This document shows, piece after piece, positions 1 through 64,000 of a stretch of DNA of 64,000 nucleotides. This stretch comes from an uncultured bacterium (GTDB lineage: Bacteria > Chlamydiota > Chlamydiia > Chlamydiales > 2-12-FULL-49-11), in the NCBI GenBank assembly GCA_964552055.1, contig CAZKFL010000005.1:4184-68183 (forward strand). Reading direction: 5' to 3'. How positions within the stretch are numbered: position 1 is the first letter of the stretch; each line of letters opens with the position of its first letter. The notes under the pieces were generated by a model, which saw nothing but the letters and a program-made list of their open reading frames with translations, was not told where the DNA came from and made no database searches. The position numbers and the translations under genes are program-made.

Positions 1-208
1 TTTCGGGCGTTTCAAAAAATTCAACGCGACCTTCTTTTGTTTCTCTTGCTTCTTTTTTAACCGCTGAAGCAATACCTGCTTTTCGAAGATCTTCAATCGC
101 CTTCTCAATGTTTCCACCGGCGGCTTCTAATGCAGATTTGCATTTTGCAAGACCTACACCTGTTCTTTCTCTAAGTTGTTTGATCTGATCGGCAGTAATT
201 ACGCTCAT
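1..208 (-). CDS. tsf: Elongation factor Ts, N-terminal part (gene runs off the window start)
   Basis: The reverse-complement translation from the ATG at 208-206 reads MSVITADQIKQLRERTGVGLAKCKSALEAAGGNIEKAIEDLRKAGIASAVKKEARETKEG, a typical EF-Ts UBA-like N-terminus. The ATG overlaps the rpsB stop (ATGA), matching the conserved rpsB-tsf order. This ORF is absent from the track because it is truncated. Confidence 0.85.
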   Translation of the reverse strand, partial: MSVITADQIKQLRERTGVGLAKCKSALEAAGGNIEKAIEDLRKAGIASAVKKEARETKEGRVEFFETPE

Positions 209-1026
209 TCTTTGCCTCCCACTGCAACTTCTTCTTTATCACGTCTTTTGTTATTGTAACGCTTTTTTTCTTCTTTTGGCTTGTCTTCGTCATCCATCAT
301 CTCTTCAATACCGCCAACTGCAATTCCAAGCTCTTCTTTTTTCTCAAGAATAGTTTGAGCTAATGCTTGAAGAATGATTTGGTTACTTTTTAAAGCGTCA
401 TCATTTCCAGCAATTACGTAGTCAATTAAATCAGGATCACAGTTTGTGTCGACAATTGCCATTACAGGTATGCCTAATTTTTTTGCTTCTAATACAGCAA
501 TATGTTCTTTTACAGAATCCACGATAATTAGTAAACCAGGTGGTTTTCTCATTGCGCGAATTCCTGAAAGGTTACGATTCAATTTTTCTTGTTCTTTAGA
601 CATCATTGAAAGTTCTTTTTTCGTAATCCCTTCTCTACCAGCAGAAACTTTCTTCTCAATACGCTCAAGCTTTTTAACAGACTGTCTGAGTGTTGTAAGG
701 TTTGTTAACATTCCACCGAGCCATCTTTCGCAAACATAAAACTCACCGCAATCTTCAGCACATTTTTTAATGACAATCTTTGCCTGCTTCTTTGTACCTA
801 CAAACAAAATACTTTGATGCTTCTCAATTACTTTTGCAACCACATCACATGCAGCTCTAATTTGATGCATTGTCTTTGATAGGTCTAAAATATGAATGCC
901 ACCGCGCTCACCGAAGATATATTTCTTCATTTTTGGGTTCCAACGCTGTGTCTGGTGTCCGAAATGTACCCCAGCTTCCAACAGATCTTTAATCGTGATC
1001 TTCAAATCTCTTTGTTTCGTAGTCAA
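205..1026 (-). CDS. rpsB: 30S ribosomal protein S2 with a Lys/Glu-rich C-terminal tail
   Basis: The 273-aa ORF contains LLEAGVHFGHQTQRWNPKM, ILFVGTKKQA and ERWLGGMLTN, which are S2 signature blocks. It lies upstream of tsf. Confidence 0.97.
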   Translation of the reverse strand: MTTKQRDLKITIKDLLEAGVHFGHQTQRWNPKMKKYIFGERGGIHILDLSKTMHQIRAACDVVAKVIEKHQSILFVGTKKQAKIVIKKCAEDCGEFYVCERWLGGMLTNLTTLRQSVKKLERIEKKVSAGREGITKKELSMMSKEQEKLNRNLSGIRAMRKPPGLLIIVDSVKEHIAVLEAKKLGIPVMAIVDTNCDPDLIDYVIAGNDDALKSNQIILQALAQTILEKKEELGIAVGGIEEMMDDEDKPKEEKKRYNNKRRDKEEVAVGGKE

Positions 1027-1060
1027 AATATCCTCTCAACATAAATAAAGTTTCTTAAAT

Positions 1061-1131
1061 AGCGCCTGATCAGAATCGAACTGACACTCACAGCTTGGAA
1101 GGCTGTTGTTCTACCATTGAACCACAGGCGC
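1061..1131 (-). tRNA. tRNA-Gly (anticodon UCC), 71 nt, CCA not encoded
   Basis: The reverse complement GCGCCTGTGGTTCAATGGTAGAACAACAGCCTTCCAAGCTGTGAGTGTCAGTTCGATTCTGATCAGGCGCT folds by hand into a cloverleaf. It has a 7-bp acceptor stem GCGCCTG/CAGGCGC, D stem GTTC/GAAC, anticodon stem ACAGC/GCTGT with loop CTTCCAA, T loop TTCGATT and discriminator U. Confidence 0.9.
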
Positions 1132-1204
1132 GTCCTGGTAGGTATAACATCTTCTCACACTTTGGGTATTTTTGCCAAGTCTCTTATTTACTCTTTTGAA
1201 AAAT

Positions 1205-1314
1205 AAAAGAAAGACTCACCGCAGAGTCGCAGAGATCACAGAGGGCGCAGAGGAAAAACAATAGTAAAAAAAATCAATATTGCTCTCAGAGTCTCTGCGG
1301 TGAATCTTTCTTTT
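1205..1314. repeat. 22-bp inverted repeat (21/22 complementary) enclosing a 66-nt segment with four (G/A)CAGAG repeats
   Basis: The left arm aaaagaaagactcaccgcagag (1205-1226) pairs with the right arm ctctgcggtgaatctttctttt (1293-1314). GCAGAG/ACAGAG copies sit at 1221, 1229, 1238 and 1247, at 8-9 nt spacing. Confidence 0.6.
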
Positions 1315-1356
1315 TGAGTTGTTCCCCTATATAGGGATTTTTTTTATACTGGAAAA

Positions 1357-4300
1357 ATGAAGGATGTCCCTGCCAAAGCGTCTCATGTTCTAAATATAAT
1401 TTTACTTGCCTTTTTGCTTATTGGAATTCGAGTTTGGTATTTGGGTGTTGTTAAGCATGAAGAACATAAAGAGCTTTCAATGCGACCTCGTCAAAAGGTT
1501 GTTATAGATATTCCCAACAGAGGGACGATCAGGGATCGATTTAATATTCCTCTTGCGGTGAATAAAATTCAGTACAATGCATCGGTTATGTTTGATCAAA
1601 TCCGCAATTTGCCAAGGGTTACATACGAAAAAGATGCTTTTGGGAAGCGAAAAAGAATTTATTACAGAAAAGAATACATATCTAAGTTGTCCGCTTTTCT
1701 AGGCGAAAATCTTGGATTAGATCCTGTATACATAGAGGATTTGATCCACAGTAAGGTCTCTTTATTTCCAAATACCCCTTTTGTTTTAAAAGAAAATATT
1801 TCAGAGGAAGATTATTATAAGCTTCGAATACGAGAACGTGACTGGCCAGGACTCACCATGCAAATATCTTCGAGAAGGTATTATCCAAAGGGGCCTGTCT
1901 CTGCAAATGTTTTAGGATACCTTGGAACAATTAGCGAAAAGGAATTCTTATCGATTCAGGGTGAGTTGCAAACATTAGAGCGCTTTATAAAAGACCGCCA
2001 GATGGGCTTGCCTACAATATTGCCAAAAGGTTTTTTAAGCGCAGGAGATGTATCAAAGCGGTATAAAGAATTAAAAGATAAAAGCTACACCCTACAATCT
2101 AAGATGGGTAAATCGGGCATTGAGGGTAAATTTGATGACCAGTTAAGGGGCATTTCTGGCAAAAAAAAATATGAAATTGATGTGAAGGGGAACTTATTAA
2201 GAGAATTGCCAGAATCTTATACTGCAACACCAGGCAGAAGATTTATTTTAACGATTTCCTCTGAACTTCAAGAGTTTGCTGAGTCTCTTCTCATTGAAAG
2301 CGAAATGACTAGGCACGATCGGTTTCAAACAGCTGGAAAGGACCACTCCCTTGCATTTTCGCCTTGGATAAAAGGAGGGGCAATTGTTGCAATGATCCCA
2401 TCTACAGGTGAAATTGTAGCGCTAGCTTCCTATCCACGATTTGATCCCAATGATTTTGCACTAAAGTCAACTTCATTTAATGCAGCGAAATGGCTTGAAC
2501 TCCCCTCCTATATTGGTCAAATCTGGGATGGTATCAAACCACTTGAACGAGAATTTGGCGCTGTTTTTAAGCCTGAAAGATTTCGAGAAGTAGCGCCCCT
2601 CTCTCTTGGCCTTTATCTAGAGATGATTCTTTCTACAAAATCGGAAGTAAGGCGAGCAATTGAACATATAATGAATTTACAAACAGCAATTTATCTCCAA
2701 AATACTGCTGAAACATTATTTAATCTGAGCGGTGAAATTTCTATTCACGCTCTGATTGATACGCTGTTCCCTCCTGAAAAAGGACATAAAACATCTCTTT
2801 ATCATACCTCAAAAGAAAAGCGAATAGAAATTTTAGAAAAGCTTCAGCAAAAAACAACTCTTCTTGGAGAGTTAACAAAAGAGCTAACAACTTACCTTAG
2901 TGGTGTTACAGAAAATGATGATAAAATCCTAGTTCTTGATCTCATTCGATTAATTTGTCCGAGCCACCTATTTGACGATTCTCTTCTAACACAAACAGGG
3001 TCAGAATCACTTTTTGCTTATCGTGAATTTAATCAAGCTGTGATGAGCGTACAAAATGAGATTAAAAAAACAGCAAGAGAAGTATTTCATCATCACGATT
3101 TTCCCAAATGGCGCAAAGACTACTTTACCGGTTATCTTAAAGAGAAACGCGATGAGGAAAAAGCAAATAAAACCTATCAAAGACCTTATCTTGACTACCT
3201 TACTGAAATGGAAGAAGTTCTATTTGAAAGCTTTTTTCAAAAGCACCGTTTCGAATTTTTGGCAGCTTTTCTTTTAGACAATGCACCATTAGACAGTAAC
3301 GATCCGCGCTTTATCTATTTTGATGCACTCATCAAGAAAGGCTTAGACCACAAAATCACCTCTGCAAACTTACTTAAAAATCACCTCCTTACTTTAGATT
3401 CTGAATTTGTCATCCCCTATTTAAGGACGATGCGCTCTTTTAGCGAACTAAATCGACCACTCTTTGGAAGATATTACTTTCCCGCAAAGGCTGGCAAGGA
3501 AGCCACTGAAAAGGATTTAGCAAGGCATTTTTACCCAGCATCTGGTTTTGGGTATGCAAAATCTTTTGCTTTTCAAGAGACTTGCCCTCTTGGATCAATT
3601 TTTAAGTTAATTACAGGTTATGAAGGTCTTAGACAGCACTATCTCAAAGGTAAAGAAAAACACTCCTTCTCGCTTAACCCACTTACTCTAATTGATCAAT
3701 CACCAGCCTATACAGAAAAACTCTCTCCATCAACAATTCTTGGGTATACAGCTGCAGGTCTTCCTATTACAAGATCTTACAAAGGGGGAAGAATTCCGCG
3801 CGGTCACCTAAATATTGGTAGGATTGATTTAAAGGGGGCGCTTGAAAGGTCCAGTAACATCTATTTCTCACTTTTATCATCAGATGTTATAGAAAATCCA
3901 TCAGATCTTACCCATACAGCTTCCATGCTAGGATTTGGAGAGAAAACAGGAATTGATCTCCCAGGAGAAGTTAAAGGCTATCTGCCAACTGATATTCAAA
4001 CAAATCAAACAGCCTTATACGCGTTTTCTATTGGGCAACACTCATTAACCGTAACACCTTTACAGACAGCCGCTTGCATTTCCGCCTTTGCGAATGGAGG
4101 CAATCTTTTAAAACCTCAAATTATTAGCACTATTGCCAATTTGGAACCTCAGAAAACCCCAAGTATCATTGAGAGCAAAGAGAACTTTCGTTATAAAGAC
4201 TACCTCTATAATGTAGGTATCTACTTCCCCCTTTTTACAGAAGCAGAAGAGAGGCCGAGCATCCCCTTTATATGGAGATCCCTTCCAGAAATCAAATCTG

Positions 4301-4686
4301 AAATCTATCTTCCCTATGAAATTCGAAACTATCTCTTTGAAGGCCTGCATGAAGTTGTTAACGGCGCAAGAGGAACAGCCAGATCGTCAGTCATCAAAAC
4401 CCTTTCCGAAAATCCCCGCATGAAAAATGACTATGACACCACAAAACCTTACATGGCCGGCAAAACCTCGACAGCCGAAGTAGTCTATAGACCCTACCTA
4501 AACAGAGAAGAAGGCCCCATCATCTGCAAACACGTCTGGTTTGGAACAGCCGCCTTCACCTCCACCGAAACCTTCGAAGAAAGCGACCTAGTCGTCATTG
4601 TCTGCCTCCGCTTTGCCGACCACGGCAAAGAAGCCGCCCCCCTCGCTGCCAGAGTGATCAAAAAATGGCGCGAAATCAACCCCTAA
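1357..4686 (+). CDS. pbp2: Penicillin-binding protein 2-type transpeptidase, long (chlamydial-style) form with large insertions
   Basis: The 1109-aa ORF has an N-terminal TM anchor (VLNIILLAFLLIGIRVWYLGV) and a PBP dimerisation-like region. Transpeptidase motifs are SxxK (GSIFKL), SxN (ERSSNIYF) and a KTG-like KTS (AGKTSTAE). The ~1,100-aa length matches the long PBP2 known from Chlamydia. Confidence 0.85.
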   Translation: MKDVPAKASHVLNIILLAFLLIGIRVWYLGVVKHEEHKELSMRPRQKVVIDIPNRGTIRDRFNIPLAVNKIQYNASVMFDQIRNLPRVTYEKDAFGKRKRIYYRKEYISKLSAFLGENLGLDPVYIEDLIHSKVSLFPNTPFVLKENISEEDYYKLRIRERDWPGLTMQISSRRYYPKGPVSANVLGYLGTISEKEFLSIQGELQTLERFIKDRQMGLPTILPKGFLSAGDVSKRYKELKDKSYTLQSKMGKSGIEGKFDDQLRGISGKKKYEIDVKGNLLRELPESYTATPGRRFILTISSELQEFAESLLIESEMTRHDRFQTAGKDHSLAFSPWIKGGAIVAMIPSTGEIVALASYPRFDPNDFALKSTSFNAAKWLELPSYIGQIWDGIKPLEREFGAVFKPERFREVAPLSLGLYLEMILSTKSEVRRAIEHIMNLQTAIYLQNTAETLFNLSGEISIHALIDTLFPPEKGHKTSLYHTSKEKRIEILEKLQQKTTLLGELTKELTTYLSGVTENDDKILVLDLIRLICPSHLFDDSLLTQTGSESLFAYREFNQAVMSVQNEIKKTAREVFHHHDFPKWRKDYFTGYLKEKRDEEKANKTYQRPYLDYLTEMEEVLFESFFQKHRFEFLAAFLLDNAPLDSNDPRFIYFDALIKKGLDHKITSANLLKNHLLTLDSEFVIPYLRTMRSFSELNRPLFGRYYFPAKAGKEATEKDLARHFYPASGFGYAKSFAFQETCPLGSIFKLITGYEGLRQHYLKGKEKHSFSLNPLTLIDQSPAYTEKLSPSTILGYTAAGLPITRSYKGGRIPRGHLNIGRIDLKGALERSSNIYFSLLSSDVIENPSDLTHTASMLGFGEKTGIDLPGEVKGYLPTDIQTNQTALYAFSIGQHSLTVTPLQTAACISAFANGGNLLKPQIISTIANLEPQKTPSIIESKENFRYKDYLYNVGIYFPLFTEAEERPSIPFIWRSLPEIKSEIYLPYEIRNYLFEGLHEVVNGARGTARSSVIKTLSENPRMKNDYDTTKPYMAGKTSTAEVVYRPYLNREEGPIICKHVWFGTAAFTSTETFEESDLVVIVCLRFADHGKEAAPLAARVIKKWREINP

Positions 4687-4761
4687 TCTTGCAATCTTGC
4701 GGGGTCAGGCACCGATACTTGATTTGCTAATCTTGCAATCTTGCGGGGTCAGGCACCGATA
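4684..4761. repeat. Two identical 34-bp direct repeats (44-bp period) starting at the pbp2 stop codon
   Basis: taatcttgcaatcttgcggggtcaggcaccgata occurs at 4684-4717 and 4728-4761. The 28-bp core atcttgcaatcttgcggggtcaggcacc recurs at 13411 and 13443. Confidence 0.95.
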
Positions 4762-4901
4762 TGCAATTTATCGAAGCGAGAAATAACCCGCATTTATCGC
4801 AAAGAGAAATTGCAGATCGCGAGTCCGGTAGGATGGGCGGATCAGTGCTCTGCACGGACGCCCGAGCGATATGCAATTTATCGAAGCGAGAAATGCGGGT
4901 T
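4757..4901. repeat. Second repeat family: 28-bp direct repeat x2 plus complementary 11-mers
   Basis: cgatatgcaatttatcgaagcgagaaat occurs at 4757-4784 and 4867-4894. aacccgcattt (4785-4795) is the exact reverse complement of aaatgcgggtt (4891-4901). 4763-4784 can also pair (17/22) with 4792-4813. Confidence 0.85.
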
Positions 4902-7900
4902 AAAAGCGGATGCCGATCTGGGCGCCTGTCCGTTGGTCAAGGTATTGATGGCCAAGGTCGGCGTCATAAGTGACTGTGATGTAGGCGGAGTCTTGTGCAA
5001 AGTTGCCGGTGAGGGCGGCGCCTGGTGAGAAGAGGCTGCGGTTTGGGTAGTAACCCTCTGTAAGGAAAGTTTGGGGGAAGTCTACGAATGATGAGGTGAA
5101 TAGAGTGCCGGTAATTCGGTTTTCGGAGACCCAACTGAGTTTGATATCTGCGATGATACGACTACGATTGGAAATGTTGAAGCATCTTGCAAAGTTGATT
5201 CCGAGCTCGTTTCTAAAAATCTGGGGATTTGTTTTATGTACGTCTAGATCATAGACGCCAGCTCCTGTTTCGGTGAAGGGCCTTTCATGTTGGATGATAT
5301 AGTCCATAGATTCAAAGGGTCTGATCGTAAATCCAAAACAATTAATATTTAGTCCGCCATCTAGGTGAGTTAAGAGTTGGGTTCCGTTATGGTTACTATG
5401 TGCGGTTGTATTGACGCCGGTATAAACAATTTTTCTGCTTGCAATGTAATTGTTTGTGGATCCAAGTAACGAAGCATTGATAAAGGTTAGCGTTCCTATT
5501 GCTGAGCCATAAACTCCAAGGTACCCACTTGTAACATGTCCGCTACCTTGATCTTTATACCACTTCACATCTGTGTATGTGCCGCCCCCCATAATTCCTA
5601 TGTAGCCATGTTTTGCAACATTGAAATCTAGACCAATTGAGCCACCACCGCTGCTTGTGTGGTACCCAACTTGTGGATTTGTATCGATAAAATTAGAGGG
5701 TTGTCTCAATTTTGAATTAAAACCATCGATCCAAAGGTAAACAGGATTACTATTGATTTTACACCCTTTTACATGGGGACAATGTTTTCTATCTAAAAGA
5801 TTTTGAAAGCGTAGACTAATTCCGTTTTGCACTCTAACGGCATTATTTTGCTGAATGATTGCAAGCCCTTTTAACTGAGCAGGACAAAGCTCATTTAACG
5901 CAACTTTTAATTCGGTTTGTGAAAGATCAAAAAGGTCATCTAACGGTTCTACCCAAGCAGCGATATTTGCATCAGAAATTGAGTCTATTACATAACCAAC
6001 TTGTCTTGCATTAAACCCTTCGCCAATTTCTACTGCTGACTTAACGGTTAGATACAAATAGAGGATGTCAGATGTATACTGAGTCACTACATCTGTTCGA
6101 TCAGATGGTGTAATCACATTTGTAAATGTACCTGTCAATCCCCCTGCTGCATTAATCACCTCATAAGCGTGGCTTGGATCATAAGTACCTCTTTGTGGAA
6201 TTACATTTAATGTGGCGCCCGAATTAATTGTAACAGCGCCAGTTGCAATTATATTATCAGATGTTACTTGTGATAACTCTACATTATAAGTAGATCCTGA
6301 TAAAGCAGTGTATGAACCAACATGCAATGTTCCAATGCTATTACCTGGCTCTATTATTCCAGAAACAGTGACACTACCTGCAATTGTTCCAACTCCCTTG
6401 ATCGTAGCGCCGGATGCAACTGTTGTCGCAGAAGAAGAAACACTCCCATTTACAACAAATGTTCCCGCATTTACAGCAGTGGTCCCTGTATAAGCACATG
6501 TTCCTGATACTGTAAAAGACCCAGCCCCCAGTTTAATTAAATTTCCGGCAGTTGCGCTCATACCGCCTGAAAAAACTGTCGAATTAGAGTTCCCCAAAGT
6601 CAGAGTTCCTGTACCTAAGTTAACTGTTCCTGCACCACTTAAATTTCCAATTGTGTTTGAAAAAGAAGCAAGATTTAAAGTAGCACCTGTTAGAACCGTA
6701 ACATCAGAAGTTGCAGAAAATGCTTGTGTACTGCCTGCAGCAAGAGTGCCTGCTGCGATTGTTGTTGCCCCTGTATATGTTTTTATACCATTAGTCGTAA
6801 ATGTTAAAGTACTTGTACCAGTTTTTGTAAATGTTCCAGATCCTGTCATAGTTCCTGATAAAGTTAATACACCACCGAGACTCAAAGAAATTGTTCCAGG
6901 GCCTGTAAGAGTAACAGCTCTTCCCGAAGAAAAATTACCTGCAATGTTAGTCAAAGTACCATTATTAAAAATAAGGGATCCTGCTACATTTCCAAGTCCA
7001 CTGTCCTGATAAATTTGAATGGCTCCACCACTAATTGTGGTATCGCCTGTATAAGTATTGATACCAGAGAGTTCTAACGTTCCTGCTCCAACTTTTTCTA
7101 AGCCACCACCTCCAGATATTATCCCGGAAAACGCAGTGCTTGTCCCATTAAATCCAACAGTTAATTTGCCACCACCTAGAGTTACTGAGCTACCACCAGT
7201 TCCTATCAAACCACCTATTGTATTTGGAAACCCAGCTAGGTTCAGTGTTCCTGCAGCAAGTGGAAAATAAACTGTAGACATAGAGGCAAATGCACTTATT
7301 GCTCCCGCCTGAAGTGTTCCGGCATTAATAGTTGTCAAATCTCCATATAATGCTTGCCCCGTTTCTGCAAGAGTAAATGTACCGGCTCCATTTTTTGTTA
7401 GGCCTCCATGAATAGTTGTTATGCCAACTATTGATCCAGAGAACGTACTCGTTGGATTAGCTAAGGTTAAAGTTGCATTACCGAGATAAACGGTGCCAGT
7501 TCCAGTTAAATCAAGAATGGTATTCGCATTACTATTTAGACTCAGCGTAGTGCCAGAAGATAAATTCACAAGTGATCCTGCAGAAAATGCAGCAGCAGCT
7601 CCGGCCTTAAATGTTCCACCAGTAACAAGAGTATTTCCAGAATAAGTTGACGTTCCACTTAAAGTAAAAACACCAGATCCTGCTTTTGTGATATTCGCAG
7701 CTCCTGTCCATGCAGTTGAATTGTAAGTCCCTGCATTATTATCACCGCCAAACGTTAAGGCTGTCGTTGAAACAATCGTTCCCGTTCCATTCAAGTTTGC
7801 AATCGTGTTTGGACCCGATGTTAACGTAAGCGTTCCACTGCTCATTTGAACCATTGAGTTAGATGATAAAGTTGTACCGCCCGTTGTCCAATTCCCTGCA

Positions 7901-10900
7901 ATTGTTGTAGTTCCCCCATACGTATTTGCACCACTTGTTGTAAATGTGCCAGCACTAAGAGTGACTCCCCCAGATCCGGAAATCACGCCCGAATAACTCG
8001 TTCCTCCAGTTACCATTGTCAATATTCCTGTCGATGCGCCAAGTGTTACATTCGTGGTACCTGTTAAGGAAGCGATATGTGTTGGATAGCCATTTAAGGC
8101 TAGTGTACCACCTGATAAGGTGACTGCTGTATAAATTGAGGTAGGCAATGCATCCACTATTCCCATTTGCAAAATGCCGCCACTCACAGTTGTTGTACCC
8201 CCATACGAACTGCTACGGGATAATATAAGCGTCCCAGTGGATCCTGTTATAACAAGACTTCCCGTACCGGCAATTGCTCCTGCAAAAGTAGTCGTTGTAG
8301 GTGTCGGGACACCTGTATTAATAGTTAAAGTTCCTCCTCCCCCTCCAAAATTGACTGTTGAAGGAGAATTTCCTGCTAAACTTGCAATTGTAGCTGAATT
8401 ATTGTTTAGTTGAAGAGATGTGTAGCTCTCAAGAAAAAGTGCCGAACTATGTGATAACGCATCAGCTGTGCCAGCAGATAGTACTCCGCTGTTAATAGTA
8501 GTCACACCGCTATAGGTATTTTGATTTAAACCAGTAGTATAAAGAGTATAATTTACAGAATTTGCAAATGTAAGACCGCCTGCGCCAGTAATTGCCCCAT
8601 AAAAATTGCCGGTTGGATTGGCAGTCCCTGGATATCCAATCGTCAACGTAGTATTTATATCATTTAAAGTTAAAGAAGTAGCACCTGCAGTAAGCGTCAA
8701 ATCTGTTAGATTTGCAATTGTATTAGCACCTGAAATAGTAAGATTGCCTGTATTCCCTACACCTGCAGGAAAAGAAACAGTTGCCGTATTGGGAAGGGTG
8801 CCTGCCCCGGCGGAAATGCCTCCCGAGCTATTGATTGTGATTGTTCCTGTATTGGTAATAGTTTGTGATCCGGCAAGTGTGAATGTTCCCGTTCCATTTT
8901 TTGTGAGTCCCCACCCGTCAGCATTAGCGGCAAGTATGCCTGAAAAAGTTTGGGAAGCGTTATCTCCCCCAAGTGAAAGGGTGCTGCCTGCTAAATTGAC
9001 AAATCCAGATCCCGTTAAATTTGCAATCACATTAGAATTTGAATTTCCATTGAGTTGAAGAGCTCCACCTGATGCAACATTAACAAGGGAATTTGCGGAA
9101 AACACATTAGATCCACCTGCACTAAGAGTTCCATACACAGTTGTAGTTCCGTAATAAGTAGTGCCTCCAGAAACGCCTGTTAATGTAATTGCGCAAGGGG
9201 CACTTATCGTCAAACTTCCGCCTGGTAAGCCGCCGTTATCAGTAATTGGTCCAGCAAAACTTTGAGAAGAGCCAGATCCCAGTCCGGAAAGAGTTAAGGT
9301 ATTACTATTAGTTAGCGCAACAGAACCCATTAAAGCTGCTGTAGAAGACAAATTTGCAACGGTATTATCAAAGTTATTTAAACTAAGCTCACCGCCCAAA
9401 AATGAGTCAGTAAAAGTAATCACTGACTTTGTAGAAAAGGTATTCGCACTACCTCCATACAAAATAGCGCCACCAGTTATTGTTGTTGGTCCTGAATAGC
9501 TTGAACTATTTTGCGTGGCATTTTTTAATGTTAAACTGAAACCAGATAGAGCAAGGCCTCCTGTTCCGGTGATGCTTCCTTCATACGTACAGCTAGGACC
9601 TACAATACTTAAGTTAACTCCGGATCCGGTTAATCGAACTTCACCACCTAAGCCACTTAACGTATTTACTGTATTGCTGCCCGTGATTTCAAAAATACCA
9701 TTTGTTACAATCAGATCTATATTAGGCGCGCTTACTGGAAAGACATTTGCTCCCACACTAAATGAAGAAAGAGAATTACTAAAATTAACTGTAAGGCCGC
9801 CAGAAGTAATTAAGTTGAAAGTTCCCGAAAAACTTTGATTTGTTAGACCTGTATAAGTAGGCCCTAACTGGAGCGCACTCCCAATCAAAGTGATTGCACC
9901 AGACCCTGTTAAGTTTGCAATCTGGTTATTATATGTGACTAGATTTAAAGCTCCCGAAGATAGAGTAAATAATGAATTCGGAGATAACGTGTTAACAGCC
10001 CCTGCTACCCAAGCACCCGAATCTTGAATTGTTGTTATACCTGTATAAGTATTTAAACCTGCAGTAAGAAAAGCTAGCTGATTTATAGTAAATGACAAGG
10101 TAGCCATTGTTGGAGTAGTTGCGCCATCTATGATTATACCGTTATAAGAACACGATCCCCCGGACGGAGTCATAGTAATACCCCCTCCATTTAGCTTCAC
10201 TTTACCGGTAGAATCACCACTTATTAAAAAATTAAGCTCTATATTCTTTCCATTTACATCTAAAATGCCGTTTGATGAGATTCCTAATCGGGTATCTCCA
10301 TTTAAGGCATTGCTACTCCCTATTAAAAGAGTTCCATTACTAAGCCCAATCAATGCAAGCGTACCTAAGTAATTCGAATTATTAAGTTCAAATGTACCAG
10401 CTCCGCTTAAAACAAGCGTATTTGTTCCGGGAGTTACGGCGTTCAACACCCCAGCATAACTACTTGTAGTAGAAATAGGCACATTAATTGTCAGATTAGC
10501 GCCCAAATTAACAATTGGAGTGGTAGCAGTAGTTGACAAACCTGTAATTGTAGTTGCCCCTGTAATATTCAGAGTACTTGAGCCACTCATGGCAATCGGC
10601 GCTGTCGAAGCTGCGCCATTAAAATTAAATGTGCCACTTGGCAGAGTCAGCGGCGACGAGTTTGAAGTCGTAATTGTTCCGACATATGTGCCACCAGTAG
10701 TTAGCGTAAGAGCACTAGACAAACTAACTTGAGCGCCAGCAGAACCATTTAATATAGAAATTGAGTTAAGTCCCGTATTGGAAAGAATTCCAGCTGCACC
10801 AACGGATACTGTACTGGAATTAGGAAGAGCACCTGCTGCTGCGCTTAGAGTTCCACCCGTAATTGTGATGGTTCCTGGAGCTGTAATGCTCGTACTATTT

Positions 10901-11772
10901 GATGAGTTACTAAGAGTAAAAGTCCCACCAGTAAGCTTAGTAATACCCCAACCTGAATTCGCAGAAAAGAGACCCGCATAGGAGCCTGAATTTAAAGTAA
11001 GCGTGTTACCGGCCAAACTTACAAAGGAGCCCGCATCCCCAGTTAAACTTGCTATAGAGCTATTATTCCCATTTAAAAAAAGAGCACCGCTTGTCATGGC
11101 AAAAGCGGAACTACTTGAGAGGCCAGCTGCACTACCTGCGCTGAGAGTTCCTTGAATTGTTGTTGCGCCTGAATAAGAGGAAGTTCCCCCTAATGTGAGT
11201 GAATTATTGCTTCCAATTGTAAGGCCACCTGCTCCACTAATATTTCCATTAAATGTCGATGATGCATTGCCATTTATCGTCAGAAGTGTGGTAGTCGCAA
11301 TTGATCCAGTCCCTGAAAGTGAATTAATTGTATTCGCAGCATTATTTAAAGTTAGAGTTCCAGAACCTAAAGTAAGATTTCCAGCGGAAATAGCCCCCGT
11401 AATTGAAATACCCGTTGCCCCAGGCGTAATCGTAATATTGTTTGTCGAAAAAATTAATCCGCAAGATATAGTGGCGCCTCCCGTACCACTGTTACTAATG
11501 CTACTTGTAACAGCCAAAGGACTGCCAGAGATTGTATAAGCACCCGTTGAATTAAATGCTAAGGTTGCAATACTCAAACCGGAAATATTCACACTAGGCT
11601 GAAAGGTAGGAGCCGCAGATGTAAAATTTGCAATTCCACTGGGAACTGCAGCCCCTGACCAATTTCCTGTCAAATTCCAAGCAGTAGACGTACCACCAAC
11701 CCAAATGCCATCAGCTGCACAAAGCTGTACTGCAAGAAGACCACAGGCAATTATATATCTGCTAATTTTCAA
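4900..11772 (-). CDS. Giant classical (type Va) autotransporter adhesin-like protein
   Basis: The 2290-aa ORF uses a TTG start and has a signal peptide (MKISRYIIACGLLAVQLCAADG). It carries dozens of autotransporter-associated beta-strand (PATR-like) repeats, e.g. LEKVGAGTLELSGINTYTGDTTISGGAIQI and FTKTGTSTLTFT..KTYTGATTIAAGTLAAG. The C-terminal ~290 aa have alternating beta-barrel character and end in GAQIGIRF, with the terminal aromatic residue typical of OM barrels. Confidence 0.9.
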   Translation of the reverse strand: MKISRYIIACGLLAVQLCAADGIWVGGTSTAWNLTGNWSGAAVPSGIANFTSAAPTFQPSVNISGLSIATLAFNSTGAYTISGSPLAVTSSISNSGTGGATISCGLIFSTNNITITPGATGISITGAISAGNLTLGSGTLTLNNAANTINSLSGTGSIATTTLLTINGNASSTFNGNISGAGGLTIGSNNSLTLGGTSSYSGATTIQGTLSAGSAAGLSSSSAFAMTSGALFLNGNNSSIASLTGDAGSFVSLAGNTLTLNSGSYAGLFSANSGWGITKLTGGTFTLSNSSNSTSITAPGTITITGGTLSAAAGALPNSSTVSVGAAGILSNTGLNSISILNGSAGAQVSLSSALTLTTGGTYVGTITTSNSSPLTLPSGTFNFNGAASTAPIAMSGSSTLNITGATTITGLSTTATTPIVNLGANLTINVPISTTSSYAGVLNAVTPGTNTLVLSGAGTFELNNSNYLGTLALIGLSNGTLLIGSSNALNGDTRLGISSNGILDVNGKNIELNFLISGDSTGKVKLNGGGITMTPSGGSCSYNGIIIDGATTPTMATLSFTINQLAFLTAGLNTYTGITTIQDSGAWVAGAVNTLSPNSLFTLSSGALNLVTYNNQIANLTGSGAITLIGSALQLGPTYTGLTNQSFSGTFNLITSGGLTVNFSNSLSSFSVGANVFPVSAPNIDLIVTNGIFEITGSNTVNTLSGLGGEVRLTGSGVNLSIVGPSCTYEGSITGTGGLALSGFSLTLKNATQNSSSYSGPTTITGGAILYGGSANTFSTKSVITFTDSFLGGELSLNNFDNTVANLSSTAALMGSVALTNSNTLTLSGLGSGSSQSFAGPITDNGGLPGGSLTISAPCAITLTGVSGGTTYYGTTTVYGTLSAGGSNVFSANSLVNVASGGALQLNGNSNSNVIANLTGSGFVNLAGSTLSLGGDNASQTFSGILAANADGWGLTKNGTGTFTLAGSQTITNTGTITINSSGGISAGAGTLPNTATVSFPAGVGNTGNLTISGANTIANLTDLTLTAGATSLTLNDINTTLTIGYPGTANPTGNFYGAITGAGGLTFANSVNYTLYTTGLNQNTYSGVTTINSGVLSAGTADALSHSSALFLESYTSLQLNNNSATIASLAGNSPSTVNFGGGGGTLTINTGVPTPTTTTFAGAIAGTGSLVITGSTGTLILSRSSSYGGTTTVSGGILQMGIVDALPTSIYTAVTLSGGTLALNGYPTHIASLTGTTNVTLGASTGILTMVTGGTSYSGVISGSGGVTLSAGTFTTSGANTYGGTTTIAGNWTTGGTTLSSNSMVQMSSGTLTLTSGPNTIANLNGTGTIVSTTALTFGGDNNAGTYNSTAWTGAANITKAGSGVFTLSGTSTYSGNTLVTGGTFKAGAAAAFSAGSLVNLSSGTTLSLNSNANTILDLTGTGTVYLGNATLTLANPTSTFSGSIVGITTIHGGLTKNGAGTFTLAETGQALYGDLTTINAGTLQAGAISAFASMSTVYFPLAAGTLNLAGFPNTIGGLIGTGGSSVTLGGGKLTVGFNGTSTAFSGIISGGGGLEKVGAGTLELSGINTYTGDTTISGGAIQIYQDSGLGNVAGSLIFNNGTLTNIAGNFSSGRAVTLTGPGTISLSLGGVLTLSGTMTGSGTFTKTGTSTLTFTTNGIKTYTGATTIAAGTLAAGSTQAFSATSDVTVLTGATLNLASFSNTIGNLSGAGTVNLGTGTLTLGNSNSTVFSGGMSATAGNLIKLGAGSFTVSGTCAYTGTTAVNAGTFVVNGSVSSSATTVASGATIKGVGTIAGSVTVSGIIEPGNSIGTLHVGSYTALSGSTYNVELSQVTSDNIIATGAVTINSGATLNVIPQRGTYDPSHAYEVINAAGGLTGTFTNVITPSDRTDVVTQYTSDILYLYLTVKSAVEIGEGFNARQVGYVIDSISDANIAAWVEPLDDLFDLSQTELKVALNELCPAQLKGLAIIQQNNAVRVQNGISLRFQNLLDRKHCPHVKGCKINSNPVYLWIDGFNSKLRQPSNFIDTNPQVGYHTSSGGGSIGLDFNVAKHGYIGIMGGGTYTDVKWYKDQGSGHVTSGYLGVYGSAIGTLTFINASLLGSTNNYIASRKIVYTGVNTTAHSNHNGTQLLTHLDGGLNINCFGFTIRPFESMDYIIQHERPFTETGAGVYDLDVHKTNPQIFRNELGINFARCFNISNRSRIIADIKLSWVSENRITGTLFTSSFVDFPQTFLTEGYYPNRSLFSPGAALTGNFAQDSAYITVTYDADLGHQYLDQRTGAQIGIRF

Positions 11773-11792
11773 CTATATACCGCTTATTTTAA

Positions 11793-13355
11793 CTACTTTA
11801 GCTCTATCATAATGTTATGGGCTGAAACGATAATTTTATATTTATCGGGGAATTTCATTGTGGCAAATGAGCCTACTATACCATCCCCTGCAGATACAAT
11901 TTCATAAGAAGATCCAGAGGTGAAGGTAGAAGGTGGAGCAATATTAAGCGTAACATTATCCCCAATGATAAATTTTCCGGTTGTAGTAAGCGATTCATTT
12001 GATTCAAGATTTACTTCTAAAGTTGAATCAGAGCATTGTGAATAATTCCCCACAATAACCATTTTATCGGGTTTACAAAGCCCAAGATTTTTTACATCTC
12101 CAACAATAATGCCATTTCCTTGAAGAGTTGCGCCAGACTGTATTGTTACGCTCGAATTAATCATTCCCGTTAGATTAAAAACACCTTCAGTAATTGTTGT
12201 AGGTCCAGAATATGTGCTTAAACGAGAAAGAGTTAATGAGCCCTTTCCATTTTTAACAATTCCACCAGCACCTGAAATAGTACCGTCAATTAGAGAGTCA
12301 TTATCATCTGAAAGGGTTAGTATTGCCCTCCCAAGCTTTACCTCGCCACCGAGCAGTCCTCCTCCATTTATTGAAGGAATTGTACAATTATTTCCTGCTA
12401 AATCTAAAACGGCGCCATCCATATTAGCAATTTGAATGGAAGATGAAGAAGGAAAGGCATTCATAATTCCTGCTCGCAAGGTGCCATTATCAATTTTAAT
12501 TGGACCTGCAAATGAATTTTTTGGGCCAGATAAAGTTAAAGTTCCGATGCCAACTTTTACAAGGCCGCCCTCACCAAAAATGGAACCATTGTACACTGTA
12601 TTTGTATCATCACCAACAGTAAGAGTTGCACTACCTAGTAAAATATTGCCACCAAGATTTCCGCCGCCACTTAAACTAGCAATCGTATTATCGTAGTTAT
12701 TCAAGTCCAAGACAACACCCGATGTATTTAAAATCACAACTCCAGAAACAGGTGAAAATACATTCTTCCCATTGGCTTCTAATATCCCACTTTGAATTGT
12801 CGTTAATCCCCTATAACTATTCAAACCCGAAAGAGTTAACTTAGCTTGACCCTGTTTAGTGATTCCACCATTACCCGTAATCTCACCTGTAATCAGGCAA
12901 TAATCTTTTTCTCTACTGCAATTAGGATTTGTAATATTAGCGCTAATCACAATCGTATTCTCTAACTCGAGTAAAGAGTTAATCTCCGCCTTACCAGTCA
13001 CCAAAATTGAGTCGTAAACATTTAACTGACCTGAAGATAAGCTATACAAATACTCACTATTTATAACGATAGATTTAACACTTACAGTTCCATCGACAGT
13101 AATCTTTGCTGGCCTAGATAAAATAAAAGGGGGAAATGTTGCAACATCATTTCGACCATCTGGATAAAGCGCGTTCAATCCTGAACCTGGCACCCAATCT
13201 TTTTCCTCCTTCCACTTTCCGCCCCCATCATTTTTCCACGTAGCAGAACCTGCTAAAAGACCCACCTGCGTAAGACTTAAAATTCCAAAACCCAAAAGGC
13301 AAACTGCATTTCTCAAAAAATACCCCCACAAAACAATTAACTGTCCTAAAAGCAA
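11793..13355 (-). CDS. Autotransporter passenger-like protein lacking a translocator beta-barrel (start codon uncertain, non-ATG)
   Basis: The 520-aa ORF has a signal-like N-terminus (LRNAVCLLGFGILSLTQVGLLAGSATW). PATR-like repeats include ITKQGQAKLTLSGLNSYRGLTTIQSGILEANG, LVKVGIGTLTLSGPKNSFAGPIKIDNGTLRAG and IVKNGKGSLTLSRLSTYSGPTTITEGVF. Its C-terminal module (SGATLQGNGIIVGDV...YEIVSAGDGIVGSF) parallels the pre-barrel module of the neighbouring gene (SGATIKGVGTIAGSV...YEVINAAGGLTGTF), but the ORF stops there. Confidence 0.7.
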   Translation of the reverse strand: MLLGQLIVLWGYFLRNAVCLLGFGILSLTQVGLLAGSATWKNDGGGKWKEEKDWVPGSGLNALYPDGRNDVATFPPFILSRPAKITVDGTVSVKSIVINSEYLYSLSSGQLNVYDSILVTGKAEINSLLELENTIVISANITNPNCSREKDYCLITGEITGNGGITKQGQAKLTLSGLNSYRGLTTIQSGILEANGKNVFSPVSGVVILNTSGVVLDLNNYDNTIASLSGGGNLGGNILLGSATLTVGDDTNTVYNGSIFGEGGLVKVGIGTLTLSGPKNSFAGPIKIDNGTLRAGIMNAFPSSSSIQIANMDGAVLDLAGNNCTIPSINGGGLLGGEVKLGRAILTLSDDNDSLIDGTISGAGGIVKNGKGSLTLSRLSTYSGPTTITEGVFNLTGMINSSVTIQSGATLQGNGIIVGDVKNLGLCKPDKMVIVGNYSQCSDSTLEVNLESNESLTTTGKFIIGDNVTLNIAPPSTFTSGSSYEIVSAGDGIVGSFATMKFPDKYKIIVSAHNIMIELK

Positions 13356-13410
13356 GATACAAAAAAAAACTTAACTGTACACACTTATTTAAATCAGGTC
13401 CCCTGAAATC

Positions 13411-13470
13411 ATCTTGCAATCTTGCGGGGTCAGGCACCATAATCTTGCAATCTTGCGGGGTCAGGCACCG
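13411..13470. repeat. Two further direct copies (30-bp period) of the 28-bp core repeat found at 4684-4761
   Basis: atcttgcaatcttgcggggtcaggcacc occurs at 13411-13438 and 13443-13470, in the same orientation as the copies at 4687 and 4731. Confidence 0.95.
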
Positions 13471-13486
13471 GGATTGTTTCGGGAAA

Positions 13487-14953
13487 TTATAAATAAGTGA
13501 TTAGTTTTGAGGCGGTTAGTGGGGAGGGGGATTTGGCGCCGGCAAGGGCGTGGAGTGTTGCGCCGAGAGTTGCAGCCAGATGAAGGGAAGCGCCTTGGGC
13601 GATGAGGGTGGTGATGATGCCGGCAAGGGCGTCGCCCATTCCGGCGGTAGACATGTTGCTTGTTCCGAATGGGATAATGATTTTCGGGTGGTTAGGAGAA
13701 ATAATTGTTGTCGCAGGACCTTTATATACTATTATAATGTTATGAAGGAGGGAAAATTCTTCAGCTTTTTTTATGAGATCCAGATCGCCTAAACTTTCAT
13801 CTAATTGCAAAAGTTTTTGCAGTTCACCTTTATGGGGAGTGAGGATTGCATTTTCTACACCACCTTTGAAAAAAAAGAGTGCGTCGCCATCGATAACAAT
13901 GGGGCATTTTGCTTTACTATATAATAGGTCTAGTAATTTGGGAATATCCCCTGTTCTTCCTAAACCGGGGCCCACAAGGATTGCTTTTGTTCGATGGAGT
14001 TCTTCTAGCAATGTTTGTATTTGACTCATTCTTACAACTTCTGGTGGCAAAGCCGCTAATTCGCATTCCATTCCAGGTGAGTGAAATAGACGAATAATTC
14101 CAGCGCCCATTTTTTGCGCACCCATTGCAGCAATGATAGCGGCACCTGGCATACCAGGTGATCCCGCAACTAATACAACTTGTCCTACACTATATTTATT
14201 TGCAGTTCTTACTCTAATAGGAAGATTTTTTGAAACAATTTCTTGATTAACTATATATCCAAATGGAAGAGCTTTTTCTACATACTGTTTTGAGAGACCA
14301 AAATCGACTTTAATCAGATTCCCTACATAGTCAAAACCTTGATTATATAAGTGACCAACTTTCATAAGACCTAAATAAGCAGTAATTTCAGCAATAACCG
14401 CAACAGTTTCAACGCGCCCTGTATCCCCTGCTACACCAGAAGGAATATCAATAGAAATAACTGGATTTTGGGCCGCATTCACCTTATCAATGACTTCCTT
14501 CATAAGGCCTGTTACTTTTCCATGAAATCCCGTTCCAAGTAACCCATCTAATATAAGAATGTTGGGCGGAATAACAATCTCACCCACTGGATAAATCTCC
14601 CCCCCCATTTTAAGAAAACCGTTTGCATGAATCTGGCAGAGCTGACTACAATCACTGATTGGAAACAAGTGGTGCGCCGCTACTTTATAACCAATAGCCA
14701 AGAGCTTTTCACCCACAGAAAAGCAATCCCCTCCATTATTACCCTTTCCGCATAGTAGCAAAACAGTACGGGGCAATTTTTTTTCTTCTATATACCGTAA
14801 TACGATATCTAAAATTCCTAAAGCCGCCTTCTCCATATACTGATCTGCAGTAGCATCACCCTCCAAAATTGCAACAGATTCTATGCGTGCCATTTCAGAC
14901 GCAGATACAACCTTATCACCTTCAACAGAAACAGGAAAATATTTTTGAGTCAT
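13487..14953 (-). CDS. nnr: Bifunctional NAD(P)H-hydrate repair enzyme (epimerase + ADP-dependent dehydratase)
   Basis: The 488-aa ORF has an N-terminal YjeF_N block LLLCGKGNNGGDCF. The C-terminal carbohydrate-kinase-like domain contains VGPGLGRTG and STAGMGDALAGII. Confidence 0.85.
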   Translation of the reverse strand: MTQKYFPVSVEGDKVVSASEMARIESVAILEGDATADQYMEKAALGILDIVLRYIEEKKLPRTVLLLCGKGNNGGDCFSVGEKLLAIGYKVAAHHLFPISDCSQLCQIHANGFLKMGGEIYPVGEIVIPPNILILDGLLGTGFHGKVTGLMKEVIDKVNAAQNPVISIDIPSGVAGDTGRVETVAVIAEITAYLGLMKVGHLYNQGFDYVGNLIKVDFGLSKQYVEKALPFGYIVNQEIVSKNLPIRVRTANKYSVGQVVLVAGSPGMPGAAIIAAMGAQKMGAGIIRLFHSPGMECELAALPPEVVRMSQIQTLLEELHRTKAILVGPGLGRTGDIPKLLDLLYSKAKCPIVIDGDALFFFKGGVENAILTPHKGELQKLLQLDESLGDLDLIKKAEEFSLLHNIIIVYKGPATTIISPNHPKIIIPFGTSNMSTAGMGDALAGIITTLIAQGASLHLAATLGATLHALAGAKSPSPLTASKLITYL

Positions 14954-15094
14954 ACATTATATATGGGATACTCGTGCAATGTTTTCAATAAATTGTATAA
15001 GATTAGAATTATCATTTTTGGATCATGCTGAAAGCAAATGTGTTAGTAAAATTTCAAAATGTTATAACATCTAAATAAAAAAGGGATAACTACA

Positions 15095-15412
15095 ATGACT
15101 ACTATTATTATTATCAACCAAACAATCAATGATGTACAATTAATTACCCCAAATAAAAATTCAACGCCTAATCTCGGCACCTGGACTGGCACAACAACGA
15201 CTATCCAGCCAATCCCTACTATATACTATAAAGTCCCCACTAAAACAAAAGCTCAAGGAACATTTACAGGAACTATAATAACTCTTAGGATAGTTGGAGG
15301 AACTCTTTATAACATAGATTTTAACATTCCCACTTACACTTCACCAGATAATGTCATGAGCTGTTCCGGAGATACAACTACCTATACATGCACTTTTAGC
15401 GATGCTTCATAA
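15095..15412 (+). CDS. Hypothetical Thr-rich small protein (weak call)
   Basis: The 105-aa ORF is preceded by aaaaagggataactaca (SD-like AAGGGA). It has low-complexity T/I-rich composition and no recognisable motif. Its 3' end overlaps the gpsA 3' end by 31 nt. Confidence 0.35.
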   Translation: MTTIIIINQTINDVQLITPNKNSTPNLGTWTGTTTTIQPIPTIYYKVPTKTKAQGTFTGTIITLRIVGGTLYNIDFNIPTYTSPDNVMSCSGDTTTYTCTFSDAS

Positions 15413-16377
15413 TCAGCGATTGCCTTTAGCATTTGTGCAAAACCTTCTTTAGGATTTTGGTTCTCATAGAGAATGTGGTACATGGCTGAAATGATGGGGA
15501 GATCTAGGGAGTGTTTTTTGGCAATGTTGTAGGCGGAGAGAACTGTATACTCACCTTCTACGACCATGCCGATTTTTTCTTTTGCGTGGGTGGCTGTGCC
15601 GCCCTGTCCAAGTAGAGTGCCGAATGTGTAGTTACGGCTGAGGTTGGAGACTCCGGTAACGATCAGGTCACCGATCCCGGCTAGTCCGTAACAGGTTTCT
15701 TCTTTTCCACCTTTAATTTTAGCAATTGCGCACATCTCTTTTAGGCCTTGCGTGATGATCAGCGCTTTTGTGTTATAGCCATATGATAGCCCTTCTGCAA
15801 GTCCAGATGCGATGGCAATTACGTTTTTGATAGAACCGCCAACTGCTGTTCCGAGAACATCAAAGCTCTCAGCTATATGAAAATTGGGAGACTGAAACAC
15901 TTCTTTAATAATTTCTATAACCTCTGCACTAAGACTTGCACCTACTGCAGCAGACGGCTCTTTAAACATCACTTCTTTTGCTAAGGTAGGTCCGCTCATG
16001 CAGCCAATTAATTGTTTATCGCCAAAAATTTCATAGGCAACTTCTACAAGAAGTTTGCCAGTTTCTTGTTCTATCCCTTTAGAAGTGATAATAAATGGGA
16101 TATTTACAGATTTTAATGCTTCGCATACAGGTCTAAATCCCTTAGCAGTTACGCATTCGACAATGACATCGCACTCTGAAATATCGGCTAAATCTCTTGT
16201 ATAAGTAATACTCGGAGAAACAAGGAAGTCTTTAAATTTGGGGTGGCGATGAAACTCTTCTAAATGGGCAAGCACATCTTCTTCAATGGACCAGAGAACA
16301 ACATTATGTCCATTTCTTGCGATTAAATCAGCGAGGGTAATCCCCCATGCGCCGCTTCCTAGAAATCCAACTTTCAT
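15382..16377 (-). CDS. gpsA: NAD(P)H-dependent glycerol-3-phosphate dehydrogenase
   Basis: MKVGFLGSGAWGITLA provides the Rossmann GxGxxG motif, followed by the LAKEV and GDLIVT blocks typical of GpsA. I prefer the ATG at 16377 over the TTG at 16380 used in the track. Confidence 0.9.
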   Translation of the reverse strand: MKVGFLGSGAWGITLADLIARNGHNVVLWSIEEDVLAHLEEFHRHPKFKDFLVSPSITYTRDLADISECDVIVECVTAKGFRPVCEALKSVNIPFIITSKGIEQETGKLLVEVAYEIFGDKQLIGCMSGPTLAKEVMFKEPSAAVGASLSAEVIEIIKEVFQSPNFHIAESFDVLGTAVGGSIKNVIAIASGLAEGLSYGYNTKALIITQGLKEMCAIAKIKGGKEETCYGLAGIGDLIVTGVSNLSRNYTFGTLLGQGGTATHAKEKIGMVVEGEYTVLSAYNIAKKHSLDLPIISAMYHILYENQNPKEGFAQMLKAIADYEASLKVHV

Positions 16378-16381
16378 CAAA

Positions 16382-18157
16382 TCACCTCACATTTTCAATA
16401 TAGTATACTACATCTTCTTTTGTTTTTATAGGGGCAAAGACGGTTTTTCTATCTTTCAAAATAATTTTATATGTATTTGCTAGCGAAAATGCATCAAAAA
16501 TGAACTTTTCAAAATGTTTACCCTCATTTCTGGTGACCTGATGCCAGGGGAGATGGGATTTGGCTGCTTTTTCAAAAAAAGATTTACTACAGGAAAAAAT
16601 ACCGCTATACCCGAGTTTCCAGCGCTCCTTCTGCTCAATCGGGATTTCCATATACTCGGCCACATAGAGTTTTCCCTCTTTATCTATAAGGGCGCCGATG
16701 CTTTCCTCTGGAGACTGCTTTTCAATTGCCAAAACAGCAAGCTCTTCCTTTCCAAGTGAGATGGGCTCTGCAAGTGGATTATCAATCGGAAGGACGCAAA
16801 TTTCATCGATATCACTCCACTTATCCCAAAGGTTTGATCCGTAAAATGCAGAAAAAAGCGCGCCATTACCTTCAGGCGATTCTTCGTAATGATTCGTCAA
16901 CCTCGGCAAGCACCTTTCTTGAAAAAGGTCAATATGTACATACCCCTTTTTCTCTAAAAAGGCCTTCGTCTCTTTATGAGTAGCAGGTGAGGTCATGATG
17001 GCGCATCTGCCACTGATTTTTTCAAGTAAGATTTCGTATAGACTTTTTTCCCCAATGGGAAAGCACCCTTTGGGACCAGAAAAACCAAGTCTTCGGCCCA
17101 TTCCGGCTGCGAGTATAATTACGCCCATTTTTTTTACACTTTTATGAGTTTCGGTAGAATAGGCAGGCTCTTTTGCATTAATAAAGGAAAAGGGGGCAAT
17201 TTTTTGATTCAAAGCTTCTGTTAGAAGAGCGCGCTTCATCTCTTTTACCACTTCATCAACTTCTATCTGTTTCATACACCGAAAATCAATGGGGCAAGTT
17301 CTTTTATAGCAAGGTGAACAGGAAACTGCCTTATAGATGATTTTTCCTCTTTTGTAGGGACCTGTTGCATAGGGGTTTGTTGAGCCAAAAAGGGCGACAA
17401 GAGGAACTTTCATACTTGCGGCAATATGCATAGGACCCGAATCATTGGTAAGAAAAGCATCGACACTTCCAATTTCTTCTACAAGTTCTCGTAGAGTTGT
17501 TTTGCCCGCTAAATTTAGGACTCGATCATCAAAATTTTGACAGATAGAATCCACAAGAGGTTTAGTTAATTTATCCCCAAAAACTTTGATCTTGCTATTT
17601 GGAATTTCATCTAAAAGTCTTCGAATCACATCAGCAAACCTCTCGGGTGGCCAACACTTTGCAGAGCCGTACGCAGCTCCTGGATTGATACCAAAAATGG
17701 TGCGCCCGATTTGTTTCTCTTTGGGAGGAATAAATAACTTTGGCTCAGAAGAAGATGGTGAACCGATTAGCTGCTTGTAAGTAAGGACTAAATGCTGCTT
17801 TTCCTTTGATTTTGGAAAGGGGATATTTTCGGTTAGTAAAAACCCCCTTGATTTTTTAGCAAAACCAACTCTTTTTTTTACGCCTGAAAGCCAGAAGTGC
17901 CACGCAGATGAAAATGAATTGGTCAGCAAAATCCCGAGATCATACTTTTCTTGTAATAGCTTTGGGAAGAGCCTATTTTTTCGCGAAAAATAAATCACCT
18001 CATCTATATAGGGGTTATTTTCTAATATTTCCCCTAAAATACCTGTACATAGAGCTACAATTTTTGCATCTGGATAAAGGGCGCGCAAATCCTCTAAGAC
18101 AGGCGTTGCCATCACAAAATCACCAATCCAATTGGGCATTCTTACGACAATTTTCAT
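16382..18157 (-). CDS. Fusion protein: GT9 heptosyltransferase-like domain (N-terminal) + UDP-sugar/UDP-GlcNAc pyrophosphorylase-like domain (C-terminal)
   Basis: The N-terminal ~320 aa contain MPNWIGDFVMATPVLEDLRALYP and NDSGPMHIAA..VPLVALFG, which are GT9/RfaF-WaaC-type blocks. The C-terminus, from M344 (17128), contains VIILAAGMGRRLGFSGPKGCFPIG, PEGNGALF and FEKFIFDAF, which are blocks of the eukaryotic-type UDPGP/UAP family. One uninterrupted 591-aa ORF spans both domains. Confidence 0.75.
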   Translation of the reverse strand: MKIVVRMPNWIGDFVMATPVLEDLRALYPDAKIVALCTGILGEILENNPYIDEVIYFSRKNRLFPKLLQEKYDLGILLTNSFSSAWHFWLSGVKKRVGFAKKSRGFLLTENIPFPKSKEKQHLVLTYKQLIGSPSSSEPKLFIPPKEKQIGRTIFGINPGAAYGSAKCWPPERFADVIRRLLDEIPNSKIKVFGDKLTKPLVDSICQNFDDRVLNLAGKTTLRELVEEIGSVDAFLTNDSGPMHIAASMKVPLVALFGSTNPYATGPYKRGKIIYKAVSCSPCYKRTCPIDFRCMKQIEVDEVVKEMKRALLTEALNQKIAPFSFINAKEPAYSTETHKSVKKMGVIILAAGMGRRLGFSGPKGCFPIGEKSLYEILLEKISGRCAIMTSPATHKETKAFLEKKGYVHIDLFQERCLPRLTNHYEESPEGNGALFSAFYGSNLWDKWSDIDEICVLPIDNPLAEPISLGKEELAVLAIEKQSPEESIGALIDKEGKLYVAEYMEIPIEQKERWKLGYSGIFSCSKSFFEKAAKSHLPWHQVTRNEGKHFEKFIFDAFSLANTYKIILKDRKTVFAPIKTKEDVVYYIENVR

Positions 18158-18192
18158 AGCAACTAAAATACAGGAAACTTAAGAATGTTGAT

Positions 18193-18678
18193 ATGAAAAA
18201 AATACTAGGAATCGATCCCGGCACAAAAATTACTGGCTGGGGAATCATTACCTTTCAAAATAACAGGTATTCATTAATTGACTGCGGCACAATACTGCCG
18301 AACCCAAAAGTCCCCCTCGAGCAAAAATACCTTCACATCTATGACGAACTCACCTCGATTATCCAAATTCACACCCCAGATACGCTCTCTATAGAAAGCC
18401 AATTCATGGATAAAAACTTCCAAAGCGTAAGCCTTATCGCTATGGCGCGGGCCATAGCCTATCTTGCCGCAGCCAAACAAAACCTTCCCATTTTTGAATA
18501 CGCCCCTACTAAAGCAAAAAAAGCGGTAACAGGCAAAGGTAATGCTACAAAAGCAGCTGTTGCCCACATGGTTAAAATCCTCCTGAAACTCCCCCCTCAT
18601 CCCCTTGCTGAAGATACTACTGACGCGCTCGCCCTTGCAATCACCCATGCCCACTTTTCCACAAGGCCAAAAATTTGA
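18193..18678 (+). CDS. ruvC: Holliday junction resolvase RuvC
   Basis: The 161-aa ORF has ILGIDPGTKITGWGII (catalytic Asp block) and DTTDALALAITH near the C-terminus. Confidence 0.92.
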   Translation: MKKILGIDPGTKITGWGIITFQNNRYSLIDCGTILPNPKVPLEQKYLHIYDELTSIIQIHTPDTLSIESQFMDKNFQSVSLIAMARAIAYLAAAKQNLPIFEYAPTKAKKAVTGKGNATKAAVAHMVKILLKLPPHPLAEDTTDALALAITHAHFSTRPKI

Positions 18679-18709
18679 CGGTAATTTTGAGGGGCTGTAT
18701 AGTGGCGTC

Positions 18710-19297
18710 ATGTACGATTCGATTAAAGGGCTTATTGCTCATCTCACCCCTGAATATGCAGTCTTGGAAAATAATGGGATCGGCTACAAGGTCTTTATCC
18801 CGATCTCTTTATATACAAGTGGGATCGCGTTAGGATCTAATTGCCAGCTATTTACAGAACTTGTAGTGCGCGAAGATGATATGAAGCTTTATGGCTTTAT
18901 TTCTAGACAGGAAAGAGAGCTTTTTATGTTACTGACTTCGATTTCAGGAATTGGGGCAAGGACCGCGATTTCAATTATTGGACATGTTTCAGTCAATGAT
19001 CTCCATGATGCTGTTCAGTTAAAAAATACAGCTTTGCTTTGCAAGATTCCAGGGATTGGCAAAAAGAGCGCAGAAAGACTCGTACTTGAATTACGAGATC
19101 GAATTAAACCTGACACGAATACAAAGATCAGCAAAAATGAAAATCATGGCCTGATGAGCGATGCAACTTTAGCTTTAATTCGTCTTGGCTATAATCAAAA
19201 GGTTGCGGAATCAGCCATCAAAAAGGCCATGGATGGCGTTTCTCAAGAAAACATCGGCCTTCCCAAACTCATTACTTCAGCCCTAAAAAACATCTAA
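18710..19297 (+). CDS. ruvA: Holliday junction branch-migration protein RuvA
   Basis: MYDSIKGLIAHLTPEYAVLENNGIGYKVFIP forms the OB-fold N-terminus, and LTSISGIGARTA / IPGIGKKSAERL are HhH motifs. The internal ATG at 18710 is chosen because the track's 18605 start would overlap ruvC. Confidence 0.9.
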   Translation: MYDSIKGLIAHLTPEYAVLENNGIGYKVFIPISLYTSGIALGSNCQLFTELVVREDDMKLYGFISRQERELFMLLTSISGIGARTAISIIGHVSVNDLHDAVQLKNTALLCKIPGIGKKSAERLVLELRDRIKPDTNTKISKNENHGLMSDATLALIRLGYNQKVAESAIKKAMDGVSQENIGLPKLITSALKNI

Positions 19298-19449
19298 CCT
19301 GAATCATGTTTATTGACGACTGCTGCGCGCTGAACTAACAAAATACTATTTACTTGATCGACTGCGCGGAGCAGCAGCCTTTCACGTAACCGTAACCGAC
19401 CCCGTAAGCGTAACCGATTTTCCTTTTTTTAAAGATTTTAACCAGGCTC

Positions 19450-22400
19450 TTAGACTCTAAGGAAGATGGTATGGGGCTCTCTTATTGAGCGAATCTTATA
19501 AATGATATTTTGTAATGTGCTGCTTTGAAGAGAAGTTGATTTATGATGGGGGGAAATAAATGCCTTTAGAGCAGATAAGTCCGCTCTAAGTAGGTAGTCT
19601 GTAAGAATTGCTTCTTCCTTGGCGTCATAATATGTATGGCCAAATAGGAATTTAACTTGTAAAAAGATTTGCTCCAATTCAGGGGATTTTAGCAATTCTT
19701 TATTTACCCGTATTTTTCCTTCAGCAACTATGAGTTTTGTATTGATATCAACAATTGCTTTTATTTCCGTTGGAAGGTTCATTTCACTTCTTTCTTTTCG
19801 CAAAAGTTTGCGCTGCTCTCTAGCTTCCTCCGCAGAAAGAAGGATAAACTGGGTAAAGAGCCCCTCCTCATCAAATACTAATAGTGCTTCTAAAATTGGT
19901 ATTTGGAACTCATCAAAGGCAATCTTAGGAGTTGGCATTAGGTTATTAGATAGGATGATCCTGCGGTCTATTTCTGCGGCTATTGGCCTTATTTGATGAT
20001 TTACATGTCCTTTTAAAACATTTGCAAGTGAAAAGATTGTATGAGAAGCGCTTGGCGTAAGTATCTCGGGCCTTTCTGTATAAGTTAATTTCGAAGGCCA
20101 TTTTTTATGAAGAACAGACTCTCTTTTTTCCCTTTCATGTTTTACATGTTCCTTTACTTCTTGCTTAAGTTCCATTTTTTCTTTTTCCACTTCAAGTTCA
20201 GCTGTTGCCTGTGAAACTGTTACTTGCTGCCTAGCGCTACAATCAATTTTTTCTCGTTTTAAGACAGATTGTGGGTAGAAATTATGACCTATTCTCAGAA
20301 GACGCTCACTAATTTCCAAAAGCTCTCTATCTCGAAATAATGAGCTTGCTTGCGCCTCTCTATATAGGTGGCGCCTTAGATTTTCAAACACCTCAGCAGG
20401 TGTTGCATACACATCAATTCCACCAAAAAAGCGGGTCGGATTACCTGTATTTTCATTTAAGAAAATAGATTTAAATGATCTAATGATTTGTATCATCTTT
20501 TTAACATCTTTAGCTTCTATCGCTTTATCAAGAACTGCTCGCTGTATAACATTATGAAGGGCGGCTATATCAGAAGCAAAATTGTCTTCCAAACTTTCTT
20601 TTCCTTGATTTAAGAGGCAAAACGAAATGATTTTTTCAATTGTTAACTCGTCATCTCCTGCAATAAGCGCCTTTGTATAACCTGTTGTAATAAATTCAAT
20701 ATCTTGGTCTTTTGTTTTTAATCCACGCATTCTCCATATAGCTTGAAAAAGCTCTTCTGCAAGCGTAGATTCACCCACTGTAACAACTGCTTTGGTCTGA
20801 ATTCCTTGAACAATGTCTGCCGCGAATGTATGGCTTTGATCAAAGTAGGTAAGCCGATCTTCTGGAGGTATTTTACTCTCTTTAAAAGGCATTGGGGCTC
20901 CCCTTCCTTTTTCCCAAATCATCTGCTCTTTTTTTACATTATAAAATACGACTGCTTTAAGATCTGTTTTTTCGATGTGTCTTAAAAGAGTTCTTGCAAC
21001 AATCTCGTTTGATATCCCATTAAAAACAGCGCCCCTATCAATAATTGCTTTAAAACTAGAGCCTTTAGCAAAGAATCTGACGCAAATTTCATCTAATGCT
21101 TTGGAGGGGGCATCATCTAAAAGTGTATGACAAAGAGAATTTCTCTCCACAAGAAGAGAAACCGTCTCCCCTTGTGTTCCAGGATCTTTAAGCACAACTG
21201 AACCTTCAGGATAGGTTCCTGCATTATAAGGAGAAGCTGTGTAGCCGCTAAAACTTTTAAACATGGATGCCAAATTGTGGGCATTGTTAGAAATACTGTA
21301 ATTATAATACCGAATCTGGTCCCGTACATGAATTCTGCAGTAGTCAAGGACAATAAAATCTGATTGATTTAGATTTTCATAAATAGCATCTTTTTCAAGA
21401 GGTGAGAATGAAAAAAGGTCATGCCCTTTAGAATGGGTTTTAAAATAATTCCCTGCTTCCGTGTGATTCAGCATATCTAATGTATGGCCTGGAACTCTAT
21501 CTAGCTCTGCCTTTGCTTTTGCTTTTAGACTATCTATAAATTTATCTAACTGCGTTTTATTCAATCTATCGGAAAGGAAGAGAATAGCTGTCTTTAAAAA
21601 GGCTGAAAATTGAATCTTATAGGTGGACTCAACTTCTGGATTTTCGTTACCATCAGATGGTTTTGCAAATTCTTCACTTCCTTCCTTAAGAGTCGCATAA
21701 TTGACATGGACAATTTCTGAAAGAATACTTGGAAGAAGGGTATTTAGAGCTCCTTTAATAAGATCGATTCGCTCATCACTTTCTTTGTAGAATGCCTCAT
21801 TCAAAAAATAGCGCTCTATTGCTTCATTACCCCTTGATAAGACTCTTGCAAGAAGAGGCAATATATCCCTTTTATAATCTTCTTCTTTAATTCTTCGCGG
21901 AGTTTCTGATCTTAAAGATAAAACGTCAAGAAGAGCTAACATCACCTCTTCAAGAATTTCTGCGTGCTCCTTTGCAAGGGGTTTTGCTATTCCAAGTGGG
22001 TAGTTTAGCTCTGTTTTCCGATCAAATTCAATGTGAGCCTCATCAATATTAACGTTTGCATGTTTTCTGAGTTTAAATAAAATCTTTTGGAAAAGCTCTA
22101 ATCTTTCAAGCCAGCTACTTTTATCTTCTTTTTCAAAACTGCCTAAAACATCTAATCCTTCTTCTAAAAACCGTAGTTGTAATGCCTGAAACTGCTCTTT
22201 AGTTCCGTCCCAAATCCCTCTTCTTTCTATCATCTCATCTATATGAAGATTGAGCGCTTCTAATCTTTCTACTGTCCAACCAGATCTTGTGAGCGGAATT
22301 ACACTTGTTATTTGCTCAAAAAGCTCAAAAGAAACCTCTGCACTTTTTTCCGTTGCACTGAGAGCAATTGCGCTTGGACGAAGATTAATCACAATACTTT

Positions 22401-25400
22401 CGCAATCAGCATCAATGACATCCTTAATCGGCATAAGTGTTGCAGTCTTGCCAATTCCCATAATCGCTTCACATACTTTTCTAGGATCTGCAGAGTTAAG
22501 CAAATTGATCAAAGGCCCATACTGCCTTTGCCAAATAAGGGTCTCGGCCTTTGCTTCAAAAACAAGAAAAACTCGTAAATGTCTTTCTGAGATTTCATTG
22601 AATTTATAAGCTCTTTTTACAGATGACCGTTTGAAATAAGCGTTCCACCTTGAACGAGAGACTAGATGGAGGGTGATTTTCTGATCATATTTTGTTTTAT
22701 GACCCATAACATAATGAATGAGAATTTCTCTAAATGGTAAACCTATTAAGCTTTCTAACTCACTTTCCTCCATTGCAAGACTTTCAAAAATAGTTTTCTT
22801 ATCACCAACAAATTTATGTGTAACTCCTGAATATTGCGGTAATTCAGTGTATAGAGTAATACTTTCATTGAGTTTTTCAAATTCCCTTGCAATCGCCGCA
22901 TCACTTGTTAATGGGTATACAAATTGGAAAGGTCTATTAGCAACCCATTCAATTCTTTCTCCTCCTTGCAAGGTTAACTGTTCATCAATTTCTGCCTCCC
23001 TCCTAGAAAGCTCTGCAAAAGCCTCTCCACTAATAGCTTCTTTTAAAATGGAAGGTTTTTCTGCGGGTTTAGGAAGATCTGGGAGCGCTACTTTTTGAAT
23101 CAGCCGAACTGCTTTATAAGTTGTATGTCCCATTTTGATACCGCGAAGTAGGGGGCTTACATAAAAAGGAAGTGCTTTTAAAACAGTTGAGCCGATATAT
23201 GAAGTGATCTTATTTAAAGCAAAAGATTTGGTAACGCTTTTTAACACACTGAAACCAACTTTTGGCAATATCGAACGAAGAACAGTTTTTGTGGTACAAA
23301 GCCGAATTAAGCGCTTTTGTACAGTTTTACAAACTAGCGAACTTGGGTGAGGAAATATAAGCTTTGGATGACTTGATTTTGATAGAGTCTTAAGTATAAA
23401 AAAGAGCAGCCCGATTGATTTATCAGAAAATTTCCCATGGAACTGCTGAATCGTTTTAGCTAATTTTTCATGACCCTCTTCTTTGTTATACAAAATGAAG
23501 TAATACCTAATAAAACGATTATGAAGAGAGTTTGGAGTAAGTGCGCTCCGATTTAGTGGAACCTTATAAAACATTGCATTAGGGACAAACAAAAGAGCTG
23601 TCTTATCACTAAAAAGAGTTGTCTCATCACTAAAAAGAGTTGAGAGATACGGGTGATCCATAGCATCTAAAAGTTTTGGCATATAGGAAGTGGTAGTACT
23701 TTGCTCTAAAAAAGGCAAGGATGGCAAGGACTTCAAGAAGGGCAGTGAAGGCACTGTAAAATCACAGCTATCACTATCTGTCAATTTATGAATAAGAGCT
23801 CTTTCTGCTTTATAGCGCCAAGAACTATGTTGATCTCCATGTATTCTTCTAAGAAGTTGGTAGCGAAGACTACAGACAGGCAGCATAGCGAGATTTCTTA
23901 CGCAATGTTTAAATGGGTCAAGCTGCGCTGGAATCTTACAATGAGCAGTTATATACTTTAAAATAAATAGTTCGTCATATTCAGTTAGAAATTTTTTCCC
24001 TTCCGTAATATACGAGCTATATACAGATTGAATCATTGCCCAAAGAGCCATTTCAATTTGCAAATTCTCCTCTTTAATAGGCGCTACACTCTGAAGAAGG
24101 GTGTTTTTATGTAAAATTGCAACCAATTTGAGAAAAATGGGAGCCCTGCTATTCATCGAAAATTCCAAAAATAAAATACATTTGATATATTCTTGTGTAT
24201 CTTTACAAAATGGTTTTCTATGAGCAATACGAGCTAACCCGCTAAGGCTGAGTAAAGCATTTTTTTTATCTTTTCTCGTAATATAATGCAGAGTAAGAAA
24301 GGCCATTGCTGCGGGCTCTTCAGAAGTAAGCTCTCCCTTTTCATTAAATGAATAACTATAATATTTCGAAGCAAAAAAACTAGCAGTAGCTACTTTTTCA
24401 AGGAAAGTAGAAAGAAACGCTTTTTGCTCATGCATAAAGTGTTTTCCAAAAATCACTTTAATATCTGGGACCGGAATACAAATACGCCGCTCTAAAGTTG
24501 CCTCTGATTCGAGCACTAAATAATTTACAAAAGCTGAAAGCCTTACATCCTTTTGAACCTTAGATAAAGCGTAAGAACTTAATTGAGGATCCCTTGGATA
24601 GGCGCTGTACTTTCCCCCCTCTTCTCTTACATCGAAAATCAACTTCATGGTATTAAATTCGATACTTTTAACAAAATTCCCTTTGCAAATGATTTTTACG
24701 TCATCCAAAGATTGGAACCAACTTAAAAGATGCAGATGATGCCCTTCTATAGCTGGATCTAAAACCCATTCATCCAAAACTGTGCTCTGTAAAGCAGATT
24801 GGTTTTCCCCATTACTTATAGGAGGAGTGGGGATTCGCGGTTTTTTTCTTCGTTCTAATACATACCCCTTCCAAGAAAAAATAAGTTCTTTTGCCCGAAC
24901 AAAATCATCTTGAAGTAACTTAGGTACGTTTTCTAAATTATAAATATCAATTATAGAATCTAATATAAGTACTAGATCCTCAATTTCAGCTTTAATGGAA
25001 TCAGGGGCATTTTCAGGTAAATAGTCTAAATACATTCCCGCAATTACAAATTTCGATAGGTTTGAACTAAAATTCTCTTTTATAATAGCGCTAAAATCCG
25101 GTGTATGCTTACGTATTTCAGGATCATGATCTGCAGCAAGCGCTATAAAATCACCTGCCACATGAGCAACAAATAAGGCGATATCCTCGTTTTTTGAAAC
25201 TTCTTCAAATAACTTTAAAAATGCATAACCAATCTCTCTTAATAAAGAGTTTCGCTCATCAAAAGCAGCTTTTATTAAAGAGGGTCTTAAAACAAACGTC
25301 TGAAAATGGAAAGCAACTGCAGGCTTTGTTAAGGATATTGGATTTTGTCGAATTAAGCTAATACCCCTTACAATTTGATCTGATGGAACAAGTTCTGCCA

Positions 25401-28400
25401 TATCAATAAGAAACTGGAGGTCTCTTTCAACTTCATAAATATATTGAGGCATGCTAACAACTAGCTCACTTTGAGTTAGGCCTCTTTTTTGATAACCTCG
25501 AGTGAAAAATGGAAATTTTGCAGATCTAAAATTTGGTAGCTGCTCTGAAGTCCAAATTTTATGCTCAGTAAAAAGCCCTCCAGTTGCTCTCCTAAATCTT
25601 GCTTGCATCGGAAAATAAACTTCATCTTTCAGCCAAGTAAAACGTGGTAGCCCCACAATATTGTTAGCGCCATCATCTGAAGAATGATAACATAAAAGCG
25701 CTCGATATGCAATTACATGTATTTGCCTTAAATAATAATACGGTTTTAATTCGGGGCACTCGCAAAATAGATAAAGAGCCTTCTCTGACTCTAACTTTGA
25801 AGGATCTATAATTGATGCAATGTCTGGTAATCTTCCTATCAGGGCAGTTGCAAGCTTAGCCCTAGGAACTCTTAACAAATATTGCTCATCTACTTTAGGA
25901 AGATGCGCATGAGATAGCTGCTCAGTGAATTCAAATAAAGCAGGAGGGAACGAATCTTCTATTTTATAAATTTGATCCGGATCTCCCTTGAAATAAGCAG
26001 AAATTGCTCTTTGCTTCATTCTTGTTCTTGCTCGTATCGCTCGTACGCCCGAAGAATTTTGCCAAAGTAGGAATGTTCGTCCATTTGCTAAATACGTCTT
26101 AGGAATTCTAAAGGTTGTTTTAGGGTGCTTTGCTACCCTATCCATAGCGACATAAATTGTATATAAAGAAATTACCAACTCGATTTTTTCATCAATAGTA
26201 AGTCCGGAATCAAAAAACCAACGCAATAAATTGTGCAAACCTTCCAATACTGCATCAGGATTATCTATCTCATCCCAAATCTCCGATTGAGGTTCACCCG
26301 GAATGGGCAAATTCCGCAATTGCTGATTGAGAAAGTGGCCCCACTGCCTTGGAGTCTTCAAAGAAAGTATTATAGAGTTCCATTCTTCTAGTATACCCAC
26401 CAAATTTTCACTAGTAATCGGTGTAATTTCCAAATACCTTACAACTCTATCCTCCTCATCAATTTCCGCAACAGGAATAGGAGGCGTGTTACTAATCACA
26501 GGGGAACTGCTACTTTGCTGCGTATTAAGAGGAGCGCTTTTTCTAGTAACTCTAAAATCAAGTTCCCCACCTCTTGTAAATTCACTTTGAAGGGCTAATA
26601 ATTTCCCTTTGATATCGTCTAAGAACTCCTTACTAAGAATCATACGAGAACCAAATCTAAGAAGCATGACGGTGATATGTCGTTCAATTGCTTTAAGAGT
26701 TTCGTGATAAATCGTAAATATTTTGACTACCGGCTCAATCCAATTAGGTGGAAGGTACCTAGCAAGAACCGGAACGCCATACATTAAAAGAAGACTGCAT
26801 AAATATCGTACTGGCACTGAAAGAACTAAATTCAAACCGGGTAAAGCAAATGTAATGAGGTTTACCAAGCAATCTAAAATTACGGTCCAGGATACCCATT
26901 CTGCCATAAACGTAGAAACTCTAGATGCAAGCCGGTAAAGATGAAGAAGAGAAATGCGCATGCCTTTAATTTCAGAAATAAAATTTTTATGAAAATTTTC
27001 TGAAATTTTTCTTGATGAGGTTACCTCTGCCTTACTCGGACCTTGTTTAGAAATTCGCTTTGGGATTTCTTCTAAAAGTTCATTTAATGCCTCTGTAGTA
27101 TCTTTTCCTAAAACGGCACTAAGAACTTCCTTTAAATAGACGATATCTGAAGCATTTGGCCCTAAATCCTCTACAAGCCTCTGAATAAATGGGGGAAGAA
27201 TTGTCAATTCCTTTTCACTACGAAGGATAGGCAAGGCAGCTATTTCCTCTCTACTTTTTGACTCAAAAAGATCTGCAATTAATGCAGACTCAATTTTCCG
27301 TCCAGAAAATGACTCCAGCATTGCAAAAGTTGATTTGCAATTCATTTGCGGCCTAATTGTTTTCCCTTTTATTTGAAGAAGATCATTTAAAGTTAAGACA
27401 ACATCTTTAACTGTGTACTCTATCGCCTCACCTCGTTCAACGCAGCTAGATAAGTGAAGAAATGCTGCCCAAAACCTAGTCCCAATCATCTTCTTAGGAA
27501 CGTGTGAGTAGGTTAGCGGAAGTTTTACACCATCTAATCTACCCGCACTATCATCACCATGGATTGTTACAGAATAGTAAGATTCAGACTCACAATTTAC
27601 CTCAATCCAAAACTCATTATTACTTACGCTTGCAAGACCTGCTGCTTCTAATGGCCCCTGCATAAAGGGAGGCGCAAGATCAGACATCTCTTTAATTAGA
27701 CCATTTGCAGAACTCTGAAGCCGCTCGTAAATAGCTGAAAATCCAGATTCGAAAGATTTCTTTAAAACCTTTTCTACGCTTTCATCCATTACTTTTTGTA
27801 AAACGCTGCCTTTTAAACGCTCACCCAAAACTTCATTATAATCTTTTCTTAAACTTTCAATAACAGCTGGATATAGCTTTTCAGGAAGTACTTTTTGCAG
27901 CCCAAGAGATGCTTCCTTCATCCCGGCATAAAGCATTTCTTTATACCCTTCAATACCTTGACTTAACTCTCTAATATCGCTATTTTCAAGAAATTCCTTT
28001 TCTATCTCATCAATGAACTTTTTTGGGTCTTGAATTAGGTTCAGTGCCATTTCAGGCACAATACCCTTCCAAAATGGTGGGACTTGCATCGGTTTCCTAA
28101 TACGCCCAATAAATACAAAGGATCTACCCACACTTTCTTTTTTAGCCTTTATGGAAAGCTCTCTAGCAGTTATAGCAGAAGTTGCTACTCTGTTTTTTAG
28201 CTGAAGTGCTGCTCTAAATGTCTCAAAAATTCCATGAGGAAAAGCAGCTCCTCTCTCTAATAAAAATCGAATTAACTCTAAAACAACATCGCTATCAAAA
28301 CTTCCATCTACAATAGCTCTCCGAACTCTAAAAGTAGCAGGTGCCTTAGATCTATCATAAGAGGCACCAATAATTCCTTGAACAATGCCTACTCTAGCGG

Positions 28401-28473
28401 GTATTAATGAATCATCGGGTCGAATTCCAATTGTTCCGAATATACCAGGTCTTTTAGATCCATCAACTACCAT
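19450..28473 (-). CDS. Giant protein A (3007 aa): N-terminal region, hydrophobic hairpin, long helical region, SF2/SNF2-like NTPase motif set; function unknown
   Basis: This is an uninterrupted 9-kb ORF. The hydrophobic hairpin FMAEWVSWTVILDCLVNLITFALPGLNLVLSVPVRYLCSLLLMYGVPVLA lies at aa ~522-570 (26767-26913). NTPase motifs are Walker A IMGIGKTATLMP (22444-22461), DEAH in NIDEAHIEF (22033-22044), FSGYTAS, and the motif VI-like FQAIWRMRGLKT (20719-20745). It is colinear with the ORF at 28630-37464. Confidence 0.85.
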   Translation of the reverse strand: MVVDGSKRPGIFGTIGIRPDDSLIPARVGIVQGIIGASYDRSKAPATFRVRRAIVDGSFDSDVVLELIRFLLERGAAFPHGIFETFRAALQLKNRVATSAITARELSIKAKKESVGRSFVFIGRIRKPMQVPPFWKGIVPEMALNLIQDPKKFIDEIEKEFLENSDIRELSQGIEGYKEMLYAGMKEASLGLQKVLPEKLYPAVIESLRKDYNEVLGERLKGSVLQKVMDESVEKVLKKSFESGFSAIYERLQSSANGLIKEMSDLAPPFMQGPLEAAGLASVSNNEFWIEVNCESESYYSVTIHGDDSAGRLDGVKLPLTYSHVPKKMIGTRFWAAFLHLSSCVERGEAIEYTVKDVVLTLNDLLQIKGKTIRPQMNCKSTFAMLESFSGRKIESALIADLFESKSREEIAALPILRSEKELTILPPFIQRLVEDLGPNASDIVYLKEVLSAVLGKDTTEALNELLEEIPKRISKQGPSKAEVTSSRKISENFHKNFISEIKGMRISLLHLYRLASRVSTFMAEWVSWTVILDCLVNLITFALPGLNLVLSVPVRYLCSLLLMYGVPVLARYLPPNWIEPVVKIFTIYHETLKAIERHITVMLLRFGSRMILSKEFLDDIKGKLLALQSEFTRGGELDFRVTRKSAPLNTQQSSSSPVISNTPPIPVAEIDEEDRVVRYLEITPITSENLVGILEEWNSIILSLKTPRQWGHFLNQQLRNLPIPGEPQSEIWDEIDNPDAVLEGLHNLLRWFFDSGLTIDEKIELVISLYTIYVAMDRVAKHPKTTFRIPKTYLANGRTFLLWQNSSGVRAIRARTRMKQRAISAYFKGDPDQIYKIEDSFPPALFEFTEQLSHAHLPKVDEQYLLRVPRAKLATALIGRLPDIASIIDPSKLESEKALYLFCECPELKPYYYLRQIHVIAYRALLCYHSSDDGANNIVGLPRFTWLKDEVYFPMQARFRRATGGLFTEHKIWTSEQLPNFRSAKFPFFTRGYQKRGLTQSELVVSMPQYIYEVERDLQFLIDMAELVPSDQIVRGISLIRQNPISLTKPAVAFHFQTFVLRPSLIKAAFDERNSLLREIGYAFLKLFEEVSKNEDIALFVAHVAGDFIALAADHDPEIRKHTPDFSAIIKENFSSNLSKFVIAGMYLDYLPENAPDSIKAEIEDLVLILDSIIDIYNLENVPKLLQDDFVRAKELIFSWKGYVLERRKKPRIPTPPISNGENQSALQSTVLDEWVLDPAIEGHHLHLLSWFQSLDDVKIICKGNFVKSIEFNTMKLIFDVREEGGKYSAYPRDPQLSSYALSKVQKDVRLSAFVNYLVLESEATLERRICIPVPDIKVIFGKHFMHEQKAFLSTFLEKVATASFFASKYYSYSFNEKGELTSEEPAAMAFLTLHYITRKDKKNALLSLSGLARIAHRKPFCKDTQEYIKCILFLEFSMNSRAPIFLKLVAILHKNTLLQSVAPIKEENLQIEMALWAMIQSVYSSYITEGKKFLTEYDELFILKYITAHCKIPAQLDPFKHCVRNLAMLPVCSLRYQLLRRIHGDQHSSWRYKAERALIHKLTDSDSCDFTVPSLPFLKSLPSLPFLEQSTTTSYMPKLLDAMDHPYLSTLFSDETTLFSDKTALLFVPNAMFYKVPLNRSALTPNSLHNRFIRYYFILYNKEEGHEKLAKTIQQFHGKFSDKSIGLLFFILKTLSKSSHPKLIFPHPSSLVCKTVQKRLIRLCTTKTVLRSILPKVGFSVLKSVTKSFALNKITSYIGSTVLKALPFYVSPLLRGIKMGHTTYKAVRLIQKVALPDLPKPAEKPSILKEAISGEAFAELSRREAEIDEQLTLQGGERIEWVANRPFQFVYPLTSDAAIAREFEKLNESITLYTELPQYSGVTHKFVGDKKTIFESLAMEESELESLIGLPFREILIHYVMGHKTKYDQKITLHLVSRSRWNAYFKRSSVKRAYKFNEISERHLRVFLVFEAKAETLIWQRQYGPLINLLNSADPRKVCEAIMGIGKTATLMPIKDVIDADCESIVINLRPSAIALSATEKSAEVSFELFEQITSVIPLTRSGWTVERLEALNLHIDEMIERRGIWDGTKEQFQALQLRFLEEGLDVLGSFEKEDKSSWLERLELFQKILFKLRKHANVNIDEAHIEFDRKTELNYPLGIAKPLAKEHAEILEEVMLALLDVLSLRSETPRRIKEEDYKRDILPLLARVLSRGNEAIERYFLNEAFYKESDERIDLIKGALNTLLPSILSEIVHVNYATLKEGSEEFAKPSDGNENPEVESTYKIQFSAFLKTAILFLSDRLNKTQLDKFIDSLKAKAKAELDRVPGHTLDMLNHTEAGNYFKTHSKGHDLFSFSPLEKDAIYENLNQSDFIVLDYCRIHVRDQIRYYNYSISNNAHNLASMFKSFSGYTASPYNAGTYPEGSVVLKDPGTQGETVSLLVERNSLCHTLLDDAPSKALDEICVRFFAKGSSFKAIIDRGAVFNGISNEIVARTLLRHIEKTDLKAVVFYNVKKEQMIWEKGRGAPMPFKESKIPPEDRLTYFDQSHTFAADIVQGIQTKAVVTVGESTLAEELFQAIWRMRGLKTKDQDIEFITTGYTKALIAGDDELTIEKIISFCLLNQGKESLEDNFASDIAALHNVIQRAVLDKAIEAKDVKKMIQIIRSFKSIFLNENTGNPTRFFGGIDVYATPAEVFENLRRHLYREAQASSLFRDRELLEISERLLRIGHNFYPQSVLKREKIDCSARQQVTVSQATAELEVEKEKMELKQEVKEHVKHEREKRESVLHKKWPSKLTYTERPEILTPSASHTIFSLANVLKGHVNHQIRPIAAEIDRRIILSNNLMPTPKIAFDEFQIPILEALLVFDEEGLFTQFILLSAEEAREQRKLLRKERSEMNLPTEIKAIVDINTKLIVAEGKIRVNKELLKSPELEQIFLQVKFLFGHTYYDAKEEAILTDYLLRADLSALKAFISPHHKSTSLQSSTLQNIIYKIRSIREPHTIFLRV

Positions 28474-28629
28474 AATTCAATAATTATAGAACAATAACAT
28501 AAGGCGAAACAAGAGTTAAAATATAATATAAATAATATAAATTATTTTACTGAATGTTAAGCCTATTATTTATTTTAAATTAAATTGAATGTTTCGCTTC
28601 AAAAGCTATTATGATATAATCGCTTTATT
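28474..28629. promoter_or_regulatory. Shared divergent control region of the two giant genes, with mirrored TGTTTCGC box and TATAAT
   Basis: For the minus-strand gene, TATAAT is the reverse complement of 28483-28488, 9 nt from the ATG, and TGTTTCGC is the reverse complement of 28504-28511. For the plus-strand gene, TGTTTCGC lies at 28590-28597 and TATAAT at 28615-28620, also 9 nt from the ATG. The core between them is AT-rich, and neither gene has a Shine-Dalgarno sequence. Confidence 0.55.
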
Positions 28630-46407: not shown

Positions 46408-47211
46408 ATGATAAAGCAGCTAGCATTTTTTTTGTTTGTACTAACTAGCAGTTTAGGCGCAACTCCCATTAAAGATTATACAATTGATTCTAAAGCACTT
46501 TCTGAGCTCGCTTTAGCCTTTGATATTACTGATAATCAAAATATTGTTGAAGAGACCCAAAAAAAGTGGCTCCGAAAAAACGGCCAAGAAAGGTGGGAAG
46601 TAGATAAACTTGATTCAAATTTATCTAATTTTGTGTTGAGTTGGGCAAATGAGAATGGATTTTTTGAAGAACGGACACCTTCATCTTTAACCTATGATAA
46701 AGCCTTTATTCTAGGAGCAACTACCTCTCGAATGAAAATGCGACTAGAGCATCTTAAAAAACTTTGGATAAATGGCATTAGATTTTCCGAAGTAGTTTGG
46801 CTGACAGGTGAAAGACCACTTGATGAAAGAGTTGATACACTATTAGATCTTTGTAAAACGGAATCAGACGCTGCTAAAATCGTTTGGGAAAGCAGTGACT
46901 TACCACAAGATATGGCTAACTTACCCGTTACATTTATCTCTGTCCCTATGAAAATTGAGAAGGGAAATCTTATTCGCCCCAACACAGCAGACACTATTCT
47001 TGCTTATGTAGAGAAAGCTAAGGATCCTATCAAAGCTTTATTCATCTCAAACCAGCCCTATTGTAATTACCAATTTGCTGTAATTAAAAAGTTCTTACCT
47101 GAAGAATTTATCTTTGACATTGCTGGTCCGGGTGTCGATTCTGAAAACAGCACTATTAATGCCGCAGTCATTCTTGATTCTATCGCTAGAGAACTTTATC
47201 TCTCATCCTAA
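46408..47211 (+). CDS. Hypothetical exported protein
   Basis: The 267-aa ORF has a signal peptide (MIKQLAFFLFVLTSSLGA). I cannot assign a catalytic motif. Confidence 0.6.
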   Translation: MIKQLAFFLFVLTSSLGATPIKDYTIDSKALSELALAFDITDNQNIVEETQKKWLRKNGQERWEVDKLDSNLSNFVLSWANENGFFEERTPSSLTYDKAFILGATTSRMKMRLEHLKKLWINGIRFSEVVWLTGERPLDERVDTLLDLCKTESDAAKIVWESSDLPQDMANLPVTFISVPMKIEKGNLIRPNTADTILAYVEKAKDPIKALFISNQPYCNYQFAVIKKFLPEEFIFDIAGPGVDSENSTINAAVILDSIARELYLSS

Positions 47212-47232
47212 GAACCTCTATTGAATTCTTTG

Positions 47233-47733
47233 TTATTCAGCGGTAGGAGGTGCAAACTTAAGTTTCTTCCAGCCTTGATACAGAAAGAGAACTGATAAAA
47301 TTAGATAAAGTGGCCAGTACTTACTTTTCCATTCAAGCGCTACTTTGCCTTGATCGGAAAGAAAAAACAGGAGCCAAGCAAGTGTGAAAAGCCATCCACC
47401 AATAGATAAAAGAAGAATTGAACCAAGTTTACTACTTTCTTCCGCATTCAATTTAGGAGAAACTTTTTTTTCTCTTTTCTTTTCTGGAACTTTTTCTTCG
47501 ACAATTTCTTCTTCGGGTTCTTCAGGAGCTATAATACCAAATCTGCTAGAAGTTTTGTCTGGAGAATACGGCGGCTGATAAAGTCCTGCAAGACTATCTT
47601 CTGTTTGATAGGGAGTCCTAACTTTTGTAGCGCCCTTAGAAAATGAAGAACCACAGTATCTGCAATCCTCAGCTTCAAACGGTACATTCCCTTCACAAAA
47701 GGGACACATCTTTACTTTTTCCTTCAAGCCCAT
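47233..47733 (-). CDS. Hypothetical zinc-ribbon membrane protein
   Basis: N-terminal CPFC-x13-CRYC forms a zinc-ribbon pattern. It is followed by a Glu/Lys-rich linker and two C-terminal TM segments (LGSILLLSIGGWLFTLAWLLFFL, YWPLYLILSVLFLY). Confidence 0.6.
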   Translation of the reverse strand: MGLKEKVKMCPFCEGNVPFEAEDCRYCGSSFSKGATKVRTPYQTEDSLAGLYQPPYSPDKTSSRFGIIAPEEPEEEIVEEKVPEKKREKKVSPKLNAEESSKLGSILLLSIGGWLFTLAWLLFFLSDQGKVALEWKSKYWPLYLILSVLFLYQGWKKLKFAPPTAE

Positions 47734-47790
47734 ATTTCTATATTACTCATTACAGTTGATTTTTAGAAGTTCTTTGTATATACAGAAGTG

Positions 47791-49182
47791 ATGGAATATG
47801 ATGTGATTGTGATAGGCGGCGGTCCTGGAGGTTATGTCTCAAGCATTAAGGCAGCTCAACTTGGCTTAAAAGTAGCTCTCATTGAAAAAGAAAAAGTGGG
47901 CGGTACTTGTCTTTTAAGAGGATGTATTCCCACAAAAACTTTGATTGCAAATGCTCATGTCGTTTCAATGATTCAAAAGGCTAGCAACTTTGGAGTTACT
48001 GTCGATGGATTTCACATTAACTATGCAAAAATGAAAGAAAGAAAAGATGGGGTTATCGACACTCTCTGGAAGGGCGTGACGCATCTTATTCGAACAAATG
48101 GAATTTATTTTTTTACAGGTACAGCCTCTTTTATTTCACCAAATGAAATCAAAATTAAAGGAGAGCATCCAAATATTATTCGGGGCAAAAAAATTATCAT
48201 CGCAACAGGTTCTGTTCCCTCGACAATTTTGTCCGCACCTATTGACTACCACCTGATTCATGACTCAACCTCCATATTAGAACTTACAAAGCTTCCTAAA
48301 TCACTGATTATTCTTGGCGCTGGTTATATTGGATGTGAATTTGCCTCGCTTTTTTCTGAGCTCGGCGTAAATGTAACACTTGTAGAATTTCTTCCAGGAA
48401 TTGTATGGACCCAAGGAAAAACCATCTCCGAATTTCTCACAAAATCGTTTATCAAAAAAGGAATAGAGCTGAAGTGTAGTGTAAAAATGGAAACGTGTAA
48501 GAAAAATGAAAATGGAGTGACTCTCTCCTTAAGTGACGGCACATCTCTTGATGCAGACATGCTTCTAGTTTCCGTTGGAAGAAAGCCCTATACAGACGAT
48601 TTAAATTTGGGAGGCGCAGGAATTGGAACAACTGCCCACGGTTTTATTCCTGTGAATGAAAAAATGGAAACGGACGTTAAAGGGATTTATGCAATCGGTG
48701 ATGTAACCGGAAAATCCATGCTTGCACACTCAGCTTCACATCAAGGCATCATAGCCGCACAAAACTGTGCTGGCAAATCAGAAAAAATGCACTACGAAGC
48801 AATTCCAGCAGTGATATTTACAGACCCTGAAATTGCAACAGTTGGCTATACACTTGAGCTTGCAAAAGAAAAAGGATTTGATGCTAGAAGCGATCGATTT
48901 CCCTTTGCAGCTCTTGGGAAAGCTATGGCGGGTCTTGAAACAGAAGGATACGCAGAACTTGTAACAGAAAAGAAAACAGGACGAATTTTGGGAGCCTTTT
49001 TAGTCGGCAGTAATGCTGGTAATCTGATCTCCGAAATGACTTTAGCAATTGATAATGAAATCACTCTTGAAGCGCTCATTAATACCATCCATCCCCACCC
49101 AACTCTTTCTGAGAGCTTTGCAGAAGCAGCATTGCTCGCTCTTGGAATGCCCATTCACCTTCCTCCCCCACAAAAAAAATGA
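47791..49182 (+). CDS. lpdA: Dihydrolipoyl dehydrogenase (E3)
   Basis: The ORF has VIGGGPGGY, the redox-active GGTCLLRGCIPTK, and the C-terminal HPHPTLSE. I prefer the ATG at 47791 over the GTG at 47788. Confidence 0.93.
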   Translation: MEYDVIVIGGGPGGYVSSIKAAQLGLKVALIEKEKVGGTCLLRGCIPTKTLIANAHVVSMIQKASNFGVTVDGFHINYAKMKERKDGVIDTLWKGVTHLIRTNGIYFFTGTASFISPNEIKIKGEHPNIIRGKKIIIATGSVPSTILSAPIDYHLIHDSTSILELTKLPKSLIILGAGYIGCEFASLFSELGVNVTLVEFLPGIVWTQGKTISEFLTKSFIKKGIELKCSVKMETCKKNENGVTLSLSDGTSLDADMLLVSVGRKPYTDDLNLGGAGIGTTAHGFIPVNEKMETDVKGIYAIGDVTGKSMLAHSASHQGIIAAQNCAGKSEKMHYEAIPAVIFTDPEIATVGYTLELAKEKGFDARSDRFPFAALGKAMAGLETEGYAELVTEKKTGRILGAFLVGSNAGNLISEMTLAIDNEITLEALINTIHPHPTLSESFAEAALLALGMPIHLPPPQKK

Positions 49183-50108
49183 GTGACGCCCTCTTTGATT
49201 CAAAACCCAAACTAAATAGGCTACCTGTAAATCCGGATGCCACATCAATAGGAAGGTTTCCTAAATGGCTTCACATCCCTATGCTTACAGGAAAAAACCT
49301 CTTCCAAACAGATTCTATCTTAAAAAAATATAATGTAAACACTGTATGCGAAGAAGCTAAGTGCCCTAACAGACTCGAATGCTTCTCTAAAAAAACGGCT
49401 ACTTTTCTTCTCCTCGGCAAAGAATGCACAAGAGCGTGTGGCTTTTGCGAAATCGATTTTGCAAAAACTCCCAGGCCACCCGAAGAGGATGAGCCTATAC
49501 GAATTGCATTATCCGTCAAAGAACTTGGTCTCAAACACGTTGTTCTCACAATGGTAGCCCGTGATGACCTTTCTGATGGAGGCGCAAACCACCTAGCAAA
49601 AGTTATTTACGAAATAAGAAATCAAAATTCAGGAACTACAATTGAAGTGCTTACCTCTGATTTCTCAGGCAACTTAAATTCAGTTGATATTGTGCTAAAC
49701 ATGGGGCCAGAAATTTATAACTACAACATCGAAACTGTCAAAAGATTAACCCCACAAGTGCGTCATAAAGCAACATACGAAAGGACCCTTACAATCCTCT
49801 CTCATATCAAAAGCTCCAAAAAAGCAACCTTTGTCAAATCTGGCCTTATGTTAGGCTTAGGAGAGACATCAGAGGAAGTCCAAGAAACAATCCGCGATTT
49901 GCATGCAGCCGGAGTCGACATTATCACAATCGGCCAATACCTCCAACCCTCCCGCAAGAAACTCATCGTCAAAGAATTTATAACACCTGCAACCTTCAAA
50001 GCGTATGAAACCTACGCAAACTCAATCGGCATTCCACACACCTATTCCGGTCCTTTTGTCCGCTCCAGCCACAACGCCGCCGCCATCCTAAACAAACTCA
50101 CTAAATAA
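49179..50108 (+). CDS. lipA: Lipoyl synthase
   Basis: CEEAKCPNRLEC is the auxiliary cluster motif and CTRACGFCEI the radical SAM motif. The start overlaps the lpdA stop (ATGA). Confidence 0.93.
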   Translation: MSDALFDSKPKLNRLPVNPDATSIGRFPKWLHIPMLTGKNLFQTDSILKKYNVNTVCEEAKCPNRLECFSKKTATFLLLGKECTRACGFCEIDFAKTPRPPEEDEPIRIALSVKELGLKHVVLTMVARDDLSDGGANHLAKVIYEIRNQNSGTTIEVLTSDFSGNLNSVDIVLNMGPEIYNYNIETVKRLTPQVRHKATYERTLTILSHIKSSKKATFVKSGLMLGLGETSEEVQETIRDLHAAGVDIITIGQYLQPSRKKLIVKEFITPATFKAYETYANSIGIPHTYSGPFVRSSHNAAAILNKLTK

Positions 50109-50149
50109 TTCGATGGATTTTTTTTAGGCATCTGTTATCATTGTGGTAT

Positions 50150-51028
50150 ATGGATATTCCGCTATTAGACGAATTAGATTTGGAAATGCTGATGCATAGA
50201 AATGCTCATTTTAGCGGCAATTTCGCTATTATGCTCGAATATTATGAAAATGAAGGCGTTGGAGCACTTCCTGATTTTGATATCGATCGTATTGCTGAGC
50301 TAATGGCAATAGAAGAAGCTCTTGGTGAAGATCTTGCAGTTAAGCTATTACCCATGCCCGCCGTTGAAGAAATTGAGAAATCAAGATCACTTTATCAAAC
50401 GCTTCAAAGTGTCTATGATCATAAAAATGCCGGTATTGCAACTCTTATCAGTGATTTGATTCTCACTGAAGAAGAAGAGCCTATGGAAGAAATCACTGCA
50501 ATTATTGCTGAAGGGAAAAAAATTGTAGATCCGCTGATTCATATCCTTGATTCTCCTGACCTTTATAATCCCCTCTATCCAGGTTATGGTAGAACTCCTG
50601 CTTTTGCTGCGGTCTGTTTAGATAAAATTGGCGATCCCAAAGCAATTCCCCATCTTTTTGAAGCTCTAGGCGGGGAAAATCTTGATTTAGAGGAAATCTT
50701 TATCGCATCTCTTGTTGCCTTCGGTACACCCGCGAAAACCTTTCTTCTAAAAAAACTAACAGGTAAGCCACTAAGCAAAGACAACTTAAATGCCGCAATG
50801 GCTTTAGCCTTTTTTCCCCTAGATGAAAAAGTAGCAAAAACTGCACTTAAACTGCTCGATGATGAAAAACATCTTACAAATGAATCATTTGCTCCCTATC
50901 TCATCTGCCTAACAGAAGGCTTATCCGATCCAATTGACCGTAAAACATTTGAGACTCTTATCAAAAAACCCTCTTTTCCAAAAGAGCTTAAACTCGACAG
51001 TCAAACCATCCTTCATTCCTGGTTATAA
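50150..51028 (+). CDS. Hypothetical protein with HEAT/PBS-lyase-like repeat segment
   Basis: DKIGDPKAIPHLFEALGGEN resembles HEAT-like repeat units. The ATG at 50150 is in frame with the TTG at 50141 used by the track. Confidence 0.55.
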   Translation: MDIPLLDELDLEMLMHRNAHFSGNFAIMLEYYENEGVGALPDFDIDRIAELMAIEEALGEDLAVKLLPMPAVEEIEKSRSLYQTLQSVYDHKNAGIATLISDLILTEEEEPMEEITAIIAEGKKIVDPLIHILDSPDLYNPLYPGYGRTPAFAAVCLDKIGDPKAIPHLFEALGGENLDLEEIFIASLVAFGTPAKTFLLKKLTGKPLSKDNLNAAMALAFFPLDEKVAKTALKLLDDEKHLTNESFAPYLICLTEGLSDPIDRKTFETLIKKPSFPKELKLDSQTILHSWL

Positions 51029-51097
51029 ACTTTTTATTTCCTTTAAATCTTCATTAAGCATTATTGGCTTTATAGGAATCTTTAAAGGAGAAAAGAA

Positions 51098-51433
51098 ATG
51101 TCAGGTAGCCCTATTGGCCGTATCAGCCCTATTATACAACTTAAAGAGTACTTGGATAGCGTCCCTCTAGAAAGCTTTAAAGAAGAAGAAAAAGCGGGTG
51201 GATCATCGTCAATTGTACCAACAGCTGAAGGAATTATTGCTTCAACAGGAAAAAGCCTAGATAGCGCTCTCTCTCTTTTAGAAAGAAGTGTAACCAATAT
51301 AAATGAAATACAACCTAAAATAGATGCATTACGAGCTCTTATCCTAAGATCACCCACAGATAGTTCAGAAACAATTTCTCCAGTAAGTACTGAGTTTAGA
51401 AGGGGCGCATCTCCAAACCCTTTTGATGATTAG
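51098..51433 (+). CDS. Hypothetical small protein (111 aa)
   Basis: A strong SD (taaaggagaaaagaaATG) supports this ORF. It is Ser/Pro-rich with no recognisable motif. Confidence 0.5.
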   Translation: MSGSPIGRISPIIQLKEYLDSVPLESFKEEEKAGGSSSIVPTAEGIIASTGKSLDSALSLLERSVTNINEIQPKIDALRALILRSPTDSSETISPVSTEFRRGASPNPFDD

Positions 51434-52332
51434 AAAAGCTTTGTTTTTTCGTAAGGCGGAAGTGATCTAATATAGAGATTCAATCTATACTGTTCCTCTG
51501 CCCTAAGTTTATCATCATTAAAGGGAGTCTCTCGATTATATATATAGAGCACACTCGGAATGAATACGGCATGCTCTCTTGCCATTTCGATCATGGGGAA
51601 TAATATTGCTAAATCCCAAGCTGATGAGAAAAATTGCCCTTCAAATTTAAGATCCTCTATCTGAATACGTTTGAAAAGTCCTGCATAAAACGTTCGAAGA
51701 TGAGAAAAAAACCAGTCGGTTGATTTAGAAAATAGTCCGACTTTTCGAAGATTTCCATATTTAAGATACAATTTAAATAAGGGCTCTCTGCAAATTCCTT
51801 TTTCATAATTTGGATAAGTAACATATTGACCGTAAGTCAGCCAAACATTTGGATCATTGTAGTAACGGTTCAACTCGTTAAAAACATGGTCATTTGCAAG
51901 AAAATCATCCCCATCCAATAAAATGCAAATTTCATCATCTTTGCAGGAATGGATCGCATAATAAAGATTTGCTAACGCTTTTTGATTGATAGGATTTTTC
52001 TTAACTTCGACTCTACTACTTGCTCCAAATGCTTCAACGCATTTAATAGCTTTATGATAGGTATCATCAGTTGAGGCATCATCAATATAGATAACTCGAT
52101 AATTGTCATATTTTTGTGAAAGAACAGAGCTTAAATTTTTTTCAACATAAGCCTCATTATTGTAAGACGGAATAATCACTACAAATGACTTTTTTTCTTT
52201 TACAAGTCGCTTATCAATTGGATGGTACGAGGATTTCTCTTTTGCATTTTTTGCAAGTTTTCTTCTCACAGTCTTTCCCAATCCGAAAAACAAACTCGCT
52301 GCAATAAGTAAAGAAATCACCATTTTTTTCAT
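51430..52332 (-). CDS. Family 2 glycosyltransferase with N-terminal membrane anchor
   Basis: The ORF has VVIIPSYNNEAYVEKNLSSVLSQKYDNYRVIYIDDASTDDT and ILLDGDDF (DXD). The N-terminal TM segment is MKKMVISLLIAASLFFGLG. The ATG at 52332-52330 overlaps the upstream gene's TGA (ATGA). Confidence 0.85.
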   Translation of the reverse strand: MKKMVISLLIAASLFFGLGKTVRRKLAKNAKEKSSYHPIDKRLVKEKKSFVVIIPSYNNEAYVEKNLSSVLSQKYDNYRVIYIDDASTDDTYHKAIKCVEAFGASSRVEVKKNPINQKALANLYYAIHSCKDDEICILLDGDDFLANDHVFNELNRYYNDPNVWLTYGQYVTYPNYEKGICREPLFKLYLKYGNLRKVGLFSKSTDWFFSHLRTFYAGLFKRIQIEDLKFEGQFFSSAWDLAILFPMIEMAREHAVFIPSVLYIYNRETPFNDDKLRAEEQYRLNLYIRSLPPYEKTKLF

Positions 52333-53261
52333 CGAATCATCATCCACAGCATGAATACGCAAACAAAGAGGACTAGAATTCCGAAAGCAAGAATAGAGGT
52401 GAATAAATACATGCGTTTCATCATTTTATGAAGTCGACTTTTTAAATATTCCTCATGATGTGTCATTTCTTCTGTATACCAAGCGCCACTCATCTCTTCA
52501 TTAGCAAAAAGACCAAAAGCTCTTTCAATTTCATTGAAATATCCTGCTGGGAAAATGATGCCATCAAATCCAGGCTGCCTAATTGCCTCTAATACAGCTT
52601 CATGAAATGCAGAAAACACACGTAATGTAACCCGCTTTTTTGTCGATGTTACATCCTTTCCAGGATACTGACTTCCAATTCGCTCCCATCTTTCTTCCGC
52701 AAATTTCAAAGCCTGCTTTAATATAGGATGCCCCATTTTTGCCCCAATAATGCTATTACGCAGTATTGCAGATCGCTGAATTACTGGATTACCGGGCGTT
52801 AAAAGTCCCCCATAAAAAGAATACGTCTTATGCAACTTCTCAAAACTGGCTCTACATTCCATATCATGATCAATATAAAGTCCCCCCATCTTATCTAATA
52901 CAATCAAGCGAACAATATCAGACTTCTCACCAAAATTGTCTGTTGCATCATAAAGTTTTTTGTAAGGACCAAGCAATTCTGTATCAACAGTTTCGTTATT
53001 CCAAAATAACACCTTCCAACGAGGATGAAACTTTTCCCAGCTCTTTAAATTTTGTTTTGACTTTTCAGGAAAATCTTTAGGCCCAAGCCATACAACATGA
53101 ATGATCTCAGGAATTTGGACTTCATTTTCTGAGCTTAACTCTATCTGCCGATTAAAGAGGTCTTCAAATTCTTTCAGGTGCGCTAGATCTTGATCAGTTT
53201 TAACATACTTCCAACACCGCTTTCCTTTTCCCATCAACTCATTAAAATGACTCTTTTTCAT
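52329..53261 (-). CDS. GT32-type (DXD sugar-binding region) glycosyltransferase with C-terminal membrane anchor
   Basis: The ORF has IIHVVWLGPKDFPE and KSDIVRLIVLDKMGGLYIDHDMEC, which are Gly_transf_sug/GT32 blocks. The C-terminal TM segment is MYLFTSILAFGILVLFVCVFMLWMM. I prefer the ATG at 53261; the track uses the TTG at 53288. Confidence 0.75.
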   Translation of the reverse strand: MKKSHFNELMGKGKRCWKYVKTDQDLAHLKEFEDLFNRQIELSSENEVQIPEIIHVVWLGPKDFPEKSKQNLKSWEKFHPRWKVLFWNNETVDTELLGPYKKLYDATDNFGEKSDIVRLIVLDKMGGLYIDHDMECRASFEKLHKTYSFYGGLLTPGNPVIQRSAILRNSIIGAKMGHPILKQALKFAEERWERIGSQYPGKDVTSTKKRVTLRVFSAFHEAVLEAIRQPGFDGIIFPAGYFNEIERAFGLFANEEMSGAWYTEEMTHHEEYLKSRLHKMMKRMYLFTSILAFGILVLFVCVFMLWMMIR

Positions 53262-53354
53262 GGGACTCAGTATATCATTTCCTCGCAAAAAAAATCTTGA
53301 GAAATTTATGGAATCAAGTTGAACTGTAATAATTATATGTTTATATCATAATTT

Positions 53355-54614
53355 ATGGGCCATAAACGTATAAATGCCGATGAAGTTGCTTCAATTATAT
53401 TAGCAGGCGGCGAAGGAACTCGTTTAAAACCACTTACAGAAATTCGATGTAAACCAGCTGTTACATTTGGTGGTCGCTATAGAATCATTGATGTTGCCAT
53501 TTCCAATGCTCTTCACGCAGGGTTTAAAGACATCTATGTGATCTCACAATTTCTAGCGTCTTCATTAAATAACTATATCTTAGAAACGTACTCTTCCGAT
53601 GGATTCATGGGATCGCACTTACAAGTGCTCACTCCTGAGCAAAATTCCGATAATAAAAAAATTTGGTATGAAGGCACTGCAGATGCTGTTCGAAAAAATA
53701 TTGGAAGACTTTTAGAACACCCAGCAAACTACTTTGTTATCCTATCAGGCGACCAACTTTATTCCATGGATCTCTCTCATATGCTAGAAGTTGCAAAAGC
53801 AAATGACGCCGATCTCACCATTGCAACAATCCCTGTAAGCGAAAATGATGCAAAACGAATGGGCGTTATGAAAATAAATAATCATCTAGAAATTACAGAT
53901 TTTTTTGAAAAACCAAATGATGCTGCAAGCCTAGCTAAATTTTCTGTTAGTGAAGAGCTCCTACCTAACGCCAACCTCTCCTTTCTAGGCTCAATGGGAA
54001 TATATATTTTTAAAAGGCAAGCTCTTATAAACCTTTTACAAGAAGATCCGCGAGCAGATTTCGGCAAACATTTAATTCCTACCCAATTAAAGAAAGGAAA
54101 AACTTTTGCCTATATTTTCAACGGTTATTGGCAAGATATTGGAACCATAGGCTCTTACTATGAAGCCAATATGTGTCTTACAGAAAATTCTCATGCATGC
54201 CTAGATCTTTATAATGATATTAAGCCCATCTATACACAATCCTTTTCACTACCAGCAGCCAGGTTAATAAACACAACAGTCACAAACTCAATTATATGCG
54301 AGGGATCAATCATCTCTGCAGCCTATATTTCTCAAAGTATGATTGGGCTAAAAGCCTACATTGAAGAAGATTCCATTCTCAAAAATTCCATCCTAATGGG
54401 CTCATCGCTCCGTTCCAGTAAACCAAACATTCACATAGGCAAAAACTGCCACCTTGAAAAAGTAATTATCGACGAAGGCGCTTACCTAGAAGACAATATC
54501 ACTCTGATCAATAAAAAAGGCATTCTTACTTTTGATTCTCCCGAACTTAGTATCAGAGACGGAATCATAGTTGTTAAATCAGGTGTCCGTATCCCCTCCG
54601 GCTTCACCCTCTAA
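53355..54614 (+). CDS. glgC: Glucose-1-phosphate adenylyltransferase
   Basis: The ORF has ILAGGEGTRLKPLTEIRCKPAVTFGGRYRIIDVAISN and YWQDIGTIGSYYEAN, plus a C-terminal left-handed beta-helix region. Confidence 0.92.
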   Translation: MGHKRINADEVASIILAGGEGTRLKPLTEIRCKPAVTFGGRYRIIDVAISNALHAGFKDIYVISQFLASSLNNYILETYSSDGFMGSHLQVLTPEQNSDNKKIWYEGTADAVRKNIGRLLEHPANYFVILSGDQLYSMDLSHMLEVAKANDADLTIATIPVSENDAKRMGVMKINNHLEITDFFEKPNDAASLAKFSVSEELLPNANLSFLGSMGIYIFKRQALINLLQEDPRADFGKHLIPTQLKKGKTFAYIFNGYWQDIGTIGSYYEANMCLTENSHACLDLYNDIKPIYTQSFSLPAARLINTTVTNSIICEGSIISAAYISQSMIGLKAYIEEDSILKNSILMGSSLRSSKPNIHIGKNCHLEKVIIDEGAYLEDNITLINKKGILTFDSPELSIRDGIIVVKSGVRIPSGFTL

Positions 54615-54636
54615 AACCCTATGTAAAAAAGGGAAA

Positions 54637-54740
54637 TTAGCAAGGATACAATGATGAAAGGATAAAAAAATGAATTTATATCTCTCTTATAATTAGCATG
54701 TTTTTGTTTTTCTATCTTTCCATCATTCTATCCTTGCTAA
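54637..54740. repeat. Imperfect ~28-bp inverted repeat with 48-nt spacer inside a 396-bp gene-free region
   Basis: The left arm is ttagcaaggatacaatgatgaaaggata (54637-54664). The reverse complement of the right arm (54713-54740) is ttagcaaggatagaatgatggaaagata. A related direct repeat aaggataaaaaa(a)tgaa..tgaatt occurs at 54658-54677 and 54813-54836. Confidence 0.7.
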
Positions 54741-55010
54741 AAAAAAATGAACCAAAAATTTGCGTCAAAAATATGTCAAAAAAAGATATGGGTAATAGGA
54801 TGGGCATGATATAAGGATAAAAAATGAAAATGAATTAAAACATGTTGAATTCTTTTTTTATTTCTAGCTAACATCTTGAGGCATTCGCTCTAATTTCCCT
54901 ACTTTCGAATTTCGTTGTGTATACACTTGGTGGCATAATTTAGAAAAAAATGCTGTTTCTCGGGATGTGTCTGATATATTTTAAATTAAGCGTGTGATAG
55001 AGTTAAGAGT

Positions 55011-55769
55011 ATGAAAGTATGGGCGATTGCAGATTTGCATTTATCTTTTGGCGTTCCTAATAAAAAAATGGATGTCTTTGGAGAGCGTTGGAAAGATCAT
55101 AGCGATAGGATTGAAGCACATTGGCGGGAACTCATTTCTGAAGAGGACCTTGTCCTGATTGCAGGGGATATCTCTTGGGCGCTTCATCTTGAAGATGCAG
55201 CAATTGACTTGCAATGGATTGCAAATCTTCCGGGTACAAAAGTGATAAGTAAAGGGAATCACGATCTTTGGTGGAAATCAATGACCAAAGTACAAACAAT
55301 TCTTCCTCCAAGAATGCACCTGATCCACAACAATAGCTTTACATACCAAGGAATTACAATTGGCGGAACAAGACTTTGGGACCATGAAGATAATGACTTT
55401 GGTCAGTATATTGAGTACAAAAAGCCGCCCGAAAATGTAAATGTACATGTTAAAACACATTCGCCAGAAGACGAGCGTCACGATGCAAAGATTTTTAAGG
55501 GAGAACTCGAACGTCTTCACTTAAGTCTTAAAGGACTTGATCCACATGCCCACACACGCATTGCCATGATCCATTATCCACCAACTGGCCCTTCCCATCA
55601 TGAATCTGAAGTGACTAAAATTCTTGACCAATACAAAATCAATTACTGCCTTTATGGCCATCTCCATAATCTAAAGTCCGATGCTCCAGTCGACTTTACT
55701 CTTAATTCCATCCAATACATATGTACCTCTTGTGACTTTCTTCATTTCAAACCCTACCTTATAAAATAA
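55011..55769 (+). CDS. Calcineurin-like metallophosphoesterase
   Basis: The ORF has IADLHLSF, AGDISWA, GNHDLWW, MIHYPP and YGHLHN, the classical metallophosphoesterase motif series. Confidence 0.85.
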   Translation: MKVWAIADLHLSFGVPNKKMDVFGERWKDHSDRIEAHWRELISEEDLVLIAGDISWALHLEDAAIDLQWIANLPGTKVISKGNHDLWWKSMTKVQTILPPRMHLIHNNSFTYQGITIGGTRLWDHEDNDFGQYIEYKKPPENVNVHVKTHSPEDERHDAKIFKGELERLHLSLKGLDPHAHTRIAMIHYPPTGPSHHESEVTKILDQYKINYCLYGHLHNLKSDAPVDFTLNSIQYICTSCDFLHFKPYLIK

Positions 55770-55833
55770 TTTCTATTGACTCTCGTCAAAATCGCTGGCA
55801 GTAGTTTTAGGGAAGAGGGAGAATTAACCACTC

Positions 55834-55923
55834 ATGTTTCTATTTCAAATGATTTTGCTTATTTTATCAATTGTTCTTCTTGGATATCTTCTTGTAAGCA
55901 TTGTATGGCCGGAGAAATTTTAA
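55834..55923 (+). CDS. kdpF: K+-transporting ATPase subunit F (29 aa; not in ORF track)
   Basis: MFLFQMILLILSIVLLGYLLVSIVWPEKF is a single TM helix with the LLGYL...PEKF ending typical of KdpF. Its stop lies 1 nt before the kdpA ATG. Confidence 0.75.
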   Translation: MFLFQMILLILSIVLLGYLLVSIVWPEKF

Positions 55924-55924
55924 T

Positions 55925-64000: not shown

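Follow-up and report, generated by a model that had tools for sequence, protein, structure and literature searches.

The 28-nt repeat that stands at both ends of a pair of adhesin-like genes in the 64-kb stretch of DNA analysed here (the window) is, with a probability that we put at roughly three in four, the unit of a dispersed, lineage-specific intergenic family that stems from the inverted repeats at the ends of a TIRtron, in which a lone gene for a RAYT-like Y1 (HUH) tyrosine transposase with a C-terminal helix-turn-helix (HTH) of the DnaA-domain-IV type (a TIRYT) stands between inverted copies of the unit. As such, the 28-mer is a dispersed repeat of an ordinary sort and adds a new member, from a chlamydia, to a known, barely studied kind of element. 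Environmental Chlamydiae are thereby added to the hosts of TIRtron-type elements, a class described only twice so far, and the 28-mer with its two separable modules, together with a putative cognate protein of 317 aa, provides a concrete substrate. Such units also matter for annotation: they break up assemblies of metagenomes, and a gene end can be split by them or receive its stop codon from them, as at pbp2 and nnr here.

An exact search for ATCTTGCAATCTTGCGGGGTCAGGCACC returned four matches in the window, all on the + strand and arranged as two pairs, array A and array B (Table 1). Allowing up to three mismatches revealed no further copy in the 64 kb, and no 28-mer match occurred in any of 100 dinucleotide-preserving shuffles. 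The four direct copies that an earlier note on this DNA had described were thus recovered; of the starts it gave, 13411 was right and 4687, 4731 and 13443 were each off by one, and its period of 44 nt for array A held while that of array B measured 31 nt instead of 30 nt. Its reading of the gene content (pbp2, an autotransporter, a barrel-less paralogue and nnr) agreed with the domain search and coordinates, including a match of the C-terminal 333 aa of the autotransporter to the PF03797 beta-domain (3.4e-32). Other neighbours in the window are S2, tRNA-Gly, gpsA, a GT9/UDPGP protein, ruvC and ruvA. The 28-mer itself is bipartite, consisting of two tandem octamers and a quasi-palindromic end block that carries the GGGGWSAS motif as GGGGTCAG, an exact match to the published motif. 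In array A the identity between the two units extends to 35 nt (CTAATCTTGC...GGCACCGATA in both copies), a segment that in A1 spans 4683-4717 and covers the pbp2 stop codon TAA (4684-4686). Since the flanks CTA... and ...GATA were duplicated along with the unit, A2 is a local tandem duplicate of A1. Truncation of pbp2 by array A cannot be claimed, as the C-terminal tails of PBP2 differ by 2-7 residues among relatives.

Table 1. Coordinates of the repeats, the genes around them and the cognate transposase gene (window positions unless a locus is named).
Feature	Position	Strand	Description
pbp2, 1109 aa, left neighbour	1357-4686	+	Pfam PBP_dimer and Transpeptidase; homologues in Chlamydiae
Repeat unit A1	4686-4713	+	Exact match; tandem octamer AATCTTGC x2 plus GGGGTCAGGCACC block
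Repeat unit A2	4730-4757	+	Exact match; 44 nt after A1
Long-hairpin element, ~120 nt	4784-4902	.	Inverted repeat, 37-nt arms 4784-4820 / 4866-4902
2290-aa classical autotransporter	4900-11772	-	PATR passenger repeats and C-terminal beta-barrel
520-aa PATR-repeat protein without barrel	11793-13355	-	Pfam; conserved partner of the autotransporter
Repeat unit B1	13411-13438	+	Exact match; between nnr stop (13487) and start of 520-aa PATR gene (13355)
Repeat unit B2	13442-13469	+	Exact match; 31 nt after B1
nnr, bifunctional NAD(P)H-hydrate repair enzyme, right neighbour	13487-14953	-	Pfam YjeF_N and Carb_kinase
317-aa Y1/HUH transposase	L005:1656-2606	-	Pfam Y1_Tnp (4e-15) and Bac_DnaA_C

Outside the window, a 21-nt core of the unit matched in five metagenome contigs at six loci (L001-L006), with no match in genome contigs and none in viral contigs. 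Eight arrays in these five contigs, two of which flank a transposase gene, and the two in the window make about 10 arrays seen in roughly 775 kb. The 28-mer is identical in all copies, more than 20 instances. Each of L001-L006 is laid out as direct arrays of 1-4 copies with a spacer of 3-16 nt that is specific to the array and repeated within it, and all arrays are head-to-tail, the sole inverted pair being that around the transposase gene. Arrays are sited at gene 3′ ends and between convergent genes, in either orientation relative to their neighbours and with no consistent relationship to promoters; the flanks of about 20 units gave no clear pattern of target-site preference. Their neighbours are DUF5399/mraZ, DJ-1, clpX, SET/recO, corA, lepB (signal peptidase), ahpC and a GT2 glycosyltransferase, and no link of the unit to accessory or surface genes was seen at these other sites. 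A genome-wide intergenic repeat family, one of the possibilities raised in the earlier note, is therefore supported by the direct arrays beside housekeeping genes at L001-L006. The window and the contigs of these loci and of L102, described below, probably belong to one organism, as suggested by the identical units, shared secondary repeats that are 74-84% identical, a similar G+C, and the presence of both marker proteins on record for three NCBI contigs. The top strand of the unit lay on the C-rich strand in seven of eight arrays (GC skew), which is a lead only, the loci being short and non-independent.

The gene flanked by the units at L005 encodes a Y1/HUH transposase whose Bac_DnaA_C match (3.7e-6) covers residues 227-286; the DnaA C-terminal model TIGR00362 matched too, and PF08299 is precomputed on most homologues of the protein. 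Its best NCBIfam match was REP_Tyr_transpos with 75.5 bits, just missing the curated cut-off of 80, compared with 23.9 for IS200, and the HUH histidines and the tyrosine of RYIHxNP were invariant in 21 homologues. Perfect 29-nt inverted copies of the unit flank the gene (score 29 versus at most 10 in shuffles), two of them upstream, of which the nearer ends 63 nt before the start codon, and one downstream, starting 8 nt past the stop. As read from the sequence, the gene with its inverted units has the published TIRtron/TIRYT architecture. A second assembly contains the locus too (L102), 100% identical to L005 and with a CT021-family chlamydial gene besides; with such identity the comparison is uninformative about copy-number polymorphism of the array. 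Just one locus with the transposase gene was found, the next homologue being only 55% identical, and tblastn of the protein against the window gave no match. The earlier statement that no integrase or transposase lies nearby accordingly holds for the window, by this search and by its neighbour genes. In a sister chlamydial MAG, a TIRYT of its own is preceded by seven tandem end-repeats (L022), and one solo end-repeat copy lies near pbp2 (L007:6085).

TIRtrons, TIRYTs and the GGGGWSAS motif were defined by Di Nocera, De Gregorio & Rocco 2013 (BMC Genomics 14:522, PMC3733652), in whose text TIR families are moderately abundant and occur as singles, dimers or clusters. Proteins bearing Bac_DnaA_C are placed in TnpA_REP subclass 2.1.2 in the text of Quentin et al. 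2018 (PMC6006769), where subclass 2.1 is equated with TIRYTs. The chlamydial element shares with these systems a RAYT-like Y1 HUH gene between inverted repeats that are long and form no hairpin (L005, outside the window), the motif in the form of GGGGTCAG, a protein of the long subclass with a C-terminal Bac_DnaA_C-like HTH, and extra end-repeat copies dispersed at moderate abundance as singles, dimers and clusters. It differs in its host, an environmental chlamydia, no chlamydial example being named in the text of either paper, and in its dispersed copies, which are all direct tandem arrays or solos, inverted pairs never being seen. It also differs in polarity. Among 36 homologous loci, drawn from many phyla, at least 18 have the gene between inverted repeats with GGGGWSAS that start GGGGTCAG[GA]C, as do L096 and L101, whereas the GGGGTCAG block of the chlamydial unit is on the strand opposite to the usual outer-to-inner polarity of at least 18 homologous loci. 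The tandem octamer that the earlier note had recognised at the start of the core has counterparts as well, in that tandem 7-10-mers continue the end-repeats in about a dozen of 40 homologues from several phyla (e.g. GGGGTCAGGCC TGCAATTC TGCAATT). These tandem repeats beside GGGGTCAG, which the text of Di Nocera 2013 and Quentin 2018 leaves unmentioned, give a hint of the sequence read by the DnaA-like domain. No biochemical work on any TIRYT turned up in the literature searched, and a literal sequence search of the literature returned an unrelated synthetic oligonucleotide as its sole match.

In the mechanism that we propose, the transposase-like protein, whose gene would lie elsewhere in the genome, recognises the unit and places lone copies of it at intergenic positions not occupied before, and we infer that it is this protein that mobilises the unit. 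By analogy with the single-strand chemistry of REP/RAYT and IS200/IS605, the HTH may read the octamers and the HUH/Tyr domain may act at the GGGGTCAG block. Each landed unit was duplicated locally together with its flanks, giving direct arrays of 2-4 copies with an array-specific spacer. That solo half-sites would be a substrate for the transposase is not obvious. It is a tentative and rather doubtful idea that, in this chlamydial lineage, what a Y1/HUH transposase homologue bearing a DnaA-like HTH multiplies are single, non-palindromic half-ends and not hairpins or paired ends, each half-end being made of tandem octamers and a quasi-palindromic GGGGTCAG block whose orientation is the reverse of that elsewhere in the family. 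If true, the DNA would have to be recognised in double-stranded form, with the HTH on the octamers and an orientation-tolerant block, and the route of dissemination would be unlike those of REP/RAYT and IS200/IS605; “GGGGTCAG plus tandem 7-10-mer” would then be a general recognition code of the TIRYT class.

The shared protein-binding element suggested in the earlier note survives only as the probable recognition site of this transposase-like protein encoded elsewhere. The unit could also be an operator or structural site for a host DNA-binding protein, perhaps a domesticated TIRYT acting as a regulator or nucleoid organiser, and would then be kept by selection and not spread by transposition. 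Identity over all 28 nt in this many instances suggests constraint or very recent spread, the tandem octamers resemble a protein-binding array, and the associated protein has a predicted HTH of the DnaA type, which binds double-strand DNA. A gene at one locus only, with so distant a next homologue, is likewise as in domesticated RAYTs, taken here for comparison from Bertels et al. 2017 (PMC5581495). However, an operator is at odds with the siting of the arrays at 3′ ends, between convergent genes and in both orientations, and with their inconsistent relationship to promoters; a promoter scan gave one weak match over B1 and the B1-B2 junction, on the + strand and at chance level. Moreover, the co-duplicated array-specific flanks and the absence of the unit from the orthologous sites of the relative L013 point to recent insertion and duplication. 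We consider such an operator unlikely.

Far less probable still is a surface-protein cassette, mobile or recombinogenic, that is bounded by the direct repeats, either as insertion scars or as substrates for deletion or amplification of the 8.65-kb block. Four identical copies in the same orientation do flank exactly two adhesin-like genes, the DNA immediately 3′ of pbp2 varies among relatives, and the 28-35 bp of identity are near the minimum length for RecA-dependent recombination. In L013 (PBP2 79% identical), however, the cassette is in the same place without the repeats. The order there, pbp2, a 2295-aa autotransporter, a 558-aa PATR protein and nnr, matches that of the window, with orthologues that are 60% identical in the C-terminal part of the autotransporter and 50.5% identical over the full length of the PATR protein, and the intergenic gaps at the two repeat sites, of 8 nt and 33 nt, contain no copy of the unit. 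Array B occupies DNA whose counterpart in L013 is the end of nnr, its final ~10 codons and the stop region (junction alignment, C-termini), and no target duplication was recognisable at the window/L013 junctions. Orthologues of the autotransporter also lie downstream of pbp2 in the P0008 contig, which carries a 515-aa partner, and in L014 and L011, and the pair is conserved down to 72% PBP2 identity. In G+C the cassette does not stand out from the DNA around it, no integrase is nearby, and the same unit stands beside unrelated housekeeping genes elsewhere.

The earlier note had itself named relatives with the cassette but not the repeats, and an intergenic repeat with no tie to accessory genes, as evidence against its cassette link; L013 is the former and the housekeeping neighbourhoods are the latter, so the link fails for insertion remnants and for recombination substrates alike. 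As an origin story, the cassette boundary is contradicted. The autotransporter/PATR pair is an older, vertically inherited locus that was not brought by the repeats, and the arrays at the 3′ ends of pbp2 and nnr arrived independently and flank the pair by chance, with no indication of moving it. What is left of the tempting mobile-cassette interpretation is an inherited locus that gained two independent selfish or semi-domesticated repeat copies. Homologous deletion between direct repeats of 28-35 bp is physically possible, and nothing here suggests that it takes place. An att-like island delivered by recombination is not supported, the cassette occurring in L013 without repeats and the repeats elsewhere without the cassette.

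An RNA-level role of the arrays, of the sort proposed for REP sequences (termination, mRNA stabilisation or a small RNA), is scarcely credible: both window arrays are immediately 3′ of coding regions, a T7 run follows each unit of L001 and the adjoining 120-nt hairpin is strongly structured, but one or two 28-mer units have no significant secondary structure on either strand (z -0.7 to +0.1), the unit is sense relative to the upstream pbp2 and antisense relative to the upstream nnr, and a consensus terminator scan found none, so that the terminator suggested earlier falls with a unit devoid of hairpin (z about 0). Rfam at gathering thresholds gave only tRNA-Gly in the whole window, and an E-value search gave nothing for 4600-5000.

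A REP sequence is an imperfect palindrome of 20-40 nt with a stable hairpin and a terminal GTAG or CGTC tag. The 28-mer is not a REP hairpin because it does not fold (-2.7 kcal/mol with z -0.4 and -1.7 kcal/mol with z 0.0 for single-strand DNA); it is not palindromic, and GTAG, CTAC, CGTC and GACG are all absent from it. The REP/REPIN-RAYT systems, reportedly described by Nunvar 2010, Bertels & Rainey 2011 and Ton-Hoang 2012, nevertheless resemble the chlamydial family as short intergenic repeats tied to a single-locus Y1 transposase homologue whose gene is itself flanked by inverted repeats, with clusters formed by tandem reiteration together with flanking DNA and copies mostly downstream of genes. 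Unlike them, the 28-mer forms no REPIN-type inverted doublets or BIMEs of alternating orientation, and the protein, which has an additional HTH domain, narrowly misses the REP_Tyr_transpos cut-off. With IS200/IS605 the element has in common the catalytic domain, HUH plus tyrosine, and a possible strand or replication bias (7/8 arrays), but the ends of those IS are subterminal hairpins on one strand and the chlamydial ends are inverted repeats; the IS200 model matched weakly, and short units are multiplied, the gene having been found at a single locus. MITEs are likewise short non-autonomous derivatives of the ends of transposase elements, dispersed in intergenic DNA, yet in a MITE a short core lies between two retained inverted ends, and target-site duplications are made. 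The copies here do not fit this, being solo single ends or head-to-tail arrays, and neither do the junctions with L013. In a CRISPR array the spacers are each unique and about 26-72 nt long, and cas genes are usually close by; such an array is excluded by spacers of 3-16 nt that recur within the array and by the limit of four units.

The second small repeat family claimed in the earlier note is real, and its sequence CGATATGCAATTTATCGAAGCGAGAAAT, at 4757 and 4867, is part of the inverted repeat with 37-nt arms. This hairpin element adjoins array A and abuts the stop codon of the autotransporter; it had no Rfam match, and its RNA fold reached -64 kcal/mol (z -6.9; other strand, z -5.8). It is missing from L013 and so, like the 28-mer arrays, is extra relative to that relative. 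The element represents a second dispersed repeat family, separate from that of the 28-mer, with a copy 78-82% identical at L006:2016-2117.

A scan of the window found the 28-mer ATCTTGCAATCTTGCGGGGTCAGGCACC in exactly four copies, all on the + strand and starting at 4686, 4730, 13411 and 13442, in agreement with what the earlier note had read from the sequence. No further copy was present in the window, even with three mismatches allowed, and none occurred in 100 shuffled controls. The period was 44 nt for the first two copies (array A) and 31 nt for the other two (array B). The copies of array A were identical over 35 nt, a segment that includes the pbp2 stop codon, and the edges of the unit were sharp after GGCACC and slightly ragged before AATCTTGC. 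Domain matches also upheld the gene content described around the repeats, that is, pbp2, the 2290-aa autotransporter, its barrel-less paralogue and nnr, and PBP2 homologues placed the organism among the environmental Chlamydiae.

Features of the repeat locus and end-repeats of homologous transposase loci (window coordinates unless a locus is named)
Feature	Position	Strand	Remarks
pbp2	1357-4686	+	
2290-aa PATR-repeat protein	4900-11772	-	C-terminal 333 aa match autotransporter beta-domain, 3.4e-32
520-aa barrel-less PATR protein	11793-13355	-	
nnr	13487-14953	-	
Long-hairpin element, ~120 nt	4784-4902		Between convergent pbp2 and autotransporter genes; abuts autotransporter stop codon
317-aa protein gene	L005:1656-2606	-	Y1_Tnp and Bac_DnaA_C domains
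End-repeat	L031		GGGGTCAGGCC TGCAATTC TGCGATTC
End-repeat	L036		...CCTGAACT CCTGAACT
End-repeat	L057		Tandem 10-mers
End-repeats	L082, L093		Tandem short repeats too
End-repeats	L096, L101		Closest homologues, 53-54% identity; GGGGTCAGGCC TGYAATYC TGCAATT

The position of the four copies around the two surface-protein genes had raised the idea that the repeats are tied to this cassette, by insertion or by bracketing, and this idea was contradicted by the closest accessible relative, L013 (GCA_054403375.1, PBP2 79% identical). The gene order and orientation of the window recur in L013, from pbp2 through an autotransporter of 2295 aa and a PATR protein of 558 aa to nnr, with gaps of only 8 and 33 nt between the outer genes and the pair and no copy of the unit at the locus. 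Alignment with L013 located ~215 extra nt at the left junction of the window, made up of the two units and, apart from these, a hairpin element, and ~75 extra nt at the right junction, where array B falls within the stretch that matches the end of nnr in L013 (its final ~10 codons and stop region). Both arrays are therefore missing from the orthologous sites of a genome that has the cassette. Three further relatives also have an autotransporter orthologue downstream of pbp2: the P0008 contig (72% PBP2 identity), with an extra LRR/HECT gene in between, L014 (77%), with four small ORFs in between, and L011 (75%). Since the pair occurs in L013 without the unit and orthologues occur in further relatives, the comparison indicates that the autotransporter/PATR pair is ancestral in the clade and that the repeats came later, in the lineage of the window. 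The unit played no part in how the pair arose; arrays on either side of it might nevertheless cause an occasional deletion of the cassette by homologous recombination.

The 21-nt core of the unit was absent from species-representative genomes and from viral contigs. Two metagenome assemblies (JACCDG and JACCDT) contained it, at six loci (L001-L006) spread over five large contigs. The unit is either solo there or repeated in a direct array of 2-4 copies. Its gene neighbours are all ordinary (DUF5399/mraZ, DJ-1, clpX, SET-domain/recO, corA, signal peptidase, ahpC and a GT2 glycosyltransferase), as expected from the dispersed repeat family that had been listed among the alternatives. None of the loci overlaps with genes of the window. 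An array-specific spacer is repeated along with the unit, with a period of 40 nt in L002 and of 41-42 nt, including a T7 run, in L001, which implies tandem duplication after arrival; arrays grew through local duplication of the unit plus its flanks. Given that the six loci and the window have two other small repeat families in common (74-84% identity), that their G+C is close to that of the window and that one unit-bearing contig holds a CT021-family chlamydial gene, we infer that these loci belong to the organism of the window or to a very close one. At 7 of the 8 arrays outside the transposase locus, a small sample from short loci, the top strand of the unit lay on the C-rich strand (negative GC skew), a weak lead towards a bias for one replication strand, as IS200/IS605 elements have.

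One of these loci, L005, contains a gene for a 317-aa protein. Among curated models, ‘REP-associated tyrosine transposase’ fitted it best, with 75.5 bits where the cut-off is 80, and the IS200 model gave only 23.9 bits. Its HUH histidines (NHIH) were invariant in 21 homologues, as was the RYIHxNP tyrosine. Perfect inverted copies of the unit lie on both sides of the gene with their GGCACC ends facing outward, two of them upstream, the nearer ending 63 nt before the start codon, and one downstream, starting 8 nt past the stop. The locus was 100% identical in a second assembly, and we estimate the chance of such double, inverted and tight flanking to be of the order of 1e-6, given ~10 arrays in ~775 kb. 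We concluded that the unit family is dispersed and that inverted copies of it flank a Y1/HTH gene. This is the architecture named TIRtron/TIRYT by Di Nocera et al. 2013 (PMC3733652), in which RAYT-like genes lie between long terminal inverted repeats (TIRs) and not between REP hairpins. According to that paper, GGGGWSAS is common to many TIRs, and the genomic families that some of them make up, as singles, dimers and clusters, are moderately abundant. The 28-mer contains GGGGTCAG, an exact instance of this motif. Quentin et al. 2018 assigned Bac_DnaA_C-bearing proteins to TnpA_REP subclass 2.1.2, subclass 2.1 being the TIRYTs, and reported no REP-like sequences alongside genes of this class (PMC6006769). 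A literature search found no later work on TIRYTs.

Other identities of the unit were rejected. Its single-strand folds (z ~0) and the lack of a GTAG or CGTC tag spoke against a REP hairpin, scans against a promoter and against the terminator proposed in the earlier note, and Rfam searches against a known RNA family; it is not CRISPR-like because its spacers are only 3-16 nt, and not a MITE because paired ends are absent. The repeat is genuine and its explanation ordinary: it adds a new member, from a chlamydia, to the TIRtron/TIR family. The TIRYT, presumably encoded by the genome of the window as the 317-aa protein, would recognise the unit and seed new copies, probably during replication, as with other Y1 enzymes. 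Alternatively, the protein may have been domesticated, the units now being its binding sites. This family has been little studied and the overall import of a further member is modest; only the bipartite end design and a flipped block in it might repay more work.

A profile of the 317-aa protein was run against species-representative genomes, and the inverted repeats spanning each gene were scored. GGGGWSAS-bearing inverted repeats that exceeded shuffled controls flanked the gene at 18 or more of 36 loci, drawn from many phyla; their outer ends typically read GGGGTCAG[GA]C, and several more loci had one-base variants of the motif. In about a dozen, this outer block is followed by lineage-specific tandem 7-10-mers, a feature that the texts of Di Nocera et al. 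2013 and Quentin et al. 2018 do not mention. The tandem octamer noticed earlier in the unit therefore recurs in kind across the class; it is plausibly the target of the DnaA-type HTH. Many loci have several tandem end-repeats on one side, such as three in L036 and, upstream of the TIRYT gene, seven of its own type in L022, one of two Chlamydiae among the matches. L022 is from the same sample, and probably the same MAG, as L007, a relative with 75% PBP2 identity that has a solo copy of the L022-type end-repeat near pbp2 (L007:6085). In the units of the window and of L001-L006, which read GGTGCCTGACCCC and then octamers from outer to inner, the block keeps its outer position, but GGGGTCAG is on the opposite strand with respect to the usual polarity. 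Here the block is quasi-palindromic, and fully palindromic blocks occur in relatives (GGTGTCWGACACC in L097 and CCGGTGCCTGTCACCGG in L034), so that the flip may be tolerated through a dyad-symmetric mode of recognition.

The ~120-nt hairpin element beside array A (RNA fold -64 kcal/mol, z -6.9), with a direct repeat at 4757-4784 and 4867-4894, belongs to a second dispersed family, with a 78-82% identical copy at L006:2016-2117 that also adjoins a 28-mer unit. L013 lacks the element and Rfam gave no match to it; it may be MITE/REPIN-like and serve as a terminator in both directions. An AT-rich long hairpin directly 3′ of ORF 53355-54614 (~54625-54802, stem ~54637-54740, z -4.4) is a third dispersed family, with copies at L003:775-953 (84%, ~20 nt from a 28-mer unit), L001:7807-7927 and L004:13464-13510.

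The spot directly 3′ of pbp2 is variable among L007, L011, L014, L015 and the P0008 contig. L007 and L011, sister species with the same PBP2 protein (P0005), are 99.7% identical over 1130 nt and then diverge, one into a radical-SAM gene and the other into an autotransporter C-terminus, possibly because of a rearrangement between strains or a chimeric assembly. In the others, pbp2 is followed by an LRR/HECT-like gene, by four small ORFs or by unrelated genes. Elsewhere in the window, a 3007-aa ORF (19450-28473, - strand) showed inverted 65-70% nucleotide similarity to a region ~14 kb away (20516-21285 with 36278-35512, and 22134-22324 with 34729-34539), which suggests that two paralogous genes for giant surface proteins face in opposite directions here. 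Finally, the spacer at 1199-1317, between tRNA-Gly (1061-1131) and the pbp2 start, shares stretches of 46-119 nt at 71-83% identity with L003:1009-1054, L004:6873-6935 and L004:7739-7853, and represents either another small repeat family, the fourth, or a leader element that has been conserved.

Follow-up and report, generated by a model that had tools for sequence, protein, structure and literature searches.

Putative Back-to-Back Promoters Abutting the Start Codons of Two Divergent Giant Genes in an Environmental Chlamydia

Here we describe a short intergenic region from which two giant genes diverge in the genome of an uncultured environmental chlamydia, and which is probably organized as two back-to-back promoters of the sigma-66/70 type, giving rise to near-leaderless mRNAs that carry no ribosome-binding site. 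Sigma-66 is the chlamydial housekeeping sigma factor and belongs to the sigma-70 type. The region was studied within a stretch of 64,000 nucleotides, hereafter referred to as the window, and by comparison with related giant genes and with the start codons of other chlamydial genes. The evidence comes from the arrangement of the elements in the spacer, from their behavior under shuffling, from their persistence upstream of homologous genes, and from the existence of a wider class of start codons preceded by a nearby -10 box.

Two Giant Genes and Their Genomic Context

Gene A (19450..28473, minus strand) encodes a protein of 3007 aa and gene B (28630..37464, plus strand) one of 2944 aa. For both of them the sole Pfam match is DUF3638, a region that in gene A contains Walker A and DEAH motifs. 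The two genes are inverted paralogues over their full length, with an identity of 34% at the protein level and of 50% in aligned codons, and their ATGs are separated by a divergent control region of 156 bp with 18.6% G+C (28474..28629). The flanking genes are typical of the environmental chlamydiae and include those for a long PBP2-like protein and for PATR autotransporter-like proteins, as well as mnmE, rlmN, kdpAB, and psd adjoining secA; the mnmE product is 72-79% identical to its counterparts in freshwater Chlamydiae MAGs.

The giant proteins are near-orphans in the word-indexed protein database. No match was obtained in this word-index search with the N-terminus of B or with the aligned N-termini of A, B and the protein of L003, a Chlamydiae MAG retrieved by a genome scan for mnmE relatives; a C-terminal query led to a single fragment (P0001, in L035, from the ENA sample ERZ18668657), which is the orthologue of the C-terminus of gene A and comes without upstream DNA. 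Exact look-ups of A and B returned no record, a genome scan with the A/B alignment returned no match, and a metagenome scan found the L003 contig again and nothing else. A full HMMER scan for the giant-protein family produced 2490 hits, including a few chlamydial-type proteins of ~3000 aa. The upstream DNA could be compared for five members of the family, namely A, B and the genes of L003, L037 and L038, the last three coming from other chlamydial metagenome assemblies; the five proteins show pairwise identities of 34-43%.

The order of the neighboring genes sheds light on how the pair arose. In the relatives L005 and L032, the orthologue of the ORF at 18605-19297 is almost directly followed by mnmE, and between these two landmarks there is one giant gene in L003, on the mnmE strand, and two in the window. 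On the basis of this synteny, gene B corresponds by position to the only giant gene that L003 carries upstream of mnmE and is its orthologue, and gene A is an inverted extra copy. Furthermore, the L035 fragment is 64-71% identical to A and 38-44% identical to B, and this closer relationship to A indicates that the duplication predates the split from the L035 organism.

Both start codons appear to be firmly placed. Since in-frame stops occur at -6 for gene A (TGA, 28477-28479) and at -18 for gene B, the ATG at 28471..28473 (minus strand) and the ATG at 28630 are the only possible starts, and the alignment of the two proteins is matched from Met1 onward (M..D...RP.FG). A mis-assignment of the start codons was ruled out on these two grounds.

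Layout of the Intergenic Spacer

The initial annotation of this DNA had proposed that, reading towards either gene, the spacer consists of the octamer TGTTTCGC, 15 or 17 nt, TATAAT, 9 nt and the ATG, and every position of that layout was confirmed by reading the sequence. On the side of gene A, a first copy of TGTTTCGC (28504..28511, minus strand; -35 to -28 of the predicted start) is separated by a 15-nt spacer (28489-28503) from the hexamer TATAAT (28483..28488, minus strand), and the 9 nt that follow up to the ATG (28474-28482) read TATTGAATT towards the gene. On the side of gene B, the second copy (28590..28597, plus strand; -37 to -30 of the predicted start) has the flanks TTGAA and TTCAA, and a 17-nt spacer (28598-28614) leads to TATAAT (28615-28620), after which come the 9 nt CGCTTTATT (28621-28629). 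The upstream DNA of both genes contains a perfect sigma-70-type -10 hexamer and, read together with the start codon, terminates in ATTATG.

The two sides differ in the elements that accompany the hexamer. The one of gene B is preceded by TG (28612-28613) and thus forms the extended -10 element TGATATAAT (28612..28620, plus strand). The one of gene A has no TGn extension; there, the first TGTTTCGC copy together with the T that precedes it (28512) forms TTGTTT, a -35-like hexamer matching the consensus in 3/6 positions and located 18 nt from the -10. As gene B possesses an extended -10, it would need no -35 element. A sigma-70 consensus scan listed neither of the two promoters, the -35 match being in each case below 4/6.

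The absence of a Shine-Dalgarno sequence, also put forward in the initial annotation, holds for both genes: no Shine-Dalgarno-like purine-rich word is present in the 20 nt before either ATG, and none of the words AGGA, GGAG, GAGG, AAGG and GGGA lies within -18..-5. Such sequences are present elsewhere in the window, for example AAGGAG before the ORF at 62670-63341 and GAGGTG before that at 15382-16380. The centre of the spacer had been described as almost pure A/T with aatataa-type repeats. The composition is indeed extreme, with 11.5% G+C over 78 nt (28512-28589), but a repeat search detected no direct-repeat family in it, just A/T-rich imperfect inverted repeats, the longest of which in the spacer has arms of 34 nt (28504-28537 and 28564-28597) that are 74% complementary.

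To evaluate the contribution of chance, the spacer was divided into two halves of 78 nt, and these were shuffled with their dinucleotide composition preserved. A perfect TATAAT at an equal offset, between 3 and 15 nt, from both ATGs has p = 6.3e-4 in these shuffles, and p = 4e-5 if the L003 homologue is also required to match the hexamer in 5/6 positions at that offset. The promoter-to-ATG layout is not due to chance. Beyond the core elements, the mirror symmetry of the spacer is weakly significant: the local alignment of one half against the other gives p = 0.085, short of significance, and the longest in-register run common to both halves is an A/T-only 10-mer (p = 0.018).

A Model of Near-Leaderless Transcription

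RNA polymerase usually initiates about 6-9 nt past the -10 hexamer, and the A of the ATG itself, which for both A and B is found 10 nt past the hexamer, falls outside that range. In the model that we favor, each promoter would be set mainly by its consensus -10 element. In gene A this is a plain TATAAT, aided at most by the TTG situated 18 nt upstream, and in gene B it is the extended form TGATATAAT. Two arms with 88% A+T (about -36 to -63), one upstream of the gene A promoter (28512..28537, about -36 to -61) and the other upstream of the gene B promoter (28564..28589, about -38 to -63), stand where UP elements would be expected and could act as such. Given that the -10 is just 9 nt from the ATG and that the usual initiation distance is 6-8 nt, the polymerase would initiate at the conserved A in position -3 of the ATG, the seventh nucleotide after the hexamer, at 28476 (minus strand) for gene A and at 28627 (plus strand, in a TAT context) for gene B. 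Against the model, the predicted +1 A of gene A is preceded by an A and not by a pyrimidine, and this gene has neither TGn nor a good -35.

The resulting mRNAs would both begin with 5'-AUUAUG, would have an unstructured 5' end free of any Shine-Dalgarno sequence, and would be translated by a leaderless or 5'-end-dependent route. Consistent with this picture, the first 60 nt of the predicted mRNAs fold more weakly than their shuffles (z = +0.75 and +0.98), with centroid structures that leave the AUG unpaired. A structured RNA leader or a known RNA element was also considered for the spacer and rejected, as there is no Rfam match in it at E <= 1 and the fold z-scores range from -0.59 to +1.22. 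A point against this route is that extra 5' nucleotides lower the translation of leaderless mRNAs in E. coli, and an mRNA with a leader of 3 nt is not leaderless in the strict sense.

The likeness to leaderless and very-short-leader mRNAs comprises a -10 no more than 10 nt away from the ATG, a start codon devoid of a Shine-Dalgarno sequence, the predicted unstructured 5' end and, as described below, the exclusion of Shine-Dalgarno sequences throughout a whole class of starts. The differences from leaderless mRNAs reside in the 9-nt distance of the -10, in the conserved A at -3 and in the predicted 3-nt leader AUU. The extended -10 promoters of sigma-70 offer another parallel: gene B, the genes of L003 and L038, and the rlmN gene of the window have TGnTA(T/G)AAT and no recognizable -35. 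Gene A and the gene of L037, unlike these promoters, are devoid of the TG, and functioning with the sigma-66 holoenzyme is assumed. In turn, the pair as a whole resembles known back-to-back divergent promoters by its outward -10 hexamers, 126 bp apart, and by the A/T-rich arms at about -36 to -63; it departs from them in that a shared operator is at most a candidate here and that the symmetry of the spacer is weakly significant beyond the core elements.

Conservation Within the Giant Gene Family

The comparison of the five upstream regions reveals a common module, composed of TAnAAT, then 5-7 nt, and then ATTATG. It reads TTATGATATAAT-cgcttt-ATTATG in gene B, TTATGGTAGAAT-gttcgt-ATTATG in L003, TTATGGTATAAT-ttttg-ATTATG in L038, TAGAAT-agggttc-ATTATG in L037 and TATAAT-tattga-ATTATG in gene A. 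The sequence TTATGnTAnAAT of the gene B -10 is also found in L003 and L038. The start codon of the L037 gene is apparently annotated 12 codons too long.

An exact distance of 9 nt from the -10 to the ATG, which the initial annotation had taken as a conserved feature, does not extend to all the homologues, the distance being 8 nt in L038, 9 nt in A, B and L003, and 10 nt in L037. What is kept is where ATTATG places its A: this hexanucleotide is invariant in the five homologues (5/5), with its first A 6-8 nt and the A of the ATG 9-11 nt past the -10 hexamer. Between gene B and the L003 gene, 20/27 bases are common from TTATG to ATGGAA (counted by eye), the proteins being 38% identical. Judging by these alignments, the promoter-proximal DNA is much better conserved than the giant proteins themselves. 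The earlier suggestion that the transcripts are nearly leaderless is probably right, in view of the -10 module kept in L003, L037 and L038 and of the clade-wide layout that excludes Shine-Dalgarno sequences.

The layout has its limits within the wider family. Two distant homologues of 3400-3900 aa are without it: L042 has a textbook promoter, TTGACT-17-TGTATAAT, located 45 nt upstream, and L039 has a TATAAT 14 nt upstream.

According to the model of near-leaderless promoters, the architecture would have been inherited within the giant chlamydial gene family and retained when gene A arose by inverted duplication. It is plausible that the promoter was duplicated along with the gene, as had been proposed, the module being kept in all five members; convergence is also possible, the layout being generic in the clade. 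Gene conversion between the 5' ends of A and B was considered as well and set aside: no clear tract was seen, and the first 10 codons, with 70% identity at the DNA level, rank among the top 7% of windows but do not stand out as extreme.

A Class of Start Codons With a Nearby -10 Box

The arrangement was then surveyed at 446 ORF starts, taken as the first ATG of ORFs of at least 150 codons in the window and in 32 chlamydial loci. The -10-like hexamers taken alone are already most frequent at 7-9 nt from the ATG. A -10 box was considered promoter-qualified if a -10-like hexamer was accompanied by a TTG at a spacing of 16-18 nt, or by TGn. The qualified boxes reach their maximum at offsets of 7, 8 and 9 nt upstream of the ATG, with 2.5, 1.3 and 2.0 per 100 starts, respectively; other offsets mostly show 0-0.7 per 100, except for a lesser maximum at 33 nt (1.8 per 100), and internal ATGs, used as a control, give a flat profile. 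The signature is present at ~6.5% of the ORF starts in these sampled environmental chlamydial loci. Moreover, it excludes the Shine-Dalgarno sequence, a 4-mer of which precedes 0/29 of the signature genes vs 145/417 of the others (Fisher p = 1.3e-5).

The bases next to the start codon differ according to the offset. When the -10 is 7 nt away, a pyrimidine precedes the ATG in 10/11 genes, and it is likely, as far as the base pattern tells, that the A of the ATG is itself the transcription start, the mRNA being truly leaderless. When it is 9 nt away, the seventh position after the hexamer is an A in 8/9 genes and positions 8 and 9 are pyrimidines in 9/9, a pattern which suggests that transcription begins 3 nt ahead of the AUG. 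A preference for pyrimidine-purine-pyrimidine (YRY) starts and an initiation window placed a few bases past the -10 have been described (PMC12641261), and the idea that leaderless genes are marked by a Pribnow box immediately preceding the start codon has been discussed (PMC5397173).

A clear example is found in the window itself. The rlmN gene (ATG at 40527) is preceded by TGATATAAT-N9-ATG, an arrangement identical to that of gene B, and its orthologues in L001, L003 and L006 have TTGAC[TC]-N17-TATA[AC]T-N9-ATG, i.e., a full consensus promoter abutting the start codon. The 9-nt distance between -10 and ATG of rlmN is thus kept in four genomes. The ATG-proximal -10 layout is not special to the giant genes but generic in the clade.

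This abundance differs from what is known in the pathogenic Chlamydia species, where about 1% of the mapped transcripts are leaderless: dRNA-seq identified 5/437 leaderless mRNAs in C. pneumoniae (PMC3333780) and 3 in C. trachomatis (PMC2817459). A bolder reading of the same data, which we put forward tentatively and consider rather doubtful, is that the environmental chlamydiae possess a distinct, conserved class of mRNAs with a 3-nt leader (5'-A-Y-Y-AUG), whose transcription begins at an A fixed 7 nt past the -10 and which are translated without a Shine-Dalgarno sequence, which would provide a route for expressing a giant membrane-anchored DEAH-ATPase family, to which a private pair of TGTTTCGC operators might be added in this genome.

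The Shared Octamer and Other Readings of the Spacer

The octamer TGTTTCGC had initially been proposed as a regulator-binding box or as a surrogate of the -35 element, and neither proposal survives as a general statement: it occurs at background frequency, it is missing when the upstream DNA of L003, L037 and L038 is aligned, and it makes a poor -35 element, which gene B, with its extended -10, would not need. In the window there are 2 copies vs 1.77 expected, and 48 vs 48.2 expected if one mismatch is allowed; in the 682 kb formed by the window and the fetched loci, nearly all of them chlamydial, there are 21 vs ~20.8 expected. The search for further instances of TGTTTCGC followed by TATAAT, suggested at the outset, was negative, in the sense that in the 682 kb scanned no copy beyond the two of the spacer stands before a -10 and an ATG. 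A role as a clade-wide promoter motif was rejected on the basis of these counts.

Comparison with known elements was equally negative. TGTTTCGC is one base off TGTTTCAC, the half-site of parS (TGTTNCACGTGAAACA), but its two copies do not follow each other in the order that parS requires and are separated by 78 bp. A parS half-site was discarded, as the spacer contains no 16-bp palindrome and the best matches in the window, each with 3 mismatches, are located outside it and do not exceed chance. To our knowledge, TGTTTCGC resembles no operator of a chlamydial regulator, and by eye we know of no fit, in sequence and spacing, to sigma-28, sigma-54, the ECF -35 'GAAAC' (on the opposite strand), CIRCE or, for the Fur-like ATTATGATATAAT, to Fur. 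For TGTTTCGC three origins are conceivable: a site for a regulator private to this genome, a part of the promoter kept since the duplication, or chance.

Among the readings that compete for this material, the one granting no function to the octamer and to the wider mirror symmetry comes close to an even chance without quite reaching it. Both would derive from coincidence in low-complexity DNA, or would be left over from the inverted duplication and perhaps renewed by gene conversion, with selection acting on the -10/ATTATG module alone. The half-against-half alignment and the A/T-only nature of the longest shared run agree with it, as do the background frequency of TGTTTCGC everywhere else, its lack of conservation at the homologues and the high, though not extreme, identity of the first 10 codons. 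At 34% protein and 50% codon identity, however, neutral promoter DNA should be randomised, yet the octamer is in register: a common 8-mer that contains three or more G/C and is displaced from register by no more than 3 nt has p = 0.0019 in the shuffles, and p = 0.020 in any register, according to a criterion that was defined post hoc, once the data had been seen. The lack of a clear gene-conversion tract also weighs against this reading. The same statistic, that of a G/C-containing 8-mer in register within a spacer of 18.6% G+C, is one argument for supposing that TGTTTCGC is instead the site of a dedicated DNA-binding regulator which would cover both -35 regions and switch the two giant genes jointly. 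The co-regulation of both genes put forward initially may rest on such a factor. This reading is compatible with near-leaderless promoters and is, in our view, unlikely. Both window copies do sit here, mirror-oriented and at -35..-28 and -37..-30, that of gene B is embedded in a 5-bp inverted repeat (TTGAA...TTCAA), and the inverted copies, at 86 bp from centre to centre or ~8 helical turns, might cooperate through looping. Against it, the copy of gene A has no flanking palindrome, the box of gene A is 2 nt nearer to its -10 than that of gene B, and to the post hoc character of the statistic must be added the absence of the octamer upstream of the three homologues and of any further promoter-associated copy in the 682 kb.

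A different kind of alternative, which we judge quite improbable, questions the promoters themselves. Transcription would begin further upstream, in the A/T-rich centre, and the leaders, of 10-50 nt or more, A/U-rich and unstructured, would be translated independently of a Shine-Dalgarno sequence, possibly with the aid of S1, the TATAAT near the ATG being mere leader sequence. A sigma-70 consensus scan does give TTAACA-17-TATTAT (10/12; 28532..28560, minus strand; leader of ~50 nt) towards gene A and TTGAAT-16-TATTAT (9/12; 28585..28612, plus strand; leader of ~10 nt) towards gene B. The RNAs with long leaders show no significant structure (z = -0.59 and +1.22), and initiation with S1 at A/U-rich sequences is accepted for genes devoid of a Shine-Dalgarno sequence (PMC5397173). 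Nevertheless, the consensus matches in the region are not above those of the shuffles (4 vs 2.4 +- 1.4), and the two upstream ones are not kept in L003, L037 and L038, whereas the ATG-proximal -10 and the ATTATG are. Moreover, an upstream start would leave without explanation both the equal-offset TATAAT (p of 6e-4) and the class-wide coupling of the ATG-proximal -10 with a properly spaced TTG or TGn, which the two near-leaderless promoters that we favor would account for.

Concluding Remarks

Taken as a whole, the spacer is a new example of an already known arrangement of promoter and start codon, and it reveals no new regulatory mechanism. For an uncultured organism, its layout constitutes a concrete prediction of how two genes for proteins of ~3000 residues are expressed. 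The arrangement, including a possible subclass with 3-nt leaders, seems to be common in the environmental chlamydiae, and the contrast between ~6.5% of ORF starts in this group and ~1% of mapped transcripts in the pathogens suggests that initiation of the leaderless type is much commoner in the former. Such commoner leaderless-type starts would affect, in turn, the annotation of start codons in environmental chlamydial genomes.

The giant proteins and their locus

Each product of the two diverging giant genes, A (19450-28473, minus strand) and B (28630-37464, plus strand), has just one hydrophobic segment, aa 523-571 (about 50 aa), similar to the bilobed membrane anchor seen in inclusion-membrane proteins of chlamydiae. 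Within DUF3638, A has a Walker A motif (GxGKT) at aa 2006 and a DEAH motif at aa 2144; in B these two motifs lie at aa 1926 and aa 2064. A word-index protein search with these proteins retrieved almost no relatives, whereas a full HMMER scan recovered a family of 2490, most of them 3300-4300 aa long.

The giant genes are flanked by the orthologue of ORF 18605-19297 and by mnmE, as established by comparing window positions 18605-37495 with four other chlamydial loci (L001, L003, L005 and L032). This interval holds two giant genes in the window, one in L003, and only about 490 bp in L005 and L032, while in L001, the closest mnmE relative, it is filled by 2.4 kb of unrelated sequence. Giant genes have therefore repeatedly been gained or lost at this locus.

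Elsewhere in the window (4900-13355), passenger-associated transport repeats (PATR) occur in two neighbouring genes, whose products of 2290 aa and 520 aa are autotransporter-like surface proteins.

Predicted promoters adjacent to start codons

The family layout, a -10 hexamer placed 8-10 nt before a start codon that is part of an invariant ATTATG, bears on the annotation of the giant homologue in L037, another chlamydial metagenome locus. The annotated start, an ATG at 3001, adds 12 residues, MFFFYLARIGFI (region 3001-3037), and this extension reads through the TAGAAT box of the gene itself. An ATG at 3037, preceded by ATT, matches the layout of the family and probably marks the actual start. 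In L003, a perfect 40-bp tandem repeat (772-848; unit TGAATTGTGGGGTCAGGCCTCACATTTGACAATTTTGTTG, 1.9 copies) is located between the preceding gene and the promoter of the giant gene, with an extra partial copy (732-755) just upstream.

The layout seen in gene B also occurs before rlmN, as TGATATAAT-N9-ATG (window 40509-40529). Its orthologues in L001, L003 and L006 keep TTGAC[TC]-N17-TATA[AC]T-N9-ATG, in which the seventh base after the hexamer is A.

The divergent genes psd and secA, on the minus and plus strands respectively, are separated by just 40 bp (window 43434-43473), and a TATAAA stands 7 nt upstream of the psd ATG; each promoter must therefore overlap either this spacer or the neighbouring gene.

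Across the window and loci L001-L032, a promoter-qualified -10 box (accompanied by TTG at 16-18 nt spacing, or by TGn) lies 6-9 nt upstream of the ATG at about 6.5% of ORF starts, among them those of mnmE and secA in several lineages, and none of these starts has a Shine-Dalgarno word. In pathogenic Chlamydia, leaderless transcripts have been reported at roughly 1% of mapped transcripts (PMC3333780, PMC2817459). Judged from sequence, the proportion of signature-bearing starts in these loci is far above that figure.
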